From Oscillospiraceae bacterium (GTDB lineage: Bacteria > Bacillota > Clostridia > Oscillospirales > CAG-272): a stretch of 64,000 nt of DNA. Of this stretch, positions 1-64,000 are shown in pieces. A program made the position numbers and the translations under genes. The stretch spans positions 129,445-193,444 of the forward strand of contig SVRK01000004.1 in assembly GCA_015064855.1 (NCBI GenBank), given 5' to 3'. The notes beneath the pieces are model-generated. The model saw nothing but the letters and a program-made list of their open reading frames with translations. It had not been told where the DNA came from and did not search any database. Positions within the stretch are counted from its first letter, which is position 1. Each line of letters begins with the position of its first letter.

Positions 1-554
1 GCTCACGTAAGGGAGAGCTCCTTGAAATGGGTAAGGCTGGCACAAGAACACGTATTGAATATTTAATTCCTTCAAGATGCCTTTTCGGTTACAGAAGTGA
101 ATTTATGACAGACACCAAGGGCGAGGGTATTTTAAACACCTTGTTCGACGGCTATCAACCATTCAAGGGTGACGTTATCACAAGATATACGGGCTCACTT
201 ATCGCATCCGAGGACGGCGAGGCTACATCTTATGGTCTTTTCAACACACAAGACAGAGGCGCTATGTTTATCGGCGTTCAAACTCCTGTTTACGAGGGAA
301 TGATTGTTGGTGAATGCCCAAAAATGGAGGACATCGTTGTAAACGTATGTAAGAAAAAGCACTTAACAGCTATCCGTTCAAAGGGTGCAGACGAGGCGCT
401 TATCTTAACTCCACCAAGAATTATGTCACTCGAGCAGGCTATTGAGTATATTGCCGAGGACGAATTAATTGAGGTTACCCCTAAATCACTTCGTTTAAGA
501 AAGAAAATTCTCAACACTCAATTAAGACTTAAAGCAAACGCAAAGCTTAAATAA
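1..554 (+). CDS. typA: Translational GTPase TypA/BipA, C-terminal part (5' end outside window)
   Basis: The frame is open from base 3, and the listed ORF 27..554 only starts at an internal Met. The sequence IEYLIPSRCLFGYRSEFMTDTKGEGIL...EVTPKSLRLRKK resembles the BipA C-terminal domain. Confidence 0.85.
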   Translation, partial: SRKGELLEMGKAGTRTRIEYLIPSRCLFGYRSEFMTDTKGEGILNTLFDGYQPFKGDVITRYTGSLIASEDGEATSYGLFNTQDRGAMFIGVQTPVYEGMIVGECPKMEDIVVNVCKKKHLTAIRSKGADEALILTPPRIMSLEQAIEYIAEDELIEVTPKSLRLRKKILNTQLRLKANAKLK

Positions 555-570
555 TTTAATAAAAACGACT

Positions 571-598
571 ATGCCACAGGTACACACGCCTGTGGCAT
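571..598 (+). terminator. Hairpin after typA (no clear U-tract)
   Basis: ATGCCACAGG (571-580) pairs with CCTGTGGCAT (589-598). The downstream sequence is A-rich rather than T-rich. Confidence 0.4.
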
Positions 599-620
599 AA
601 AATAACTAAAAGAGGTCAAA

Positions 621-1865
621 ATGATTTCCGAAAAGCTTTTAAAAATTGGAGAGGAAGCCGAGATAGCGCTTGCCCCCATTTACAAAAAAATAGACGAAAT
701 TTCATATAAAAACACCGCGCGCGTTCTTGAATTTTTCCGTGAGCACAGGGTTAGCGACAGTATGTTCTCGGGCACAACGGGCTACGGCTACGACGACATC
801 GGCAGAGATACTCTTGACAAGGTTTATGCCGACGTTTTTGGGGCGGAGGCTGCATTTGTGCGCCATACTATCCCCAACGGCACAACCGCCCTTTCAATAG
901 GTCTTTTTGGACTTTTACGCCCAAACGACGTGCTTCTTTCCGTTACCAACGAGCCATACGATACCCTTTGCGAGGTTATTGGACTCAAGGGTGCAAACGG
1001 CGACGGCTCTCTTGCCGATTTTGGTGTAAAATACGACCAAGTAAACTTCAAAAATGATGAAATCGACTTTGAGGAAATTGAAAAAAAGCTGAACGAGTAC
1101 GGGGACAAGGTAAAGGTTGTATTTATCCAACGCTCAAAGGGTTACCTAAACCGCCCAACGCTAACTATTAAGCAAATTGGTGAAATTTGTGATTTTGTCC
1201 ACGCAAGAAGCAAAGCTTACGTTGTTGTTGACAACTGCTACGGTGAATTTTGCGAGGAAAAGGAGCCTTGCCACGTTGGTGCTGATATGATGATCGGCTC
1301 GCTTATTAAAAATCCGGGTGGAGGAATTGCCGAAAGCGGTGGCTATATAGCTGGTACAAAAAGAGCAGTGGAGCTAGCCTCTTACCGTCTTACATCTGTT
1401 GGCACGGGTTGTGAGGTTGGCGCTTCTCTTGGTCAAAACAGAAACCTTTTCAAGGGATTTTTCCTAGCCCCTCACGTTGTAGCACAAGCGTTAAAGACAG
1501 CTCATTTTGCCGCATACGTGCTCGAAAAACTAGGCTTTGACGTTTATCCAAAATATGACGAAATGCGCTCCGACATTATCCAAACTGTTAAGTTTGGCTA
1601 TGCTGACGGACTTATAAAATTCTGTCAAGGAATTCAAGCTTCAAGTCCGGTTGACTCATACGTTACCCCTATGCCATGGGCTATGCCAGGATACCAGGAC
1701 GAGGTAATTATGGCAGCAGGTGCGTTTACTCAAGGCTCATCAATCGAGCTTTCGTGTGATGGTCCTGTGCGCCCACCTTACACCGCGTTTTTCCAAGGCT
1801 CACTCACTTACGAAAGTGGCAAATTGGCTATTTTATCAGCAGCTGAGAAGTTGATAAACGAGTAA
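621..1865 (+). CDS. PLP-dependent YnbB / aluminium-resistance family protein (Met gamma-lyase-like fold)
   Basis: 414 aa with an AGAGG RBS before the ATG. The motifs SGTTGYGYDDIGRD and NPGGGIAESGGYIAG are typical of the YnbB family. Confidence 0.75.
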   Translation: MISEKLLKIGEEAEIALAPIYKKIDEISYKNTARVLEFFREHRVSDSMFSGTTGYGYDDIGRDTLDKVYADVFGAEAAFVRHTIPNGTTALSIGLFGLLRPNDVLLSVTNEPYDTLCEVIGLKGANGDGSLADFGVKYDQVNFKNDEIDFEEIEKKLNEYGDKVKVVFIQRSKGYLNRPTLTIKQIGEICDFVHARSKAYVVVDNCYGEFCEEKEPCHVGADMMIGSLIKNPGGGIAESGGYIAGTKRAVELASYRLTSVGTGCEVGASLGQNRNLFKGFFLAPHVVAQALKTAHFAAYVLEKLGFDVYPKYDEMRSDIIQTVKFGYADGLIKFCQGIQASSPVDSYVTPMPWAMPGYQDEVIMAAGAFTQGSSIELSCDGPVRPPYTAFFQGSLTYESGKLAILSAAEKLINE

Positions 1866-1869
1866 TTTT

Positions 1870-1920
1870 TTAGCCTTCCCTAGCAGGGAAGGTGTCACGA
1901 AGTGACGGATGAGTAGAGCA
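1870..1920. repeat. Left compound inverted repeat of DUF559 cassette 1
   Basis: TAGCCTTCCCTAGCAGGGAAGGTG, then the small hairpin TCACGAAGTGA, then CGGATGAGTAGAGCAT. Its reverse complement recurs at 2312-2368 with only the middle hairpin different. Confidence 0.9.
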
Positions 1921-1934
1921 TTTAAGGAGAAGCT

Positions 1935-2303
1935 ATGAGTTATAAATACGAAAAAAATCTCGTTAGAAATGCACAGAAATTACGTAAAGATATGACCCCC
2001 GAGGAACGACGTTTGTGGTATGATTTTTTAAAAAAATTGCCCATAACCATCAACAGGCAAAAGAACATTGGAACTTATATTGTTGATTTTTTCATTTCAT
2101 CAAAACGGATTGCAATTGAGATAGACGGAGTAGGTCACGGAGAAGAAGAACAATATAAAAAAGACGTTATTCGTGACGAAGAATTAAACAAAATCGGTAT
2201 CACTGTTTTAAGATACCAAAATTATGATATTAATAAAAATTTTAATGGAGTTTGCAGGGATATTTTAAAAAAGCTTTCTATTTTGGAAGAAGATTTAAAA
2301 TAA
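1935..2303 (+). CDS. DUF559 (Vsr/restriction-endonuclease-like) domain protein
   Basis: 122 aa with an AAGGAG RBS. The pattern LRKDMTPEERRLWYDFLK...RQK.IG.YIVDF...IEIDG..H is typical of DUF559, and it is about 45 percent identical by eye to the ORF at 41531..41899. Confidence 0.85.
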   Translation: MSYKYEKNLVRNAQKLRKDMTPEERRLWYDFLKKLPITINRQKNIGTYIVDFFISSKRIAIEIDGVGHGEEEQYKKDVIRDEELNKIGITVLRYQNYDINKNFNGVCRDILKKLSILEEDLK

Positions 2304-2311
2304 TCCTAAAA

Positions 2312-2368
2312 ATGCTCTACTCATCCGTCTTGGCTATGCCAAGCCACCTTCCCTGCTAGGGAAGGCTA
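2312..2368. repeat. Right compound inverted repeat of DUF559 cassette 1
   Basis: ATGCTCTACTCATCCG, then the hairpin CTTGGCTATGCCAAG, then CACCTTCCCTGCTAGGGAAGGCTA. This is the reverse complement of 1870-1920. Confidence 0.9.
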
Positions 2369-2392
2369 AGTGGGTTGACGTTTTATTTTACT

Positions 2393-2875
2393 ATGCTAAA
2401 CATAAAAATTATAGCCACAGGGTCGCTAAAAGAGAGTTATCTGCGTGAGGCGGTGGCGGAATATAGAAAAAGACTTGGCGCATGGGCAAGGGTAGAGGAA
2501 ATAGAATTAAAGGAAGAAAAATTACCGGAAAATCCAAGCCAAAGCCAAATCGACTCCGCTCTTGAACGCGAGGCAAAGGCGATATTTGATAAAATTTCAA
2601 CAAAATCCTATGTAATTGCTATGTGCGTTGAGGGTAAGCAGCTTTCTAGTGAGGAATTAGCCTCCAAGCTAGAGGAAATTACCTCAAGCGGAAAGAGTGA
2701 AATTGCATTTATAATTGGCTCGTCGTTTGGTCTTGCGCCTTCGGTTAAGCAAAGGGCAGACTACAAATTGTCAATTTCCAAGCTCACTTTTCCCCATCAG
2801 CTTTTACGCGTAATTTTATACGAAACGACCTACCGTTCACTCTCTATTGTGAATGGTACAAAATACCATAAATAA
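2393..2875 (+). CDS. rlmH: 23S rRNA (pseudouridine1915-N3)-methyltransferase RlmH
   Basis: MLNIKIIATGSLK...FPHQLLRVILYE..YR is a typical RlmH sequence of about 160 aa. The TTG at 2375 is an alternative start. Confidence 0.85.
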   Translation: MLNIKIIATGSLKESYLREAVAEYRKRLGAWARVEEIELKEEKLPENPSQSQIDSALEREAKAIFDKISTKSYVIAMCVEGKQLSSEELASKLEEITSSGKSEIAFIIGSSFGLAPSVKQRADYKLSISKLTFPHQLLRVILYETTYRSLSIVNGTKYHK

Positions 2876-2932
2876 TAAAAACACCTCATCACGTGTCTAT
2901 TTTTGGCACAAAGGTATATGAAAGGAGTAGCT

Positions 2933-4810
2933 ATGTCAAATATTGTTGACGTTTGTGTTGTTGGCGCAGGCCATGCCGGAATTGAGGCAGCTTTAGCCTC
3001 TGCCAGAATGGGAATGAACACAATTTTATTTACAATGTCGCTCGACGCTGTTGCAAATTTGCCGTGCAACCCATCCATTGGCGGTACTGCCAAGGGACAT
3101 CTCGTTTATGAAATTGATGCCTTGGGTGGTGAAATGGGAAGAAGTGCCGATTTAGTTACTCTGCAAACAAGAACACTAAATCTCGGTAAGGGCGCAGCGG
3201 TTTACTCAAAGAGAATTCAGGCTGACCGATTAAAATATCGCTCAATTATGAAGGGTGTGCTCGAAAATACTCCTAATTTAAGACTTGTTCAAGCGGAGAT
3301 TTGTGATATAAAAACAGTAACTGAAAACGGCGAAAAGAGAGTTGATGCAGTAATTACCCGCTTAGGCGAGGAATTTAAATGCAAGGCTGTCATCCTTTGC
3401 ACAGGAACCTATCTTAACGCAACCGTACATACAGGCGATATTTGTTATCATTCAGGACCTGACTCGCTTATGCACGCTTCTTTTTTGACCGATGCACTCG
3501 TGCGCGAGGGCATTTCAATGATGCGCTTTAAAACGGGAACTCCTGCAAGAATCCACGCCGATTCCATTGACTATTCACAGCTTGAAATTCAAGAGGGAGA
3601 GGAAATAGCCTTCCCATTCTCTTGGAAAACAAGTGAAGAGGACTACCCTATTAAGAAGCAAGTTCCTTGCTATATTGCCTACACAAATCTTGACACACAT
3701 AAAATTATCAAGGACAACCTAAAAAAGAGCGCTATGTACTCCGGTAATATACATGGCACAGGTCCAAGATATTGCCCATCTATTGAAGATAAAATAGTGC
3801 GCTTTGCCGACAAGGAAAGACACCAGCTCTTCCTTGAGCCGACGGGTGCTGACACAAAGGAAATGTATCTTCAAGGCTTTTCAACCTCTATGCCAATTGA
3901 GGTGCAAATGAAGATGCTCAAATCCTTAAAGGGCTTTGAAAATGCAAGGGTTATGCGCTATGCATATGCAATAGAGTATGATTGCACCGACCCACAGGAG
4001 CTTTTAGCCACACTTGAATATAAAAAGATTTCAGGTCTTTATGGTGCGGGACAGTTTAACGGAACGTCAGGATATGAGGAGGCGGGCGCACAGGGACTTG
4101 TTGCAGGAATTAATGCATCTTTAAAAATCAAGGGTCAAAAGCCTATGATTTTGGAGCGTTCTTCCTCTTATATTGGTACCTTGATTGACGACCTTGTAAC
4201 AAAGGGAACGAAAGAGCCCTATCGTATGATGACCTCAAGGAGCGAATATCGCTTGCTTCTTCGTCAGGATAATGCCGATTTACGCTTAACCCCTATCGGT
4301 CGCGAGGTTGGACTAGTAAATGACGAGCAATGGGCACATTTTGAAAAGCGCAGAAACCAAATAAGTGACGAAAAGAACCGTCTTTCAAAGGTTACAATTT
4401 ATCCAACTGACGAGGTAAATAAGATAATAGAGGATGCAGGAACAACTCCTATTTCAACCCCTATTTCTCTTGCCGAGCTTATAAAAAGACCACAATTAAG
4501 CTACGAAATGTTTGAAAAATTAGACACAGGTAGGCCTAATTTGCCAAAAAATGTAGTTTTTACTGCACAAACAGACATAAAATACGATGGCTACGTTAAA
4601 AAACAGCTTTCAGAAATTGCACGAATACAAAAGCTTGAATCAAAGCCTCTTGACCCCAATCTTGATTATTCTATAGTTAAAGGACTCAGAATTGAGGCGA
4701 TGCAAAAATTAAACAAGGTTAAACCTCTAACCCTTGGACAGGCATCTCGAATTTCCGGAGTTTCTCCTGCAGATATTTCTGTGCTTATGATTTTTTTATC
4801 AGCAAAATAA
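2933..4810 (+). CDS. mnmG: tRNA uridine-5-carboxymethylaminomethyl modification enzyme MnmG (GidA)
   Basis: An AAAGGAG RBS (2921-2927) precedes the ATG at 2933. The FAD motif [12 protein letters not shown] and the motif [13 protein letters not shown] are present. Confidence 0.95.
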
Positions 4811-4829
4811 GCTTCAATAATAAATAATT

Positions 4830-4862
4830 AAGGTGTATCTTTTTTGATGCACCTTTTTTTAA
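4830..4862 (+). terminator. Putative intrinsic terminator after mnmG
   Basis: AAGGTG pairs with CACCTT, followed by a T run. Confidence 0.55.
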
Positions 4863-4934
4863 CAGCATCGTCAAAAATTGTATTGATTTTTATAATTTAT
4901 TATGTTATAATCGAATAGAGAGGTGGTGATAGTT

Positions 4935-5318
4935 ATGTTTTTTTGGTTATTGATTAGCTCATTAGCTTTGCTTTGTCCTTCATTTATGATTATTTTTGGA
5001 ATCATTTTTTTGATTTCTGCACCAAAAGGTATTAACTACATTTTTGGCTATCGCACAAGAAGGTCTATGAAAACACATGAAACCTGGAAATTTGCACATC
5101 GTCTTTTAGGAATTCTTTGGATTCCTCTAGGCGTTTTATCATTCTCTTTAATACTCGCTTCTATGGTTTTACTCTTTAATGCCCCTGATAGTACGATTGG
5201 CACAGTGGGAGCACTTCTTACCCTTGTAGGTCTTGTTGTTTTCGCTATTCCTATCTTGCCTGTTGAAATAGCTCTTAATAAAAAATTTGATGTTTTTGGG
5301 CACAGAATAAAAAAATAA
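4935..5318 (+). CDS. SdpI/YhfL family membrane protein
   Basis: A small polytopic membrane protein with the motif NYIFGYRTRRSMKTHETWKFAHR. An AGAGGTGG RBS precedes the ATG at 4935. Confidence 0.7.
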   Translation: MFFWLLISSLALLCPSFMIIFGIIFLISAPKGINYIFGYRTRRSMKTHETWKFAHRLLGILWIPLGVLSFSLILASMVLLFNAPDSTIGTVGALLTLVGLVVFAIPILPVEIALNKKFDVFGHRIKK

Positions 5319-5326
5319 CTAAAATT

Positions 5327-5353
5327 AAGGAGTAATTTATTACTCCTTTTTTA
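5327..5353 (+). terminator. Intrinsic terminator
   Basis: AAGGAGTAAT pairs with ATTACTCCTT, followed by TTTTTT. Confidence 0.8.
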
Positions 5354-5435
5354 TTATTTATCGTTGTTTTATTGATTTTTATTTATAAAAATGTTATAAT
5401 GTTAGATAAGCAAATATTATTTTTAGGGGTTTATT

Positions 5436-6689
5436 ATGAAAAATGTAAACGTAAGAGATTTTGGTGCTATTGGTGACGGTGCTACTCTTGACACCGCGGC
5501 TATACAAAACGCAATAAATTCATGTGAAAAGGGCGATACTCTCGTTTTTGATGGCAAGGGTATTTTCCTTACAGGTACATTGAGATTAAAGGGTGATTTA
5601 AGGGTTTATATTGAAAAGGGAACAGAGCTTTGTGGCTCTCGTAATTTAAATCACTATTATGTTAACGAGTTTTACCATAATGAAATGGAAAAAACAATTT
5701 CTATGCTTTATGCGCTTGACTCTGACAATATTGAAATGTGTGGCGGTGGTAAAATTATTTTAAGTGGCGATGCTTGGGCTAATTTTACCTGTGGCTCTCC
5801 AGATTTTATGAAAGACGAGCACCAGTGTCTAAAATACGAGGAGCAAACTGTAATTGGACCTGACGTAAAAATTGAAAGACCAACTCAGCCAATCTTTTTT
5901 AACAACTGCAAAAATATACATATTCATGACCTTAAAATATTTAATTCTCCTTGCTGGACCTTTACATTTTCAAATTGTGAAAATATAGTTTTTGAAAGAT
6001 GCTATGTTGATAACCACAATAGAATTGCAAATAATGACGGCGTTCATTTTTCAGCATCCAGAAATATCATAGTTCGCGACTCAACCTTCCTTTGTGGCGA
6101 TGACTGCTTTGCCGCAACATGTATCACAAATACCGAGGGAGTGTGTGAGAATATGGAAATTTCAAACTGTCTAATGTCCTCACGCTCCGCTGCTATTCGC
6201 TTTGGTCACCTTTACAGTAAGGTTAGAAACGCAAAGATTAAAAACATTGAAATTTTGCCCTCAAACAGAGCAATTTCAATATTCACAGGTGATGACGGTA
6301 TTGTTGAAAACATTGAAATCGAAAACGTAAGAGCTAAAACCCAAATTCACGCCGGCTGGTGGTGGGGCAAGGGAGAGGGCTTTGTTATCTGCGCTAAAAA
6401 CACAAACGGTCAAATTAAAAATATTTCTATTAAGAATTGTGATTTTACCGAGGAAAACCCATCATTAATTATTGGCGATGGAGAAAATTTATCCGGTGTT
6501 ACAATCGAAAATTGTAATTTTAAATATGAAAAGGGCGACACACATCCCTACTATTATGGAAAAATTGATATTCAACCAAATGTGCAAACTCTCGAAAAAG
6601 CACCTTTTAATACGGGTGACTTAATTTACGTTGACGGTGCTAAAAACGTTACCCTAGATGAAAAAAGCATTGTTGGTTCAGTTAAATAA
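5436..6689 (+). CDS. Glycoside hydrolase family 28-like (beta-helix, pectate-lyase-3 N-terminus)
   Basis: The N-terminus reads NVRDFGAIGDGATLDTAAIQNAI. The catalytic-type motifs NNDGVHF and GDDCFA are present, and there is no signal peptide. Confidence 0.75.
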   Translation: MKNVNVRDFGAIGDGATLDTAAIQNAINSCEKGDTLVFDGKGIFLTGTLRLKGDLRVYIEKGTELCGSRNLNHYYVNEFYHNEMEKTISMLYALDSDNIEMCGGGKIILSGDAWANFTCGSPDFMKDEHQCLKYEEQTVIGPDVKIERPTQPIFFNNCKNIHIHDLKIFNSPCWTFTFSNCENIVFERCYVDNHNRIANNDGVHFSASRNIIVRDSTFLCGDDCFAATCITNTEGVCENMEISNCLMSSRSAAIRFGHLYSKVRNAKIKNIEILPSNRAISIFTGDDGIVENIEIENVRAKTQIHAGWWWGKGEGFVICAKNTNGQIKNISIKNCDFTEENPSLIIGDGENLSGVTIENCNFKYEKGDTHPYYYGKIDIQPNVQTLEKAPFNTGDLIYVDGAKNVTLDEKSIVGSVK

Positions 6690-6731
6690 AAAAGGATTTT
6701 TGACTATTTTAAGTCAAAATTAGGTAAATAA

Positions 6732-8015
6732 ATGGCATTAACGAGTGAGAAAATTTTAGCTTATAAGGAAATTTTAAAGGAAGAATTAATTCCTGCTATG
6801 GGCTGCACAGAGCCTATTGCTATTTCCTTTGCCGCGTCAATTCTTGGAGATGTTTTAGGCGGTTATCCAACTAAAATAAGAGTTGGCTTAAGTGGCAATA
6901 TTATTAAAAACGTAAAAAGCGTAATCGTGCCTTTTACGGGTGGTATGCACGGGATTAATACTGCTGTTTGTGCAGGTATTGTAAGTGGAAGATATGACAA
7001 AAAATTAGAGGTGCTTTCTTACCTTACACCCGACCAAGTGTCTAAAATCAGTGAATATAAGGATTCCTGTAAGATGGAAATCTATGAGCTTGAGGATTCA
7101 AGCCCCTTTGAAATTATTATAAAGGGTGAGCTCGGCAAGGATACAGCCTTTGTTCACCTTTCAAAAAGACATACAAATATAGAAAAGGTACGCTTAAACG
7201 GTAAGGACATAACTGAAAAATATTACACCAAGGACGACGTTGTTGAAAAGGAATCGACTGACCGTTCACTTTTAAACGTGCAGGATATTGTTGAGTTTGC
7301 TGAAACAATTGACTTATCTGATTTAATTCCGCTTCTTGATAGACAAATTTCCTTTAATATGGCGATTGCAAATGAGGGAATTTCACGCGATTGGGGCGCA
7401 TCAATAGGTAGAACCTTATATTTGTCCTCAAACGGAGATACGCGTATTTTAGCGCGCGCTTTGTCTGCTGCCGGCTCTGATGCACGTATGAACGGCTGTG
7501 AGCTTCCTGTTTGCATTATTTCCGGTAGTGGTAACCAAGGAATTACCGCATCTGTCCCTATTTGTGTTTACGGTGAAAAATTAGGCTCTTCAAAGGAAGA
7601 AATTTATCGTGCATTGCTTATATCAGATTTAATTACAATTCATCAAAAAACAGGCATTGGCTGTCTTTCAGCTTATTGTGGTGCTATTTCTGCAGGCGCT
7701 GGTGCAGGCTGTGGTATTTGCTATCTTTACGGTGGTAGATTTTATGAAATTGCCCATACGCTTGTAAATACAGTTGCAATTCTTTCAGGTACTATTTGTG
7801 ACGGCGCAAAATCCTCATGTGCCGCAAAAATTGCAATGGCAGTTGAAGCAGGAATTATGGGATATGATATGGCAAAGGGCGGACATCAATTTTATTCAGG
7901 CGAGGGAATTGTTAAAAAGGGCGTTGAAAATACCATTGAAAATATCAATCGCTTAGCAACCGTCGGTATGCTTGGTACTGACAAGGAAATTATTAAAATA
8001 ATGCTTGGAAAATAA
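6732..8015 (+). CDS. UPF0597 / L-cysteine desulfidase (CyuA/YhaM-like) family protein
   Basis: 427 aa. The sequence PAMGCTEPIAISFAAS and the Cys-rich, Gly-rich C-terminal half are typical of the family. Confidence 0.75.
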   Translation: MALTSEKILAYKEILKEELIPAMGCTEPIAISFAASILGDVLGGYPTKIRVGLSGNIIKNVKSVIVPFTGGMHGINTAVCAGIVSGRYDKKLEVLSYLTPDQVSKISEYKDSCKMEIYELEDSSPFEIIIKGELGKDTAFVHLSKRHTNIEKVRLNGKDITEKYYTKDDVVEKESTDRSLLNVQDIVEFAETIDLSDLIPLLDRQISFNMAIANEGISRDWGASIGRTLYLSSNGDTRILARALSAAGSDARMNGCELPVCIISGSGNQGITASVPICVYGEKLGSSKEEIYRALLISDLITIHQKTGIGCLSAYCGAISAGAGAGCGICYLYGGRFYEIAHTLVNTVAILSGTICDGAKSSCAAKIAMAVEAGIMGYDMAKGGHQFYSGEGIVKKGVENTIENINRLATVGMLGTDKEIIKIMLGK

Positions 8016-8034
8016 AAAATAAAATAATAATTAA

Positions 8035-8066
8035 GGGCGAAATATAATAATTTCGCTCTTTTTTTA
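8035..8066 (+). terminator. Intrinsic terminator
   Basis: GCGAAAT pairs with ATTTCGC, followed by TCTTTTTTTATT. Confidence 0.75.
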
Positions 8067-8125
8067 TTAATAAATTGTAAATTTTTTGGTGTTTTTTTAA
8101 TATAAAATTTACTATTTAAAGGTAT

Positions 8126-8212
8126 TTTTCCACATATTTGTTTAAAGTGTATATATATATAAGTAGAAATTTTTCAATTTTTCTTGACAGTTTTCCACAT
8201 ATATGTTATAAT
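8126..8212 (+). promoter_or_regulatory. dnaA promoter with upstream oriC DnaA boxes
   Basis: TTTTCCACA occurs at 8126-8134 and 8191-8199. TTGACA (8184-8189) and TATAAT (8207-8212) are separated by a 17-bp spacer, and the second box lies inside that spacer. Confidence 0.75.
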
Positions 8213-8344
8213 ATTTACAACTATTATTAGAGTGCCGAACTATGCCATTTTGGTATTTTTTCGCATTTTTTCTTCACGCGCGTGTGTGCGTGTAGCATTA
8301 TGCGTGCGTATGCGTACGCGAGGACTATTAAAAAGGAGTAATTT

Positions 8345-9739
8345 ATGAACTTTAACTCTATTGATCTTGAAAGCATTCAAAATATGCTAATAGAAATGCT
8401 TTTAAAGGAAAACTCATCAACCGCAGTTAATTTATGGTTTGGTGATTTAAAGCTCACGTCAATTGATGAAAACGAAGCTATTTTTGTTTCTCCAACAGAC
8501 TTAAAAAAGAAAATTATTCAACAGCGCTTTGCTATTTCAATGGCTGACCACTTAAATGAAATTTTAGGATTTGAGCCATCTGTTATAATCCATTCATCAG
8601 AGCATGGTGAAATTAATTTATCAAAGGAAAATCTTGATACCTTTGAAAAAATAGAAAAGGGTGATATTTCTTTATCCTCTGTTTCAAAGGATTTAAACGT
8701 TCCACCAAATTATCGCTCTGAATATACATTTGAAAACTTTGTTGTCGGCTCATCTAATAAATTTGCAAATTCAGCAGCTGTTGCGGTTTCAAATCAAAAT
8801 TTTGATAATTTTACAAAGAAGGAATATAACCCACTATTTATTTATGGCCCGTCGGGAGTTGGTAAAACACATCTTCTTTACGCTATTGTAAACAGAATTA
8901 CCCAAAACTTCCCATCAAAGAAAATTATCTACGTAAAGGGTGAGGAATTTGCAAATCAATTATTTATTGCAATTTCAAAGCACTCAACGGCTGAATTTAA
9001 AAACAAATACAGAAGCGCTGACGTTTTACTTATAGACGATATTCACTTTGTTGCTGGTAAGGCATCACTTCAAGAGGAATTTTTCAATACCTTTAACGCT
9101 ATATTTGATGCAAATAAGCAAATGATATTTACCTCTGACCGTCCTCCTCACGAAATGAAAAGCCTTGAGGATAGATTAAGAACAAGATTTATGGCAGGAC
9201 TTATAGTTGATATTCAATTACCTGACTATGATTTAAGATGTGCTATTTTAAAGCAAAAATCAATTCTTAATCATTTAAATATTTCAAACGAAATTATTTC
9301 TTACCTTGCTGAAAACGTGACAACATCAATCCGTCAGCTTGAGGGTGTTGTTAAAAAGCTCGGTGCAATTCAGCTTCTTGAAGGGGGAGATATTAACCTT
9401 GAAAGGGTTAAAAACTCCGTTCATGAGTTTGTTCCTAAAAAGGACTCCGACACTAAAAAGATGGATGATATTATTATTGCCGTTTCAAATAAATTTGGAG
9501 TTACACGCGAGGATATTTTATCAACAAAGAGAAATAAAGAAATTGCAGTTCCACGTCATATTTGCGTTTACGTTGCACGTCAAGCAACACAGCTTTCACA
9601 GTCTCAAATAGGAAAGGCAATTAACCGTGACAGAACAACTGTTATTTCAAGTGAAGGATTTGTCAAGGATATGATGGAGAAGGACTCTTCCTTTGCATAT
9701 GAGGTAAACTCAATTATAAGAGAAATTTCTTCTACATAA
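8345..9739 (+). CDS. dnaA: Chromosomal replication initiator DnaA
   Basis: Walker A motif GPSGVGKTHLL, the motif LLIDDIHF, and the C-terminal DNA-binding region RHICVYVARQ are present. An AAAGGAG RBS precedes the start. Confidence 0.97.
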   Translation: MNFNSIDLESIQNMLIEMLLKENSSTAVNLWFGDLKLTSIDENEAIFVSPTDLKKKIIQQRFAISMADHLNEILGFEPSVIIHSSEHGEINLSKENLDTFEKIEKGDISLSSVSKDLNVPPNYRSEYTFENFVVGSSNKFANSAAVAVSNQNFDNFTKKEYNPLFIYGPSGVGKTHLLYAIVNRITQNFPSKKIIYVKGEEFANQLFIAISKHSTAEFKNKYRSADVLLIDDIHFVAGKASLQEEFFNTFNAIFDANKQMIFTSDRPPHEMKSLEDRLRTRFMAGLIVDIQLPDYDLRCAILKQKSILNHLNISNEIISYLAENVTTSIRQLEGVVKKLGAIQLLEGGDINLERVKNSVHEFVPKKDSDTKKMDDIIIAVSNKFGVTREDILSTKRNKEIAVPRHICVYVARQATQLSQSQIGKAINRDRTTVISSEGFVKDMMEKDSSFAYEVNSIIREISST

Positions 9740-10055
9740 TTTTCCACATTTTCTCAACTTACATAAAAAGCCATATAAAATAAGGACTTGTCCCACTTTT
9801 CAACAGACAAGTTATCAACGGTTAATAAATTGATGTATAACTTTTCCAAATTAAGACAATTTAAAATTTTAAAAACGTCAAAGGTTATCAACAATTATTA
9901 ACGTCACCAGGTTGATATTTTTATCTATAAAATCCATATTTTAGTGGTATTTTATAAGTTATCAACAGTATCAACTACCCCACTACTACTACCACTACTA
10001 CAATTAATAAATAAATATTAAAAAAAGAAAATATAAAGAAAAAGAACCTAAAAAA
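9740..10055. other. oriC, dnaA-dnaN intergenic half (DnaA boxes, DnaA-trio-like repeat, AT-rich DUE)
   Basis: Boxes are TTTTCCACA (9740-9748), TTATCAACG (9812-9820), TTATCAACA (9885-9893) and TTATCAACA (9959-9967). These are followed by a short C run, then a CTA-type trinucleotide repeat at 9983-10003, then almost pure A/T up to dnaN. Confidence 0.75.
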
Positions 10056-10079
10056 TTGGTTTTTTTGAAAGGATTTTTT

Positions 10080-11231
10080 ATGATTGCTATTTTCGATAAG
10101 GATAAGCTTTTAAATGCATTAGTTCCTATTATGTACACAGTTTCAGGCAAAAACACAAACTCATATACAGAGGGTATTTTAATCCACTGTGGTGATGATA
10201 ATATGTGTACTCTTACCTCTTATGATTTTGAAAAGGGAATGAGAACTCAAATTGAATGTGAAATTCAAGAGAGAGGAAAATGTGTTATAAACGCAAACAA
10301 GCTTTTCCAAATTGTAAAAACAATGCCAAAGGGCAATATTAAAATTACTGTTGAGAGCTCATATAAGACTGTTATTGAATCTGAAAACGGATTTTCACAC
10401 TTTGATATTAAATCATTAAGCGCAAGTGAATTTCCTGTTCTTCCCGAGCTTCGTGCAGAGAAGGGCTTTAAAATTCCTCAATATTTATTTAGAAAATTTG
10501 TAAATAGAATATTATTTGCAATAGGTCAAAATGATAGCCGTCCTGTTTTCAACGGTGCTTATTTTGAAATTATTAAAAATAAAATGACCGTTGTTTCTTG
10601 TGACGGCAACCGTTTGGCACATCTTGAATATGAGTGTGACTTTGAAAATACTAACAATGATAAAAATCCATTATATCTTTTATTTATAGTTCCGGGTAAA
10701 ACCTTGGTTGAGCTTTTAAAGCTTGTTAAGGATACTGAGGAAACAATGGAAATTAGAGTTGCTAACCGTCAGCTTCTATTTATTGTCGGAAAATATATTC
10801 TTTTCTCAAAGAAGATTGAGTCAGCTTATATTGATTACGAAAGAATTTTACCAAAGCAATCAAATATTGAATTTAATTTAAATGCTGAGGAATTAAAGGG
10901 TGCGCTTGAAAGAAGTGCCTTGATTATTGAAGACAATCTTGCCGGTACTCTTCGTCCTTACGTTAAATTTACTATTGACGAGGTTCTTTCTATTTCAACC
11001 TTATCCTCAAACGGTAACGTTTATGACGAAATTGAGATTGAAAAGACAAAGGGAGAGGATTTGGTTATTGCATTTAACTGTAAGTTTTTCCTTGACGTAC
11101 TAAAGGTATGTGACCCGGGAAAAATGAAATTGAGCTTTGTAAATCCATTGACAGGCGTTTTGATTGAGCCACAAAATACAGAAGAAGGCAAATTTACATA
11201 TTTTGTAATGCCTATGAGAATGACACACTAA
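10080..11231 (+). CDS. dnaN: DNA polymerase III beta sliding clamp
   Basis: It sits directly after dnaA. The sequences NRILFAIGQNDSRPVFNGAYFE and the C-terminal YFVMPMRM are typical. The ATG at 10080 is preferred over the TTG at 10056. Confidence 0.93.
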   Translation: MIAIFDKDKLLNALVPIMYTVSGKNTNSYTEGILIHCGDDNMCTLTSYDFEKGMRTQIECEIQERGKCVINANKLFQIVKTMPKGNIKITVESSYKTVIESENGFSHFDIKSLSASEFPVLPELRAEKGFKIPQYLFRKFVNRILFAIGQNDSRPVFNGAYFEIIKNKMTVVSCDGNRLAHLEYECDFENTNNDKNPLYLLFIVPGKTLVELLKLVKDTEETMEIRVANRQLLFIVGKYILFSKKIESAYIDYERILPKQSNIEFNLNAEELKGALERSALIIEDNLAGTLRPYVKFTIDEVLSISTLSSNGNVYDEIEIEKTKGEDLVIAFNCKFFLDVLKVCDPGKMKLSFVNPLTGVLIEPQNTEEGKFTYFVMPMRMTH

Positions 11232-12382
11232 TGATAGTAAAAAATATTGAATTTGAAAATTTTCGCAATATCGAATGTGAAAAGATTGAATTTAGTGAAG
11301 GAATAAACGTTATTTACGGCGAAAACGCGCAGGGAAAAACAAATATTTTAGAGGGAATTTATCTTTTTGCACGTGGAAAAAGCTTCCGTGCCTTTAAAGA
11401 TAAGGAGCTTGTAAAATTTGATAAAGGTGTGGCTTACGCAAAAATGAATTTTGAAAGCAAGGGTATAGAAACACAGCTTGGTGTTGAAATTCCTAAAAGC
11501 CAAACCAAAAGGTTTTACAGAAATAAAATTAAGGTTTCAAAAACCTCTGAAATTATTGGTGAATTTAGGGCAGTTTTATTCTGTCCCTCCCACTTGGGAA
11601 TAATAAAGGATTCCGCATCTGTGCGTCGTAAATTTTTAGATGTTGCAATTTCACAGCTCCGTCCCGTTTATATAAAAATTATGGCAAGATATAACGCGGT
11701 TATGGAGGAAAGAAACGCAATACTTAAAATGATGCCAGAGCAAAGACAAGAAAATGAAGCATTAATGGACATTTATTCAGAGGAATTAGCTTCACTTTCT
11801 GCCGATATTGCTGATATAAGAAACGAATATATTAAAAAGCTGGACTATTGGGTTTCTGTTTTCTTTAATGATATGACAGAAGGTCGAGAAAAGCCAAAAA
11901 TAACCTATGAATCAAATGCGAGTCAAGAAGACTTTGAAAATAGAGAAAGCTTAAAAAACAGGTATTTAGAGCTCTTAAAAAACAACAAGGAAAGAGAATA
12001 TAAATACGGAGCTACTTTATTTGGAATTCATAAGGACGATTTAAAAATAGAAATAAACGGCCGTGATTCTCGCTTTTATTCGTCACAGGGTCAGCAACGC
12101 TCACTTGCTCTTGCTATGAAAATGGCGGAGGGTGAAATTAGCCGTGAGGGTAAGGGAGAATATCCCGTGTTCCTTTTTGATGACGTGCTCTCTGAGCTTG
12201 ATGACCAAAGAAAAAAATACGTCTTATCAAATATAAGCTCACGTCAGGTTATTATAACAGGCTGTGATAAAGGCGTATTTGAAAACACAGATGATTGCAA
12301 TTTTATCTACATAAAGGACGGCAAGAAAAATGAGGATTTAGTTATCCCTGAAATAAACGAAGCTGTCGAAGAAGAAAATTAA
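11231..12382 (+). CDS. recF: DNA replication/repair protein RecF
   Basis: Walker A motif GENAQGKTNILE, the signature SQGQQRSLALAMK, and the motif FLFDDVLSELD are present. The ATG overlaps the dnaN stop by 1 nt. Confidence 0.95.
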   Translation: MIVKNIEFENFRNIECEKIEFSEGINVIYGENAQGKTNILEGIYLFARGKSFRAFKDKELVKFDKGVAYAKMNFESKGIETQLGVEIPKSQTKRFYRNKIKVSKTSEIIGEFRAVLFCPSHLGIIKDSASVRRKFLDVAISQLRPVYIKIMARYNAVMEERNAILKMMPEQRQENEALMDIYSEELASLSADIADIRNEYIKKLDYWVSVFFNDMTEGREKPKITYESNASQEDFENRESLKNRYLELLKNNKEREYKYGATLFGIHKDDLKIEINGRDSRFYSSQGQQRSLALAMKMAEGEISREGKGEYPVFLFDDVLSELDDQRKKYVLSNISSRQVIITGCDKGVFENTDDCNFIYIKDGKKNEDLVIPEINEAVEEEN

Positions 12383-12383
12383 A

Positions 12384-14569
<2,186 letters not shown>

Positions 14570-14594
14570 TTTGACGTAAAGAGGAGTTTAAAAA

Positions 14595-17186
14595 ATGAGC
14601 GAAAAAGATATAAATCAATTAGATTATGAAAATACCGAACAAATGATAGTTGGCAGATCCATTGAATCAAGAGTGCCTGAAGCATTCCTTGAATATTCAA
14701 TGTCAGTTATCGTTTCCCGTGCGCTCCCTGACGTGCGTGACGGAATGAAGCCTGGTCAAAGACGTGTTATGTACGCTATGTACGAGGACCATTTGACAAG
14801 CGATAAGCCATTTAGAAAATCGGCTACCACAGTTGGTAACGTGCTTGGTAGATACCATCCACACGGTGACCAATCCGTTTATGGAACAATGGTAAGAATG
14901 GCACAACCATTCTCACTCCGTTATCCACTTGTTGAAGGACACGGAAACTTCGGTAACGTTGACGGTGACGGCGCAGCTGCCTACCGTTATACTGAGGCTA
15001 GAATGAGTAAGCTTGCAAATGAGCTTATGAGTGATATTGAAAAGGACGTTGTTGACTTCGTTCCTAACTTTGATAACTCACGTAAAGAGCCAACAGTTTT
15101 GCCATCTCGTTTCCCTAACTTTTTGGTAAATGGTAGCGTTGGTATTGCCGTTGGTATGGCAACAAACGTACCACCTCACAACCTTGGCGAGGTTATTGAC
15201 GGTACAATTCACCTAATGGATAACCCCGACTGCACAGTTGCAGATTTGATGGAATATATAAAGGGTCCGGACTTCCCAACAAGTGCTACAATTTACGGTA
15301 AGCGCGGTATTACCGAGGCATATGAAACAGGTCACGGTCGCGTTATGGTTCGTTCAAAGGCTAAAATTGAAGAGGACCACCACAGAATTATAATTACAGA
15401 AATTCCTTATATGGTAAATAAGAGCCAGCTTGTTGAAAGAATTGCTGACCTTGTTAAAGACAAGCGAGTTGAGGGTATTTCAGCAATCCGCGACGAGTCA
15501 GGCAGAGCCGGAATGAGAATTGTTATTGAATATAAGCGCGATGCAAACGCACAAATTATTCTTAACACTCTATATAAAAATACACAGCTTCAAGACACCT
15601 GCGCTGTTAATATGCTTGCCCTTGTTAACGGTGAGCCAAAGACACTTAACTTAAAAGAGGTTCTTGAAAACTACGTTTCCTTCCAAGAGGAGGTAGTTTT
15701 AAGAAGAACAAGGTTTGAGCTTGCAAAGGCACAGGCTGAAGAGCATATTTACGAGGGCTACAAGATAGCACTTGATAATATCGACGAGATTATTTCTATA
15801 ATCAGAGGTAGTGCAAGCACACCTGAGGCTAAGGAAAAATTAAAAGAAAAATTCCTCCTTTCCGACGAGCAGGCACAGGCTATTGTTGAAATGACTCTCG
15901 GACGTCTATCCGGACTTGAGCGCCAAAAGATAGAGGAAAGACTCTTGAAGCTTCAAGAAACTATTGCCGAGCTTAACTCAATTATTGCAAGCGAGCAAAA
16001 ATTGAAGGACTTAATCAAGGAAGAGCTTCTTGAAATTAAGAGAAAGTTTGCTGACCCACGTCGCACTGATATTATTGACAGCGAAGAGGAAATTGATATT
16101 GAGGACCTTATTGAGCGTCACGAGTGCGTAATTACACTTACAAATTCGGGCTATATTAAGAGAATTCCTGCCGATACATATTCAGCTCAACGTAGAGGCG
16201 GTAAGGGACTCATCGCTATGCATACAAAGGAAGAGGACTTTATAGAAAAGGTTCTCGTTGCAAATAGCCACGATTATCTACTTATGTTCACCGATAATGG
16301 TAAGATTTTTGTTCGCAAGGTTTATAGAATTCCTGAGGCATCAAGAACAGCGAAGGGCTCTAACATTATTAACCTTATTGAGATTGAAAAGGGCGAGAAG
16401 GTAACTGCTATGGTAACTCTTTCCGAGTTTACTCACGGTGAATATCTGACAATGGTTACCCAAAACGGTGTAATTAAGCGTACTGATATTGCTGAATATG
16501 AATATCAGCGTAAGGGCGGTAAGATTGCAATTAACCTCGACGAGGGTGACAAGCTTATATTTGTTGGTCATACAGATGGCAATAAGCACGTGCTTATCGC
16601 TACAAAGAACGGCTATGCTGCTCGCTTTGATGAAAACAAGGTTTCAATTGTTGGAAGAACTGCACGCGGTGTACGCGGTATTGATTTACGCGAGGGCGAT
16701 ATTGTTTGCGGTGCTGTTATAGTAGACGAGAACAAAAAGCTTCTTACAATCACCGAAAACGGCTATGGAAAGAAGAGCAATTTTGACGAATTCGAGCCAA
16801 GAAACCGTGGTATTATGGGTGTTATCGTTCACAATATCAACGAAAAGACAGGAAAGCTTGCCGGTGTTGCTTGCGTTGACGATGAAAAGGACGTTATGGT
16901 AATTACCAACGAGGGTATTATTATAAGAACAGCAACCGACGTTATACCAACATATAAGAGAAGCACAACAGGCGTAAAGATTATGCGTCTTGACGACGAC
17001 TCAATAGTTGCAAATATGACATTGGTTGATAAAGAGGACGAGGAAGAAAACGAAGCAGTCCTTGACGAAAACGGAAATCCTATTGTTCAAGAAATACAAG
17101 AGGGCGAGGCACAAGAGATAGCTGATGGAGAAAAAACAGACACTCCCCCTGCCCAAAATGAAGTAGAAGAAAACCCAGAGGCATAA
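14595..17186 (+). CDS. gyrA: DNA gyrase subunit A
   Basis: SRALPDVRDGMKPGQRRV, the active-site region AAAYRYTEARM, and the GyrA-box region QRRGGKG are present. The protein ends in an acidic tail. Confidence 0.98.
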   Translation: MSEKDINQLDYENTEQMIVGRSIESRVPEAFLEYSMSVIVSRALPDVRDGMKPGQRRVMYAMYEDHLTSDKPFRKSATTVGNVLGRYHPHGDQSVYGTMVRMAQPFSLRYPLVEGHGNFGNVDGDGAAAYRYTEARMSKLANELMSDIEKDVVDFVPNFDNSRKEPTVLPSRFPNFLVNGSVGIAVGMATNVPPHNLGEVIDGTIHLMDNPDCTVADLMEYIKGPDFPTSATIYGKRGITEAYETGHGRVMVRSKAKIEEDHHRIIITEIPYMVNKSQLVERIADLVKDKRVEGISAIRDESGRAGMRIVIEYKRDANAQIILNTLYKNTQLQDTCAVNMLALVNGEPKTLNLKEVLENYVSFQEEVVLRRTRFELAKAQAEEHIYEGYKIALDNIDEIISIIRGSASTPEAKEKLKEKFLLSDEQAQAIVEMTLGRLSGLERQKIEERLLKLQETIAELNSIIASEQKLKDLIKEELLEIKRKFADPRRTDIIDSEEEIDIEDLIERHECVITLTNSGYIKRIPADTYSAQRRGGKGLIAMHTKEEDFIEKVLVANSHDYLLMFTDNGKIFVRKVYRIPEASRTAKGSNIINLIEIEKGEKVTAMVTLSEFTHGEYLTMVTQNGVIKRTDIAEYEYQRKGGKIAINLDEGDKLIFVGHTDGNKHVLIATKNGYAARFDENKVSIVGRTARGVRGIDLREGDIVCGAVIVDENKKLLTITENGYGKKSNFDEFEPRNRGIMGVIVHNINEKTGKLAGVACVDDEKDVMVITNEGIIIRTATDVIPTYKRSTTGVKIMRLDDDSIVANMTLVDKEDEEENEAVLDENGNPIVQEIQEGEAQEIADGEKTDTPPAQNEVEENPEA

Positions 17187-17187
17187 A

Positions 17188-17796
17188 ATGGGAAAAATAA
17201 AAAGAATTTTATCCTTATTGTTCGCATCGCTATTGGTCATTTTGACCTTTAGCGGCTGCGGATGTGCCAAAATAAGCGAGGAAGAAGCGAAGCTTGAAAT
17301 TAAAAAGCTCGTTGATGCATCATACGATTTAAACGTAATTATTTACGGCGAGGGTCTTCCTTACTATGAAAGAACAGATACTATAAATCAGTTATACGCA
17401 CCCGTTGCCGACACTGCCAAATATAAAAGCATCAGTAATTTGAAGGTTGATATCAGAAAAACCTTTTCAGAAAGCTATTCAAAAATTCTGGAAGCAACAG
17501 CCTTTGAAGGACAAGAGGGTGTAGAATTCGGATATCATAATCAACCAAGATATATTGAGGTTTTGGGTGAGCTTATGGTATTAAAGGACTTTTATAACGT
17601 TGATTTCGACAGCGATAAATATGGCGAATATGAAGGTATAAAGGTTCAAAAATATAATACAAACGTAATAAAAATTGTTAAAATTTCCAAAAGATTTGTT
17701 GAGGGTGAAATAACAAGCGTTGATGGAAAAACCACAATAAGAGTTACTCTTGTTTTGGAAAACGGAGAATGGCGCTTGGATTCGCCTACATACTAA
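17188..17796 (+). CDS. Hypothetical lipoprotein
   Basis: A signal peptide with the lipobox FSGC is present. I recognise no family for the mature part. Confidence 0.6.
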   Translation: MGKIKRILSLLFASLLVILTFSGCGCAKISEEEAKLEIKKLVDASYDLNVIIYGEGLPYYERTDTINQLYAPVADTAKYKSISNLKVDIRKTFSESYSKILEATAFEGQEGVEFGYHNQPRYIEVLGELMVLKDFYNVDFDSDKYGEYEGIKVQKYNTNVIKIVKISKRFVEGEITSVDGKTTIRVTLVLENGEWRLDSPTY

Positions 17797-17863
17797 AAAA
17801 CCGCACCCTGTGTGCGATTTTACAGTGAAACTCAGTATTTATATTAGATATTAGGAGTAAAAA

Positions 17864-18970
17864 ATGGCTAAAAAAACAACTAAGGCAGTAGCTAAGGTAG
17901 AAGCATCAAGTAACGATGCTGAAAAGAAAAAAGCACTGGACACTGCCTTATCTCAAATAAAAAAGGAGTGCGGTGAGGAGTCAATCAGACGCTTGGGAGA
18001 CAAGGCTGATATGCAAATCGGTGCAATCTCCACAGGCTCACTAACACTTGATTTAGCTCTTGGCGTTGGTGGACTTCCTAAGGGAAGAATTATTGAAATT
18101 TATGGTCCTGAGTCATCAGGTAAAACAACAATTGCTCTTCACGCAATAGCAGAGAGCCAAAAGGAAGGCGGAACTGCGGCATTTATTGACGCCGAGCATG
18201 CCCTTGACCCTGTTTATGCAAAGGCGATTGGCGTTAATATTGACGAATTACTTGTTTCTCAGCCCGACAACGGTGAGCAAGCGCTTGAAATTACAGAGAA
18301 GCTTGTTTCCTCTGGTGCTGTTGATATTATCGTTGTTGACTCGGTTGCTGCGCTTGTTCCAAGACAAGAAATTGAGGGCTCAATGGGAGATTCCCATATG
18401 GGACTTCAGGCAAGACTTATGTCACAGGCACTTCGTAAGCTTTCAGGAGCTATTGCAAAGACAAATTGTATAGTAATCTTTATCAACCAGCTCCGTGAGA
18501 AATTAAATGTAATGTATGGAAATCCCGAAACGACAACGGGTGGTCGCGCACTTAAATTCTACGCATCTGTTAGGATTGATGTAAGAAAAGCTGACACACT
18601 AAAGAATGGAACAGTTGCATATGGAAACCACGTAAAATGTAAGGTTGTTAAAAACAAGGTGGCAGCTCCGTTTACAACTGCTGAATTCGATATGATTTAC
18701 GGCAAGGGTATTTCAAAATCATCAGAAATTATTGATATTGCTATTGAGCTTGGTCTTGTTATGAAGAGTGGCTCTTGGTTCTCCTATAATGGAGGAAAAA
18801 TTGGTCAAGGCAAGGACAATGCAAGAAAATATTTTGAAGACAATCAAGAGCTTATGAAGGAGCTTGAAGAAAAAATTAAGGCGCGCTTAGCAAATGGTGA
18901 AGCACCCGAAAGTGATGAATTCGACCTTGACATGGACGAATTTGATCTTGATTCGCTCAACCTAGACTAA
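17864..18970 (+). CDS. recA: Recombinase RecA
   Basis: Walker A motif GPESSGKTT, the sequence [10 protein letters not shown], and the L2 region are present. The protein ends in an acidic tail. Confidence 0.98.
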
Positions 18971-19020
18971 GTTTTCGACATCTTAGGGACTTTTAATCCC
19001 TATTAAAAAGGGCAAAATAA

Positions 19021-19671
19021 ATGGAAAATGAAATTTACTACAAGGTAGAAAAAATTAAGAAAACCCCCGCAGGACGAGTTTATTGCATTAAATCAAATCT
19101 CGGCACTGTTTTTGAGATGCTAGTTTCTAACGAGCAGTATGAAAGATTTGATATTGAAGAGGGTGAAATAATTGATGACGAGCATTTTCTCAAGATTAGA
19201 GAGGAGATGCTGTTTGATAACGCACGTCGTGCTGCATTTTCAATTCTTTCCTGTGGAGAAAATAACAAAAAATCATTAACAAGCAAGCTTCAAGCGCGCG
19301 GTTATTCCTATGAGCTATCTAAAAACATGGCTATTTATATGGAGCACCGCGGATATATTGACGAGAAAAAGCAAATAAAGCTTTTATGTCAAAATTATCT
19401 TAAAAAGAAGTATGGCAAGTTAAAGATTATAAACGAGCTTGTTGCTCACGGATATCAACGCGAGGACGTACAGGAATTTGTAAAGAAAAATCTTGACAAG
19501 GTGAACTTTGCTGAAAACTGTGCTTACATTATTGAAAACAAGTTTATGCCACTAAAAACGCAGGATGACGTTAAGAAAATGATGGGTACACTCCTTCGCT
19601 ATGGATATAACGTTGGTGAGATTAAGGACGGCATAAAAATTGCAACCGAAAGGCAAGGTAAGGATGAGTAG
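19021..19671 (+). CDS. recX: RecX family regulator
   Basis: It lies immediately after recA. The helical-repeat sequence SLTSKLQARGYSYELSKNMAIYMEHRGYIDEKK is RecX-like. Confidence 0.7.
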   Translation: MENEIYYKVEKIKKTPAGRVYCIKSNLGTVFEMLVSNEQYERFDIEEGEIIDDEHFLKIREEMLFDNARRAAFSILSCGENNKKSLTSKLQARGYSYELSKNMAIYMEHRGYIDEKKQIKLLCQNYLKKKYGKLKIINELVAHGYQREDVQEFVKKNLDKVNFAENCAYIIENKFMPLKTQDDVKKMMGTLLRYGYNVGEIKDGIKIATERQGKDE

Positions 19672-20983
19672 AATAGGCTTTGTTTCGCTTGGCTGTCCTA
19701 AAAATTTGCTTGATACCGAGGTTATGCTCGGTCATATCGCCATGGCAGGATATGAGATAACTCCTGAGGAGAGCGAGGCAGATATTGTTATAGTGAACAC
19801 CTGCGCCTTCATTGGTGACGCCAAAAAGGAATCTATTGACAATATTCTCGATATTGCTTGGCTCAAGGAGAATGCAAATTTAAAGGGCATTATAGTTACA
19901 GGATGCTTGGCTGAACGATACCGCGACGAAATTTTAAATGAATTTCCCGAGGTTGACTGTGTTCTTGGCACAGGCAGTGTGCACTCAATTGTTGAGGCAA
20001 TTAAAAGAGTTGAGAGTGGCGAGCGCTATTCAGAATATAAGGATAAAAATGAGGTAGCATTAGGTGGTGACAGAATTGTGACCACGGGCGAGGCTTACGC
20101 TTATCTTAAAATTTCTGAGGGCTGTAACAACCGTTGTACATACTGTGCAATTCCATCAATACGCGGAAAATTCCGCTCACGCCCAATGGACGAGCTCATA
20201 AAAGAGGCAAAAGAGCTAACCGATATGGGAATTAAGGAATTAATAGTTATAGGTCAAGATACTACCGCTTACGGAATTGACCTTTATGGGGAATATAAAT
20301 TGCCCGAGCTTTTATCACGCTTGGCAAAGGAAACGGACGTATCATGGCTTAGAATTCTTTACTGCTATCCCGACAAGATAACCCCCGAGCTTATAAATGA
20401 GTTTAAAACAAACGACAAGCTTGTAAAATATATTGATATTCCTATTCAACATATTAGTGATTCAGTTCTTAAAAGAATGGGCCGAAAGGGCGATGGCGCA
20501 CTTATCCGCTCAGTTATGAAAAAATTGCGCGAAATTGAGGGCATGACCATTCGTTCAACTGCGATAGTAGGCTTCCCGGGTGAAACGGAGGCTGATTTTA
20601 CAGAGCTTTGTGAGTTTATCCGTGAGGTTAAATTTGACCGCTTTGGCGCATTTGCTTACTCCCAAGAGGAGGGAACGCCTGCATATAATTTGCCCGATCA
20701 AATTGACGAACAAGAAAAGCAGGATAGATACGATATTATAATGCGTGAGCAGCTTGCCGTTATGGAGGAATATAACGCGCAAAGAATCGGCAAGGAATTA
20801 ACCGTATTGTGCGAGGGCTTTGATAAGGTTGCGGAAGCTTATTTTGCAAGAAGCGAGGCAGATGCACCCGACATTGACGGAAAGGTTTTCTTTACCTCAA
20901 AGAAAAAAATCGAAGCAGGCGAGTTTGTAAAAGTAGTGGTTGACGATGCCGATGATTTCGATTTATTTGCTACCATAATATAA
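19664..20983 (+). CDS. rimO: Ribosomal protein S12 methylthiotransferase RimO
   Basis: MSRIGFVSLGCPKN, the radical-SAM motif CNNRCTYC, and a TRAM-like C-terminus are present. The ATG at 19664 overlaps recX by 8 nt. Confidence 0.9.
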   Translation: MSRIGFVSLGCPKNLLDTEVMLGHIAMAGYEITPEESEADIVIVNTCAFIGDAKKESIDNILDIAWLKENANLKGIIVTGCLAERYRDEILNEFPEVDCVLGTGSVHSIVEAIKRVESGERYSEYKDKNEVALGGDRIVTTGEAYAYLKISEGCNNRCTYCAIPSIRGKFRSRPMDELIKEAKELTDMGIKELIVIGQDTTAYGIDLYGEYKLPELLSRLAKETDVSWLRILYCYPDKITPELINEFKTNDKLVKYIDIPIQHISDSVLKRMGRKGDGALIRSVMKKLREIEGMTIRSTAIVGFPGETEADFTELCEFIREVKFDRFGAFAYSQEEGTPAYNLPDQIDEQEKQDRYDIIMREQLAVMEEYNAQRIGKELTVLCEGFDKVAEAYFARSEADAPDIDGKVFFTSKKKIEAGEFVKVVVDDADDFDLFATII

Positions 20984-21039
20984 AAAACCGCACCCTGTGT
21001 ACGATTTTTAGAATAAAAACATATCAAAAGAAAGAAAAA

Positions 21040-21660
21040 ATGGATAAAAATATAGAACCAAATGTAATAAGTGAACTGCCGAGCAGCTATAAGCTAGCTC
21101 ATACGCTTGATTTACAAAACAATAAAAAGCAATTTTTCTTAATAAACGGTATGGCGATATTAAGTGCAATCATTTTAATAGTGCCAATGCTGTTTTTAGT
21201 CCCTATTGACAGTCTTTTTATAATTGACTTTTCAGAGGGCGGTGGCGGAATTTGGCTTTATATATTGCGTTTTGCTTTGCTTGTTCTGGGCAGTATCCTT
21301 TATATTGTGCTTCACGAGTTTACTCACGGAATAGTGATGAAGCTTTTCGGAGCAAAAAAAGTGAAATTCGGCTTTTCCTTTCTTTATGCCTATGCAGGCT
21401 CGAAGGAAGAATATTTCAAAAAATGGCCGTATATAATAGTGGCACTTGCTCCTTTTACAATTTTCTTTGTTATCTTTGCCGTTATTTGCCCATTCATTTA
21501 TAAAACCCCTTGGTTTTGGATGGTTTATTTCTGGCAGGTACAAAATATTTCAGGCTCAATGGGAGATATTATTGTTTCACTTATCTTCCTTGGAAAGCCA
21601 AAGAATTCGTATATTAAGGACGAGGGCACGAGCATGAGGCTTTATGCCTTGCAAGACTGA
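21040..21660 (+). CDS. DUF3267-like membrane zincin (HExxH)
   Basis: It is polytopic, and the motif LHEFTHG lies next to a TM segment. Confidence 0.55.
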   Translation: MDKNIEPNVISELPSSYKLAHTLDLQNNKKQFFLINGMAILSAIILIVPMLFLVPIDSLFIIDFSEGGGGIWLYILRFALLVLGSILYIVLHEFTHGIVMKLFGAKKVKFGFSFLYAYAGSKEEYFKKWPYIIVALAPFTIFFVIFAVICPFIYKTPWFWMVYFWQVQNISGSMGDIIVSLIFLGKPKNSYIKDEGTSMRLYALQD

Positions 21661-21783
21661 AAAAACCAGTTTTGAAACGGACAATACCCCGCATATGGCG
21701 TTAAAATTTTTTGAAATATTTTTAAGGACAAAAATATAAAAAAGCAAATTGGGGCGACCCAGTGTGCAAAAATGGAGGATTTT

Positions 21784-22386
21784 ATGAATTTACCAAACAA
21801 ATTAACTATGTTAAGGGCGCTTTTAGTTCCCGTGTTTATCGCTTGTCTGCTTTATATTCCAAATAATGCAGTGTGCGGTTTTGTCACAGCAGGAGTTTTC
21901 ATTATTACGTCCCTAACAGATATGCTAGACGGAAAAATTGCAAGAAAATACAACCTCGTTACCAACTTTGGTAAATTTATGGACCCACTTGCAGATAAAT
22001 TTATGGTCTTTGCTGCATTGATTACAATTACAGTTAAGCTTTTCTTAACAGCAGATAATACAAATGATACTGTTCTTGCACACGTAATGCTTTGGACAAC
22101 TATGGTTGTTGTTCTTCGTGAGCTTGGTGTTACTTCAATCAGAATGGTTTGCTCGGGCACAGGTGCAGGCGTTATCGCTGCTAGTATGTTCGGCAAATTA
22201 AAGACTGTGACACAGGTTATTGCAATAGTTGTTATTCTTGTTGAATATTCATTAAACGTTGGATTTGAGCTTCCAACCTACTGGATTGCATCTTACGTAT
22301 TAATCGCGGCTATGGCATTTATGACAATAGCTTCGGGAATAGACTATTTGAAGAGCTATTGGAAGTACATCAATCCTAATCAGTGA
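21784..22386 (+). CDS. pgsA: CDP-diacylglycerol-glycerol-3-phosphate 3-phosphatidyltransferase
   Basis: NLPNKLTMLR and the CDP-alcohol motif DMLDGKIARK...GKFMDPLADK are present. A GGAGG RBS precedes the ATG at 21784. Confidence 0.9.
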   Translation: MNLPNKLTMLRALLVPVFIACLLYIPNNAVCGFVTAGVFIITSLTDMLDGKIARKYNLVTNFGKFMDPLADKFMVFAALITITVKLFLTADNTNDTVLAHVMLWTTMVVVLRELGVTSIRMVCSGTGAGVIAASMFGKLKTVTQVIAIVVILVEYSLNVGFELPTYWIASYVLIAAMAFMTIASGIDYLKSYWKYINPNQ

Positions 22387-22494
22387 GGGAGCGAGAACGG
22401 GTAAAAGCGAAATCACAAGTGTTTCATAGTTATCTATACCACATAAGTTAAACGAACTAATTTATATGGCGTTACCCAGTTAAGATATTAAGGA

Positions 22495-22521
22495 AAAAGA
22501 GGTCTTATGGACCTCTTTTCT
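22495..22521. terminator. Bidirectional terminator between pgsA and the 624-aa lipoprotein gene
   Basis: AAAAGAGGTC, loop TTAT, GGACCTCTTTT. An A run lies on one side and a T run on the other. Confidence 0.8.
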
Positions 22522-22552
22522 TTATGTGGTTTTCGGGTTTTCACCTACTATA

Positions 22553-24427
22553 TCATTCTATAACGTATGCGGATAGCTCACTCCACAAATCCTGTCCGTT
22601 TGATGGGTTATCCATACGAATTTCGATTTTTGTAATTTCGCCATTTACCTCAAACGCGCAGGTTGAGCCAAATGAGCCGATGCCGAGATTTTTTGTTGCT
22701 CCGTTGGAATAGGTTACTGTTACTGAATATACGGCACTGCCTTGACCGGTTACAGAAAAGATGTCTATATACGTTGATTTCTTTGCGGTAAGGGTTACTG
22801 TAACGGCGCCTGTGCCTTTTCCTGTGATTTCACCGTCATTATAGTTTCCATTTAAAAGTGATGCACTTTTATCAGCACCCCAGCAATCACCATCGACAAC
22901 CGGTGTTAGGAAGGTGGAGTATGCAATATTTTTAAGTGGCTGTATCTCTGATTCCTGACAGCGAGTGCACTTGCGAGCTCTTGTCACGGATGAGCCGTCA
23001 ACTGTTGTTTGCCAAGCACCGAGATTGTGACCCAAGGCTTCCTCAAGCACGTTGAATTCTTGATGTCCGCAAGAGTTACAGATTCTTTGTGTTTGAGTTG
23101 GGGTAGTGCAGGAAACGGTTGTATATTCTTGCCAAACGCCCCATTGGTGATTTTCCGTTCCGTCAAGACAAAGGAAAATCTTTTCCCATTTGGGGTAAAG
23201 AGCTAGGTTACCTTTAATTTGTGAGGATAGAGAATATTGTGTGTCGTTGATATCGAACCAGCCTGTAAATCTGTAGCTGTATCTGGATGCAACAGGCATA
23301 GCGGGTAGGTAGTTAGCGAGTCTTTCGCCTTTTATGGCATCAAAGTGGTCGAAATTTACATTTATTGATTCGTTAGAAGCGAGAATGAATTCAACCGTTA
23401 CAATTTCACCGTATGGCTCCCAAAGAGCAACAAGCACTAAGCCGTCATCCGGCAAGATTGTTTTTCTGTCAGCCCTTTGTGCACTTTTTCCGTCTATATA
23501 CCAGCCAAGAAACTCGTAGCCGAATCTTGTTGGGGTTGGTAAGGTGCCGATTTGCTCACCGACAATAGCCTCGTGTGTGTCCTCTGTATCAGTAGGTAAA
23601 TCACCGCCGTTTGCATCAAAATAGATGTTGGCTTTTAAAATGATTTTTTCCCATTTTGCCGACAGAGTGTCTGATTTTGTAACTGTATATGGGAAATTTG
23701 CTTTATTTTCACCCGAGAACCAGCCGAGAAAATTATAGCCATCAAGATAGGGCGTTGGCAGAGAGGTAATAACCTCGCCAAGTGGATATGAGCTAATTAA
23801 ATTAACGTCCTCGTCTACCGTTCCACCGTTTAAATTGAGAGAAATTGTTGCGTGGGTGTCGTCCTCACTTAAAATTTGCTTCCATTTTGCAACGAAAATA
23901 GCGCTACCCTCAACGGTGTAGGGAAGGGCAACCTCGTCGCTTCCAAAATACCAGCCGAGAAATTCATAGCCATCCTTTATGGGAGTTGGTAAAAACGTGA
24001 TTTGGTCACCGGCTTCGTATGATTTGGTTGTTTCGTCGTTGTTTGCAAATGAACCGCCGTTAAGCTTTAGTGAAATTGTGTTTGTGTACGTAATTTCCTC
24101 CCATTTTGCGGTTAAATTCATGCTTTCCTTAATTACAAACGGGAAGCTTACCTCGTTTTCTCCGTCAAACCAACCAAGGAATTTATATCCGTCCTTCATA
24201 GGTGTTGGTGCGGACATAATTACCTTATTTTGGGCGTAGGATTTAGAAAGAGATGCACCCGAGGGCATTTTTCCGCCTACTGTATCGTATGTAAGGGTAA
24301 CCGACACGGGATATGAATCCTCGTCAACGTCAGCAAGGTCCTCAAACGAGGAACAAGCGTTTAACGAAAACGCAAGAATGCATATAACTAACAGTGTAAG
24401 TAGCTTTAAAAATGAGATTTTCTTCAT
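22553..24427 (-). CDS. Surface lipoprotein with Listeria-Bacteroides (InlB B-type) repeats, a Cys module and the shared C-terminal domain
   Basis: The lipobox is LNAC. About five repeats of the type NGG...LPTP.K.GY.F.GW......F...V......AKWE are present. The C-terminal ~130 aa is paralogous to the ends of the 1541-aa and 519-aa proteins. Confidence 0.85.
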   Translation of the reverse strand: MKKISFLKLLTLLVICILAFSLNACSSFEDLADVDEDSYPVSVTLTYDTVGGKMPSGASLSKSYAQNKVIMSAPTPMKDGYKFLGWFDGENEVSFPFVIKESMNLTAKWEEITYTNTISLKLNGGSFANNDETTKSYEAGDQITFLPTPIKDGYEFLGWYFGSDEVALPYTVEGSAIFVAKWKQILSEDDTHATISLNLNGGTVDEDVNLISSYPLGEVITSLPTPYLDGYNFLGWFSGENKANFPYTVTKSDTLSAKWEKIILKANIYFDANGGDLPTDTEDTHEAIVGEQIGTLPTPTRFGYEFLGWYIDGKSAQRADRKTILPDDGLVLVALWEPYGEIVTVEFILASNESINVNFDHFDAIKGERLANYLPAMPVASRYSYRFTGWFDINDTQYSLSSQIKGNLALYPKWEKIFLCLDGTENHQWGVWQEYTTVSCTTPTQTQRICNSCGHQEFNVLEEALGHNLGAWQTTVDGSSVTRARKCTRCQESEIQPLKNIAYSTFLTPVVDGDCWGADKSASLLNGNYNDGEITGKGTGAVTVTLTAKKSTYIDIFSVTGQGSAVYSVTVTYSNGATKNLGIGSFGSTCAFEVNGEITKIEIRMDNPSNGQDLWSELSAYVIE

Positions 24428-24518
24428 AAATCCTCCGTAAAAGTCCGTGAGCTTGTGTCAACTTCATAATAAATAATTATATCACTTTTTTATATAAATG
24501 TAAATATAAAATATTATT

Positions 24519-24555
24519 AAAATAAGAAGAAGCAGATGCAAAATGCATCTGCTTC
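24519..24555 (-). terminator. Intrinsic terminator of the 1541-aa gene
   Basis: On the - strand, GAAGCAGATGCA pairs with TGCATCTGCTTC, followed by TTCTTATTTT. Confidence 0.85.
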
Positions 24556-24568
24556 TCGCATTATAGGA

Positions 24569-27500
24569 TTATTTTACAATTAGAGCTGATAATTCGCTCC
24601 ACTTGTCAGAACCGTTTGAAGGCTCCGGCATTGTTACAACAAATTTAGTAACAACATTGCCAACGTTAAATAGAGTAACAGCGGAGTCGCCCTCGCCAAA
24701 CGTACTTGTTCCAAGTAGGGCTGATGTGCCGTCCTCATAGTAAACCTCAACCATATATTCAGCTGAGCCATATCCAACTACTGCAAATACGTCAACGTAG
24801 ATTGGCATTCCAGCCTCCAATGTAACGGAGAAAGGAGCGCCCTCCTTAGGCGCGGCAGGTTCGTCCTTGTAGTCGCCATTAACAAGCGCGTTAATGTCTG
24901 TAACCCAAGCATCGCCGTCCATAGCGGGAGACTTAAAGTCATCCTTGGTTGTGTTTTCAAAGAGTGTTGTTACTTCGTTTAGACATACTGAGCATGTGCT
25001 TGTAGCTTGGATGCCTTCCTCGGTAATGGTTGCTGACGTCCACTCACCAAAGGTATGTCCGTAAGCTGCCTCTATAACCTTATATTCTGTGAGACCGCAG
25101 GCTTGACAGGTGTTAGAAACCTTTGCGTCTGTTGTGCAATCAGCATCGGAAACGTGCTCCCATTCCTCGCTAAAGGAGTGACCAAGAGCCTCTGCTACTA
25201 CGTCGTTTCTTGTGTAATTGCACTTCTTGCAGGTGCCGTCCTTTAAGCCGTCCTCGGTACAAGTAGGCTCGTCTGTATATGTCCACTCAAATTCGTGGTG
25301 GATTGTACCGTCTGTGCAGAGAATTGCAGGAGTGATAACAATATCACCTGCGTCAGGAACAGCGTTTACGTAAACCTTGCCGTTTTTAACGAAGAATTCA
25401 ATATCCTCGCCGTCCTGCTGTGCTACAATGCCAAGGTCTACCCAAGAGTCGTCGATGTCAACCTCGATTGTAAGAGGGAAGTTGAACATATAGTCGTCAA
25501 GAGTATCAGTCAAGGAGAGCACTACCTTTGAGTCAGTTCTTTCAATAACTGTAACTGTTGCGCTTAATTGCTCCTTCATATATTGAACAAGCTCTGTGTA
25601 TGAGCATACCCAAACGCCTGTTTGCTTTAGGTATTGGAACTTGGAGTTTGTTGCCGCATAGGTTGACCAAATTGTACCGCCCATACCGATTTCGTGTAGA
25701 CATTCAACAGTCATACCGCCGGCTGCAATAATCTCGTTGATACCCTTTTCGTAAGAGCCAAGAGCAGTGTGGTTAAGCTTATATTCACCGTCATTATCGT
25801 TTCTAAATACATATTCGGAGCCGTTTAGGTCGTATGAACCAACCTCAACCCACTCGTAGTAAGCATCCCAGAGCTTTCCGTCCTTGTATGTTGAAACGTA
25901 CAAGTAAGTGCCCTCGGTAATGCCCTTATCAACAAGACGATTTTCGGTTTCGTCATATACGTAGTTAGGTGTTTTACTTACCTGAACGTAATGGTAGGTT
26001 CCAGCGGGAGTCATTATAAGTGCGTATGAGCCGCCCTTTTCGTTGAATTTATAAGCACCGTTTTCATAGTCATATCCGCCTGTTGTTTCCTCGTATCTTG
26101 GCGTTTCTAGCTTGTTCCAAACAGGGTTGCCGTTTTCGTCAAGCTTTTGCTCGCCCGTTGCTTCGTCAATAACAGGCTCTTGTGTAACGAGCTTGTATCT
26201 TTGGCTAGATACACCGCCATCCTTCTTGACAAATGCGTAAGAGCCTTCTGTTTGGTCTGCCTTGGAAATATATGAGTTCATATTACCCCAAGCACGTCTT
26301 GTGGATACCCAAATAAGCTCACCGGCTTTGTTTGTAGCTTGAGTAAAGATAACCTCGCCCGTTGCTTCGTCAATTGTGATTGAATTTGCATCAACGCTTG
26401 GTGATTGACCGTAGCCGTTTGACTGTAATTCTTCAATTCTGTTGTAGAAATAGAAGGAGTTACCACCGTTACGTGCGGAAGCCATAAGACCTGTTACGTA
26501 TTCTGACGTGCCGTTTGAGGTAGCACCGTTAGGAGTTGCAAAGGTAAGAATTCTTTGACCCTTGAAGTAGTTCATAAACCAATAGTGAGCATTATGAACG
26601 TCTGAAAGAAGGGAATTCTCATTGATTTTAGTAGCGTAGTATCCGCCGTGAGTATATGAGTGAGAGCCAATATCAAGAACGCCCGACTCTAAATACTCTT
26701 GCCAGTTGGTAATATAAGAGTTACAGAAGGAGATGGAGAGCATTACCGATGCCTTCCAGCCGTACTGTTGCATCTTAGGGATTAGCCAATCGTAGGTTGC
26801 TAAATAGTTACCATCGTCAAGGGTTTGCGCCCAAGCTGCCGGTGCGTTGTTTTTATATGTTGTGATTTTTGGATCTTCAAAATCGTTTAGGTATACTGTT
26901 GTTCTTACAGCGTCGCAATCGGCCTTCATACATGAGGATTCCTTTGTGCCGGCATTTGTGCCCTCAGCTGCGGTTGCAACAACGTATTCGCCCCATAGGT
27001 GTCCGTATGCGTCAATTGCATCGGTTCTACATTCAAGACCGCATCCGTAGCAGGAAACAATGCTGTATCCGGCTGTAGTACATGTAGGAGATACCTTTTC
27101 AATTTCCTTAAATGAATTGTGTGCACATCCATAATAAGTAGAAATGCCGTCCATATTTCCTGGAGATTGGATAACCGCTTGTTCAATAGCCGTAAATGGA
27201 GTCATCTCGTAAACGTAAGCTCCCCATTTATCGGCGTGGTCGTCAATAACAAGCTTAACGCCCTTTGTGAATTTAACAATATCACAAGTGAAGAGTGCGC
27301 GCTTGCTACCGCTGTTTGCGGTTATAATTGTACCATCGGGAATTCCATCATTGTTTGAGTCACCCTCAAAGGAAACGACCTTGCCCTTGACAACCTTGTA
27401 TGTGCAAGCCTTTTCCCAAGTAATACCATCCTCGCCAAGATAGTAAACGGAGAACTGTTGGTTTACGTCGGCTCTTACAGCGAATTGAAGGGAGGTTACA

Positions 27501-29194
27501 AATAAGCTATCCGGGAAGTCAATGGTAGCGTGAATTTCACCAACTGTAGCCTTGTCCTTGTAGTTTGAATTCCAAAATGAGTCATATGAGCCGTCCATAA
27601 GTGTTTCCGTACCCGTTGCCCAGGAGTTATATTTACCTGATGAGGAAACAGTTGAGGAGCTGATAAGGTCGGACGTAACACGCTCTGTTCTTGGAACAGC
27701 TGCCATAACCTCAACCTCGTAAATTGTTGCAGGAGCGTAACGGGTTGAGTGTAAAACTGTCAAGCGTAGCTTGTCGGTGTTAATTGGAGTGTCAAGCTCG
27801 CAAATTATAGCGGCAGAGCTACCGGCAGGTACAGCATTTTTGTCGGAAAGAATTCCAACAGATTGCCAATTACCATCAATAAATGCCTCAAGCTCGTATG
27901 AAACGTAGCAGTCGTCACCCAGCTCCCAAGAGGAGTAGTGTGGAACTGACAATTTAATCATACCAACGTCAAACTTTTGAGCGAAGCTTAAAACAAGCTC
28001 GTCACCCGTAAATTGCGCACCGTCAGCCAATGTGTCAGCACACCAGAATGAGCCTGCCACTCCGTCTATTGCATTTTTTGCAAGACAAACAGAATAGTAG
28101 GAGGTTACTGAAACGCCTGCGGTTGAAGCAACGTTAACGAATGATGCGTTTGTGTATTTACCGCCTGTATATGTGTAGTTACCAATGTCGAGGTCCCAAA
28201 GGAGCTCATCCATTTCTGCGTATGAAGGAATCTTAAAGATTTGTTGCTTTTCACAAACCTCACAGATTTTTGCTTCTTGTCCACTTACGTATTGAGTTGG
28301 CTCAACGATAGTAGTATAAGAGCTGCTCCATGTATGCAAGCCTGTTGCGGGAATTTCTGAGTAGATTCTTTCTTTGTCACAGCCTTCTCTTTGACAGTAT
28401 TCGCGAGTATAGCCGTTGGTTGCACAGGTTACCGGAACAACCTCGGTTACAAGGTCGTGTCCGAGCTTTTTAATTGTTTGATAGGTTGAAAGTCCGCATT
28501 TTACGCACTTAACCCAAGCTTGACCGTTGTTTTCACAGTCTGCAGGTTTAGATTTTTCGGGAAGAGGAATTGTTTCCTCGTGGGCGCATCCGCCACCGCC
28601 GATATACCAAGCTGTCAAATTAACGTCGCCTGTAACTGTCATGGAATCAAAGTTCCATCTTGTTGTAGCGGTCGTTCCCCAGTACCAACCATTGAAGGTT
28701 TTGCCCTCGTAAACTGGCTTTGGTGGCTCGGGAATCTTTTCGCCTTGCTTTACTTGAATTGAAAGCTCACTGCTAAACGTACCACCGTTTGGATTAAAGG
28801 TAACGGTGTAGTAAACAGCGGGTCCTTCGTCGGTTTCTGTTTCTGTATCAGTTTCTGTTTCTGTATCTGCGTTAGAATTTTCTTCCCATTTTGCAACAAG
28901 CAAAACGTCCTCCTCAAAGGAAATAGGGAAGGAAATAATCTCGTCGTTTAAAGTCCAGCCAACAAACGTTGCGCCATCCTTTGTAGGAATGGGAAGCTCT
29001 TCAATTTCCTCGTTTGACATCCATGGGAATTCTTGGAAAGCGACGGTGCCACCATCGGGGTCAAGATAAACCGTGATTTCAACGGATTCTTGCGTTTGTG
29101 TGTCAGTGTCCCCACCGCCACCGCAAGAAGCGAGCACGAATATTGAGGCTAGACAGAAGATACATAAAATAAGAGCAAGTAGTTTCTTATTCAT
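24569..29194 (-). CDS. Giant mosaic surface lipoprotein: B-repeats, Cys modules, two discoidin-like domains, CE4 deacetylase-like domain, shared C-terminal domain
   Basis: The lipobox is LASC. Two B-repeats are present. AIDG..GSFW and LMDGSYDSFWNS look like F5/8-type-C motifs. The NodB-type motifs TLDDG, HSYTH and CLHE are present. Multiple C..C...GH modules occur. Confidence 0.85.
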   Translation of the reverse strand: MNKKLLALILCIFCLASIFVLASCGGGGDTDTQTQESVEITVYLDPDGGTVAFQEFPWMSNEEIEELPIPTKDGATFVGWTLNDEIISFPISFEEDVLLVAKWEENSNADTETETDTETETDEGPAVYYTVTFNPNGGTFSSELSIQVKQGEKIPEPPKPVYEGKTFNGWYWGTTATTRWNFDSMTVTGDVNLTAWYIGGGGCAHEETIPLPEKSKPADCENNGQAWVKCVKCGLSTYQTIKKLGHDLVTEVVPVTCATNGYTREYCQREGCDKERIYSEIPATGLHTWSSSYTTIVEPTQYVSGQEAKICEVCEKQQIFKIPSYAEMDELLWDLDIGNYTYTGGKYTNASFVNVASTAGVSVTSYYSVCLAKNAIDGVAGSFWCADTLADGAQFTGDELVLSFAQKFDVGMIKLSVPHYSSWELGDDCYVSYELEAFIDGNWQSVGILSDKNAVPAGSSAAIICELDTPINTDKLRLTVLHSTRYAPATIYEVEVMAAVPRTERVTSDLISSSTVSSSGKYNSWATGTETLMDGSYDSFWNSNYKDKATVGEIHATIDFPDSLFVTSLQFAVRADVNQQFSVYYLGEDGITWEKACTYKVVKGKVVSFEGDSNNDGIPDGTIITANSGSKRALFTCDIVKFTKGVKLVIDDHADKWGAYVYEMTPFTAIEQAVIQSPGNMDGISTYYGCAHNSFKEIEKVSPTCTTAGYSIVSCYGCGLECRTDAIDAYGHLWGEYVVATAAEGTNAGTKESSCMKADCDAVRTTVYLNDFEDPKITTYKNNAPAAWAQTLDDGNYLATYDWLIPKMQQYGWKASVMLSISFCNSYITNWQEYLESGVLDIGSHSYTHGGYYATKINENSLLSDVHNAHYWFMNYFKGQRILTFATPNGATSNGTSEYVTGLMASARNGGNSFYFYNRIEELQSNGYGQSPSVDANSITIDEATGEVIFTQATNKAGELIWVSTRRAWGNMNSYISKADQTEGSYAFVKKDGGVSSQRYKLVTQEPVIDEATGEQKLDENGNPVWNKLETPRYEETTGGYDYENGAYKFNEKGGSYALIMTPAGTYHYVQVSKTPNYVYDETENRLVDKGITEGTYLYVSTYKDGKLWDAYYEWVEVGSYDLNGSEYVFRNDNDGEYKLNHTALGSYEKGINEIIAAGGMTVECLHEIGMGGTIWSTYAATNSKFQYLKQTGVWVCSYTELVQYMKEQLSATVTVIERTDSKVVLSLTDTLDDYMFNFPLTIEVDIDDSWVDLGIVAQQDGEDIEFFVKNGKVYVNAVPDAGDIVITPAILCTDGTIHHEFEWTYTDEPTCTEDGLKDGTCKKCNYTRNDVVAEALGHSFSEEWEHVSDADCTTDAKVSNTCQACGLTEYKVIEAAYGHTFGEWTSATITEEGIQATSTCSVCLNEVTTLFENTTKDDFKSPAMDGDAWVTDINALVNGDYKDEPAAPKEGAPFSVTLEAGMPIYVDVFAVVGYGSAEYMVEVYYEDGTSALLGTSTFGEGDSAVTLFNVGNVVTKFVVTMPEPSNGSDKWSELSALIVK

Positions 29195-29223
29195 ATTTTC
29201 TCCTTATATGCTAATTGTATTTT

Positions 29224-29263
29224 TGGAAAAAAGTTCCCTCGAAAACTAAATTTTCGAGGGAAC
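29224..29263 (-). terminator. Intrinsic terminator of the 519-aa gene
   Basis: On the - strand, GTTCCCTCGAAAA pairs with TTTTCGAGGGAAC, followed by TTTTTT. Confidence 0.85.
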
Positions 29264-29276
29264 AAATGGGTGTATA

Positions 29277-30836
29277 TTACTCTTCGTCTGTAGGAATTAC
29301 AAGAACTGTAAGCTCGCTCCAGAAGTCGGTTCCGTTTGACGGTGATTCCATATTGATTTCGAATTTAACAACCTCTTTACCGATATTGAATGATGAGGTT
29401 CCACCAAATGAACCCATACCAATGCCCTTGGAGGTTCCGTCTTTAAAGTAAGCAGTAACCTCATATGCGCCTGCGCCCCAGCCTGTTACGGCAAAAACGT
29501 CAACGTAAACAGCATCTTTAGCAGTCAAAGTAACTATAACCGCACTCTTTCCGTCGCCACAGAATGGGCAGTCATCGTATTTACCATTTATTAAGTTACC
29601 ACTTAAATCCATACCCCATCCGGTTCCTTCAATTTCCGGAGGATTGAATGCTTCGTATGCGATATTTGTAAGTGGAGTTGCTTCCTTTACGTCACAGTTT
29701 AAGCACTCACGGCTTCTTGCAAAGCCTGTTGGGATATCTGTTTGGTGACCCTTTTCGGTCTTTCCTGGCTCTGTTTGTGCAATTGTTTTCCTCTCGCCAA
29801 ACGCATGTCCTTTAGCTGGTTGTGTTTCGTTAAATTCTGAAGCACCGCACAAGTTACATACTCTTTGCTCTTGAGCAGGAGTTGTACAGGTAACCTGTGA
29901 ATATTCTTGCCATGCATTCCATTGGTGGTTTTCTGTACCATCGTGGCAGAGAATAATTCTTGTCCAAACAGGGGAGAGACGAGTGTTACTAGTTATTCTT
30001 GTTGTAAGTGAAACTCTCACACCGTTTTCATCCTGCCAACCAACGAACTTGTTGCCGTCCTTTGTAGCATTTGGGAGCTTATCAACGAATGAACCAACCA
30101 TTTCGCCTGCAACCATTTCAAAGTAAACTGCCGCGCCCTCCTCAAGGGTTTCGTCAGCGTTTAGGAAGAATTCAACAGTTACCATTTCACCCTTTGCTTC
30201 CCAAAGAGCGTGGATTTCCATATCGTAGTCTTCAACCTTGGTTTTTTTGTCTATTTCATATATTTCTTTTCCGTCCTCGTACCAGCCAAGGAATGTGTAG
30301 CCCGCTTTTGTTGGAGACTTAGGAAGCAGTGAATAAAGTTTTTCACCGACAACTGCTTCAAACTCTTCTGCTTCTCCGTCAGCAATCGTACCGCCGTTAA
30401 GAACGAGAGAGATTGTAACCTTTGGACGGGTGTCCTCAGTTTCTGTTTCTGTGTTTGTGTCTGATGATACGTTGGAGTTACCTGAGTCAGTGTTGTCGCC
30501 ACCGCCTACTTTTGTCCAGGTAGCTGTAAATACAACATCCTCTTCTACAATGAATGGAGTAGCAACTGCCTCACCATTGAGTGTCCAACCGGCAAATTCG
30601 TAACCCTCTTTTGTAGGAGTAGGGAGAAGGAGGAGCTTTTTACCAACGTCATATTCAACGGTGTCCTCTTTACCTGCTGGTAATGTACCGCCTTGTGTAT
30701 CATACACAACAGTAGCGGTTGATGGTCCTTCGGATTCTGTATCCGTGTCTCTTCCGCCACCGCATGCTACTAGTGAAAGAAGCATAAGCGACATAAGAAC
30801 AATACAAAGAACCTTTTTAAATGTGCTTTTTTTCAT
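29277..30836 (-). CDS. Surface lipoprotein with InlB B-type repeats, a Cys module and the shared C-terminal domain
   Basis: The lipobox is LVAC. B-repeats are present. The block ILCHDGTENHQWNAWQEY..VTCTTPAQEQRVCNLCG closely parallels the 624-aa paralog. Confidence 0.85.
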   Translation of the reverse strand: MKKSTFKKVLCIVLMSLMLLSLVACGGGRDTDTESEGPSTATVVYDTQGGTLPAGKEDTVEYDVGKKLLLLPTPTKEGYEFAGWTLNGEAVATPFIVEEDVVFTATWTKVGGGDNTDSGNSNVSSDTNTETETEDTRPKVTISLVLNGGTIADGEAEEFEAVVGEKLYSLLPKSPTKAGYTFLGWYEDGKEIYEIDKKTKVEDYDMEIHALWEAKGEMVTVEFFLNADETLEEGAAVYFEMVAGEMVGSFVDKLPNATKDGNKFVGWQDENGVRVSLTTRITSNTRLSPVWTRIILCHDGTENHQWNAWQEYSQVTCTTPAQEQRVCNLCGASEFNETQPAKGHAFGERKTIAQTEPGKTEKGHQTDIPTGFARSRECLNCDVKEATPLTNIAYEAFNPPEIEGTGWGMDLSGNLINGKYDDCPFCGDGKSAVIVTLTAKDAVYVDVFAVTGWGAGAYEVTAYFKDGTSKGIGMGSFGGTSSFNIGKEVVKFEINMESPSNGTDFWSELTVLVIPTDEE

Positions 30837-31020
30837 TTTAGTTTCTTCCTTTCAGAATATTATTAAGCAATTTTTGGATAATCTTATATAACCCGTGCGG
30901 GTTAAAATAAGATAAACAAGAGTTATCCCCTTTGCCTTATAATTATAACATTTATAAAAATCAAAGTAAATAGATAAATTGTTAATTAAGTCAAATCTAC
31001 ATTTTGCACAAAATTTGGCA

Positions 31021-31056
31021 GAAAAAAGCAAAGCGCACAAATCGAAATTTGTGCAC
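31021..31056 (-). terminator. Putative terminator after the DUF4886-like gene
   Basis: On the - strand, GTGCACAAAT pairs with ATTTGTGCGC, followed by a T-rich run. Confidence 0.65.
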
Positions 31057-31149
31057 TTTTACTATAATATTATATTAAATATATGAAGGAAAAACTTCAT
31101 TGAAGAGAATTAAAATTAATGAATTTATTTTAGTTCACAAAATTTTAAA

Positions 31150-31872
31150 TTACTTAACAAATGTAAGCTTTTTGGCAATTTCCTTTAATTTTGCGTTGAT
31201 TTTCGGGTCGGTGTCATCGGGCTCATATGTGACCTTTGTTGCGTCCTTGCCGGTGAAAAAGCCGTACATTGTAAGACCTGCTAGGTATCTGCCGTAGTCA
31301 AGAGAGAGGTGGAAGCCGTCGCGGTTCATATTTAATTCACCTTGAAATTCGGGAAGGGCACGCGCTGACTCAATTGCCTCACAGTTAGGGATTGTTCGCA
31401 GTCCGTGCACGGAAGCAAAATGAGATGACGTTTTAATGATTGCTTCGTTCATTTTTTGGCGTGAGCGGTCGTAGTAAGCAAAGCCGAAATGGTCGCTTTT
31501 GTCGTCATATGCCCAGGTTCTATGGAAAGCTATTTCAGCTCTCGGACATTTTTCACGAATGAAATTTAAAACGTTGGTAAGGAATGGCTCGTAGGTTTCG
31601 GGTAAGCCTGAAAAATGGCTAACCTGTTGAACTGTGATAAAGTCCCAATCGTCTTCAAGCAGAGCTTCGTTTATAGAGGTATTGCGCTCCGCGTCGCCAC
31701 CGTTGTCTTGGCTACCGTAAAATTTGTTAGCGCCGACGATATTGTTCCAATGGGTTTCAAGAGAGCAACCGCCGATATAGAGATTGCGAACGAAGATTTC
31801 ACCGTCGGAGATTTGATGCAGATATTTTGTTGCATCCTGTGAAAAGCTGTTTCCAATGCAAAGAATTTTCAT
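31150..31872 (-). CDS. DUF4886 / SGNH-hydrolase-like protein
   Basis: The N-terminus MKILCIGNSFSQD is GDSL-like. The protein is 240 aa with no signal peptide. Confidence 0.65.
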   Translation of the reverse strand: MKILCIGNSFSQDATKYLHQISDGEIFVRNLYIGGCSLETHWNNIVGANKFYGSQDNGGDAERNTSINEALLEDDWDFITVQQVSHFSGLPETYEPFLTNVLNFIREKCPRAEIAFHRTWAYDDKSDHFGFAYYDRSRQKMNEAIIKTSSHFASVHGLRTIPNCEAIESARALPEFQGELNMNRDGFHLSLDYGRYLAGLTMYGFFTGKDATKVTYEPDDTDPKINAKLKEIAKKLTFVK

Positions 31873-31911
31873 AATTTTGACCTTTCTATTATGTGTTATT
31901 AATAAGCAAAT

Positions 31912-32871
31912 TTAGTTGGATTTATAAAAAATCCCTTGATACGTGTCGCGTTTTACAAGCTCCTTATCAATATCGTTGATAACGGAAACCTTTTTACGCG
32001 ACCATTCGGGTGCTAAAAGTAAATCGCCGAGTCCGTCGCCCGTTACTCGCTCAATAACTACATCAGGCGGTATAATTTCAAGCTGATCGCACACGATTTT
32101 TACATATTCGTCCTTTTCGAGCGGTGTGTATTTGCCGGACTTATAAAGTGTGCCGAGTAGAGTGCCCTTCAAGACGTGTAAAAGATGTATTTTCAGTATA
32201 TCTGGATGTAATTTTTGCACACAGGTCGCGGTGTTTTGCATATCCTTGGCGGTTTCATTTGGTAAGCCGTTGATAATATGAACACCTATTTTTACATTTG
32301 GTGCGCCCTGTCTTAATCTATAAAAAGCGTCCTCAAAGACCGAAAATGGGTGTCCACGATTGATTTTCCTTGCGGTTTCGTCGTTCGCACTCTGCAAACC
32401 CAGCTCAACGGTTATAGGTATTTTTTTAGATATACGATTTAAGACCTCTATTTTCTCATTCTCAAGACAATCCGCACGAGTTGCTATATCAATCATTACA
32501 GCGCCCTCAAAATTAGACACTTGGTCAAGGATTTTTTCTAAATTCTCGGGGGATGTGTGCGTATTTGTATATGCTTGAAGGTAGGGAATATACTCGTTTG
32601 TCTGCCATTTGGCATTCATTATTTTAGTTCCTTGTCTATATTGCTCCTCTAATGGAAGCACCCGTCTTGTTTGCCCCCAGGAGCTACCACCTGAGCAGTA
32701 AATGCAACCGCCGTGTCCAACAGTGCCATCAATGTTTGGACAAGAGAGTCCACAGTCGAGCGGAATTTTTGCAATCTTGTGACCAAAGCGCTTGCGTAGG
32801 TAGTAGTCGTACGTATGGTATCGCTTGTTTGTGTCGGAAAAAGCAAATGGGTTATTATCAACCTGCGACAT
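31912..32871 (-). CDS. TIGR01212-family radical SAM protein
   Basis: KIPLDCGLSCPNIDGTVGHGGCIYCS is a typical N-terminus for the YtqA-like family. Confidence 0.8.
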   Translation of the reverse strand: MSQVDNNPFAFSDTNKRYHTYDYYLRKRFGHKIAKIPLDCGLSCPNIDGTVGHGGCIYCSGGSSWGQTRRVLPLEEQYRQGTKIMNAKWQTNEYIPYLQAYTNTHTSPENLEKILDQVSNFEGAVMIDIATRADCLENEKIEVLNRISKKIPITVELGLQSANDETARKINRGHPFSVFEDAFYRLRQGAPNVKIGVHIINGLPNETAKDMQNTATCVQKLHPDILKIHLLHVLKGTLLGTLYKSGKYTPLEKDEYVKIVCDQLEIIPPDVVIERVTGDGLGDLLLAPEWSRKKVSVINDIDKELVKRDTYQGIFYKSN

Positions 32872-32998
32872 AGTACCTCCTTTAAACAGCTTGCCTTGGA
32901 TAGCAATGGAAAGCCGTGGCTATCGCTTATATTTTACTACAAAAAAACCGCTATTTCAATATTGGCAAATAATAAAAATGATAAATTTTAAAAATTGC

Positions 32999-33027
32999 TT
33001 GACAAAGTAAGTTTCTTTTGCTATAAT
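32999..33027 (+). promoter_or_regulatory. Consensus sigma-A promoter for tRNA-Thr
   Basis: TTGACA (32999-33004) and TATAAT (33022-33027) are separated by a 17-bp spacer. Confidence 0.8.
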
Positions 33028-33049
33028 TATTTCGCAAAACTAAATAAAT

Positions 33050-33125
33050 GCTACTATGGCTCAGTTGGTAGAGCACATCCTTGGTAAGGATGAGGTCATC
33101 GGTTCGATTCCGATTAGTAGCTCCA
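33050..33125 (+). tRNA. tRNA-Thr (anticodon GGT), CCA encoded
   Basis: A hand-folded cloverleaf fits: acceptor GCTACTA/TAGTAGC, D arm GCTC/GAGC, anticodon stem CATCC/GGATG with loop TTGGTAA, and T arm ATCGG/CCGAT with TTCGATT. Confidence 0.9.
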
Positions 33126-33154
33126 AAAGCCCCACTAATTTAGTGGGGCTTTTA
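33126..33154 (+). terminator. Intrinsic terminator after tRNA-Thr
   Basis: AGCCCCACTA pairs with TAGTGGGGCT, followed by TTTT. Confidence 0.85.
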
Positions 33155-33158
33155 CTTA

Positions 33159-33206
33159 TTCACTTTTCACTTTTCACTAACGGGACGTCGAGGCGCCGTC
33201 CCCTAC
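33159..33206. repeat. REP-like module (GGGACG..CGTCCC hairpin plus TTCACT repeats)
   Basis: It is the reverse complement of 58568-58612. Confidence 0.85.
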
Positions 33207-33295
33207 AACCACCTTTTGCCTCCTACCTTTTTTCTTCCCCTCATCTAACCTCAGCGTTTGAAAAAGCGCGGAGTGGGGAGGCGCTTTTTAGCGCA

Positions 33296-33552
33296 AGTCA
33301 TTATCTCACCCGAGGGACGAGGGCGGAGAAAAAACGGACGAACACGACCGATAGGTGTACTTGCGTACATCGGAGGAAGTGGTCGTTTGTAGAAATCACA
33401 AGAGGAAAACGCACACCATTCGGTGTGCGTTTTCGACCTTATATTTATTTTATTGGGGATAGCGGACGACCAATGGTCACTCCTACTATATTAGGATGGT
33501 TTGAATGTGAATTTTATGTGATTTCGGTTTTACCCGTTTTCGCTCCCTCTTA
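33296..33552 (-). repeat. ~250-bp composite repeat, inverted copy
   Basis: By eye, its reverse complement aligns along its length with 62112-62360. Shared parts include GAGGGAGCGAAAACGGGTAAAACCGAAATCACA, the GGTCG-type hairpin and the hairpin AAAACGCACACC..GGTGTGCGTTTT. Confidence 0.85.
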
Positions 33553-34029
33553 AAGCATGAAGTCGTCAGGAACAGGAATCTTCGCATCAAGCTTCTTCTT
33601 GCGGTTGTAATCTGACCTTGGGTTGATAATCTCACGATAGTCAAGGTCGCCCCTTTCAAGTGCGGTAACTATTGTTTCGGCTGTTGCGATATTTGTTGCC
33701 AAAAGTGTATTATGAACGTCACATAAGCGGAGCAGGTTTTGCTCAATCAAATAGTGGCCGTTATAGTATGAATCGTTTGTCGGTGTGGTTGAGCGGAAAT
33801 AGAAGAGAATATCTATTTCGTCGTAGGCAATACGAGAAGCTATTTGCTGCTCGCCCCCGAGCTCACCCGATAAAAGCTTTTCAATTTTTAGGCCGGTAGC
33901 TTCGGAAATGTATGCGCCCGTTGTACTTGTTGCACAGATTGAATGCTTGCTTAAAATACCGCAATAAGCGATACAAAACTGTGTGATCAGTTCTTTTTTA
34001 GTGTCGTCAGCAATTATAGCAATTTCCAT
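33550..34029 (-). CDS. Methylglyoxal synthase-like (MGS fold) protein, divergent
   Basis: It aligns by eye to MgsA (IAIIADDTKK, ATSTTG, GELGGEQQI), but several catalytic positions are substituted. Confidence 0.6.
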   Translation of the reverse strand: MEIAIIADDTKKELITQFCIAYCGILSKHSICATSTTGAYISEATGLKIEKLLSGELGGEQQIASRIAYDEIDILFYFRSTTPTNDSYYNGHYLIEQNLLRLCDVHNTLLATNIATAETIVTALERGDLDYREIINPRSDYNRKKKLDAKIPVPDDFML

Positions 34030-34440
34030 ATGTTACCTCCCGAAGTGGATTCTCCACTTGTTATATTATCACAGAATGTGCCTTTGTGTCAATAATTTTT
34101 GTAAATTTTGCCAAAAAAGATATGATATTTTTATTGTAAAATCAATACTTTTCGTCAAAATACACAAAATTTGTTCGCCTGTATCGTAAATATGCACAAA
34201 TTATGAATTGCTGTTAAAAAGATATGCCAAAAAATATGAAACAAAACTAATAAAAAAATTCAAATATAGTAAAAATGATATTGACAAATTAAATATACTT
34301 TGGTATAATATTAAAAAATAAATCTGCGCGAGTAATTTGCAAGATTTTATGTCGTTATACGACATAAGTATATAAAAGTGGTCCTGTCTTGCTTTAAGAT
34401 AGGCTTTTTTATGGAAAACAAGGTGTTTGGGGGTATACGT

Positions 34441-35640
34441 ATGAAAGCATATACTAGATTTAAGGTTGATGAACATTTTGTAAGTGCCACTATTGGTAGC
34501 ACAGCTTTTTCCGTTTCCAATGATAATATTGTTATTTTTCCCGGTTTTTGTGATGTACACGTACATTTCAGAGAGCCGGGTTTTTCTTATAAGGAAACGA
34601 TAAAAACAGGCTCGTTATCAGCTTCAAACGGTGGCTACACGGACGTTTGCACAATGCCAAACCTCAAGCCTGTGCCCGACAGTAAAGAAAATTTAAAGGC
34701 ACAGCTTGATATAATAAAAGAAGATGCCAAAATCGGCGTTCATCCTTACGGCTCAATAACCGTTGGACAGATGGGAGAAACGCTTTCAGACCTTGATGAA
34801 ATGAAGGATTTGGCTATCGCCTTTTCGGACGATGGCAGAGGCGTACAGAGCGATTTGATGATGGAAAGCGCAATGCGAAAGGCTAAAGAGCTTGACAAAA
34901 TCATAGTTGCACACTGCGAAATAAACGAGCTTTTGAAGGGCGGATATATCCACGACGGAGAGTTTGCAAGACTCAACGGAATGAAGGGCATATGCTCCGA
35001 AAGCGAGTGGGGACAGATAAAGCGCGATATTGAGCTTGTAAAGAAAACAGGCTGTAAATACCACGTATGCCACATCTCAACCAAGGAAAGCGTTGAGCTA
35101 ATCCGAGAGGCAAAAAAGGACGGAGTAGATATCACAGCTGAGACAGGGCCTCATTATCTTGTATTTAACGATATGCAAATAAAGGACGAGGGCAGGTTTA
35201 AAATGAATCCGCCAATAAGGAGTGAGGCGGACAGGCTCGCACTTATTGAGGGAATAAAGGACGGCACTATTGATATGATTGCCACAGACCACGCGCCTCA
35301 TTCACTTGAGGAAAAAAGCAAGGGTCTTGCCGGCAGTACAATGGGTGTTGTCGGACTTGAAACAGCGTTTGCGGTAATGTACACGCACTTTGTAAAGATG
35401 GGCGAAATCACAATGGAAAAATTGCTTGATTTACTGTGCTACAATGCAAGAGCGCGCTTTAATATCCCGCTTGGAGAGTCCTACACCGTGTTTGACCTTG
35501 ATTCTAAATTTAAGGTTGACCCGAGCAAATTTTTATCAATGGGCAGAGCAACACCGTTTGAGGGTGACCCCCTTTATGGCGAATGCTTAATGACCGTCAA
35601 GGACGGAAAAATAATTACCTTAAACCACAAGGAAGCATAA
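34441..35640 (+). CDS. pyrC: Dihydroorotase
   Basis: The metal motif DVHVHFREPG and the sequence ATDHAPH are present. The start is uncertain between 34411 and 34441. Confidence 0.88.
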   Translation: MKAYTRFKVDEHFVSATIGSTAFSVSNDNIVIFPGFCDVHVHFREPGFSYKETIKTGSLSASNGGYTDVCTMPNLKPVPDSKENLKAQLDIIKEDAKIGVHPYGSITVGQMGETLSDLDEMKDLAIAFSDDGRGVQSDLMMESAMRKAKELDKIIVAHCEINELLKGGYIHDGEFARLNGMKGICSESEWGQIKRDIELVKKTGCKYHVCHISTKESVELIREAKKDGVDITAETGPHYLVFNDMQIKDEGRFKMNPPIRSEADRLALIEGIKDGTIDMIATDHAPHSLEEKSKGLAGSTMGVVGLETAFAVMYTHFVKMGEITMEKLLDLLCYNARARFNIPLGESYTVFDLDSKFKVDPSKFLSMGRATPFEGDPLYGECLMTVKDGKIITLNHKEA

Positions 35641-35679
35641 AACAGTTTATTAAAAAATTCATATAAAACAGAAAAGAGT

Positions 35680-35835
35680 TTTAGAGGGTGAGAGAAATGG
35701 CGTGAACGAGTCATATTAGGGGTTCCACGAAACGAAGCATGAGTTTTGGGGGTTCCCGTGGGCGTACTAGTGTACGACAGAGGACTCGGTCGCGACAAGA
35801 AAAGCATAAAAGAGATTTTTCGTGAAAAATCTCTA
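35680..35835. repeat. REP-like modules between pyrC and carB
   Basis: GAGGGTGAGAGAAATGGCGTGAACGAG and GGCGTACTAGTGTACGACAGAGGACTCGGTCGCGA resemble parts of the 62112-62360 element. The hairpin AGAGATTTTTCGTGAAAAATCTCT is also present. Confidence 0.6.
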
Positions 35836-35927
35836 CCTTAAAAGGTTCGATATCGTCTTGATATCTAAAGAAAAATATTGCTTTTCGTTTTATCCAGCCT
35901 GTAAAGCTCTTACGAAAAGGAGAAAAT

Positions 35928-38900
35928 ATGGCAAAGAGAACAGACATCAAAAGAGTAATGATTATAGGCTCAGGTCCTATTATTATCGGTCAAGCGGCAG
36001 AGTTTGACTATGCCGGCACACAAGCCTGTCTTGCACTTAAGGAGGAAGGCTACGAGGTTATCCTTGTAAACTCCAACCCTGCTACAATTATGACAGACAC
36101 AACTATTGCAGACAAGGTTTATATGGAGCCATTGACCCTTGAATACGTTGCAAAGATTATCCGTTATGAAAGACCGGACGCGATTGTTCCCGGTATCGGC
36201 GGACAAACTGGTCTTAATCTCGCTATGCAGCTTGAAAAGAAGGGCATTCTAAAGGAGAACGGTGTTGAGCTTCTTGGTACAAGCTCAAAGAGTATTGAAA
36301 GAGCAGAGGACAGAGAATTATTCAAGGAGCTTTGCGAGGAAATTGGCGAGCCGGTAATTCCTTCTGAAATTGCAAACAATATGGAAGAGGCTATGGCTGC
36401 TATTGAGAAAATCGGCTTTCCTGTTGTTCTTCGTCCTGCATTTACCCTTGGCGGTACAGGCGGTGGCTTTGCTTACAATATGGAAGAATACGTTACTCTT
36501 GCGGAGGGCGCATTGGCAGCATCTCCTGTTCATCAGGTTCTTGTTGAAAAGAGTGTAAAGGGCTACAAGGAAATTGAATTTGAGGTTATGCGCGACGGTG
36601 AGGATAACGCTATAACAATATGCGGTATGGAAAACATCGACCCTGTTGGTGTACACACAGGTGACTCACTTGTTGTTGCTCCTATTTTGACTCTTAATGA
36701 AAAAGACCACAAGATGCTTAACGATAGCGCAATTAAGCTTATCAAGGCTCTTAAAATATCCGGTGGATGTAACGTACAGTTCGCACTTAACCCCGAAACA
36801 AGCGAATATTATCTAATCGAGGTTAACCCACGCGTTTCCCGTTCATCAGCTCTTGCATCCAAGGCAAGCGGTTATCCAATTGCAAGAGTTACAGCAAAGG
36901 TAGCGCTTGGCATGACTCTTGATGAAATTACAGTTGCGGGTGCAAAGGCATCACACGAGCCAAGCCTTGACTACATCGTTGCGAAGTTCCCACGCTTCCC
37001 ATTCGATAAGTTTACGACTGTTCCAAACAAGTTAGGAACTCAAATGAAGGCAACCGGTGAGTGTATGGGCATCGGCTCTAACCTTGAGGAGTGCTTGCTC
37101 AAATCCGCAAGAAGCTTGGAAATCGGCGTTTGCCACCTTCATATGGCTAAATTTGACGAGCTTTCTTTAGAAGAAATTAAGGAATATATTAAGGAATTCC
37201 ACGACGATAACGCGTTTGCTATTTGCGAGCTTCTTCGTCGAGGTGTAACAACATCAGAGCTTCACGAAATCACAAAGATTACCGAATATTTCTTAAAATC
37301 ATTTGAGAAAATCGTAAAGATGGAAAAATCACTTTCCGAAAACAAAGAGGATGCAAATCTTGTTCGCGAAGCGAAGGAAATGGGCTTCAGCGATAAGTAC
37401 ATTGCAAAGCTTTGGAACGTATGCGAGAAAGAGGTTTACGCATTCCGTCACGCAAACTCGATAATTCCTAACTTCAAGATGGTTGATACCGCTCACGTTG
37501 GCGCATACACACCATATTTCTATTCCTCATATCAAGGAAAGAACCAATCAATCTTGACAGATAGAAAGAAAATTATCGTTCTTGGCGCAGGTCCTATCCG
37601 TATCGGTCAGGGCGTTGAGTTCGACTATTCAACGGTACACGCAGTAACCACAATTAAAAAATCAGGTTACGAGGCAATTATTATAAACAACAACCCCGAA
37701 ACTGTTTCAACCGACTACACAACAGCGGACAAGCTTTACTTTGAGCCACTTACGGTTGAAGACGTTATGGAGGTTATCGAATATGAAAAGCCGGACGGAG
37801 TTATCGCATCCCTCGGCGGACAAACAGCTATTAACTTGGCAGCTCCACTTTACGAGCGCGGAGTTAAGCTAATCGGTACAGACTGTCAAGCTATTGACAG
37901 GGCTGAAAACCGCGATACCTTTGAAAAGATTCTTGAGGAATTACAAATTCCACAACCAAAGGGACAAGCAGTTACAAATATCCCTGACGGTGTAAGAGTA
38001 GCAAAAGAGGTTGGCTATCCTGTTCTTGTGCGTCCATCCTTCGTTCTTGGCGGACGTGCAATGCAGCTCGTTTCTAACGAAAATCAGCTTCGCCAATACC
38101 TAAGAACTGCGGTTGAAATCGACGAGGACAAGCCGGTTCTTGTTGACCACTATATTAGAGGTAAAGAGGTTGAGGTTGACGCAATCTGCGACGGACGTGA
38201 CGTATTTGTTGCGGGCATTATGGAGCTTGTTGAAAGAACAGGCGTTCACTCGGGCGACTCAATAAGCGTTTATCCATCATTCAGCATCTCCGATAAGGTT
38301 AAGGGCAAAATTCTTACCTACTCAAAGAAGCTCGGTCTTGGCATTGGTATTATTGGTCTATTCAATATTCAGTTTATCGTTGACTCAAACGACGACGTAT
38401 ATATTATTGAGGTTAACCCACGTTCATCAAGAACAGTTCCGTTCCTTTCAAAGTCAACAGGATATAGCCTTGCTGATATTGCAACAGAGGTTATCCTTGG
38501 TAAATCCTTAAAGGAGCTTGGAATTTTCGACCTCTATCCACAAGAAAAGAAACGCTGGTACTGTAAGGTTCCTGTGTTCTCACATAAGAAAATCAGCGGA
38601 GTTGATGCATACTTAAGCCCTGAAATGAAGTCAACAGGTGAGGCAATCGGCTATGACGATACGCTTAACCGTGCATTCTATAAGGCACTTCAAGCATCTG
38701 GCATGCAGGTTCAAAACTACGGTACTGTTTTAGTAACCGTTGCTGACAGTGATAAGGAGGAGGCACTTCCGCTTATCCGCAGATTCTACAACCTCGGCTT
38801 TAATATTGAGGCAACAGCGGGAACTGCTAAATTCCTAAAGGAAAACGGCATTAAAACAAGAGTTAAGCAAAAAATTGGCGAGGGCTCATCCGATATTCCT

Positions 38901-39101
38901 GAGTCAATGCGTCAAGGACACATCGCATACGTAATCAATACAAGCGACCTTGATACCGACCAAGGCAAGAAGGACGGATACCAAATCAGACATTTGGCAA
39001 TTGAAAACAATATTTCACTATTTACATCTCTTGATACAGTAAGAATTTTGCTTGACGTTTTAGAGGAAATCACAATCACAATTTCAACTATCGATGCTTA
39101 A
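35928..39101 (+). CDS. carB: Carbamoyl-phosphate synthase large subunit
   Basis: 1057 aa with duplicated ATP-grasp halves (IIGSGPIIIGQAAEFDYAGTQA and VLGAGPIRIGQGVEFDYS) and an MGS-like C-terminus. Confidence 0.97.
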   Translation: MAKRTDIKRVMIIGSGPIIIGQAAEFDYAGTQACLALKEEGYEVILVNSNPATIMTDTTIADKVYMEPLTLEYVAKIIRYERPDAIVPGIGGQTGLNLAMQLEKKGILKENGVELLGTSSKSIERAEDRELFKELCEEIGEPVIPSEIANNMEEAMAAIEKIGFPVVLRPAFTLGGTGGGFAYNMEEYVTLAEGALAASPVHQVLVEKSVKGYKEIEFEVMRDGEDNAITICGMENIDPVGVHTGDSLVVAPILTLNEKDHKMLNDSAIKLIKALKISGGCNVQFALNPETSEYYLIEVNPRVSRSSALASKASGYPIARVTAKVALGMTLDEITVAGAKASHEPSLDYIVAKFPRFPFDKFTTVPNKLGTQMKATGECMGIGSNLEECLLKSARSLEIGVCHLHMAKFDELSLEEIKEYIKEFHDDNAFAICELLRRGVTTSELHEITKITEYFLKSFEKIVKMEKSLSENKEDANLVREAKEMGFSDKYIAKLWNVCEKEVYAFRHANSIIPNFKMVDTAHVGAYTPYFYSSYQGKNQSILTDRKKIIVLGAGPIRIGQGVEFDYSTVHAVTTIKKSGYEAIIINNNPETVSTDYTTADKLYFEPLTVEDVMEVIEYEKPDGVIASLGGQTAINLAAPLYERGVKLIGTDCQAIDRAENRDTFEKILEELQIPQPKGQAVTNIPDGVRVAKEVGYPVLVRPSFVLGGRAMQLVSNENQLRQYLRTAVEIDEDKPVLVDHYIRGKEVEVDAICDGRDVFVAGIMELVERTGVHSGDSISVYPSFSISDKVKGKILTYSKKLGLGIGIIGLFNIQFIVDSNDDVYIIEVNPRSSRTVPFLSKSTGYSLADIATEVILGKSLKELGIFDLYPQEKKRWYCKVPVFSHKKISGVDAYLSPEMKSTGEAIGYDDTLNRAFYKALQASGMQVQNYGTVLVTVADSDKEEALPLIRRFYNLGFNIEATAGTAKFLKENGIKTRVKQKIGEGSSDIPESMRQGHIAYVINTSDLDTDQGKKDGYQIRHLAIENNISLFTSLDTVRILLDVLEEITITISTIDA

Positions 39102-39147
39102 GGAGGTGGCATAGCCACCTTCCTTTGGCGCGCTTAAAGGAATAAAA

Positions 39148-39876
39148 ATGAAGGACGTATTATTTACAGTAAAATCCAACAAGCAAATCGCTAAAATCAC
39201 TTATGAAATGGTGCTTACAGGCGATACAGAGGGAATTAAGGCGGGCGCTTTTGTAAACTTGAAGCTCGACGGCTTTTTCCTACGCCGTCCAATCTCTGTT
39301 TGCGAGGTTGACGGAAATGAATTGACTCTTATCTATAAGGTAGTTGGTAAGGGTACTGAAAAAATGGCAGAAATGACAGGTGGAGAACAAATTTGGACGC
39401 TCACAGGACTTGGTAACGGCTACGATTTATCAAAGAGTGGCGATATGCCAATGCTTGTAGGTGGCGGTGCAGGTGTTCCACCTATGTATGAGCTCTGCAA
39501 GCAACTAGTTAAAGAGGGCAAAAAGCCAAGCGTGGTGCTCGGCTTTGGCGCAAGTGACGAAATCTTTTACGAGGATAAATTCAAGGCTCTTGGTGCTGAC
39601 ACATACGTTACAACAGTTGACGGCTCGTATGGTATAAAGGGCTTCGTTACCGATGCATTTGATAAAATCGACTACACATATATTTACACCTGTGGTCCTG
39701 AGCCAATGCTAAAGGCGGTATATAATAAGAGCATAACAAGCGGTCAATACAGCTTTGAGGAAAGAATGGGCTGTGGCTTTGGCGCTTGTATGGGTTGCTC
39801 ATGCAAAACCAAATACGGAAACAAGAGAATCTGCAAGGACGGACCTGTGCTTATAAAGGAGGAAATCATATGGTAA
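39148..39876 (+). CDS. pyrK: Dihydroorotate dehydrogenase electron-transfer subunit
   Basis: It has an FAD/NAD-binding fold and the C-terminal 2Fe-2S cysteines CGFGACMGCSC...C. Confidence 0.88.
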   Translation: MKDVLFTVKSNKQIAKITYEMVLTGDTEGIKAGAFVNLKLDGFFLRRPISVCEVDGNELTLIYKVVGKGTEKMAEMTGGEQIWTLTGLGNGYDLSKSGDMPMLVGGGAGVPPMYELCKQLVKEGKKPSVVLGFGASDEIFYEDKFKALGADTYVTTVDGSYGIKGFVTDAFDKIDYTYIYTCGPEPMLKAVYNKSITSGQYSFEERMGCGFGACMGCSCKTKYGNKRICKDGPVLIKEEIIW

Positions 39877-40781
39877 GCTTGAAAACAGAGCTCTGTGGAA
39901 TTGAGCTTGATAACCCATTAATTCCTGCCTCGGGTACGTTTGGCTTTGGCTACGAGTTTGCAGAAATTTATGATATAAACTGTCTTGGCACGTTCTCATT
40001 TAAGGGAACAACCAAGGACGCGCGCTTTGGCAATCCAACCCCAAGAATTGCAGAGTGCGAAAACGCTATGATTAACTCGGTTGGACTACAAAACCCGGGT
40101 GTTGAAAACGTTATTAAAAACGAGCTTCCGAAGCTCAGAAAATGCTTTAACAAGCCTGTAATGGCAAACGTTAGCGGATTTTCGATAGAGGAGTACGTAT
40201 ATACAGTAGAAAAGCTTGACAAGGAAGAGGGAATTGGCTGGTTTGAGGTGAACATCAGCTGTCCTAACGTTCACGGAGGAGGTATGAGCTTCGGCACATC
40301 CCCTGAAATGGCGGCGGCGGTAACAAGAGCCGTAAGAGCCGTTACTAAAAAGCCACTTATTATTAAGCTCTCCCCAAATGTAACAGATATAGTTGCAATA
40401 GCAAAGGCGTGTGAGGAGGCAGGTGCTGATGGCATTAGCTTAATTAACACCTTGCTCGGTATGAAGATAGATTTAAAGACCAAAAAGCCTGTAATTGCAA
40501 ATAAAATGGGCGGTTTTTCAGGCCCTGCAATTAAGCCTGTGGCAATTAGAATGGTATATCAGGTATATGATGCGGTTAAAATTCCAATCGTCGGTGGCGG
40601 CGGAGTTTCGTGTGCCGAGGACGTAATTGAAATGATGCTCGCAGGCGCATCGGCGGTTCAAATCGGAGCGCAAAATCTTGTTGACCCAATGGCTTGTCCT
40701 AAAATTATAGCCGACTTGCCAAGGGTTATGGAAAAATATGGTATAAAAAATCTAAAGGATATAATAGGAGGTGCCCACTAA
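39870..40781 (+). CDS. pyrD: Dihydroorotate dehydrogenase 1B catalytic subunit
   Basis: [13 protein letters not shown] and [11 protein letters not shown] are present. A GGAGG RBS precedes the ATG at 39870, which overlaps pyrK by 7 nt. Confidence 0.92.
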
Positions 40782-41479
40782 TGGGAAAGGACGTAATTAT
40801 CGCTTGTGATTTTGCAAGCAAGGAAGATGTATTTAGTTTTCTTGACAAATTTGAAAACGAAAAGCCGTTTGTAAAAATCGGTATGGAGCTATTCAACGCA
40901 GAGGGACCTGAAATTGTACGCGAAATTAAGCGTAGAGGTCATAAAATATTCCTCGACTTAAAGCTTCACGACATTCCAAATACAGTTAAAAAGGCAATGG
41001 CGGTGCTTTCACGCCTTGACGTTGATATGACAAACGTACACGCTAGCGGTACTATTGCTATGATGGAGGCAGCTCTTGAGGGACTAAAACGTGAGGACGG
41101 CACTTGCCCACTTCTTATTGCGGTTACTCAATTAACCTCAACAAGCGAGGAAAGAATGAGAGATGACCTTCTTATTAACGAGCCAATGGATAAGGTGGTT
41201 ATGCACTATGCTCAAAATGCTAAAAAGGCAGGCCTTGCAGGTATCGTTTGCTCACCTCTTGAGGCAGAGAAGGTACATGCTACCTGTGGCAAGGACTTTG
41301 TTACAGTTACCCCGGGTGTTCGTTTTGCTGATGGTGACAAGGGCGACCAGGTAAGAGTTATGACACCTGCCGAGGCAAAGAAGATAGGCTCTGACTACAT
41401 AGTAGTTGGTAGACCAATCACAGCAGCTAGCGACCCTGTTGCAGCATATCGCAGATGCGTAAGCGAGTTTGTTGACTGA
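40781..41479 (+). CDS. pyrF: Orotidine-5'-phosphate decarboxylase
   Basis: IIACDF..., [22 protein letters not shown] and VVGRPIT are present. Confidence 0.93.
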
Positions 41480-41528
41480 TAGCCTCCTTTGTAAAGGGAG
41501 GTGTCGCCATAGGCGACGGAGGGATTTT
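41480..41528. repeat. Left compound inverted repeat of DUF559 cassette 2
   Basis: TAGCCTCCTTTGTAAAGGGAGGT, then the hairpin GTCGCCATAGGCGAC, then GGAGGGATTTT. It starts one base after the pyrF stop, and its inner end supplies the GGAGG RBS of the DUF559 gene. Confidence 0.9.
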
Positions 41529-41530
41529 GT

Positions 41531-41899
41531 ATGAAATATAATCATAACAAAAATATTGTTCCGTTAGCTAAAGAGCTAAGGAAAAATATGACCTCTGAAG
41601 AAAAGCACCTATGGTATGATTTTTTAAGAAAGTATCCTATAAGGTTTTCAAGACAAAAGGTTATAGGAAATTATATAGTAGATTTTTATTGTGCAAAGGC
41701 TAATTTGGTAATAGAGCTTGACGGTTCACATCACGGACTTGAAAAGGAAACTGAAAAGGACGAAAAAAGAACCGAATATATTGAGTCGCTTGGGCTTACG
41801 GTGATAAGAATACCAAACTATGAAATAAAGGACAACTTTTTATATGTTTGCCGTTATATAGATAGCTTGGTGGAAAAATCCCTCCGTCAGCAAAGCTGA
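41531..41899 (+). CDS. DUF559 (Vsr/restriction-endonuclease-like) domain protein
   Basis: 122 aa with LRKNMTSEEKHLWYDFLR...RQKVIGNYIVDFYC...IELDGSHH. It is a paralog of 1935..2303. Confidence 0.85.
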   Translation: MKYNHNKNIVPLAKELRKNMTSEEKHLWYDFLRKYPIRFSRQKVIGNYIVDFYCAKANLVIELDGSHHGLEKETEKDEKRTEYIESLGLTVIRIPNYEIKDNFLYVCRYIDSLVEKSLRQQS

Positions 41900-41922
41900 C
41901 ACCTCCCTTTACAAAGGAGGCT
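41875..41922. repeat. Right compound inverted repeat of DUF559 cassette 2
   Basis: AAAATCCCTCC, then the hairpin GTCAGCAAAGCTGAC, then ACCTCCCTTTACAAAGGAGGCT. It overlaps the last 8 codons and the stop of the DUF559 gene. Confidence 0.9.
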
Positions 41923-41957
41923 TCTGTTTGCAAAAGAGCCTTGAAAAGGAGTTAGAA

Positions 41958-42608
41958 ATGGAAGCATACAAGAGAGAATTTATTGAGTTTTTACAAAACG
42001 CAGGAGTTTTGAAGTTCGGTGATTTTACTGCAAAGAGCGGTAGAAAAATCCCATATTTTATTAACGCAGGTGAGATTAAGACAGGTGAGAACATCGCAAA
42101 ATTGGGCGAGTTCTACGCAAAGGCTTATCTTGACAAGGTAGGCAACAAGAAAACAGCACTTTACGGCCCTGCATACAAGGGTATTTCAATTGCAGTTTCT
42201 GCATCTGTTGCTCTTGCAAAGGAGGGACTAAACCTTCCATTCTTCTTTAACCGTAAAGAGGTTAAGGACCATGGCGAGGGCGGTATGTTCGTTGGCTATA
42301 AGCCGGGGGCAGGTGACGAAATCGTTATTGTTGAGGATGTAATTACTGCCGGCACCGCTATCCGTGAAACTATGGAAATTATGAAGGGCGTTGAGGGCGC
42401 TAAGGTTGTTGCTTGCTTCGTTATGGTTGACCGCAAGGAAAAGGGTCAAGGCGAAAAGGGCGCAATGGTTGAAATCGAGGAGGAATTCGGCTTCCCTGTA
42501 TATTCAGTTGTTGACGTTTACGATATTATCGAGTATCTAGAAGAAGACGAATCAAACGCTGAAAACGTAGCAAGAATTAAGAAATATAGAGAAGTTTACG
42601 GCGCTTGA
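41958..42608 (+). CDS. pyrE: Orotate phosphoribosyltransferase
   Basis: FGDFTAKSGRKIPYFINAG and the PRPP motif IVIVEDVITAGTA are present. An AAAGGAG RBS precedes the ATG at 41958. Confidence 0.9.
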   Translation: MEAYKREFIEFLQNAGVLKFGDFTAKSGRKIPYFINAGEIKTGENIAKLGEFYAKAYLDKVGNKKTALYGPAYKGISIAVSASVALAKEGLNLPFFFNRKEVKDHGEGGMFVGYKPGAGDEIVIVEDVITAGTAIRETMEIMKGVEGAKVVACFVMVDRKEKGQGEKGAMVEIEEEFGFPVYSVVDVYDIIEYLEEDESNAENVARIKKYREVYGA

Positions 42609-42609
42609 T

Positions 42610-42775
42610 GGCAAATAAGGCGCGAGAACGAAAGGCAAAAGGAACTAAATGGTAAAAATGAAGAAATTTGCAAACAAATTTCATTTTAATTGCCTTTCTA
42701 AACGCGACCACTTGTACTGCCGTACTAAGTACGGCGACGACTTCGTGTTCACGCTTTCTCATCACCTTATTCACT
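42610..42775. repeat. REP-like modules between pyrE and pyrB
   Basis: GCGCGAGAACGAAAGGCAAAAGG and GCGACCACTTGTACTGCCGTACTAAGTACGGCGACG (a perfect 7-bp hairpin) resemble modules at 33340-33390, 47700-47750 and 62270-62320. Confidence 0.6.
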
Positions 42776-42803
42776 CATCAATAAAAGCAATTAAGGAGTT
42801 TTT

Positions 42804-43871
42804 ATGAGAAGTCTAATTGACATAAAAGAGCTAAGTGTAGAGGAAATCGACGATTTAGTTGCAACAGCTCTTGATATAATTGATAATCCTAGTAAATACA
42901 GTGAAAAATGCAAGGGCAAGAAGCTTGCGACCTTGTTCTTCGAGCCATCAACCAGAACCCGTCTTAGCTTTGAGGCAGCTATGTATGAGCTCGGTGGAAA
43001 CGTGCTCGGCTTTTCCGACGCGGGCAGCTCGTCAAGTGCGAAGGGCGAGAGCGTAGCGGACACGGCAAAGATGATTTCCTGCTATGCCGATATTATCGCT
43101 ATGCGCCACCCAAAGGAGGGCGCACCGTTTGTTGCGTCAATGAACGCATCCATCCCTGTTATTAACGCAGGTGACGGTGGACACAATCACCCAACACAAA
43201 CACTTGCAGACTTACTCACAATCAAGCGCAAAAAGGGCAGATTTGACAATTTGACGGTTGGTCTTTGTGGCGACCTTAAATTTGGAAGAACCGTTCACTC
43301 ACTTATAAACGCGCTTAATAGATACGAGGGAGTTAAGTTTGTGCTTATTTCTCCCGACGAATTGAAGGTGCCAAGCTATGTAAAGAATGAAATCAGAAAG
43401 GCGGGCAAGCAATTTTACGAAACCAATGATTTGGTAAGCGCAATGCCCGAGCTTGACATTCTTTATATGACAAGAATTCAAAAGGAGCGCTTCTTTAACG
43501 AGGAAGATTACCTACGCTTAAAGGACAGCTATATCCTTGACCCTGAAAAGCTAGAAGGCGCAAAGAGCGATTTGTCAATTATGCATCCGCTTCCGCGTGT
43601 GAATGAGATTAGCGTGAAGGTGGACTCTGACCCACGTGCACACTATTTTGAGCAAGCGCTCAACGGAAAATATATGCGTATGGCACTTATTTTAAAGCTG
43701 CTCGGTGAGAAGGATATAAATAAGGAAGAAAAATCTTCTTATATAAAAAATGAAATTTTCTGCAAAAACCCAAGATGTATAACGTCCTGCGAGCAGGAGC
43801 TTGACCATATTTTCGAGCTTACTGAAAACGGCGAGCTTAGATGTATTTACTGCGAAGCAAAAGCTAAGTAG
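42804..43871 (+). CDS. pyrB: Aspartate carbamoyltransferase catalytic chain fused to a PyrI-type zinc domain
   Basis: The ATCase motifs [13 protein letters not shown] and HPLPR are present. About 50 extra C-terminal residues follow, reading [13 protein letters not shown]...LRCIYCE. Confidence 0.9.
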
Positions 43872-43989
43872 GGCTGTGACACAGGGGCAAAACCAAAAAT
43901 AAAAGGCGAAAAAGAGGTACATCGTTTGTCGGTGAGCCTCTTTTGTTTTTGTAAGGTTGAAAAACTTCGTTTTTCCTCAAAAGCTAATG

Positions 43990-44335
43990 CTTTTTGTTTT
44001 CGGGTGGGGCGACCCCACCCCTACGGTGTGTCGTTAATTTTGTTTGTCATTTGTAGGGGAGCATATTATGCTCCCGCTTTTTTCGGGAAGAGCAAGCCCC
44101 CCCTTAGCAGGGCGCAAACCTTTTGTCGCTTTGCGACATTTCCCTTAGCAAGGGAATCTCCCCTACGGTGTACCTCCAATTTGTGCTGTCATTCTGAACG
44201 CAGTGAAGAATCCCAAAGAGAGCCTTCGGCAGGCTCAGGATGACGGTGTACCGATAATTTGAATTATCATTTGTAGGGGCGACCATTGGTCGTCCGTTTG
44301 CACCACATCCGTCGCCTATGCGACGCGGTGCGGGG
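43990..44335. repeat. Cluster of at least six different REP-like hairpin modules
   Basis: The modules are GGGTGGGGCGACCCCACCC; GGGAGCATATTATGCTCCC; the GCGCAAACCTTTTGTCGCTTTGCGACATTTCCCTTAGCAAGGGAA module (also at 48288-48340); GTCATTCTGA...TCAGGATGAC; GGGGCGACCATTGGTCGTCC; and CGTCGCCTATGCGACG. Confidence 0.85.
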
Positions 44336-44481
44336 AAAGAATTTTTGGCTACTTGCAAAAAAATTTAAAAAATGTTAAAATAAATTGTAACCTTTTGGGT
44401 AAAAAATCCGTTTTTATAGGTGAAGGTACCTTAAAGTTCTTTTGAGATGTGTCAAATTGAGTGACATAAGGGGGGAGAAGA

Positions 44482-45033
44482 ATGGACGAAAAGGGAATAG
44501 TTCGGCTATTTTTATCGCGTGATGAAAGCGCGCTTGAAGAAGCTGAAAAGCAATATGGTAAGCTATGCCATTATATTGCCAACAATATTTTAAATTCGCC
44601 TCTTGATGCACAAGAGTGTGTAAATGATACGCTTTTGCGCGCGTGGAATTCCATTCCTCCTGCAAAGCCGAAAAACCTCGGTGCTTATCTATCAAAAATA
44701 GCAAGAAATTTGGCTATTGACAGGTATAACAGAGAGAAAAGTCAAAAGCGCGGGGCAAATACCGAGCCACTTTCTCTTGACGAGCTTGAAGGATGCTTGT
44801 CCGACAACTCATCATTTGTTGACGAGGCGATTTTAAAGGAATGCATAAACTCATTTTTGCGCTCACTTTCAAAGGAAAAAAGGATTGTTTTCGTGCAGAG
44901 GTATTTCTATAACGCAAAAATCTGCGACATAGCAAAAAACAACAATCTGACCGAAAACAACGTTAAGGTAAAATTGCTCCGATTGCGTAAGGCTTTCGAG
45001 GAGCACGTAAAGAAATACGGATTAGGAGGTTAA
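44482..45033 (+). CDS. ECF-type sigma-70 family RNA polymerase sigma factor
   Basis: 183 aa. Region 2 (ECVNDTLLRAWN) and a region 4 HTH (ICDIAKNNNLTENNVKVKLLRLRK) are present. Confidence 0.8.
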   Translation: MDEKGIVRLFLSRDESALEEAEKQYGKLCHYIANNILNSPLDAQECVNDTLLRAWNSIPPAKPKNLGAYLSKIARNLAIDRYNREKSQKRGANTEPLSLDELEGCLSDNSSFVDEAILKECINSFLRSLSKEKRIVFVQRYFYNAKICDIAKNNNLTENNVKVKLLRLRKAFEEHVKKYGLGG

Positions 45034-45034
45034 T

Positions 45035-47539
45035 ATGAAAAAGAAAAATCTCGACAAAATGTTTAATTTAATTGACGACGATATTCTTTCAGAGGCAGAC
45101 CCAACGAAGCCGAAAATCAAGAGTGTATCTAAATTCGGCTGGATGCAAATTGTGGCTGGGGCTGCGTGCTTGATTTTAACACTAAATATGCTTGTTTTTG
45201 CGCCGTTTCTATTTATGAATAATGATGGAAATGACGACACAGACCCACCGTCAACGGGCGTTATCGACTTGCCAAGCTCGGATACGGAAACGGATTCAAA
45301 TAAGCCGTCGGACACTGAATCAAGTGAGACAACCGACACGGATTCAAGCGTACCAAACGAGCCGTCGGACACGGACTCGAATGAGTCAAATAAGCCAAAT
45401 GACACGGACTCAAACGAACCAAGTAAGCCAAATGACACGGACTCAAATGAACCAAGTAAGCCAAATGACACAGACTCAAACGTACAAAACAAGCCCGAGG
45501 AACCGGGCAAGGACGACGATAAGGTGAAATTTGAAACGCTTGGAGGTATAACAAGCATTAAAATACCTGTACCGGGCAAGGGCACACATACAGTAACGTT
45601 GTCCGCACCCTTGACCAACGCGCCAAGCCAATATAAGGACATTATAGCTTCGATGAAGGATATTGCAAAGGGCGAAATTTTCTTCTCACCTGCCAGTGGA
45701 GATTTATCCGACAAAAACGAAGAGTCTATGGAAGATATGAAGGATCAAATAGACGACGCACTCGCAGATCCAGACCTGAAGGACGAATTTATTAAAGAAG
45801 AGCAAGATAAATACGAGGAAACGACGAACAACCAGGTACAGGGCATTATTGAGGGCGATATTATCAAGCGCTCAAGCAAGTACGTTTACTATCTATCCGG
45901 CTCAACCTTAAAAATTTACCCACTCAACGGCATGGAAACAACAGTTTTGACGGAGTTTGACCTAAAAGACTATATAAATGCAATAGAAAAGTCACTTAAA
46001 ATACCATATAATCCACCAGAAAACGAGGAGCTTAAGGACAGAATAGATGAAATAATAGATGTTGCATACAATTCTGAAATGTTCCTCTCAACCGACTGCA
46101 AGACCATAACCATTATAGTGGAGCACTATATTAACCAATATTATTATCCCAATAACGATGATGAAGGCGTTGTAGACGTTTGGGGAGAAGAATATATAGA
46201 AAATAGCAGAAGCGGTAGATATACCTCGCTGATTTCTTTAAACGTTGAGGACCCCGAAAACGTATATCTAAACGATATAACCACGCTTTTCGGTGCTTAT
46301 GAAAGTGCAAGACTCGTTAACGGAGAATTTTTGGTGTTCACAAAGTTCACTCCTCGTTTGGGCGAGCTTGTAATTCCACAGTATAGAGACGGTGAAAGCT
46401 TTGAGTATATCGAGCTTGAAAACATACATTCACCCGAAAAGTACACAAACCACACCTATTTATTATCGTTTATAATAGATTCTGAAAGCTACGAGGTTTT
46501 AAGCAGTGGCGCATATGCCTCGTTCGACGGAGAAATTTACGTGACGGGCGACAATATTTACGTAACACGCGAGTATGAGAGCGAGGAAAGAGTAGAGGAA
46601 AAATATCCTATCTTTAAGGACGGCATAATAGACGGAGACCCACTTAATCCTGAAAACATTGTCGGATACCGCCAAAAGATAACTGTAATAAGAAAAACCG
46701 CAACCGAGATTTTAAGAATTGATTATTCGGGCGGTAGCTTTATAAGACGTGGCACGGTCGTTGTTGACGGATATATCAAGGACAGATATTCAATGAGTGA
46801 AAACCAAGAATTCCTTTACGTTGTAACAACGGTTGGTGGCAATTCCTCTAAAACGGAAATCATTTACGAGGACGGCGAGAAAGAGGGAATATTAAAGGAT
46901 CTTTGGGACACAAGCGAAAAGAGAAGCGCAAGCATATATATCATTGATTTAGAAACAATGGAAGAAATAAGCTCGGTTGAGCGCTTTGCCCCCGATGGTG
47001 AAACTGTTCGCTCCGTTAAATTCGACGGCTACTACGCTTACGTTTGCACCGCTGTGCAGATTATAGACCCTGTGTTCTTCTTTGACCTAACTAACCCATA
47101 CAAAATAACTTATAGTGACACGGGCACAATCCCAGGCTTCTCTGTGAATCTAATAGAGCTTCCAAATGGCGAGCTTCTCGGCATAGGAACCGACGGAAAT
47201 GGCAACGTTAAGTTTGAAATCTACAAAAAGGGCGAAAACAACACAGTAGATATAGTTGCTACCTATTTAGTAGAGGCTACCTCCTATGCGTCTGACTATA
47301 AGGCAATATATATAAACAGGGAAAAGGGGCTCTTTGGAGTCGGTATCAAGAACCGGAAAAAGTCAAACTATGACGGATATGTTATGGTACAGTATCTCGA
47401 CGGATATTTCTCCTTGGTGTTCAAAACGGAGCTCAAGGGAACAAATGATTCCAAAAGAGTTGTATATGACGAGGAAAATGACCTATTCTATCTCTTTGCG
47501 AGCAACGATTTTAAGGTGTTTATTCCAACAATCGAATAG
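45035..47539 (+). CDS. Membrane-anchored beta-propeller domain protein (PF09826-like), putative anti-sigma partner
   Basis: It starts 1 nt after the sigma gene's stop codon. It has a short cytoplasmic N-terminus, one TM segment (WMQIVAGAACLILTLNMLVFAPFLF), a Ser/Asp/Pro-rich repeat linker, and the sequence TNNQVQGIIEGDIIKRSSKYVYYL typical of the beta-propeller family. Confidence 0.75.
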   Translation: MKKKNLDKMFNLIDDDILSEADPTKPKIKSVSKFGWMQIVAGAACLILTLNMLVFAPFLFMNNDGNDDTDPPSTGVIDLPSSDTETDSNKPSDTESSETTDTDSSVPNEPSDTDSNESNKPNDTDSNEPSKPNDTDSNEPSKPNDTDSNVQNKPEEPGKDDDKVKFETLGGITSIKIPVPGKGTHTVTLSAPLTNAPSQYKDIIASMKDIAKGEIFFSPASGDLSDKNEESMEDMKDQIDDALADPDLKDEFIKEEQDKYEETTNNQVQGIIEGDIIKRSSKYVYYLSGSTLKIYPLNGMETTVLTEFDLKDYINAIEKSLKIPYNPPENEELKDRIDEIIDVAYNSEMFLSTDCKTITIIVEHYINQYYYPNNDDEGVVDVWGEEYIENSRSGRYTSLISLNVEDPENVYLNDITTLFGAYESARLVNGEFLVFTKFTPRLGELVIPQYRDGESFEYIELENIHSPEKYTNHTYLLSFIIDSESYEVLSSGAYASFDGEIYVTGDNIYVTREYESEERVEEKYPIFKDGIIDGDPLNPENIVGYRQKITVIRKTATEILRIDYSGGSFIRRGTVVVDGYIKDRYSMSENQEFLYVVTTVGGNSSKTEIIYEDGEKEGILKDLWDTSEKRSASIYIIDLETMEEISSVERFAPDGETVRSVKFDGYYAYVCTAVQIIDPVFFFDLTNPYKITYSDTGTIPGFSVNLIELPNGELLGIGTDGNGNVKFEIYKKGENNTVDIVATYLVEATSYASDYKAIYINREKGLFGVGIKNRKKSNYDGYVMVQYLDGYFSLVFKTELKGTNDSKRVVYDEENDLFYLFASNDFKVFIPTIE
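45392..45490 (+). repeat. Three tandem 33-bp in-frame coding repeats (KPNDTDSNEPS)
   Basis: AAGCCAAATGACACGGACTCAAA(C/T)GAACCAAGT starts at 45392, 45425 and 45458. More degenerate copies lie upstream from about 45290. Confidence 0.9.
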
Positions 47540-47555
47540 GATGGGGTGTCATATT

Positions 47556-48047
47556 AAGGCACAACCGCAAATCGCAAAAACAATAACACAGCAAAAAGGG
47601 GTGTATCCAAAAGGTACGCCCCGCTTGTATAAGATAAGGTTGAAAAGCTAACGCTTTTCTTCATTTGGTGCGAGTTGCTTTCGCCGTTTGCTGAACTCTC
47701 GACGTACGCAAGTACGCCTTCGGTCGCAAACGACGAATTCTGCTCTTAATCTGCCTACCCCGATGGGCGTAAGGCACAACCGCAAATCGCAAAAACAATA
47801 ACACAGCAAAAAGGGGTGTATCCAAAAGGTACGCCCCGTTTGTATAAGATAAGGTTGAAAAGCTAACGCTTTTCTTCATTTGGTGCGAGTTGCTTTCGCC
47901 GTTTGCTGAACTCTCGACGTACGCAAGTACGCCTTCGGTCGCAAACGACGAATTCTGCTCTTAATCTGCCCACCACGATAGGCGTAAGACACAACCGCAA
48001 ATCGCAAAAACAATGGGGGTGTATCCAAGGGATACGCCCTTTATTGT
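47556..48047. repeat. Tandem repeat, 215-bp unit, about 2.3 copies
   Basis: Units start at 47556, 47771 and 47986 with AAGGCACAACCGCAAATCGCAAAAACA. The first two units are nearly identical, and the third is truncated and deleted. A solo 5' fragment lies at 48968-48993. Confidence 0.92.
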
Positions 48048-48141
48048 ATAACGAAAACCACGCGATGGTCGCGTGGTTCAAAAGAGGTTAACCGATGATG
48101 GAAAAGTAAACAAGAGAAAGAGGCAAGATATATTTTTAGAA

Positions 48142-48359
48142 AGGCTCCTTTGAAAAGGGAGCTGTCAGCTTTGCTGACTGAGGGATTATCTCTTAAAATT
48201 CAACTATATTGAAAGGCAAAATGTAAGGAGTAGAATATAGTTTATATAAATAAATCCCTCCGTCTGCCTATGGCGGTCCCCCCCTCTTAGCGAGGCGCAA
48301 CCCTTTTGTCGCGTTGCGACATTTCCCCTCACAGGGGAATCTCCCTTTACAAAGGAGGC
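48142..48359. repeat. Gene-less cassette with the same compound inverted-repeat ends as DUF559 cassette 2
   Basis: The left end is at 48142-48187 (GGCTCCTTTGAAAAGGGAGC, GTCAGCTTTGCTGAC, TGAGGGATT), followed by a 64-bp AT-rich core. The right end AAATCCCTCCGTCTGCCTATGGCGG is at 48252-48276, followed by an inserted module. CTCCCTTTACAAAGGAGGC lies at 48341-48359. Confidence 0.8.
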
Positions 48360-48514
48360 ACAAAAGTCAACACGTTTACGGGTTGCAAGTAGCAAACGCA
48401 TGGCTGACATGCCAATAAAAAGACGCACTTGTGCGTAGCTAGTAGTGTCTAGGGCTATGCCCGAAAATGAAATACCCCTCGTTAGACGGGGGGATATTTA
48501 CTGCTTTTCTGTTG

Positions 48515-48721
48515 TCATAGTAAGGTCTTGGGAATTTCTGTTTTGTTAATCGCTTTGCTTTTGAAATCAAATTCGGGGAAGCAAAGCAAAAAGTAATCAC
48601 ATTCGTCGCAACAGCATTCAAAGCCTTGCTCTCCGTTGCCAAGACAAACGGCACTCTCTCCCGGCGCAAGCTCAACATCGGTAATGTCTATTATCCTTCT
48701 TGTCATATCATTATTGTTCAT
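48515..48721 (-). CDS. Small Cys-rich hypothetical protein (68 aa)
   Basis: A GGGGGAA RBS precedes the ATG at 48721. The sequence is MNNNDMTRRIIDITDVELAPGESAVCLGNGEQGFECCCDECDYFLLCFPE.... The longer listed ORF start lies inside the leader structure. Confidence 0.55.
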   Translation of the reverse strand: MNNNDMTRRIIDITDVELAPGESAVCLGNGEQGFECCCDECDYFLLCFPEFDFKSKAINKTEIPKTLL

Positions 48722-48928
48722 ATATTCCCCCAACAAAAAAAGTGCGCCCCATAAAGGAACGCACCGAAAAAGTGTTCCTTCATTGTTGTCACACAATCTC
48801 TCGCCAGTGTTAGTGGGTATGAGGAAAAAAGGAAACACCTTTTACCAAGATAGTTTCCCACTAACATGAAAAAATATTATTAGATTGTGTGACGAGTATA
48901 TTTTATCACATTACTGTTGATTTGTCAA
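48722..48928 (-). promoter_or_regulatory. Promoter plus ~170-nt structured leader with terminator-like hairpin
   Basis: On the - strand, TTGACA (48928-48923) and TAAAAT (48905-48900) are separated by 17 bp. A 12-bp stem pairs 48893-48882 with 48799-48788. A 9-bp stem pairs 48865-48857 with 48817-48809. The hairpin GUGCG..CGCAC followed by U7 lies at 48764-48734. Confidence 0.5.
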
Positions 48929-49054
48929 TGCTTGATGATAGTCAAACCAAATCGGTTCGATTTTATCAGGCACAACCGCAAATCGCAAAAACAAATCTAA
49001 AAAACAAAAATCAGAAATTCGTTTGAATTTCTTATTTTTTTGCTGAAATTTTTG

Positions 49055-50176
49055 CTATTTTATTATATCCAAAATCATTTCTTTTGCGCGTGTACGATAT
49101 ACTGCTTCGGCATTGCTTATCGCCTCGTCAACGGTAACTCCGTTGCCAACGAGGGTATAGATTTTCGTCACTCCTATGTCATATGCTTTTTCGTATCCGT
49201 CGCCAAGGCAACCCGAGATACAGATAAGAGGCACGTTTTTTTCTTTACATCTTTTGCCGATGCCGTAAATCACCTTACCACTTGCGCTTTGGGAGTCAAT
49301 TCTGCCCTCTCCCGATATGACGTAATCGGCATTTTCAAGAGCCTTATCAAAGTCAACAAGGTCAAGTAAGGTTTCAATGCCCGAGGTCATTTTGCCACCA
49401 AGAAAAACGGAAAGAGCACAACCGATACCGCCCGCAGCACCACCACCGACAATGCTGTTTGCCACAATGCCGAGGTCTTTTTTTATAACGCTTGCATAAT
49501 TTATCATTCCGCTTTCAAGCTCGTTTGCAATTTCGGGAGTTGCGCCCTTTTGTGGGCCGTAAACGTACGTTGCGCCGTTTTCCCCTGTCAGTGGGTTGGT
49601 AACGTCACACATAACGGTGAACTTTGCTTCCTTTGCCGTAGAAACGAGGCAGGAGGTGTCTATTTTTGCTATTTTTGATAGATTTTTGCCTATCCCCTGC
49701 ACAATGTTTCCATTAGTGTCTAAAAACTTAACGCCAAGCGCTTGCATACAGCCCGTACCGCCATCGTTGGTTGCAGAGCCACCGATAGCCACAACTATAT
49801 CGCGGTAGCCGTTTTTCAATGCATCTAAAATGAGCTCACCCGTGCCATAGGTCGTTGTGTTAAGAGGAATTTGCTCACTTTTTTGAAGGAGCGTAAGACC
49901 GCTAGCCTCTGACATTGAAACCACAGCGGTTTTGTCAAAGGTAACGTATGATGCTTTTATCTTGCGAAACAGTGGGTCTGACACTGTAACCTCGACACGT
50001 CTTGCGCCTTTTTTCACCATAAAGGCATCAAGAGTGCCCTCGCCACCATCTGCAATTAAGAAGGTTTTGCTTTTTGCCGTTGGTGCAATGCTTTTTAACT
50101 CATTTTCTAAAATTTGACCTATTTTCTCGCTAGAAAGCGAGCCCTTGAAGGAGTCGGATGCAAAGATAAAATTCAT
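49055..50176 (-). CDS. glxK: Glycerate kinase
   Basis: MNFIFASDSFKGSLSS and ADGGEGT are present. An AAGGTGG RBS precedes the ATG at 50176. Confidence 0.88.
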   Translation of the reverse strand: MNFIFASDSFKGSLSSEKIGQILENELKSIAPTAKSKTFLIADGGEGTLDAFMVKKGARRVEVTVSDPLFRKIKASYVTFDKTAVVSMSEASGLTLLQKSEQIPLNTTTYGTGELILDALKNGYRDIVVAIGGSATNDGGTGCMQALGVKFLDTNGNIVQGIGKNLSKIAKIDTSCLVSTAKEAKFTVMCDVTNPLTGENGATYVYGPQKGATPEIANELESGMINYASVIKKDLGIVANSIVGGGAAGGIGCALSVFLGGKMTSGIETLLDLVDFDKALENADYVISGEGRIDSQSASGKVIYGIGKRCKEKNVPLICISGCLGDGYEKAYDIGVTKIYTLVGNGVTVDEAISNAEAVYRTRAKEMILDIIK

Positions 50177-50341
50177 AAATACCACCTTGTTCGATGTTTT
50201 CTATGTTAATATTACCACATTTTGGGCGATAGGTCAACAAAAATTACTTTACTTTGATAATATTATATGCTACAATGGAAATAGTCAAGATGTAAACATC
50301 TTGAAAAATTTATCAGCCCTTTGGGGTGTCAAGGAGAAAAT

Positions 50342-51961
50342 ATGAAAATCAGAATTCCCGACTACGTCTCTTTAATTCACGATGAGAAGGACGAATTTTA
50401 TAACGACGAATTAAATTCCGTTTTGAAAAACGAAAACACAGAGGTTTCATTTAAGGAAAATGGAGACTACTTAACGGTATATGCAACTACCTATAACAAG
50501 GGCGCAAAATACGTAATGCTCCGTTGGAATTACGATGCGCGCAAGGACGTTAAGGTTCTTGGCGATGCCTACGAGCGCGGATATGGAGATTTGCAGTGGC
50601 AAACAATACGCCCTGAAAGAATGATGCCTTGGTATATAGCGGTATCTAACGGAAGCGATATGGATTTTGATTACTCGAAAAGACTTACCGAGTGCTTTGG
50701 CGTTATGGTTCAGCCAAATGCATTTGCCACATGGCAATACGACACGAAGGGCGTTACCCTTTGGCTTGATATAAGAAACGGCGGTAACGGCACACAGCTA
50801 GGCGGTAGACTTCTTGAATGCGCAACGGTTGTGTTTAAGGAATATGAAAGGGTTAGCGCATACAAGGCAGTAAAAGATTTTTGCCGTGCGCTCTCGCCTA
50901 ACCCGTATTTGCCAAGTCATAAGGTTTATGGCTCGAACAACTGGTATTACGCATATGGAAAAAGCTCTCACGAGGAGATTGTTGCGGATACAAAATTAGT
51001 TGCCAAGATGTGCAACGGACTTGAGAATATCCCCTATATGGTAATTGACGACGGATGGCAACCAAACCCAACCGACGCGCCCTGGGACATAGGAAACGAG
51101 CGCTTCCCTAATATGAAGAAGCTTGCGGACGAGATGCGTGCGCTCGGCACACGACCGGGTATTTGGGTGCGCTACCTTGTAAACGGCAAGGACAACGAGC
51201 CTCGCAAGATAGAAAAGCCCGAGGAGTGGTATCTTGAAAGAAACAAAAAGGTGTTTGACCCTTCCCACCCAGAGGTACTTAATTACGTTGCCGAAATCAC
51301 CGAGACTCTAACTAAAAAATGGGGCTATGAATTAATCAAGCACGACTTTTCCACCTTTGATATTTTCGGTTGGTGGGGCTTTGATATGCAACACACCGTT
51401 ACTTATGGCGGTTGGTCATTCTACGATAAGACAAAGACAAGCGCAGAGATTGTTAAAAACTTTTATAGGGTTGTAAAGGACCACGCAAACGGTGCAGTTA
51501 TTATCGGCTGCAACTGTGTTGGACATCTTTGTGCGGGACTACATCAGTTAAACCGCACAGGTGATGACACAAGTGGCTTTGAATGGTCAAGAACAGCCAA
51601 GATGGGTGTAAATACGCTCGCATTTAGAAACGCGCAAAACGGCTCGTTCTTTATGGCTGATGCCGACTGCGTTGGAATTACAGGCGCAATTTCTTGGGAG
51701 CAAAACAGAGAATGGCTTATGGCTCTTTCTCGTAGTGGCTCACCGCTATTTGTTTCCTGTAAGCCGGGTGTATTAAACGACGAGGAATTAAACGAGCTAC
51801 GCGAGGCTTATATAGTTGCATCATATCAAGCGGACGAATTTATTCCGCTTGACTGGATGGAAACAACAACACCTGAAAAATATTTATTAAACGGAAAAGA
51901 AATAACGTTTAATTGGTACACAAAGCGCGGAAACGAAAGCTTTCTTGATATAGCAAGATAA
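50342..51961 (+). CDS. Clan GH-D (GH36/GH27-like) alpha-galactosidase-like hydrolase
   Basis: VIDDGWQ, FPNMKKLADEMRALG and LIKHDFS are present. An AAGGAG RBS precedes the ATG at 50342. Confidence 0.55.
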   Translation: MKIRIPDYVSLIHDEKDEFYNDELNSVLKNENTEVSFKENGDYLTVYATTYNKGAKYVMLRWNYDARKDVKVLGDAYERGYGDLQWQTIRPERMMPWYIAVSNGSDMDFDYSKRLTECFGVMVQPNAFATWQYDTKGVTLWLDIRNGGNGTQLGGRLLECATVVFKEYERVSAYKAVKDFCRALSPNPYLPSHKVYGSNNWYYAYGKSSHEEIVADTKLVAKMCNGLENIPYMVIDDGWQPNPTDAPWDIGNERFPNMKKLADEMRALGTRPGIWVRYLVNGKDNEPRKIEKPEEWYLERNKKVFDPSHPEVLNYVAEITETLTKKWGYELIKHDFSTFDIFGWWGFDMQHTVTYGGWSFYDKTKTSAEIVKNFYRVVKDHANGAVIIGCNCVGHLCAGLHQLNRTGDDTSGFEWSRTAKMGVNTLAFRNAQNGSFFMADADCVGITGAISWEQNREWLMALSRSGSPLFVSCKPGVLNDEELNELREAYIVASYQADEFIPLDWMETTTPEKYLLNGKEITFNWYTKRGNESFLDIAR

Positions 51962-51974
51962 AGAGGGAGTAACT

Positions 51975-52067
51975 ATGTTAATTAAAAAGAACCCCGTTTT
52001 AACCGGATTTCATCCCGACCCTAAAAGGCTCCTTTGTGCAAAGGGAGCTGTCAGCTGTGCTGACTGA
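51975..52067 (+). other. Relic 5' end of a GH43 gene (16 codons) reading into a repeat and stopping
   Basis: A GAGGGAG RBS precedes the ATG at 51975. MLIKKNPVLTGFHPDP mirrors the start of the live gene at 52092. The frame then enters the palindromic repeat and reaches TGA at 52065-52067. Confidence 0.7.
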
Positions 52068-52073
52068 GGGATT
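52027..52073. repeat. Solo left-type compound repeat end
   Basis: GGCTCCTTTGTGCAAAGGGAGC, GTCAGCTGTGCTGAC, TGAGGGATT. The architecture is the same as 41480-41528 and 48142-48187. Confidence 0.88.
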
Positions 52074-52091
52074 GAGAAAAAAGGAGAAATT

Positions 52092-53696
52092 ATGTTAGTT
52101 AGAAAAAATCCTGTTTTGACAGGCTTTCATCCCGACCCTTCTATTTTGGCGGTGGGCGATGACTATTACCTTGCGACCTCAACCTTTCAATGGTTCGGGG
52201 GAGTAGAATTATACCATTCAAGGGATATGGTAAACTGGGAGCAGCTACCTTGTCCACTTACAAGAACCTCACAGCTTGATATGCAGGCAAATCCGAATTC
52301 AGGCGGAATATGGGCGCCGTGCCTATCATACTCGGACGGAGTTTTTTACCTAATTTACACAAACGTGAAAAACTTCCACGGTATTTTTAAGGATACACAT
52401 AATTATCTTGTTACCACAACCGATTTGTACGGCGAGTGGAGTGAGCCGATTTATTTGAACTCCAGTGGCTTTGACCCGTCGCTTTTCCACGATGACGACG
52501 GCAAAAAATATCTTGTCAATATGCGTTGGGACCACAGAATGGAGCACCACGATTTTGCAGGAATTTTAATGCAAGAATATGACCCGAAGGCGAAAAAACT
52601 GGTTGGCGAAATCAAGACAATATATAAGGGCACGGAAATAGGCGGTACGGAAGCACCGCATCTATACAAAAAAGACGGCTATTACTATTTGATGGTTGCC
52701 GAGGGTGGCACAATGTATAACCACGGTGTGCGCTTGGCTCGCTCAAAAAACATTTGGGGCGAGTATGAAAGTGACCCACAGCCACTTTTAACAACAAGAA
52801 ATAATCCCGAAAAATATATTCAAAGAACAGGGCACGCTTCGTACATAGAGGCATCAAACGGTCAAGGCTACGTTGCTTACCTTGGCGCTCGACCATTGCG
52901 CGAGAAAAAGCTCGTTGCCTTTGCAGAGGGATGCTCGATTTTAGGTCGTGAAACCTGTATTGCCCCTGTAAAGTGGGAAAACGGATGGTTACGCCTTGAA
53001 AACGGCGGAGAAGTTCCACCCGAGGAGTATTTTTCGACGCTTGACGAGGTAAAATTTCCACCAAAGCCCGAAAAAGACGTATTTGACGGTGAAAAACTAC
53101 CACTTCAATATAAAACGTTAAGATTGCCGCTTGACAGAATGGGAACCTTAAATGAGAGAAAGGGATACCTACGCCTTTACGGTATGGAGGCAATTACCTC
53201 TCCAAACGAGCAAAGCTTGGTTGCAAGAAGGCTTGACGCTTTTTCTGTTGAAGCAACGACGGAGCTTGAGTTTTGTCCAAAAACGTTCCAAGAAATGGCA
53301 GGACTTACCGTTTTTTATGATACCTATAATTTCTTCTATCTCTATATGTCACACGATGAGGAAAGCGGTGAAAACTGCCTAAGAGTTTTGGTGCGTGACA
53401 GCCTAAAATTTTACAACCCTATAAAAGAATATAGAGTTTTGATAGGAAAAACGGAAAAGGTATGGCTACGCGCTCAGGTCGAGAGATTGAATTTAGAGTT
53501 TTTCTATTCACTTGACGGAGAGAATTATATGCCGATTGGCGGAAGGCTTGACTGCTCCAATTTATCTGACGAGGCGTATGGCTTAATAGGTCACGAGGGA
53601 CACACGGGCACGTTTATCGGTATGTGCTGTCAAGACCTGACAGGGTTAAGAAATTACGCAGATTTTAGAAGCTTTGAATATAAGGTGAAAAAGTAA
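52092..53696 (+). CDS. GH43 beta-xylosidase / alpha-L-arabinofuranosidase
   Basis: NPVLTGFHPDPSILAVGDDYYLATSTF, WAPCLSY and EAPHLYKKDGYYYL are present, followed by a C-terminal beta-sandwich. Confidence 0.88.
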   Translation: MLVRKNPVLTGFHPDPSILAVGDDYYLATSTFQWFGGVELYHSRDMVNWEQLPCPLTRTSQLDMQANPNSGGIWAPCLSYSDGVFYLIYTNVKNFHGIFKDTHNYLVTTTDLYGEWSEPIYLNSSGFDPSLFHDDDGKKYLVNMRWDHRMEHHDFAGILMQEYDPKAKKLVGEIKTIYKGTEIGGTEAPHLYKKDGYYYLMVAEGGTMYNHGVRLARSKNIWGEYESDPQPLLTTRNNPEKYIQRTGHASYIEASNGQGYVAYLGARPLREKKLVAFAEGCSILGRETCIAPVKWENGWLRLENGGEVPPEEYFSTLDEVKFPPKPEKDVFDGEKLPLQYKTLRLPLDRMGTLNERKGYLRLYGMEAITSPNEQSLVARRLDAFSVEATTELEFCPKTFQEMAGLTVFYDTYNFFYLYMSHDEESGENCLRVLVRDSLKFYNPIKEYRVLIGKTEKVWLRAQVERLNLEFFYSLDGENYMPIGGRLDCSNLSDEAYGLIGHEGHTGTFIGMCCQDLTGLRNYADFRSFEYKVKK

Positions 53697-55684
53697 TGAA
53701 AAAAACAAAATGGATATGGCATCCCGGTAGCTTTGAATTGTACCATTCGATGCTATTACATAACAGACGAACAACGTCAAAAACGTATGCCGATGGCACG
53801 CGCAAAAGTGTATATTACTATCCAATGTGGCGAATAGATTCACCGCACCATAATGCAATTTTGGAGAAAAAAGCGACAACTAAAAAGCCTGAAACCTTAA
53901 AATTTTACGCAAATACAGAAACTGCCAACATGGTGGTTGACGGCATTGCCTATTCTGTTGGCAGCGAGGTGATTCTTGAAGCCGGCGAGCATACAGTATG
54001 CCTTCAGGGCTTTAAAAAGGACGGCTTTCCTGCGTTTTACGTTGAGGGTGACACCTTTAAAACGGACAGAGAATACGTGGTTGCTGAGGGTGATTACAAG
54101 GGCAGACACGCCGGATATAGCAATTATTACACAAATCCAACCGACGAGGTGGAAAAATTCAAGTTTTTGTATAAAAAAGTTAACCCTGTATCAAAAAAAC
54201 AGATAAATGGCGGAGTGCTTTTTGACTTTGGCAAGGAAACTTTCGGTAAAATTCATTTATCGGGACTTGACGGCGAGGAAAGATATGTTTCACTTGGTGA
54301 AAGCTATGAGGAGGCTATCGACTCAGCTTACTCCGAGCTTGGCTTGAATGTAGAAGGAAAATGCTACGACAGTGAGCCTGTGGCGTTTAGATATATTTTT
54401 GTACCGGACACATCAAAATGCGAGGCTTGCGTTGATTTTGAATATCTACCGCTTGAAAACCGTGGCTCGTTTAAGTGCGATAATGAGCTTATAAATGTAT
54501 TGTGGAATGTTTGTGCTTACACAATGCTACTAAATTCACGAGAGGCATTTTTTGACGGAATAAAGCGTGACCGTTGGGTTTGGTCGGGCGATGCTTATCA
54601 GTCATATTTTGTAAACTACTATTTAGCGTTTGACACCGATATAGTAAGGCGCAGTGTGCGTATGCTACGAGGTGGCGACCCTATAAGGAAGCATATAAAC
54701 ACAATTTGTGACTACACGTTTTTATGGATTTCTTCCGTTTGGGATTACTACCTACACACGGGGGACGAGGATTTTGTGCGCGACATTTATCCCGATATAC
54801 TTGATATGTGGGAGTTTATCGAGCCACGTCTTAACAGTGACGGAATGTACGAAAGAAAGCCCGAGGACTGGGTGTTTATCGACTGGTCAACCTTTGATGA
54901 AAGTGGGCCTATATGTGCTGAACAAATGCTACTTGCAAGGGCGTATGAGTCAATGGCTAAATTTGCTCACCTTGTGGGGGACACCGCTTGGGAAAAGCAC
55001 GCAAGTGAGTGCTTTGAAGGGATAGTAAAAAGGACAAACGAGCTGTACTGGAATGACGAAAAGGGCGCGTTTGTTGACGACTATGAATCGGGCAAGGAAA
55101 ACGTAACTCGCCACGCAAATATTTTTGCGCTCCTCTTTGATTACACAAGCGAGGAAAGAAAAGAAAAAATCATTAAAAACGTAATTTTTAATGACGAAAT
55201 AACAAAAATCACAACCCCGTATTTTGAGTTTTACGAGCTTGACGCTATGTGTAAAATCGGAAACTTTAAATATATGACCGATATGCTAAATAGCTATTGG
55301 GGCGGAATGCTTAACCTCGGTGCTACCACCATTTGGGAGGAGTTTGACCCGACAAAGAAGGGAATAGAGCACTACGAAATGTACGGAGGAAAATATGAAA
55401 AGAGCCTTTGCCATGCGTGGGGTGCATCTCCAATTTATCTTCTTGGAAAATACGCACTTGGCGTTTACCCAACGGGCGTAGGCTATAAAACCTACGAGGT
55501 AAAGCCAAATCTAATGTGCTTCGGCAACATTGAGGGCACAGTTCCAACACCAAACGGTGATATTTTTGTGTCACTTGACAAGGAAAAGTGCGAGGTTTTA
55601 TCCCCAATTGACGGCGGAACTCTCATTTTAGGGGAGAAAAAATACGAAATAAAGAAGAATGAAAAATTAACGGTAGAGATATAG
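53696..55684 (+). CDS. GH78-like (alpha-L-rhamnosidase six-hairpin) glycoside hydrolase
   Basis: DGIKRDRWVWSGDAY and the C-terminal sequence SLCHAWGASP are present. The ATG overlaps the GH43 stop by 1 nt. Confidence 0.6.
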   Translation: MKKTKWIWHPGSFELYHSMLLHNRRTTSKTYADGTRKSVYYYPMWRIDSPHHNAILEKKATTKKPETLKFYANTETANMVVDGIAYSVGSEVILEAGEHTVCLQGFKKDGFPAFYVEGDTFKTDREYVVAEGDYKGRHAGYSNYYTNPTDEVEKFKFLYKKVNPVSKKQINGGVLFDFGKETFGKIHLSGLDGEERYVSLGESYEEAIDSAYSELGLNVEGKCYDSEPVAFRYIFVPDTSKCEACVDFEYLPLENRGSFKCDNELINVLWNVCAYTMLLNSREAFFDGIKRDRWVWSGDAYQSYFVNYYLAFDTDIVRRSVRMLRGGDPIRKHINTICDYTFLWISSVWDYYLHTGDEDFVRDIYPDILDMWEFIEPRLNSDGMYERKPEDWVFIDWSTFDESGPICAEQMLLARAYESMAKFAHLVGDTAWEKHASECFEGIVKRTNELYWNDEKGAFVDDYESGKENVTRHANIFALLFDYTSEERKEKIIKNVIFNDEITKITTPYFEFYELDAMCKIGNFKYMTDMLNSYWGGMLNLGATTIWEEFDPTKKGIEHYEMYGGKYEKSLCHAWGASPIYLLGKYALGVYPTGVGYKTYEVKPNLMCFGNIEGTVPTPNGDIFVSLDKEKCEVLSPIDGGTLILGEKKYEIKKNEKLTVEI

Positions 55685-55689
55685 AAGAA

Positions 55690-55711
55690 GCCTTCCCCTT
55701 GAGGGGAAGCC
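55690..55711. repeat. Palindrome of the cassette-1 type
   Basis: GCCTTCCCCTTGAGGGGAAGCC lies directly after the GH78-like stop codon. Compare CCTTCCCTAGCAGGGAAGG at 1873-1891. Confidence 0.6.
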
Positions 55712-55788
55712 TAAAAACACCTCGTCTTTTATGCAAGTGTGCAAAATAAGACTAAAAAAGAAAATCCACCCAAATGGGTGGATTTTTA

Positions 55789-56622
55789 TTAGTTTCGTTT
55801 TCTATATTCGGTTGGGGTAAGACCGACGTGCTTTTTAAACATTTTGCTGAAAAAATATTGGTCCTTAAAGCCGGACGAAGCACCGACGAGGCTAATTGTC
55901 ATATCAGTTGTTAAAAGAAGCTCACGTGCCCTGCCGAGCTTCAGCTCAAGTATATACTCGCTTGGAGTTTTTCCGAATTCCTTGGTGAACAGAGTAATAT
56001 ACCTTGAATTACTTAAGCCTTCTAGCTTTGCAAGATATGGAATTTGTATTTTTTCAGTGTAATTTGCATGAATATATTTGATTGAATTTTTAAACGTGCG
56101 ATAGCCGTTGCTTCTCATCCTTTCGATGACGATTGTGAGTAGGATTTCCTCTAAAAGACAAGCAAGCGAATATTGCAAAAAGGGAGCCTTAGTCATAAAT
56201 TGTTCTACCATTTTATCAAATAAAGATTTGATTTTAGGTGAAAATTCATTTTCTAATACATAAGGTTCATTTAACGGAAAACCTAAATCCGTTAAAAATT
56301 TTTCCACGTGCGAGCCGGTAAAATGTGCGCACAAATATTTGGAAGGAATCTCACCCCAGTAGTGATATTTGTATTTGGGCGGAAATAAAACGACGGTTCC
56401 TTTTTTTAAATTTAAAACAGTACCGTTTATCTTAGTGTTGAAAATTCCGTCGGTTACGTAGATTATAAAATAATCGTCTCGCCCAACGCAATTGTACGTA
56501 TCGTAGGAGTAAGGCACGCCTGCAAAGCAATTACACGTATAATTGACGATTAATGGGTACTTATCGGATTTGACGCTGTTGGTATTTAAAATATTAATAT
56601 TTCTGAATACAAACTTGTACAA
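55789..56622 (-). CDS. AraC family transcriptional regulator
   Basis: A cupin-like N-terminus and a C-terminal double HTH (LSNSRYITLFTKEFGKTPSEY...SGFKDQYFFSKMFKKHVGLTPTEYR) are present. A GGAGG RBS and the TTG at 56622 are preferred over the upstream extension. Confidence 0.8.
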   Translation of the reverse strand: MYKFVFRNINILNTNSVKSDKYPLIVNYTCNCFAGVPYSYDTYNCVGRDDYFIIYVTDGIFNTKINGTVLNLKKGTVVLFPPKYKYHYWGEIPSKYLCAHFTGSHVEKFLTDLGFPLNEPYVLENEFSPKIKSLFDKMVEQFMTKAPFLQYSLACLLEEILLTIVIERMRSNGYRTFKNSIKYIHANYTEKIQIPYLAKLEGLSNSRYITLFTKEFGKTPSEYILELKLGRARELLLTTDMTISLVGASSGFKDQYFFSKMFKKHVGLTPTEYRKRN

Positions 56623-56789
56623 AATACACCTCCGGTTAACCGTGTATAGTAAAATAATACAAAGAAATGCTAAAAAAACACATTTACAATTCTCTATTGT
56701 AATTATAAAATATAAATGTGGAATTGTCAATGCTATGTACAAAATTTTAAAAAATCAAATTTTTATTTTAATTATAAGGAGAAATTAGT

Positions 56790-58493
56790 ATGAGAAAGAA
56801 ACTTTTATTTGCAGTAGTTATTATTGCATTGCTTGCATTGTCTTTTGCGATTTCTGCGTCTGCGTCCATTATTTATAAGGATACAGAAGGAAACACTCTT
56901 TTTACAGCTATTGATGACGATGGAAATCGTATTTTTGAAAGCTACGAGGGAAATTTCCCAACAACCGATAATAGTGGTAATGCTTTAACCTGGTACGTTG
57001 TAAGCACGGAAGCTGTAGACGGTGATACCGTGCATACAGTAGCAAGCTTTAATACAATTGATACAACGGGTGAGCACGCTTCGCTTTCCGATGCCGGTTA
57101 GTATAAATATGTTAATCAAGCTAAAGAGCTTAGCGTAGTCAGTGCTTATTTTCCTGATGATTCTAACATATTAACACTCAATATGAGTGATAGCGGTTAT
57201 GGAAATGCATACGGGCACAATACTGATGGAAGCAATCTTCTTTTCTTAAGATTGCCGAATACCTTGACTGAATTGCCGTCACGTATATGTCAAGCAACGA
57301 ACGTTATTGACTGTGCTGTTGCAGACGACGCACCCTTTGAAACCATTAGCAACGTTGCGTTTTATGATTGCATGAACCTGCGTTCCGTTGATATTTCCGC
57401 AAACGTAACGCTTATCCAGGGCTCCGGTCATTCAAACAACGGTTTTGCTTTTTATAATTGCATTTCCCTTGTTGATGTTGATTTCTCGGAAAATGCAAGA
57501 CTTGAAATAATTGACCAAAATGCATTTAACAGCTGTAAGAGCTTGAAAGAAATTACTATTCCCAATACCGTGACAAGTCTTGGAAATAACGCGTTTATGT
57601 ATTGCAGTAGCCTTACGACTATTCGCTTAGGAGCAAATACGGGTAGAGGCTTAGATACCTATAACGTACAGAGTATGCTCTACGGCTGCAATTCACTTAA
57701 ATACGTGTATATGTCAAATACTATGGTGCCCACATCAGGCTCTCACTTGTTTGACAGCGGTTCAAGCGGAATGGTTATATTCTATACCGGTAACGAAGCT
57801 GAATATGAAGCCTTAAAAGAAATACTTACAACACTGAAAAATAACGGCAAATTTGTAGACGCTACTCCAATTGAGTGGGATGCAACACAGGATGATCAAT
57901 ACTATAAGGACTTAGCTGCAAATGAAAATAAAAATTACGTAGTTTACGGCTACAATACCTGCAAAGCATTCTATGATAACGAGCATGACGAGCAGACTCC
58001 GCGTAACGCATTCAAGGGTGACAAGTACGTTAGTGACTTCTGCGCATTTGCCGAATGCTCAAGATGTCCAAAGACCGTTGAAACAAAGCTCCACGGACCA
58101 CTCTTTATCTCGAAGGGCTATTCAAAGAGCGCAGACGCATTTATGTTCGATATGAAGGTTGACTTTGATGCAATCGCAGCATACGAAGAACTCGGCTATA
58201 CGGCTCCAAGCTACGGACTTGTTGTTTCTGCAAACGCAAATATAAACGAGCTGATCGGTCTTGACGGCAACGTAGCAGATATGTCTGTATTGAAGGTGAA
58301 CTTCGACGAGGGCAGCTACAATAACGTACAAGTCAGACTTAATAACATCACAACGGATGCAAGCAAGGCAAGGAAGGTACACGTATGTGCATACATCATT
58401 GATACTGAATCTGTTTACTACGTAGGAGAAGGCGAGTCTGCAGCTACGTCAACTATGATTTGTCATAACGACATCCCCGGTGAGGAAGCATAA
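56790..58493 (+). pseudogene. BspA-type leucine-rich-repeat surface protein interrupted by one in-frame TAG
   Basis: ORFs 56790..57101 and 57183..58493 share one frame, and no stop other than TAG 57099-57101 lies between them. A signal peptide is present. LRR_5-like repeats occur (FYDCMNLRSV, FYNCISLVDV, FNSCKSLKEI, FMYCSSLTTI). Confidence 0.7.
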
Positions 58494-58506
58494 CAAAGCA
58501 TAATGA

Positions 58507-58536
58507 AAAGAACCGCAACCGCGGTTCTTTTTTTTA
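58507..58536 (+). terminator. Intrinsic terminator
   Basis: GAACCGC pairs with GCGGTTC, followed by TTTTTTTT. Confidence 0.9.
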
Positions 58537-58567
58537 TGCAAGCAGGGGAGACAGAATGACGTGTTCT

Positions 58568-58612
58568 TGTAGGGGACGGCGCCACGACGTCCCGTTAGTG
58601 AAGAGTGAAGAG
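58568..58612. repeat. REP-like module
   Basis: TGTAGGGGACGGCGCCACGACGTCCCGTTAGTGAAGAGTGAAGAG is the reverse complement of 33159-33206. Confidence 0.85.
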
Positions 58613-58718
58613 GGTTGCTGCGCAAGTAAGGGAAATCCTCGACTGTCCGCTATGCCCAAAAATGAAATACCACCACAAATGAAGTGAACCCCAAATAGTT
58701 CACAAACGGGTGGATTTT

Positions 58719-59474
58719 TTAATCAAATGCAAATGCAAAATATTCAGGCGGAGTAAGGTTTTCAAACGGGCAGAGCATAGTAAACGGTCGGGCTTTTCCA
58801 ACGCCTCTGAACGTGCCACTGTCAACACCAAGAGTAGAAAGAATGCTTGGCGCTTTTTCTGTGTTACCAAGAAATTCGTATGCGTGGAGCTTGTTTTCAT
58901 ATATAGAATATGAAAGGAGAAAGTCCTCGCCTTTAATAAAGGTGGCAAGCTTTTCAAGAAAATCAAGATTTTCTTTTTCTTGGATTATTGCGTTTTTCGG
59001 CAGATACTCTTTTCTTAAACGGGCATATTCATTTTTATCAATGCTTGTAAAGTGGCAGCCCTGTGTTGAGCTTTCCCTTGAAAGCTCGCCTATAAAAGTG
59101 GCTGTTTTATAGCCAAGCCGTTCATAAAAATTAAAGAGTGACGGCTCACTCGGTACTAAAATTGCGCCCGAATAGCCAAGTGATTTTAGGTGCTTATGTG
59201 TGTCTTGCATTAAGATACTGCATAGCCCTTGCCCACGATATGCTTTGTCGGTTGCAACCGCATAAATGTATGCAAGAGGCTTGCCCAAATATTCACAGTC
59301 AAACCAATAGAGCATAGCGGAGATTTTGCCTTCCTTATATATCACCCTTGCGCGATTTTCGGAAAAGGCGGTATCAAAAAAGGTGTCGATAAATCCGCCC
59401 TCGTCGCCAAACGCCTCGGCAAATAAAGCTTTAAGAGAAGGAATGTCATCTCTTTTTGGTGAATTAACTATCAT
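58719..59474 (-). CDS. GNAT family N-acetyltransferase
   Basis: The acetyl-CoA motif YRGQGLCSILM is present. A GGAGG RBS precedes the start, which overlaps the upstream gene by 11 nt. Confidence 0.8.
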   Translation of the reverse strand: MIVNSPKRDDIPSLKALFAEAFGDEGGFIDTFFDTAFSENRARVIYKEGKISAMLYWFDCEYLGKPLAYIYAVATDKAYRGQGLCSILMQDTHKHLKSLGYSGAILVPSEPSLFNFYERLGYKTATFIGELSRESSTQGCHFTSIDKNEYARLRKEYLPKNAIIQEKENLDFLEKLATFIKGEDFLLSYSIYENKLHAYEFLGNTEKAPSILSTLGVDSGTFRGVGKARPFTMLCPFENLTPPEYFAFAFD

Positions 59475-60408
59475 CTTCGTCCTCCTTAAAGCGCGCGCGG
59501 TATTTTTCTGTCATATGGTGTGGGTAGTAGCTGCTTTTTGCACGGCGCAGCCCCTCAACGCCCATATCCTCCTCACGGTCAAGAAATTTTATATCGGGAT
59601 ATTTTCTTTTTATATAATTTGCAAACTCATAGTTTATAGCAGAATAAGCCTCGGGTATCGCTTTTTCAAACTGTATATCAAAGGTGTCAAAAAGCAATCG
59701 CGAGCCCATGGTAAATGCAAGCACCTCGCCGCCGCTCGTTATCATTATGCCGTCTAATTTTAACGCTTCAAAATTTTCAAGCGCACAAGAGAGGGCATTA
59801 TGCTCATATGAAATATCGTTCTCGGGGTCGGCTTCTTGCTTTCTTTTATACCAAGATTCCGACATTTTTGCCACTTTGTGTATGTTTTCTTTAGTGATTT
59901 GCTCAATTTTATAGTCGGGAAACGCCTTTTTAAAGTTGTTAAGATGGTTGCGCTTCTTTTGATATTTTTTACCGCCAAGGGTGGCAAGGTCATCTATGCT
60001 ATATACGTAGTCAAACGAGCCAAGTCTGGCTTCAATTTTAACGCGCTCGCCATATACGTCTAAAAAGTCATTTAGTCTTTGTGGCGGAATGCTGTTGATT
60101 ATTGCGGTGATGCCACGCTTTTTTGCATCTGAAATAATTGACTCAAGAACAGGAAAGACATCTCCCCTGCCAATTGGGTATGGGTAAAAATCAAATTTAC
60201 CATATGAGGATAAAAGCACACAAAAATCGTCAGTATAGGCAATTTCGTGCTTGCCCCAGCAGATTAAATTAGAAAAAGAAAGCTCACATCCACGAAACGA
60301 GTCGGAGAATAAATATTTCTCATAAAGAGCTTTATCGCTTATTGATAAAGGGCGAAAATTTAAGACAATCGCATCTTTTTTCGGCATAGCTTCTAAAAAA
60401 ACAGACAT
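59464..60408 (-). CDS. DUF2156 (lysyl-PG synthase C-terminal-like) domain protein
   Basis: ELSFSNLICWGKH and the sequence KKYQKKRNHLN are typical of DUF2156. An AAGGAGG RBS precedes the ATG at 60408. Confidence 0.75.
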   Translation of the reverse strand: MSVFLEAMPKKDAIVLNFRPLSISDKALYEKYLFSDSFRGCELSFSNLICWGKHEIAYTDDFCVLLSSYGKFDFYPYPIGRGDVFPVLESIISDAKKRGITAIINSIPPQRLNDFLDVYGERVKIEARLGSFDYVYSIDDLATLGGKKYQKKRNHLNNFKKAFPDYKIEQITKENIHKVAKMSESWYKRKQEADPENDISYEHNALSCALENFEALKLDGIMITSGGEVLAFTMGSRLLFDTFDIQFEKAIPEAYSAINYEFANYIKRKYPDIKFLDREEDMGVEGLRRAKSSYYPHHMTEKYRARFKEDEDDS

Positions 60409-60584
60409 ATTTACCTCCTTGAAAATCAACTCACACAATTATAATACAATCAAAATGTGCTTTTGTCAATAACTCATTATGTCCAATTTTATAAAATTCA
60501 TATAATAAAACAATTTACTTTTTTGCTATATTATGATATAATTAATTTGTGATGTGCCAAATGCTTTGGCATAAGGAGGAAAAT

Positions 60585-62114
60585 ATGAAAAAAATACTTG
60601 GTGTTGAGTTCGGCTCAACAAGAATTAAATCAGTTTTGATAAATGAAAAGGGCGAGGTTTTGGCAAGCGGAGCGCACGACTGGGAAAACAAGCTCGAAGG
60701 CGGCTTTTGGACATACTCACTTGAGGATGTTTGGGCAGGCATGCAGGATTCATATAGCGACCTTGTTAAAAACTATGGCAAGAAAATAGATAGCCTTGAT
60801 GCTATCGGTGTTTCCGCTATGATGCACGGCTATCTTGCCTTCGATAAAAACGATAATTTGCTTGTTCCTTTTAGAACCTGGCGTAATACAACAACTGCCG
60901 AGGCACAAATTGAATTGACTCGTGAAATCAGCTTCAATATGCCACAAAGATGGAGTGGCACACACTTCTATCAAGCTGTTTTAAACAAAGAGGAGCACGT
61001 AAAGGACGTTGCCTTCTTAACTACCTTGGCAGGCTACGTGCATTGGAAGCTAACAGGTAAAAAGGTGCTTGGTATTGGCGATGCTGCCGGAATGTTCCCA
61101 ACAATAGAGAACGAATATGATAAGGAAAAATTAGAAATCTATAACGAGCTTCTTAAAAAGCACGGAGTTGATAAAAAATTAGAGGATTTACTCCCAACAC
61201 CTTTAATGGCAGGCGAAAACGCAGGTATCTTAACCAGTGAGGGCGCACTCTTACTTGACCCAACAGGCACACTGAAGTGTGGCGCAATTATGTGCCCACC
61301 TGAGGGAGATGCGGGTACTGGTATGGTTGCAACAAACGCGGTTAGAGTAAAAACGGGTAACGTATCCGCCGGCACTAGCGCATTTGCAATGGTAGTTCTT
61401 GAAAAGCCACTTTCTAAGGTAAGCACAGAGATTGACGTTGTTGCAACTCCGTCAGGAAAAACTGTTGCAATGGTACACGCAAATAACTTCACATCCGAGA
61501 TTAACGCGTGGGCATCACTATTTATGGAGGCTATCGAGCTTGCGGGTGGTTTAATAGGCAAGGGCAAGCTATACGATTTGCTTTATGAGATTTCATTAAA
61601 GAGCGATTCAGACGTTGGCGGTCTTGTTGGCTACAACTTCCTATCAGGTGAACCACTTGTTGGTATGGAAAAGGGAATTCCGATGGTAATGCGTAAGCCT
61701 GACGGTAAAATGACACTTGCTAACTTTATGCAAATGCAATTATATTCTGCACTTGGTGCTATGAGCATAGGTATGGAAATTCTTTCCGAGGAAAACGTTG
61801 AAATTGAGGCAATTTGCGGTCATGGTGGATTCTTTAAATATCCATTTGTCGGCGCAAATGCAATGAGCGCGGCGCTTTCGGCACCTGTTACAGTTATGAA
61901 AAACGCAGGTGAGGGCGGAGCTTGGGGTGTTGCACTCCTTGCCCTTTACGCAACAGAAAATGACGTAACCCTTGAAGACTTCCTTGACAAGCAATTTGCT
62001 ACTTGCGAGAAGGAAACAACCATCGCGTCCGACGAGGAAAAAGCGAAATTTGCAAGCTTTATGGCAGAGTACAAGAGGTATTTAACTGTTGAAAAACTAG
62101 CAACAGAAGTGTGA
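60585..62114 (+). CDS. FGGY-family carbohydrate kinase (xylulokinase-like)
   Basis: LGVEFGSTRIKSVLI, GDAGTGMVATNA and the C-terminal sequence HGGFFK are present. An AAGGAGG RBS precedes the ATG at 60585. Confidence 0.75.
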   Translation: MKKILGVEFGSTRIKSVLINEKGEVLASGAHDWENKLEGGFWTYSLEDVWAGMQDSYSDLVKNYGKKIDSLDAIGVSAMMHGYLAFDKNDNLLVPFRTWRNTTTAEAQIELTREISFNMPQRWSGTHFYQAVLNKEEHVKDVAFLTTLAGYVHWKLTGKKVLGIGDAAGMFPTIENEYDKEKLEIYNELLKKHGVDKKLEDLLPTPLMAGENAGILTSEGALLLDPTGTLKCGAIMCPPEGDAGTGMVATNAVRVKTGNVSAGTSAFAMVVLEKPLSKVSTEIDVVATPSGKTVAMVHANNFTSEINAWASLFMEAIELAGGLIGKGKLYDLLYEISLKSDSDVGGLVGYNFLSGEPLVGMEKGIPMVMRKPDGKMTLANFMQMQLYSALGAMSIGMEILSEENVEIEAICGHGGFFKYPFVGANAMSAALSAPVTVMKNAGEGGAWGVALLALYATENDVTLEDFLDKQFATCEKETTIASDEEKAKFASFMAEYKRYLTVEKLATEV

Positions 62115-62360
62115 GGGCGCAGGATAGGTGTAAAACCGAAAACACACTAAATTTACAGATAAACTAGCCCAACACAGTAGGGGCGACCATTGGTCGTCCG
62201 CTATCACCAATAAAGTAATATAAGGTCGAAAACGCACACCGTTCGGTGTGCGTTTCCCTCTTGTGTTTTCTATGTGCGACCAAGGGCTCTACCGTACACC
62301 AGTACGCCGACGTTCCCTTGCTCGCGCATTTTTCCTACCTCCCTTGTCCCTCAGGAGAAG
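62112..62360 (+). repeat. ~250-bp composite repeat, direct copy
   Basis: It begins at the kinase TGA and contains GGGGCGACCATTGGTCGTCC and the hairpin AAAACGCACACCGTTCGGTGTGCGTTT. An inverted homolog lies at 33296-33552. Confidence 0.88.
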
Positions 62361-62530
62361 TGAGGGCGCAGGGTAAATGAGGGCGCAGGATAGGTGTAAA
62401 ACCGAAAACACACTAAATTTATAGATAAACTATCCCAACACAGTAGGGGCGACCATTGGTCGTCCGCTATCACCAATAAAGTAATATAAGGTCGAAAACG
62501 CACACCGTTCGGTGTGCGTTTTCCTCTTTT
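62361..62530 (+). repeat. Tandem re-duplication of the first ~150 bp of the composite repeat
   Basis: TGAGGGCGCAGG occurs at 62361, and again at 62378 followed by a near-identical copy of 62112-62260. The terminal hairpin at 62495-62522 can serve as a bidirectional terminator. Confidence 0.88.
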
Positions 62531-64000
62531 ATTTATTAAAAGTAATTCTTAATTCAAAATTGCGTTCGCCTTGGTATAGTGTATAGTCAAGACAGTAGCA
62601 GATTTGGTCATAAGAGCCGTTTTCGTCTGGGAACTGTGCGGAGTATGGAACCTCGATAACCTTTAAAACGGAATTTCTTGAACCAACTAAAACAGTATCG
62701 CCAAGTGTTGCCTTGTTGCCGTCAACTACCGGCTTTGTAGTGGTGACAAAGCGCTCTGTTGCAATGGTTGGTGCGTTGAATTTGAATTTATCCTGCATTA
62801 TGATTTCGTCATCTCTGAAATAGAAGGTTCTTTCAGCCTTGTCAAGAGATTCAACTCCGTAGCCCGCGGTAAAGTCCATATAAACGGAGTCGTTTTCCTT
62901 GTCATATTTAGCAAAAACAATCTCGCGTCTAACGCCATCTTGGGGAATTCCATTAAAGAATGGAATATTGTGAGAAAGGGCTGACGGATTGAAGTTTGAA
63001 TATCTGTCGTTTCCGTGGTAGTTCTTGGTTTTAGCGGTTGGTCCCGGATAACCAAAGTCACAGAGAATTTGTTTGTTGTTTCTTGCCAAAATAAAGGAAG
63101 CAACGTCATTGTGGTTATGGCTCTCGCCATTGTCACCACCCTTACAGGTAAAGCCGTAATTGTCTGTGCGCTTTGTAAAATACGCGCAGTTTTCAGAGTA
63201 AAATGAGCCGTTTTCAAGCTTATCGGTCACATTTTCCTTCTTGAAGTAGAGAAGCGTACGAAGACCAAAGGAGAAATGAACGTAGCTGAATAGGTTAACG
63301 TCAAGCATAGGAAGCTTTTGTACGTCGTTTGGATAAACCTCGCGAAGCATATGTGCAAGACCATACCAGTAAACCTCTTTAAAATTACAGTCACTATATG
63401 AGGCTACAACCTTTGGTTGTAGATACATTCTTTGAATATAAGTAGAAATTGCTCTTACCTTATCGCGCTTGAACCAGTCGACCTCGCCATTTGTAAACTC
63501 ACGCTCGAGCATAGCGTAGTTGCAGAAGAAGCCGAAGCCAAATCCCCAATATGCAGTACCCTCAACACACATACCGTCCTCACGGTAAGGAGCTAGGTAA
63601 CACTCCATTGCATCGTGCAAGCGCTTTTGGTATTTGTAATATAAATCTGGTGCTTCATACATAAGAACCGCGCCGACAGATCCGTTACAAACCGCCGTCC
63701 AGTTGTTGTCGTGCGTTTCCCAGAAGAATTTTCTGTTTACGTATGGCTCAATAGTTCTGCGTCTTATCTCCGCTGTCATACGGTCAACTAAAAGCTGTGG
63801 GAATCTTTCCTTAAATAAATGCTTAATTTCCGCCATTGAAAAACCAACGGAGCAAGCAAAAATATCAAGAAGTCCGGGGTCGTAGTCTGATGGCTTTCTT
63901 TGATAGTAGTCATTATAGTGGCCGAGTGGCGCCCAAGCATACTCGTTACAGTAAGCCCAAACAACCTGTAAAAGATTGTTGTAATATTCCTCGTTATCAG
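62529..64000 (-). CDS. Heparinase II/III-like family protein (5' end outside window)
   Basis: The frame stays open from the listed Met at 63836 to the window end. The motif HNHNDVASFIL is present, with an alpha/alpha toroid-like N-terminal part. Confidence 0.6.
   Translation of the reverse strand, partial: DNEEYYNNLLQVVWAYCNEYAWAPLGHYNDYYQRKPSDYDPGLLDIFACSVGFSMAEIKHLFKERFPQLLVDRMTAEIRRRTIEPYVNRKFFWETHDNNWTAVCNGSVGAVLMYEAPDLYYKYQKRLHDAMECYLAPYREDGMCVEGTAYWGFGFGFFCNYAMLEREFTNGEVDWFKRDKVRAISTYIQRMYLQPKVVASYSDCNFKEVYWYGLAHMLREVYPNDVQKLPMLDVNLFSYVHFSFGLRTLLYFKKENVTDKLENGSFYSENCAYFTKRTDNYGFTCKGGDNGESHNHNDVASFILARNNKQILCDFGYPGPTAKTKNYHGNDRYSNFNPSALSHNIPFFNGIPQDGVRREIVFAKYDKENDSVYMDFTAGYGVESLDKAERTFYFRDDEIIMQDKFKFNAPTIATERFVTTTKPVVDGNKATLGDTVLVGSRNSVLKVIEVPYSAQFPDENGSYDQICYCLDYTLYQGERNFELRITFNK

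What the first reader, a model, noticed from the sequence alone, without database searches (positions are those of the whole stretch)
1870..2368. DUF559 nuclease gene boxed in by 51-57 bp compound inverted repeats: a REPtron-like or homing-like unit
A 122-aa DUF559 gene (Vsr/restriction-endonuclease fold) sits exactly between two inverted copies of a three-part repeat. The outer block is the palindrome CCTTCCCTAGCAGGGAAGG. The middle block is a small hairpin that differs between the two sides. The inner block is the 16-mer CGGATGAGTAGAGCAT. The outer and inner blocks are perfect between the two ends. The same three-part architecture recurs around a second DUF559 paralog (41480-41922) and as gene-less or solo copies (48142-48359, 52027-52073, 55690-55711). 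This resembles REP-associated tyrosine transposases (RAYTs), which are flanked by inverted REPs, but the enclosed gene here is from an unrelated nuclease fold. I know of no description of a DUF559-repeat partnership. The inference is that DUF559 is either the nuclease that disseminates or maintains this repeat family, or a homing-type gene that targets the centre of the palindromic element.
Basis: partly seen in the sequence, partly recalled or inferred. Interest (0 to 1): 0.8.

Follow-up and report, generated by a model that had tools for sequence, protein, structure and literature searches.

The report
Triplex-forming repeats bracket DUF559 nuclease genes
A small nuclease gene of unknown function sits between two inverted copies of a ~50-base repeat that is built to fold into a DNA triple helix; the same pairing recurs in dozens of gut Clostridia and around E. 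coli's ycjD, which gives the long-unexplained BoxC/PIT repeats a candidate partner enzyme.

Summary
ORF 1935-2303 is a DUF559 (Vsr-fold) nuclease boxed in by perfect inverted arms. A second paralog (41531-41899) has the same architecture with different sequence.

The "inner block" is the mirror image of the purine arm of the "outer palindrome". Each module is therefore a potential purine-motif intrastrand triplex, like E. coli BoxC/PIT/TMECO, with a variable hairpin as connector. Three-way covariation supports this.

The partnership is general:
- Of 82 DUF559 relatives from about 80 Clostridia species, 46 carry inverted modules on both sides and only 2 carry none.
- Module density is about 44-fold higher next to these genes.
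- Enterobacterial YcjD homologs at three or more chromosomal sites end inside inverted TMECO pairs. This was not reported before.

Modules far outnumber genes, and gene-less doublets occur. The units are mostly inherited vertically, with rare duplication.

Best reading: a REPIN/RAYT-like repeat-enzyme partnership built on a different enzyme and a different DNA structure. Whether the nuclease spreads the modules, homes into doublets, or is merely regulated by them is not shown.

The parts
1871..1923 (+). Left module of unit 1. Pyrimidine arm CCTTCCCT 1874-1881; loop AGC; purine arm AGGGAAGG 1885-1892; connector hairpin GTCACgaaGTGAC 1894-1906; mirror third strand GGATGAGT 1907-1914; shared extension AGAGCATTT 1915-1923.
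   Evidence: CM E 7e-11; ssDNA fold gives two hairpins with X unpaired, z -4.5; generic triplex finder.
1924..2303 (+). Shine-Dalgarno AAGGAG (1924-1929) and DUF559 / YcjD-family Vsr-fold nuclease ORF 1935-2303 (122 aa).
   Evidence: Catalytic-type residues D51, E62, D64 and H68 are invariant in the alignment.
2310..2369 (-). Right module of unit 1, with its top strand on the minus strand. Plus-strand features: ACTCATCC 2319-2326 (complement of the third strand); connector hairpin CTTGGCtatGCCAAG 2329-2343; outer hairpin 2347-2365.
   Evidence: (E 1e-8).
41480..41530 (+). Left module of unit 2 (family X2). Pyrimidine arm CCTCCTTT 41483-41490; purine arm AAAGGGAGG 41493-41501; hairpin GTCGCCataGGCGAC 41503-41517; third strand GGAGGGATT 41518-41526, which also supplies the ribosome-binding site.
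41531..41899 (+). Second DUF559 paralog (122 aa, 51% identical to ORF1), between pyrF and pyrE. Its last codons and stop lie inside the right module.
41877..41923 (-). Right module of unit 2.
48141..48359 (.). Gene-less doublet. Left module 48141-48185 (+), a 70-nt AT-rich spacer, then a right arm split by a nested variant module (48298-48343, minus strand, family X3).
52025..52071 (+). Solo module of family X2. It follows a 16-codon duplicate of the 5' end of the next gene.
44116..44157 (-). Family X3 module inside a 600-bp intergenic stretch packed with module debris. A degenerate X1-like copy lies at 44301-44351 (minus strand).
55692..55709 (.). Outer hairpin only (CTTCCCCTTGAGGGGAAG), between convergent genes. 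It is either a remnant or an ordinary terminator.

Best explanation
Shown. Each flank is a roughly 50-nt module with four parts: a pyrimidine arm, a purine arm that pairs with it, a connector hairpin of arbitrary sequence, and a purine-rich tail. The tail is the mirror image of the purine arm, with A or T opposite A and G opposite G. That is the signature of a purine-motif intrastrand DNA triplex, the same design as E. coli BoxC/PIT/TMECO repeats. YcjD-family DUF559 nuclease genes sit between two such modules in inverted orientation. The left tail usually provides the ribosome-binding site, and the gene often ends inside the right module. Modules also occur as gene-less inverted doublets, arrays and solo copies, and they outnumber the genes.

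Inferred. The nuclease is the cognate enzyme of the module family. It would recognise the folded module when the DNA is single-stranded or unwound, then nick or cut it. Host recombination and repair would then copy modules or doublets to new intergenic sites, and occasionally copy the gene-bearing unit. This works like a REPIN/RAYT partnership, but with a Vsr-fold nuclease and a triplex-forming repeat. The gene itself is long-lived and mostly vertically inherited.
For: Hairpins. 96.3% of cells are paired, with 328 double changes. The covariation score is 0.385, against 0.106 in shuffles and at most 0.038 when partners are slid.

Triplex. Mutual information between tail and purine-arm columns is strictly antidiagonal: 0.84, 0.25, 0.26 and 0.06, with off-diagonal values at most 0.03 and 0/2000 permutations for the three strongest (9/2000 for the 0.06 pair). 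The triples are GGC<->TCG, AAT<->GGC and GGC<->TAT. A sequence-blind triplex finder gives 11 clusters in the window against 1.2 in shuffles. Eight of them are the modules, in three unrelated sequence families.

Strand. G:T outnumbers A:C 17 to 3 on the module's own strand, including modules antisense to the gene (7 to 1). This points to DNA rather than mRNA.

Association in Clostridia. 46/82 genes are flanked on both sides, 19 more have one correctly oriented flank, and 2 have none. Density is 4.7 per kb near the genes against 0.11 per kb elsewhere. The best viral-contig relative shows the same arrangement.

Selection. At the conserved mgl|DUF559|rlmH site the modules stay about 97-100% identical, while the protein falls to 81% and 68%.

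Mobility. Two copies on one contig are 98% identical, and the homology ends at the module outer edges. The pyrF|pyrE junction is empty in most relatives, holds doublets in two, and holds DUF559 units in three lineages. Doublets with the same spacer recur within a locus.

Second phylum. E. coli TMECO no. 9 lies 168 nt from the ycjD stop. Enterobacter, Klebsiella and Phytobacter homologs at other sites end inside inverted TMECO pairs.

Fold. The closest solved structure is homing endonuclease I-Bth0305I.
Against: - No biochemical or genetic result links the protein to the modules.
- In 1.07 Mb of virus-classified contigs chosen by the module pattern there are 200 modules and no DUF559 gene. Modules therefore persist without the gene in cis.
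- A PD-(D/E)XK nuclease cannot by itself carry out strand transfer, so the copying step is hypothetical.
- There are no target-site duplications or other transposition scars.
- The genome loci were chosen through the protein, which inflates the share of modules next to genes.
- Holder et al. found no in vivo footprint of the E. coli triplex.
- TMECO number in E. coli tracks phylogroup at least as well as ycjD presence.
Confidence: 0.5

Rival explanations
1. Homing-type selfish gene. The module doublets are an independent repeat family. The DUF559 gene is a free-standing homing endonuclease gene that cuts empty doublets and is copied into their centre by repair, with the modules serving as homology arms.
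For: - The closest solved fold is a homing endonuclease, with weak matches to homing-endonuclease families.
- The L015/L016 copies are identical from the inner tail through the gene but differ in the outer hairpins. That is the expected outcome of conversion into a pre-existing doublet.
- The pyrF|pyrE site holds empty junctions, gene-less doublets and DUF559 genes of different lineages in different species.
- Doublets without a gene are common.
Against: - The gene has stayed at one syntenic site from 100% down to 68% identity, intact and with conserved flanks. This is unlike the gain-decay-loss cycle of homing genes.
- Only one near-identical within-genome pair was found among 82 genes.
- Doublet spacers are 17-112 nt and unrelated in sequence, so no common target site is visible.
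- E. coli carries one ycjD and about 23 TMECOs, none of them invaded.
Confidence: 0.2
2. No enzymatic link. The modules are general intergenic elements, such as terminators, insulators or recombination-prone non-B DNA. They accumulate around, or are recruited to control, a potentially toxic nuclease gene. The left tail gives the ribosome-binding site, and its inverted copy downstream can pair with it in read-through mRNA to silence translation.
For: - The tail lies 0-8 nt before the ATG in 30/57 cases.
- The outer sides are A/T-rich, so each outer hairpin can terminate outward transcription.
- Modules are abundant without any DUF559 nearby.
- Holder et al. found TMECO next to all gene classes.
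Against: - A 44-fold enrichment with fixed orientation on both sides in about 80 species, and again in Enterobacteria at three or more sites with a different module sequence, is hard to get without a specific link.
- Mirror covariation is kept in gene-less and downstream copies, where the tail is not a ribosome-binding site.
- The G:T bias follows the module strand, not the mRNA strand.
Confidence: 0.2
3. Host-beneficial structure-specific repair nuclease. The protein removes or processes triplex or hairpin structures that stall replication. It stays next to modules because it co-evolves with the genome's module families.
For: - The gene is vertically inherited, intact and under purifying selection.
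- Vsr, a relative, is a repair nuclease.
- TMECO sites block polymerases in vitro and are linked to rearrangements.
Against: - This does not explain why the gene must lie between inverted modules, or why its ends overlap them.
- It does not explain several paralogs each with its own module family in one genome.
- ycjD is missing from 38% of E. coli genomes that still carry TMECOs.
Confidence: 0.1

Closest known systems
E. coli BoxC / PIT elements / TMECO triplex motifs (Bachellier et al.; Hoyne and Maher 2000; Holder et al. 2015, PMC4666352)
   Same: - The order of parts is the same: pyrimidine arm, loop, complementary purine arm, loop, mirror purine/T third strand (class II purine motif).
- They are intergenic.
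- They occur in both orientations and often as inverted pairs that combine two subtypes.
- One mismatched triplet is common.
- They are associated with variable loci.
   Different: - The second loop here is a 13-25 nt hairpin of free sequence instead of 3 nt, so earlier searches (loops of 1-6 nt) could not find these modules.
- The arm sequence differs: CCTTCCCC rather than CCCTCNCCC.
- The hosts are Clostridia.
- Here the modules flank a gene. No associated gene was reported for BoxC/TMECO.
REP/REPIN-RAYT systems (REPtrons)
   Same: - The repeat family is a folded single-strand structure.
- Inverted doublets occur.
- The repeats outnumber a gene that is itself flanked by inverted repeats.
- The gene is vertically inherited, and several gene/repeat families can coexist in one genome.
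- There are no target-site duplications.
   Different: - The enzyme is a Vsr-fold PD-(D/E)XK nuclease, not an IS200-like HUH tyrosine transposase.
- The repeat carries triplex potential plus two hairpins, and lacks the conserved 5' GTAG.
- No activity has been shown.
- Some genomes hold duplicated gene-bearing units.
Vsr-fold (EDxHD) homing endonuclease I-Bth0305I, and Vsr
   Same: The catalytic fold is shared: 3r3p at TM 0.76, 1vsr, and 3hrl. All are small nucleases, and some relatives are mobile.
   Different: The gene is not inside an intron or intein. It is a single domain of 122 aa with no added DNA-binding domain. It is not next to a cytosine methyltransferase.
IS elements with MITE derivatives
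   Same: There are terminal inverted repeats of about 50 bp, one small ORF that runs into the right end, short gene-less derivatives, and translation start sequences inside the left end.
   Different: There is no transposase fold, no target-site duplication, and long-term synteny. The two ends of a unit are often different module alleles.

Membership tests
DUF559 / YcjD family (Vsr-fold PD-(D/E)XK nuclease) | Significant match to PF04480 over the whole domain. | tested here: met
   E 5e-26 and 1.5e-28, above the gathering score. PDB 3hrl matches at E 7e-12.
DUF559 / YcjD family (Vsr-fold PD-(D/E)XK nuclease) | Equivalog of E. coli YcjD (NCBIfam PRK09767 cut-off). | tested here: not met
   53 and 68 bits against a cut-off of 218. 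The alignment is nearly full length. The proteins are homologs, not equivalogs.
DUF559 / YcjD family (Vsr-fold PD-(D/E)XK nuclease) | Vsr-like fold with the acidic/His catalytic residues kept. | tested here: met
   The model has pLDDT 72. Top folds are 3r3p, 3hrl and 1vsr. D51, E62, D64 and H68 are invariant.
BoxC / PIT / TMECO intrastrand-triplex repeats | Three consecutive blocks: a pyrimidine arm, a complementary purine arm, and a mirror purine/T block able to form G*G:C, A*A:T and T*A:T triplets. | tested here: met
   7 of 8 positions are canonical in nearly all modules. Covariation is antidiagonal. The generic finder gives 8 module hits in three families.
BoxC / PIT / TMECO intrastrand-triplex repeats | Consensus CCCTCNCCC N3-6 GGGNGAGGG N3 GGGNGAGGG with short loops. 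| tested here: not met
   The arm sequence is different and the second loop is a 13-25 nt hairpin. The design is the same, but this is not the same sequence family.
BoxC / PIT / TMECO intrastrand-triplex repeats | Triplex actually forms (CD, NMR or footprint). | not testable with these tools
   Only shown in vitro for the E. coli motif by Holder et al..
REPIN-RAYT (REPtron) | The enclosed gene is an IS200/IS605-like Y1 (HUH) transposase. | tested here: not met
   Only DUF559-type families are matched.
REPIN-RAYT (REPtron) | The gene is flanked by inverted copies of the genome's repeat. Repeats form inverted doublets and outnumber the gene. | tested here: met
   E. coli has 1 ycjD against 23 TMECOs.
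Homing endonuclease gene | Sporadic presence at an otherwise conserved site, with a recognisable intact target in empty alleles. | tested here: inconclusive
   Presence is sporadic at pyrF|pyrE but stable at mgl|rlmH. No common target sequence is seen in doublet spacers.
Insertion sequence / MITE | A transposase gene and target-site duplications. | tested here: not met
   There is no transposase domain. 2-nt direct repeats occur in 6/46 units, against 20/46 for inverted ones.
Known structured RNA (Rfam), including hammerhead | Match to an Rfam covariance model. | tested here: not met
   None at gathering score in the window, and nothing meaningful at E <= 10 in 1800-2450. The CUGAUGA-like tail is GGAUGAG in most copies and there is no GAAA.

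The most novel reading that the evidence does not exclude
YcjD-family DUF559 proteins are structure-specific nucleases that recognise folded intrastrand-triplex modules and drive their spread or maintenance. On this reading, BoxC/PIT/TMECO repeats in Enterobacteria and the hairpin-bearing modules in Clostridia are the repeat half of one ancient, cross-phylum repeat-enzyme partnership. That partnership would be mechanistically unrelated to REP/RAYT, IS elements or known homing systems. It would also explain the genome instability reported at TMECO loci.
Probability: 0.35. Interest if true: 0.9.

Novelty: new variant of a known kind. Interest (0 to 1): 0.78.

Why it matters
BoxC/PIT/TMECO repeats have been known since the 1990s. 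No origin, function or associated protein has been found for them. DUF559/YcjD is a very large protein family with no known role. Linking the two, in two phyla and at many independent loci, turns both unknowns into one testable hypothesis: does this nuclease act on folded triplex modules?

If it does, it would be the first bacterial enzyme dedicated to a triplex-forming repeat, and a second, mechanistically distinct example of a REPIN/RAYT-type symbiosis. It would also offer a cause for rearrangement hot spots at these repeats.

The link also explains why DUF559 genes were flagged as enriched targets of predicted inversions.

Tried and rejected
- Hammerhead or another ribozyme. The CTGATGAG-like tail prompted this. 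It was rejected because most copies read GGATGAG, there is no GAAA, the cleavage position would be a G, and there is no Rfam hit.
- Tail pairing by Watson-Crick with the pyrimidine arm as an alternative hairpin. Rejected because covariation links the tail's 5' base to the outer pair, not the inner one.
- mRNA-level structure as the main constraint. This is disfavoured because wobble pairs follow the module strand even when it is antisense to the gene. According to Holder et al., purine-motif triplexes do not form in RNA.
- Target-site duplications. None were found.
- The duplicated gene start before the solo module at 52025 as a target duplication. The two copies differ at about 9 of 45 positions, so this reads better as a deletion remnant.
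- MAFFT alignment of modules for structure prediction. It misaligned the connector hairpin and was replaced by a gap-free seed and a covariance model.
- The virus-contig module set as an independent covariation test. The search pattern had fixed most positions, so only the outer triple could be re-observed.
- ORF-based orientation analysis in those contigs. It was unreliable at 50-69% G+C.
- TMECO number against ycjD presence in E. coli. Counts are higher with ycjD (10-22 against 1-11 places), but the comparison is confounded by phylogroup, and lineages that gained ycjD show no excess.
- Defence-system models. Only weak nuclease-domain matches were found.

Full report
**1. The observation**

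The arms 1870-1894 / 2345-2369 (25 nt) and 1904-1923 / 2310-2329 (20 nt) are perfectly complementary. The short hairpins between them differ on the two sides. The 19-mer and 16-mer occur nowhere else in the window, against chance expectations of 0.01 and 0.30.

ORF 1935-2303 is a 122-aa DUF559 protein (PF04480, E 5e-26). It lies between a Met-gamma-lyase-family gene and rlmH. A second DUF559 gene, 51% identical, lies between pyrF and pyrE at 41531-41899. It has the same three-part flanks but different block sequences.

A covariance model built from related modules recovers both ends of both units, the left end of the gene-less pair (48141-48185) and the solo copy (52025-52071), all at E <= 4e-6. 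The site 55692-55709 matches only the outer hairpin.

**2. What the repeat is**

I collected 80 genomic loci that encode relatives of the protein, from uncultured Clostridia: Oscillospiraceae, Acutalibacteraceae, Christensenellaceae, Lachnospiraceae and others. Nearly all carry the same module. Its consensus is (A)GCCTTCCCC-loop-GGGGAAGG-(TG/GG)-hairpin-GGATGAGG(T/A)G.

Both hairpins are supported by covariation. 96.3% of cells are paired, and 328 cells are changed on both sides. The covariation score is 0.385, against 0.106 in shuffles and at most 0.038 when partners are slid. The second hairpin changes at every pair.

The decisive point is the tail. The 5' arm of the first hairpin is all pyrimidine and the 3' arm all purine. 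The tail is the mirror image of the purine arm, with T allowed opposite A. Mutual information between tail columns and purine-arm columns is strictly antidiagonal:
- The four matching pairs score 0.84, 0.25, 0.26 and 0.06.
- Every off-diagonal value is at most 0.03.
- The three strongest give 0/2000 permutations; the 0.06 pair gives 9/2000.
- The observed triples are G*G:C <-> T*C:G, A*A:T <-> G*G:C and G*G:C <-> T*A:T.

This polarity excludes Watson-Crick pairing of the tail with the pyrimidine arm.

A sequence-blind search for [quoted passage not shown] finds 11 clusters in the window, against 1.2 in shuffles. Eight of them are the modules. They fall into three unrelated sequence families with tails GGATGAGT, G/TGAGGGAT and AAAAGGGT.

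Folded as single-stranded DNA, each module gives the two hairpins and leaves the tail free (z -4.2 to -5.1). Wobble G:T pairs outnumber A:C 17 to 3 on the module's own strand. The same holds for modules antisense to the gene (7 to 1). This points to a DNA-strand structure rather than an mRNA structure.

This design is that of the E. coli BoxC/PIT/TMECO elements, which are class II purine-motif intrastrand triplex motifs. The Clostridial modules differ in arm sequence. They also carry a 13-25 nt hairpin where TMECO has a 3-nt loop, so earlier searches limited to loops of 1-6 nt would have missed them. Rfam has no matching family.

**3. The association with DUF559**

Among 82 DUF559 ORFs in these loci:
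- 46 have a forward module upstream and a reverse module downstream within 200 nt.
- 19 more have one correctly oriented flank.
- 2 have no module at all.

Module density is 4.7 per kb within 200 nt of the genes, against 0.11 per kb in the rest of the loci.

The tail ends 0-8 nt before the ATG in 30 of 57 cases, so it doubles as the ribosome-binding site. The right module overlaps the stop codon in 9 cases and abuts it in 7. Complete units are 438-802 bp. They have A/T-rich outer flanks and no target-site duplication. The closest relative on a virus-classified contig shows the same flanks.

**4. A second phylum**

Both window proteins align almost end to end with the E. coli YcjD model, so I looked at ycjD. 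Its stop lies in a degenerate TMECO. TMECO no. 9 of Holder et al. (1351204-1351239) lies 168 nt downstream, next to a partial duplicate of the gene's 3' end. With 23 TMECOs in 4.6 Mb, the chance of one lying that close to a given gene is a few per thousand.

YcjD homologs sit at other chromosomal sites in other genera, and each ends inside a reverse-strand TMECO followed by a forward one:
- Enterobacter asburiae and E. cancerogenus, between hemW and yggM.
- Klebsiella quasipneumoniae, between a solute-binding-protein gene and a Dyp-type peroxidase gene.
- Phytobacter, next to yggM.

Holder et al. state that they never found mobility-related genes near TMECOs. I found no paper that links these repeats with DUF559 or YcjD.

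**5. Evolutionary behaviour**

*Vertical inheritance.* The mgl|DUF559|rlmH arrangement is kept in species whose protein is 81% and 68% identical.

*Selection on the modules.* Across that divergence the modules remain about 97-100% identical, while the surrounding 4.8 kb is 81% identical. The one exception is a connector hairpin that was swapped wholesale for another type.

*Mobility.* Two copies on one contig are 98% identical over 548 bp, and the homology stops at the module outer edges. Their outer hairpins differ while the tail and gene are identical, which gives a mosaic.

*The pyrF|pyrE junction.* It is 11-22 nt and empty in most of 80 relatives. It holds gene-less doublets in two of them (L091, L123) and unrelated inserts in a few. 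DUF559 units occupy it in the window, in L015 and in L169. These three proteins are no closer to each other (52-64%) than to other family members.

*Repeats outnumber genes.*
- 18 head-to-head gene-less doublets with 36-112 nt spacers occur in the loci. Some have the same spacer repeated two or three times.
- 200 modules and no DUF559 gene occur in 1.07 Mb of virus-classified contigs selected only by the module pattern.
- E. coli has one ycjD, present in 3378 of 5426 genomes, and about 23 TMECOs.
- Gene-less doublets usually combine the two module subtypes (10 of 16), as E. coli inverted pairs combine type A with type B.

**6. The protein**

The predicted structure (pLDDT 72) is closest to three solved structures:
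- the catalytic domain of homing endonuclease I-Bth0305I (3r3p, TM 0.76);
- the DUF559 protein 3hrl;
- Vsr.

The acidic and histidine residues typical of the fold are invariant. There are only weak matches to defence or phage families, through the nuclease domain.

**7. Interpretation**

Four things are shown:
- the anatomy of the unit;
- the triplex-type covariation;
- the cross-phylum association;
- selection on the modules.

That the nuclease acts on the modules is inferred. The pattern matches REPIN/RAYT systems best:
- the gene is flanked by inverted repeats;
- doublets are the common free form;
- repeats outnumber genes;
- inheritance is vertical;
- several families coexist in one genome.

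The enzyme and the DNA structure are different from those of REPIN/RAYT.

A homing reading is the main rival. One mosaic duplicate, the occupancy pattern at pyrF|pyrE and the fold all support it. Long synteny, the rarity of near-identical copies, and the lack of a common target in doublet spacers weigh against it.

A purely regulatory or "safe-haven" reading cannot easily explain two things. One is the repeated, oriented association in two phyla with different module sequences. The other is the conservation of mirror symmetry in copies that are not ribosome-binding sites.

**8. Caveats**

- The Clostridial loci were selected through the protein.
- The module detector covers mainly one sequence family.
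- Triplex formation is inferred from sequence only, and was not seen in vivo for TMECO.
- The E. coli contrast in TMECO number (10-22 places with ycjD, 1-11 without) is confounded by phylogroup.
- Milman et al. list DUF559 genes among enriched targets of predicted inversions. The inverted modules that overlap these genes are a likely reason, but I saw no inverted orientation at the conserved sites.

Noticed in passing
L088 (E. coli K-12 NC_000913.3 1348500-1352500), 2700-3330; L183, L188, L194, L198: Enterobacterial ycjD-family genes end inside an inverted pair of TMECO/BoxC triplex motifs at three or more different chromosomal sites. E. coli ycjD also has a perfect 17-nt inverted repeat (TCACCTCATTCTGACAA / TTGTCAGAATGAGGTGA) over its start codon, and a partial duplicate of its own 3' end beside TMECO no. 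9.
   Followed up: partly
E. coli genome collection: In an evenly spaced sample of 60 genomes, those with ycjD have 10-22 TMECO-containing places and those without have 1-11 (median about 3). The difference follows phylogroup, and lineages with a divergent ycjD allele have about 10, so the link is suggestive only. ycjD is single-copy and present in 3378 of 5426 genomes.
   Followed up: partly
window 43872-44480: A 600-bp intergenic stretch after the aspartate carbamoyltransferase gene is packed with hairpin repeats. These include a third module family (TTCCCTTGCTAAGGGAA-A-TGTCGCaaaGCGAC-AAAAGG..., 44116-44157, minus strand) and a degenerate X1-like copy (44301-44351, minus strand). The same third family is nested inside the right arm of the gene-less pair at 48298-48343.
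   Followed up: partly
window 51975-52091: A 33-codon ORF starts like the next gene (MLIKKNPVLTGFHPDP against MLVRKNPVLTGFHPDP, a GH43-like N-terminus), runs into the solo module and stops in its tail. It looks like the remnant of a deleted paralog whose break point is at the module.
   Followed up: no
L016 2310-2420; L076, L078, L085 (outer hairpin loops); window 48270-48345: Modules are themselves insertion or rearrangement sites. Extra hairpins or whole modules sit in the loop of the outer hairpin, or between the outer hairpin and the connector hairpin.
   Followed up: no
L010, L037, L056, L305: Gene-less doublets with identical spacers (111-112, 41 and 44 nt) are repeated two or three times in tandem, giving BIME-like alternating arrays. 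L305 has a 508-bp unit repeated three times.
   Followed up: partly
Loci L230-L349 (virus-classified contigs): Modules are common on contigs of 50-69% G+C, so the family extends well beyond the 41% G+C genome of the window. Distant neighbours on one contig mostly share orientation (42 same, 9 opposite), which hints at a strand bias relative to replication or transcription.
   Followed up: partly
Doublets and units in L008-L087: Gene-less doublets combine a G-class module (GCC...GG, tail GGATGAGG) with a T-class module (GGC...GC, tail TGATGAGG) in 10 of 16 cases, against 11 of 48 for gene-bearing units. This echoes the type A + type B pairing of E. coli TMECO pairs.
   Followed up: partly
L169 2081-2443: In one species a small zinc-ribbon membrane-protein gene lies between pyrF and the DUF559 gene. 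There, the module doublet sits downstream of the DUF559 gene rather than around it.
   Followed up: no

Follow-up and report, generated by a model that had tools for sequence, protein, structure and literature searches.

The locus studied here raises the question of why a small DUF559 gene, framed by inverted repeats, should stand inside the pyrimidine operon of an Oscillospiraceae bacterium, and whether the gene and its repeats form one unit. We analysed it within the window, by which we mean the whole stretch of 64,000 nucleotides taken from contig SVRK01000004.1. Pfam assigns pyrF (40781–41479) to OMPdecase and pyrE, which begins with the ATG at 41958, to Pribosyltran, and the ORF between them on the forward strand (41531–41899, 122 aa) matches DUF559 (PF04480) with E=1.5e-28 and 99.2 bits against a curated cut-off of 20.6. 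This ORF is enclosed by two inverted arms of 48 nt each that are 88% complementary, the left one at 41481–41528 on the forward strand (53.9 bits with the covariance model R1) and the right one at 41875–41922 on the reverse strand (57.4 bits with R1). The description in the earlier note, a DUF559 cassette with inverted repeats inside the pyr operon, was thus borne out, and we refer to this copy as cassette 2. From the outside to the inside, each arm consists of a hairpin A, a hairpin B and an inner block. In the left arm, hairpin A (CCTCCTTTGTAAAGGGAGG, 41483–41501, forward strand) is followed by hairpin B (GTCGCCataGGCGAC, 41503–41517) and by the inner block GGAGGGATTTT, which contains the SD sequence GGAGGG (41518–41523), 7 nt before the ATG at 41531. 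In the right arm, the same hairpin A is found at 41902–41920 on the reverse strand, hairpin B (GTCAGCaaaGCTGAC, 41886–41900) holds the stop codon TGA (41897–41899), and the inner block encodes KSLRQQS*. Counted from the end of the ORF, the right arm begins within the eighth codon, and the last 7–8 codons are thus part of it. About 0.01 chance matches to hairpin A would be expected in the window, and the left and right hairpins B differ from each other by compensatory changes. It had been proposed that the left repeat supplies the SD sequence and the right repeat the C-terminus and the stop codon; both hold here, and the same is seen across dozens of species.

The unit extends beyond its right arm. 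Positions 41481–41943 of the window align as a single block with positions 2951–3413 of another locus, L004, where the cassette occupies a different site, and the 21-nt tail TCTGTTTGCAAAAGAGCCTTG (41923–41943, forward strand) therefore is a part of the unit, which comprises arms, ORF and tail, measures about 460 nt and reaches about 21 nt past the right arm. The left end had been placed correctly just after the pyrF stop codon (41481 versus 41479), whereas the right end, which had been set at the end of the right arm, must be shifted to 41943.

A second copy near the beginning of the window, cassette 1, gives the clearest view of an insertion. In the related loci L186 and L187, whose upstream proteins are 92% and 90% identical to that of the window, a methionine-gamma-lyase-family gene and rlmH overlap at ATGCTAA. 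Exactly at this overlap, the window contains a 530-nt block (1863–2392, forward strand), which is a clean insertion that brings a new stop codon at its left side and a 24-nt tail before the rlmH ATG. Within the block, the left arm (about 1871–1923), the ORF (1935–2303), the right arm (about 2310–2368) and the tail (to 2392) follow each other, and the hairpin CCTTCCCTAGCAGGGAAGG, for which 0 chance matches are expected, occurs at 1874–1892 on the forward and at 2347–2365 on the reverse strand. As the empty site contains no arm sequence, arms and ORF came together as one unit, and homing into pre-existing arm doublets is disfavoured as the sole mechanism. Exact-match look-ups of the PyrF, DUF559 and 414-aa proteins of the window returned the same arrangement only and no empty site; the empty site was found via slightly diverged relatives. 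The ORF of cassette 1 also encodes 122 aa, and the layout agrees with that of cassette 2, with different arm sequences. The claim that the two cassettes share length and architecture can therefore be kept for these features, but not for the overlap of C-terminus and arm, which is present only in cassette 2, as the right arm of cassette 1 starts beyond the stop codon. The two proteins, which had been estimated by eye to be about 45 percent identical, share 51% identity over 110 aa.

At the pyr operon, the situation is more complex. The identical cassette was found at the pyrF–pyrE site on 23 contigs. L004, which is 93–99% identical to the window in this region and thus roughly the same species, carries a 92%-identical cassette at the pyrE–pyrB site and a hairpin-array spacer at pyrF–pyrE. 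L091 and L092 have a cassette with an 84% identical protein at pyrE–pyrB, and L009 has one (83%) at pyrF–pyrE, nested among extra arms. Three further relatives whose PyrE is 97–98% identical (L176, L177 and L178) lack the ORF at both sites, and in L176, L178 and L179 an ORF-less arm doublet is found at pyrE–pyrB. It is therefore not the case that all relatives carry the gene at this position without repeats, an outcome that would have spoken against an insertion. The comparison of relatives confirmed the proposed insertion into a conserved operon insofar as the ORF is absent from some of them or present at pyrE–pyrB in others, but no clean empty site at pyrF–pyrE was found among the relatives compared, and in the window the ancestral hairpin-array spacer was replaced and not simply interrupted. 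These data support the conclusion that the pyr operon does not contain the cassette as a fixed component. Its retention in the operon across several species indicates, at the same time, that mobility is infrequent. The two insertions reshaped operons in different ways: cassette 1 split two overlapping, translationally coupled genes, and cassette 2 replaced the pyrF–pyrE spacer. We also observed that cassettes lie at borders of recombination mosaics between strains.

To place these copies in a family, the cassette protein was used in a homologue search, which gave more than 8000 detectable homologues, and a scan of one genome per species gave at least 597 relatives among at least 599 pattern matches, of which 80 loci were kept. 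These loci come mostly from uncultured Clostridia/Oscillospirales of ruminant and other guts; most of them are metagenome-assembled fragments, and all counts are per locus and not per genome. About 150 relatives from different species share the same anatomy with hairpin A, a covarying hairpin B and an inner block, and of 87 cassettes that represent about 80 species, most show this architecture. In this family, the left arm reads AAGCCTCCCTTGTGTAAAGGGAGG-TG-(hairpin B)-GGAGGGATTGT, immediately 5' of the ATG, and the right arm, given as reverse complement, reads AAGGCTCCCTTGTGTAAAGGGAGC-TG-TCAGCgaaGCTGAC-TGAGGGATTGT and encodes the conserved C-terminus QSLSQLR*; the arms are 349 nt apart in most cassettes. 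In an alignment of 65 distinct arms, 91% of the cells agree with the two-hairpin pairing, as compared to 41–55% in slid controls, and six of the seven pairs of hairpin B have changes on both sides. Furthermore, hairpin A is closed by a C-G pair in left arms but by a G-C pair in right ones. This covariation and the swap of the closing pair argue that each arm is selected to fold on itself, and is not just kept identical to its partner arm. Among the proteins of the family, median identity is 67%, and identity at third codon positions is 42–45%, whereas hairpin A including its loop, together with the inner block, is 94–99% identical in the same comparisons, a value that is biased upward by the choice of arms with a consensus regex.

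The genes that flank the 80 loci are mostly unrelated between loci. As judged from raw ORFs, which is a crude test, the upstream gene has the same direction as the cassette in 65 of 81 cases, with its end 40–150 nt before the ATG, and the downstream orientation is mixed; the cassettes are thus usually placed just past the stop codon of a co-directional gene, at many unrelated intergenic sites. Several loci contain two cassettes within 10 kb, and the window itself contains two diverged ones within 40 kb. Neither 70 pairs of flanks nor the empty site of cassette 1 showed an evident target-site duplication (TSD), although the tails make the true ends uncertain, and the flanks contain no consistent target motif, only an A-rich left and a T-rich right side. 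In one clade, a block of about 135 nt is conserved after the right arm, and the arms may therefore not be the true element ends everywhere. A phage origin of the cassette was rejected, as only few relatives (at least three among the matches listed, all at contig ends) come from IMG/VR.

The arms fall into classes that agree with the protein clades. Relatives of cassette 1 from metagenomes have a parallel arm with another sequence, AGCCTTCCCCttgaGGGGAAGG-TG-(hairpin B)-GGATGAGGTGT, and a termite-gut clade with 41–48% protein identity has the arm AAGCCTCCTTTTgAAAGGAGG ... GGAGGATTGT. Arm type A2 is found only in the clade of cassette 2 (79 of 84 typed), A1 only in the clades of cassette 1 (38 of 46), and A3 only in the termite clade (10 of 10), and among the 162 cassettes that were cross-tabulated there is no cross-type combination of arm and protein. 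The expected correlation of repeat variant and protein clade thus holds without exception. The co-evolution of cognate nuclease/repeat pairs, which the earlier note had seen in this pattern, fits the match of clade and arm, but physical linkage alone predicts the same correlation, which is therefore not proof of cognate recognition. Inside the main clade, arm sequences hardly vary although protein identity drops to about 60%, and this suggests discrete arm classes under strong constraint, not a gradual pairwise co-evolution.

Arms also occur without the gene. In the window, the arm covariance model found four strong copies, two of which flank the ORF of cassette 2, and the other two lie at 48141–48187 and 52025–52073; the arms of cassette 1 were weakly matched, and there are some degenerate copies. 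The first of the two additional copies belongs to an internally deleted, decayed cassette with the arm type of cassette 2 (48141–48358, reverse strand), in which both arms are kept, about 18 nt of the start of the ORF are left, the ATG is mutated, and another two-hairpin module splits the left-type arm. The second is a solo arm of the right-arm type on the forward strand, which with 63 bits is the best R1 match in the window. Across 81 loci, the covariance model detected 259 arms, and by nhmmer classification 142 arms flank ORFs and 96 others are ORF-less. The ORF-less arms include about 20 convergent pairs, at least nine of them tight doublets with spacers of 14–37 nt, and 54 solo or tandem copies; whole arm arrays are found in L070. 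Doublets in L070 and L176 retain the asymmetry of left-type and right-type arms, and ORF-less doublets, solo arms and arrays share genomes with cassettes. Between their genes, these genomes also contain mosaics of several other hairpin modules.

The protein is related to nucleases. In phmmer searches, the protein of cassette 2 matched NGO0050 (PDB 3hrl) with E=1e-13 and, weakly, the catalytic domain of I-Bth0305I (3r3p) with E=0.066. With an AlphaFold model (pLDDT 76), Foldseek found 3hrl, 3r3p (TM about 0.8, normalised to the target), the nuclease domains of PvuRts1I/AbaSI, RAP-domain mitoribosomal proteins and Vsr, and the model thus contains the Vsr-type alpha/beta nuclease fold of the PD-(D/E)XK enzymes. 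In 17 sequences, E23/E24, D51, E62, D64, H68 and D77 are invariant, and we infer that these residues represent the catalytic EDxHD set described for I-Bth0305I and Vsr (E25/D51/H69/D97 in Vsr); I-Bth0305I is a dimeric EDxHD homing endonuclease that cuts a pseudopalindrome (PMC3239194). DUF559 is the sole Pfam domain in the 122 aa, and NUMOD/HTH as well as HUH, DDE, serine or tyrosine transposase domains are absent. PADLOC gave weak matches to nuclease domains of methyl-directed restriction enzymes. For the four cassettes of the pyr operon, dN/dS ranges from 0.04 to 0.18, which is purifying selection and argues that the gene is maintained as an active protein.

Taken together, we consider it somewhat better than an even bet (a probability of about 0.55) that cassette 2 is one copy of a family of small selfish, MITE/REPIN-like cassettes whose nuclease probably acts on its own arms. 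In such a cassette, transcripts that read through from the preceding gene (pyrF in the case of cassette 2) would also cover the nuclease gene, translation would start with the SD sequence of the left arm, and pairing with the right arm could mask this SD sequence, which would keep expression low. The nuclease would recognise arms of its own class, as palindromes or as hairpins, and cut there, probably as a dimer on a palindrome of about 20 bp or on an extruded hairpin. Repair or rejoining would then copy the unit as a whole, or move it, and leave no target-site duplication. The ORF-less doublets would have arisen by deletion, and a nuclease acting in trans may mobilise them, similar to REPINs, which are mobilised by RAYTs. 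That the unit is mobile, that its arms are structured, that its gene is under purifying selection and that derivatives exist is shown by the comparisons above; recognition and cleavage of the arms and the way of copying are the parts that we infer. Several points speak against this model: neither a target-site duplication nor a consistent target motif was found, the protein, with 122 aa and lacking a separate DNA-binding domain, would be a very small transposase, and the covariation of the hairpins would suit an RNA structure equally well. The replacement of the spacer at pyrF–pyrE, the block conserved after the right arm in one clade and the rarity of movement in the pyr operon count against it as well. 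A further-reaching claim, which we regard as tentative and would not bet on, is that DUF559 cassettes constitute an unrecognised class of autonomous mobile element, in which a Vsr-fold nuclease of about 120 aa is the sole protein, recognises its own two-hairpin arms, and drives the copying or transposition of the unit and of its REPIN-like derivatives.

It could be argued that the arms are REP-like host or selfish repeats that are spread by another enzyme, such as a RAYT/IS200-type or other transposase, or by recombination, and that DUF559 is a fixed passenger in one doublet. Arms that occur without the ORF, in arrays or solo, would be expected in this case, and the small size of the protein, the absence of a detected target-site duplication, and the intergenic mosaics of several other hairpin modules agree with it as well. 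However, the register of SD sequence and C-terminus and the 349-nt interior are kept down to about 45% protein identity and in three arm types, which indicates a long-standing unit and not repeated capture, and cassette 1 entered an arm-free site as a complete unit. We therefore regard a passenger role of DUF559 as unlikely and favour the selfish cassette whose nuclease acts on its arms.

The arms could also function mainly as RNA, either as UTR elements that control translation or stability of the DUF559 mRNA or as insulators, and DUF559 would then perhaps be a hairpin-cutting RNA-processing nuclease. Within 41480–41943, no promoter-like or terminator-like site was called at the arms, and read-through from pyrF is therefore the likely source of transcription; expression of pyrE is not obviously blocked. 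In the predicted minimum free energy RNA fold of the cassette, the left arm pairs with the right arm (z=-8.3), which would mask the SD sequence, and the local hairpins are the alternative fold. Hairpin A of the right arm ends with AAGGAGG, and 9 nt later there is a TTG (41928) in frame with pyrE; in cassette 1, GGAAGG is followed after 11 nt by a TTG (2375) in frame with rlmH. Such SD-like motifs with in-frame TTG codons may help to restore translation of the downstream gene, or may have arisen by chance. At gathering thresholds, Rfam detected only a tRNA and no intron family in the whole window, and at permissive thresholds nothing relevant in 41300–42100 and in L015. A pyr attenuator or intrinsic terminator was rejected, as there is neither a PyrR-binding RNA according to Rfam nor a terminator at 41480–41943. 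An RNA role would be in agreement with the compensatory changes that keep both hairpins, with the possible pairing of the SD sequence with the right arm, with the co-directional position inside operons in the absence of called promoters or terminators, and with the Foldseek matches to RAP-domain mitoribosomal proteins. RNA processing has been proposed for eukaryotic Vsr-like RAP/FASTK proteins, and FASTKD4 is reportedly a Vsr-like protein that regulates an mRNA (PMC11879112). Against this stands that the arms are reverse-complementary including their loops, and would thus present different loops on one RNA strand, a symmetry that recognition at the DNA level predicts. In addition, mobility of DNA is needed in any case to explain the insertion polymorphism and the ORF-less doublets, which occur in either orientation. 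A mainly RNA-based role of the arms is thus, in our view, quite improbable, but RNA-level and DNA-level roles are not exclusive.

That DUF559 is an ordinary host repair or defence nuclease with incidental terminator- or REP-like palindromes at its sides is very improbable, as the strong purifying selection, the weak PADLOC matches to methyl-directed restriction nucleases and the persistence in the pyr operon across species would fit, but the arm–ORF architecture recurs in about 150 cassettes at unrelated loci, insertions are clean and polymorphic, no terminator was called at the arms, and no defence-system neighbours were seen. An integron attC array was rejected on anatomical grounds, since there are two arms per ORF and the sites are scattered across the genome, and an RNA-guided (OMEGA-like) function of right arm and tail was rejected, since such a function would require a much larger protein and since the tail is carried along by the element and is not derived from the flank.

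If the favoured reading of a selfish cassette with a nuclease that acts on its own arms is correct, it concerns a large family with more than 8000 detectable homologues, whose function has long been unexplained. The combination of nuclease, structured arms and ORF-less copies suggests such a function, namely that of a selfish-element nuclease with cognate repeats, and the arms provide a directly testable substrate. Should the nuclease mobilise the unit, the cassette would be among the smallest autonomous mobile elements, with a fold that is not known to act alone in this way, and the reading as an autonomous element would, if true, assign a function to the DUF559 family, possibly including YcjD of E. 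coli. In searches that mostly covered literature outside subscription journals, we found no description of a DUF559-repeat cassette, and this family, which is widespread in gut Clostridia, is apparently undescribed.

Comparison with known systems helps to define what the cassette is. IS200/IS605 elements have subterminal, hairpin-forming ends that are not inverted repeats, an HUH transposase, and no target-site duplication. The cassette would resemble them in its hairpin ends, the lack of a detected target-site duplication, the small size and the asymmetric tail beyond one hairpin, but its ends are inverted repeats and its enzyme is not of the HUH type. Like MITEs and TIR-bounded insertion sequences, it has inverted repeats at its termini, non-autonomous copies with internal deletions, and numerous insertion sites; in contrast to these, a transposase of the DDE or another recognised type is absent, a target-site duplication was not detected, and the arms are kept as stem-loops. 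E. coli YcjD and Neisseria NGO0050 belong to the same family and are uncharacterised DUF559 proteins (NCBIfam PRK09767; PDB 3hrl). Like the cassettes, ycjD lies just downstream of a co-directional operon, with a perfect 17-bp hairpin over its start, and its stop codon is inside an inverted partial copy of a dispersed repeat, a possible link to the repeat; unlike them, it is single-copy, and the architecture of two-hairpin arms is not evident around it.

The homing endonuclease I-Bth0305I has a homologous catalytic fold and is likewise encoded by a selfish nuclease gene. A presence/absence polymorphism with precise insertion, by which homing endonuclease genes are recognised, is seen for cassette 1, and cassette 2 is a replacement. 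The cassette differs in that it does not reside in an intron or intein, lacks N-terminal NUMOD/HTH domains, brings its own structured inverted arms, is intergenic and not inserted into a target gene, and has ORF-less derivatives. REP/REPIN sequences and their RAYT (TnpA-REP) enzymes, as outlined in published accounts (PMC3479197, PMC8266576, PMC5581495), are similar in that dispersed palindromes occur as singlets and inverted doublets, and in that a nuclease gene is flanked by inverted repeats whose class matches the clade of the gene. However, the enzyme of the cassette has 122 aa and the Vsr fold of the PD-(D/E)XK nucleases and is not an HUH/Y1 transposase as RAYT, its gene is multi-copy and mobile, whereas RAYTs are defined as single-copy and vertically inherited, and its repeats overlap the SD sequence and the C-terminus of the gene. 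In its working, the cassette is thus closest to the REPIN–RAYT system and to a free-standing homing endonuclease gene, and it departs from the defining features of both.

The stretch of the window running from 39347 to 45430 was compared with L004, a genome of approximately the same species that carries its cassette between pyrE and pyrB, and the identity along this stretch is uneven: 93.3% in pyrD/pyrF, 92.2% in the cassette, 98.7% in pyrE, 94.1% in pyrB and 98.9% downstream. The same unevenness is seen at synonymous positions, with a dS of 0.012 in pyrE versus 0.54 in pyrF. As the identity breakpoints coincide with repeat-filled spacers, this mosaic suggests that recombination tracts terminate at these elements.

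The pyrF-pyrE spacer of relatives contains an array of about 6-9 short hairpins that vary in sequence and are punctuated by TGAAATG/ATTCATG-like motifs, with the first hairpin spanning the pyrF stop codon. Such spacers are found in three relatives without a DUF559 ORF at either pyr site (L176:1790-2000, L177:1829-2000, L178:1808-2000), in two genomes with the cassette at pyrE-pyrB (L004:2134-2278, L092:2114-2291), and in L009, whose cassette lies at pyrF-pyrE (L009:8620-8700). The array looks like the ancestral state of this spacer and could represent a regulatory RNA or belong to a further family of repeats; the cassette has taken its place completely in the window. In the pyrE-pyrB spacer of the window (42620-42709), an inner palindrome is enclosed by a long inverted repeat of a different kind (GCGCGAGAACGAAAGGCAA / TTGCCTTTCTAAACGCGAC), and in L176 a module GCGAGAACGG..CAAAATGG lies upstream of arms. 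Such spacers are built as mosaics of several small modules.

Elsewhere in the window, a solo arm (52025-52073) is flanked by two 66-nt copies (51957-52022 and 52074-52139) that are 80% identical to each other, each comprising the RBS and first 16 codons of the gene downstream of the solo arm. The upstream copy reads into the arm and ends there, and the 5' end of the downstream gene seems to have undergone duplication or replacement at the time of the arm's arrival (51957-52139). Another two-hairpin module, CCCCCC.TTAGC.GGGCGCAA.CCTTTTGTCGC.TTGCGACATTTCCC...GGGAATCTCCC, is present in two copies with 86% identity (44097-44162 and 48280-48345). In the decayed cassette, which keeps its arms around an internally deleted ORF, the left-type arm is interrupted by one of these copies. 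Since the covariance model of the arm matches this module weakly, the module may represent a distantly related class of arm. Further intergenic repeats of the window (47555-48039, 62112-62534 and 33354-33533) comprise a 98% identical 215-nt tandem unit with a partial third copy, and a 157-nt unit in two 97% identical copies 266 nt apart, inverted relatives of which lie about 29 kb away, close to the tRNA at 33050-33122.

In one protein clade, the right arm is followed by about 135 nt of conserved sequence rich in hairpins (TTTTATGTTCACCTATGACTTGTCAATTTTCCTGACAAGCACTGCATTTGTG...GAAAACTGTCCTTTAGAG; L015:10396-10540, with equivalents in the cassette loci L010, L011, L012, L016, L018, L022, L027, L028, L035 and L060), and the left arm is preceded, at a distance of about 30 nt, by the weaker motif AAATTCCAATTT..CGAGAAA. 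This 135-nt block is present in at least 11 species with unrelated flanking genes and has no match in Rfam; in L018 a doublet has been inserted between it and the cassette. Four loci with typical arms (L052, L054, L075 and L078) come from MAGs labelled Anaerolineaceae (Chloroflexota), reflecting either cross-phylum transfer or mis-binning. Two PyrE homologues, P0121 (328 aa) and P0157 (278 aa), far exceed 216 aa and may be read-through or fusion calls spanning a cassette or spacer.

The DUF559 gene ycjD of E. coli K-12 (L184; NC_000913.3, 1351200-1351860) is located 67 nt downstream of the co-directional sapF. Its GTG start is covered by a perfect 17-bp hairpin, and its stop lies within an inverted, 80%-complementary partial copy of a dispersed repeat, for which the median number of sites in an E. 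coli genome is 16. Downstream of the gene there is a duplicate of about 40 nt from the ycjD 3' end. Of 5426 complete genomes, only about 61% contain the ycjD ends.

Follow-up and report, generated by a model that had tools for sequence, protein, structure and literature searches.

A duplicated GH43 gene start in a gut Clostridia genome, probably one arm of a long target duplication made by a short triplex-type repeat

The start of a GH43 gene in a metagenome-assembled genome of the gut Clostridia is present twice, on either side of a short two-hairpin repeat, and the additional copy is probably one arm of an old, long target duplication that arose upon insertion of this triplex-type repeat. 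This reading builds on the duplication itself, on the membership of the repeat in a dispersed element family, on the recurrence of the same architecture at many other loci, on an empty orthologous site elsewhere, and on a strain in which the element has been deleted together with one arm. The window, i.e., the whole stretch of 64,000 nucleotides that was analysed, is part of contig C6 of a draft genome (2.02 Mb, 38 contigs, metagenome-assembled, 96% complete), which is labelled G000 in the following. The relatives used for comparison are metagenome-assembled genomes (MAGs) of uncultured Clostridia/Eubacteriales from the hindgut of ruminants (goat, sheep, and deer). The following features of the window are of relevance:

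41481–41923, strand not assigned: DUF559 nuclease cassette between inverted copies of the same element family, without flank repeat; candidate partner enzyme
48141–48187, plus strand: solo copy of the same element family, without detectable flank repeat
50321–51961, plus strand: upstream operon gene from the list of open reading frames, weakly Melibiase/GH36-like, with its TAA stop at 51959–51961
51957–52022, plus strand: left arm of the target duplication (the "relic"), with RBS GAGGGAG, ATG at 51975, and GH43 codons 1–16
51975–52067, plus strand: predicted relic ORF of 30 codons, comprising 16 GH43 codons and continuing through the element to the TGA at 52065–52067
52023–52073, plus strand: inserted repeat, consisting of 0–4 nt of filler (AAAA) and the core; the element can also be bounded at 52027–52073
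52074–52139, plus strand: right arm of the target duplication, with the live RBS AAGGAG and codons 1–16
52092–53696, plus strand: live GH43 gene of the beta-xylosidase/arabinofuranosidase type, 534 aa

In a repeat search of the window, positions 51957–52022 and 52074–52139 were found to form a direct repeat of 66 nt (53/66 identical; 80%), which spans the RBS and codons 1–16 of the GH43 gene and brackets a two-hairpin repeat of about 50 nt of the BoxC/PIT/"intrastrand triplex" kind. By direct reading, 51975–52022 translates to MLIKKNPVLTGFHPDP and 52092–52139 to MLVRKNPVLTGFHPDP. The two 16-codon copies differ at eight sites, six of which are synonymous, while the remaining two are the conservative replacements I3V and K4R. 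The original prediction of a doubled start, each copy with its own RBS, and its count of differences are thus borne out, with the repeat being longer than the 16 codons initially described. It had also been stated correctly that the upstream copy runs into the repeat and terminates (after 30 aa) and that the downstream copy continues into the full gene, the 534-aa product of which carries GH43 (Pfam, E 8e-93) and GH43_C2 domains; with 13/66 differences between the arms, the duplication is, as suspected, not a fresh one. A GH36-like nature had been assigned to the upstream gene; this comes from a match to Pfam PF02065 (Melibiase) with an E-value of 1e-4, which lies under the curated cut-off, and should be read as a weak likeness. 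The GH43 gene was found in 24/24 genomes of the genus sampled, and its synteny with the upstream gene extends over 11 species. Local alignment of flank against flank at the GH43 site yielded a score of 67, compared with a 99th percentile of 37 when 1,500 sites were drawn at random from this genome, the upper tail of this null distribution being itself made up of true repeats.

Iterated nhmmer searches retrieved about 48 matches of the element family on both strands of the 2.0-Mb genome. The family consensus reads AG[G/C]CTCCTTTG, loop, CAAAGGGAG[C/G]TGTC, hairpin 2, GAC[T/G]GAGGGATT. Accordingly arranged, the core at the GH43 site has a pyrimidine block followed by hairpin 1, the trinucleotide TGT, and a hairpin 2 of variable sequence, with the third purine block running to GAGGGATT at its end; folded as DNA, it gives −10.4 kcal/mol (z −2.8), with the first hairpin being predicted. 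The sequence of the hairpin-2 stem varies between copies, with pairing kept, and the limits of the insert are sharp and constant, the core ending in ...GGGATTG. As in the three-block organisation of triplex repeats, the blocks CTCCTTTG, CAAAGGGAG, and GAGGGA occur in every copy. At one triad position the three blocks co-vary (C-G-G in 43 and G-C-T in 27 copies, with two exceptions; 72 copies from six genomes), so that the triad conservation of BoxC/PIT/TM repeats is found here in the form of covariation at one position. Also in keeping with these repeats, the copies are many, dispersed, mainly intergenic, and present in both orientations. An exact hairpin-1 pattern was matched 47 times in five relatives, versus 0 times for a reversed control pattern. 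From these characteristics we infer that the family follows the BoxC/PIT/"intrastrand triplex" design, the covariation being what suggests a triplex fold. The family has a subfamily structure with young, near-identical copies; Rfam contains no family matching at the GH43-start locus.

Judged from sequence comparison, the duplication is a property of the element and not of the GH43 gene, a general rule that was not found in the searchable literature. In the genome under study, 6 of the 48 element matches lie above the 99th percentile of the flank-similarity null, and direct repeats of 20–66 nt are found at seven sites. The inspected repeats, of 44, 25, 36, 23, 51, and 20 nt, represent the 3′ ends, stop codons included, of five other genes:

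Contig C17, two insertions: repeats of 44 nt (42/44 identical) and, older, 25 nt
Contig C4: repeat of 36 nt (36/36)
Contig C32: repeat of 23 nt (23/23)
Contig C9: repeat of 51 nt (about 70%)
Contig C22: repeat of 20 nt (18/20)

On C17, two different elements are stacked among three copies of one gene end, which indicates two separate insertions; the same pair of elements is also present in the relative G016 (locus L128). For five sister species, exact hairpin-1 pattern matches were counted, 35 of 47 having both flanks available; among these, 23/35 are abutted by direct repeats of 27–93 nt that lie above the null, with filler of 0–11 nt on the 5′ side and 0–43 nt on the 3′ side of the element. 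In most of these flank repeats, a long ORF has its stop codon; a few hold a gene start, and three are intergenic. Another species carries an 83-nt repeat (82/83) around an element copy at the 3′ end of the GH43 orthologue. At some copies the arms are identical (36/36, 23/23, 39/39, and 53/53), so that fresh events do exist. Tandem arrays of arm and element also occur, with a period of 99–122 nt and near-identical elements; they look like the result of later amplification by unequal exchange. Copies without a flank repeat, comprising 12/35 in the relatives and most copies in this genome, may be old or may stem from a second insertion mode.

Each locus has flank repeats of its own, which match the gene found there. 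Single-copy orthologous sites complete this picture at two loci. At the GH43 start, G064, G006, and G012 possess a single start and lack the element; other repeats, without a relic, are located there in G016, G004, G010, and G053; and the full arrangement of relic, element, and live start is present in four species, namely G000, G017, G001, and G014. At the gene end on C4 (...FKIEK stop), G006 has a single copy followed by a terminator, without an element, while an element is common to G000, G016, and G017, with the full 36-nt duplication in G000 and G016 and a truncated second arm in G017; G012 carries an element of a different subfamily with its own repeat of about 25 nt. Locus-specific flank repeats together with an orthologous empty site holding one copy indicate that the spare gene end was made from the target at insertion. 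This bears on one of the originally proposed explanations, an element that carries a spare 5′ gene end: insertion does spare the target, but the spare end appears to be copied from the target and not borne by the element. In each relic-bearing species, the context of the relic RBS matches that of the live start of a relative without the element, which places the relic at the original position of the gene start.

The draft genome is metagenome-assembled and in 38 contigs, and in relatives these elements are frequent sites of contig breaks; an assembly that is chimeric or collapsed at the repeat thus had to be considered, and had been named from the outset as a possible source of error. The probability of such an artefact is negligible. 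An assembler cannot make up the 13 sites at which the arms differ, and the same arrangement is present in the assemblies of three other species. Moreover, contigs from independent gut metagenomes were compared over positions 51500–52600; in X9, one contig bridges 51995–52145 with 0 differences, and in X7 and X8 the element is reached by contigs from either flank, so that the suspicion of an assembly error is refuted by three independent assemblies. A scan of metagenome contigs with the GH43 N-terminus yielded no further syntenic loci and no extra strains, and a scan of genome contigs returned the same species representatives only.

A further metagenome, X12, provided a different allele from the same species. 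Its contig (4.9 kb, depth 24.7, 99.6% identical upstream) joins 51992 directly to 52110, skipping 117 nt, which is the exact period of the repeat. Left of the joint the sequence is relic-like (9/13 differing sites), and right of it live-like (4/13). One crossover between the arms accounts for this chimera, whereas to regard X12 as the ancestral empty site would need nine changes on the left in the live arm and four on the right in the relic. On this sequence evidence, the X12 strain is one in which the element and one arm have been precisely deleted, leaving a single chimeric relic/live start, and its GH43 gene, as read from the contig, begins with the relic RBS and the first six relic codons. 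The contig thereby documents, at the level of sequence, that the two arms at the GH43 site recombine with each other, and arm-to-arm exchange explains the low overall divergence between relic and live copy.

The pattern of differences between the arms had been taken to mean that both copies evolved as coding sequence in separate lineages. Such a history is not required. By hand count over the four relic-bearing species, relic–live differences at codon positions 1, 2, and 3 amount to 7, 5, and 18, a third-position bias which would fit a constrained live copy next to a neutral relic. In this genome, both non-synonymous differences are assigned to the live branch, since the relic keeps the I-K state that is common in relatives.

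The third-position bias can also be claimed for a recombination or replacement junction, in which the relic is the native start, and the element together with the live start was imported from another lineage. Such an import would agree with the match between the relic RBS context and the live start of other species, as well as with a local history that conflicts with the rpoB tree; G004 and G016, which are not sisters, share an upstream repeat, so recombination between species does occur. Spread of a ready-made arrangement could, in addition, explain the near-identical junction in four species. We nevertheless consider an import quite improbable, since it leaves the origin of the duplication as well as the locus-specific flank repeats at dozens of other copies unexplained. 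In G001, the arms are identical at 58/62 positions, including a lineage-specific RBS region and Gln5, which is unexpected for a foreign import. Sliding-window divergence between G000 and six relatives revealed no clear imported tract around the element, and in the comparison with G017 no low-divergence import tract is seen there. Of the originally suggested recombination or replacement junction, recombination does act, given that X12 lacks exactly 117 nt, while replacement is the less favoured account of how the duplication arose.

With a target duplication as the preferred reading, the distribution of the arrangement among species can be considered. G000 and G017 share element stems, filler, and the live RBS region, which identifies the same event in both. 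In all four relic-bearing species, the left junction lies within 0–4 nt of one position, which favours one origin. In the rpoB tree, three relic-bearing species could be placed (G017 has no rpoB), each as sister to a species without the relic, and the elements at the GH43 site differ between species, in the hairpin-2 stems in G001 and in subtype in G014; a single origin, hence, needs several losses and element turnover. Synonymous sites between these species are saturated (pS 0.67–0.74), yet relic and live copies differ at 4/62 positions in G001, 7/57 in G014, 13/66 in G000, and about 13/59 in G017 (6–22%), which calls for either recent exchange or recent events. We infer, with fair but not strong confidence, that there was a single insertion, after which the arms exchanged sequence, the element turned over, and loss occurred repeatedly; a hot spot that was hit more than once is the less probable course, albeit one to be reckoned with.

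In all four species, the relic has kept its RBS, its ATG, and an open frame through codon 16. This raises the question of whether selection retains it as a leader ORF, on which ribosomes would unfold both hairpins and terminate 24 nt ahead of the live ATG, thereby re-coupling GH43 translation to the upstream gene. In G000 and G017, the ORF ends past both hairpins; the predicted RNA fold pairs the relic tail with the live RBS region; and the X12 allele, which has GH43 on the relic start, implies that this start is usable. On the other hand, the stop is not conserved, being located inside hairpin 1 in G014 and inside hairpin 2 in G001; amino-acid conservation would be unnecessary for such a role; and arm-to-arm exchange explains the conservation without a function. 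Selection for a leader ORF is, hence, regarded as highly doubtful.

For the target duplication, we propose the following course of events, in which the staggered breaks are deduced from the products. A family member of about 47 nt would have entered at the 5′ edge of the GH43 gene, where the target had been opened by a break in each strand. One break would lie some 18 nt before the ATG and the other, in the opposite strand, behind codon 16, with a distance of about 66 bp between them. Filling of the two single-stranded gaps would then leave a copy of the intervening stretch on either side of the insert. Of these, the downstream copy would stay joined to the gene body, leaving the enzyme intact, and the upstream copy would remain as a by-product, a stump of 16 codons whose frame continues into the repeat. 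Subsequently, the arms would have diverged to 53/66 identity and would still recombine, with the outcome of either precise element deletion or arm homogenisation, due to which the relic would keep looking like coding sequence. Long and variable duplications, a sharp insert, and small fillers are what is expected from gap filling after opposite-strand breaks 20–93 bp apart.

Long duplications of varied length (20–93 nt) and variable junction filler can also be produced by replicative template switching of the MMBIR/FoSTeS type, which needs no enzyme of its own. A stalled fork would copy a folded element and return behind its point of departure, resulting in an insert plus a duplication. Related triplex motifs have reportedly given rise to genomic instability, and R-type triplexes to polymerase arrest (PMC4666352), and no transposase was found. 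Still, such switching, although a live alternative, appears unlikely, considering that the fillers match the flanks of no extant copy, that the insert boundaries are sharp and constant, and that the family shows subfamilies with young, near-identical copies and an association with DUF559 genes. The fillers of three events in this genome match no other sequence in the genome, the flanks of extant copies included; for this reason, transduction of donor flanks is likewise unsupported.

Concerning the enzymatic machinery, the genome (96% complete) contains no DDE_Tnp_1 (IS4/IS1634-type DDE transposase), no reverse transcriptase, and no Cas1, and only three borderline Y1_Tnp matches, none of which was linked to the element family. 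An IS1634-derived MITE, reverse-transcription-based insertion, and Cas1-type integration were, thus, rejected as routes. The only candidate enzyme seen is the DUF559 Vsr-like nuclease, whose genes are element-flanked. There are three DUF559 genes in the genome, each adjoining elements of the superfamily, one of them at C6:171005–171304; neither of the two complete DUF559 cassettes in the window has a flank repeat.

Several known systems duplicate gene ends or spread as small structured units. In CRISPR spacer integration by Cas1-Cas2 and in casposon insertion, strand transfers tens of bp apart followed by gap filling duplicate the intervening stretch. The tandem arm–element arrays described here resemble the geometry of CRISPR arrays; unlike in CRISPR, it is the insert that stays constant, while the duplicated unit is local target sequence that varies in length; moreover, the inserts are near-identical, the arrays look like secondary amplification, and Cas1 is absent from the genome. 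Integrative elements in tRNA or protein genes leave, at attL/attR, a partial gene end beside an intact one, and the target is not inactivated. The GH43 site is similar in having a displaced partial end beside an intact one and in sparing the target; in contrast to att-type elements, which bring the spare end along and need an integrase and a fixed site, the flank repeats described here were self-copied at each locus and the insert measures 47 nt. REPs (REP/BIME-RAYT) make no target duplication, and the duplications left by small MITEs (Correia, RUP, and ERIC, for example) are short and fixed in length. The family shares with them the small size, the structured nature, the multi-copy occurrence at gene boundaries, and the ability to join coding or regulatory sequence. 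Criteria of classical MITEs or transposons do not apply, as the element ends (AAGGCTCC... and ...GAGGGATTG) do not form an inverted repeat, the duplications are variable (20–93 nt), and DDE_Tnp_1 is lacking.

Long and variable direct repeats, of 8–514 bp, have been described for IS1634/IS1549, without a model for their formation (PMC2266710). In this respect, the IS1634 family (IS1549 of M. smegmatis, IS1634 of M. mycoides) and the element are alike; members of the IS1634 family are kilobase-sized and possess a DDE transposase and terminal inverted repeats, whereas the insert at the GH43 site comprises 47 nt without terminal inverted repeats, in a genome without such a transposase. The closest resemblance in design is to the BoxC/PIT/TM (TMECO) intrastrand-triplex repeats (Holder et al. 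2015, PMC4666352), for which a triplex fold has been demonstrated in the case of the E. coli TMECO. Both are short, G/C-rich, dispersed, and mostly intergenic; both combine a pyrimidine block with two purine blocks, of which one is complementary and the other a mirror, and have loops that vary and stems that are kept; and both are linked to local genomic instability, without a known transposase or a demonstrated function. What distinguishes the present family is that most young copies have direct target repeats of 20–93 bp, often a gene end, while in the text of Holder et al. neither "duplication" nor "direct repeat" occurs. The sequences are not alignable by eye with E. coli BoxC. None of the 21 BoxC elements in E. 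coli K-12 had flank repeats that exceeded the null; the flank-duplication behaviour is, thus, not general for the BoxC/triplex class, and the claim is not extended to the class as a whole. In the same strain, the 3′ end of ycjD is duplicated together with the adjacent BoxC arm. The literature on DUF559 in connection with repeats, or on long target duplications, contained no description of such behaviour in the part that was searched.

The following broader interpretation is put forward tentatively, at somewhat less than even odds. The BoxC/triplex-type repeats of gut Clostridia may be active mobile DNA with an undescribed integration route, in which a folded unit of about 47 nt is placed between opposite-strand nicks 20–93 bp apart, possibly by a DUF559 Vsr-like nuclease. 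If so, every insertion would build a spare copy of its target, enabling the element to land across gene boundaries without killing genes, and insertions would seed unstable arm–element–arm structures that are prone to array expansion or precise excision.

To our knowledge, BoxC/PIT/triplex repeats have been known for about 30 years without a mechanism of spread or a partner enzyme. A consistent footprint, comprising long variable duplications, sharp boundaries, and small fillers, narrows the conceivable mechanisms to staggered breaks or template switching. Flank duplication, furthermore, offers a computational signature for dating insertions and for finding active subfamilies, as well as a read-out for assays of DUF559 nucleases. 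With regard to annotation, it accounts for a class of short "orphan" ORFs and of pseudo gene ends that lie next to repeats in MAGs of Clostridia, and also for contig breaks at these repeats. In evolutionary terms, it describes how mobile DNA can settle in compact operons without doing harm, by means of an element that is exactly removable, leaving chimeric gene ends as in the X12 strain.

Successive insertion into a single gene end is indicated at G000:C17:50110-50342 in the genome carrying the window (locus L091), where two different elements of the ~47-nt BoxC/PIT/triplex-type repeat, one of the C-G-G and one of the G-C-T type by their co-varying triad, are stacked; the terminal 8-15 codons of a minus-strand gene, together with its stop, occur there three times, and the elements lie between these copies, which points to two such events. 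The stacked pair is common to two species, the orthologue being L128 in the related genome G016. A further gene end was as follows:

G000:C4:223843-223981, gene 3' end encoding ...GSTFWFEFKIEK, with orthologues L095-L103

Here, two element subfamilies have inserted independently, producing new short C-terminal tails on the encoded protein, and in several species a DUF559 (nuclease family) cassette lies directly downstream.

Tandem arrays of the element together with its arm, i.e., one copy of the flanking direct repeat, are found in G016, G064, G004 and G017 (L130, L136, L137, L114, L112 and L111); they repeat every 99-122 nt, and their elements are nearly identical. Since several of these arrays sit at contig ends, the true arrays may be longer than assembled and may themselves have caused the assembly breaks.

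In E. coli K-12, ~60 nt are duplicated downstream of the DUF559 gene ycjD (L222; 3299-3359 versus 3404-3465), the unit comprising a BoxC arm and the ycjD 3' end; the two copies align with a score of 62, where the null reached at most 34, and flank repeats are absent at the other 21 BoxC copies of this genome. Three borderline matches to Y1_Tnp (IS200/IS605 or RAYT-like) were obtained in G000:

G000:C9:14800-15048, borderline Y1_Tnp match
G000:C6:121031-121408, borderline Y1_Tnp match
G000:C36:3077-3457, borderline Y1_Tnp match

One of these is separated by ~450 nt from the element copy C9:14325-14370.

At the GH43 gene of the window, the predicted RNA fold of 51950-52110 pairs codons 11-14 of the relic, the spare start upstream of the element, with the ribosome-binding site (RBS) region of the live copy; the live copy has identical complementarity toward its own RBS, and the predicted pairing may be due to chance. 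Among the relatives, the space between the upstream Melibiase-like gene and GH43 is filled in G053 (L035) by a different tandem array of ~40-nt AT-rich units (aattggctaacgccatgaattg...). Upstream of GH43, G004 and G016 have in common a type-A repeat and an RBS region that is almost the same in both; in the rpoB tree, however, the two are not sisters, and local exchange between species is likely.
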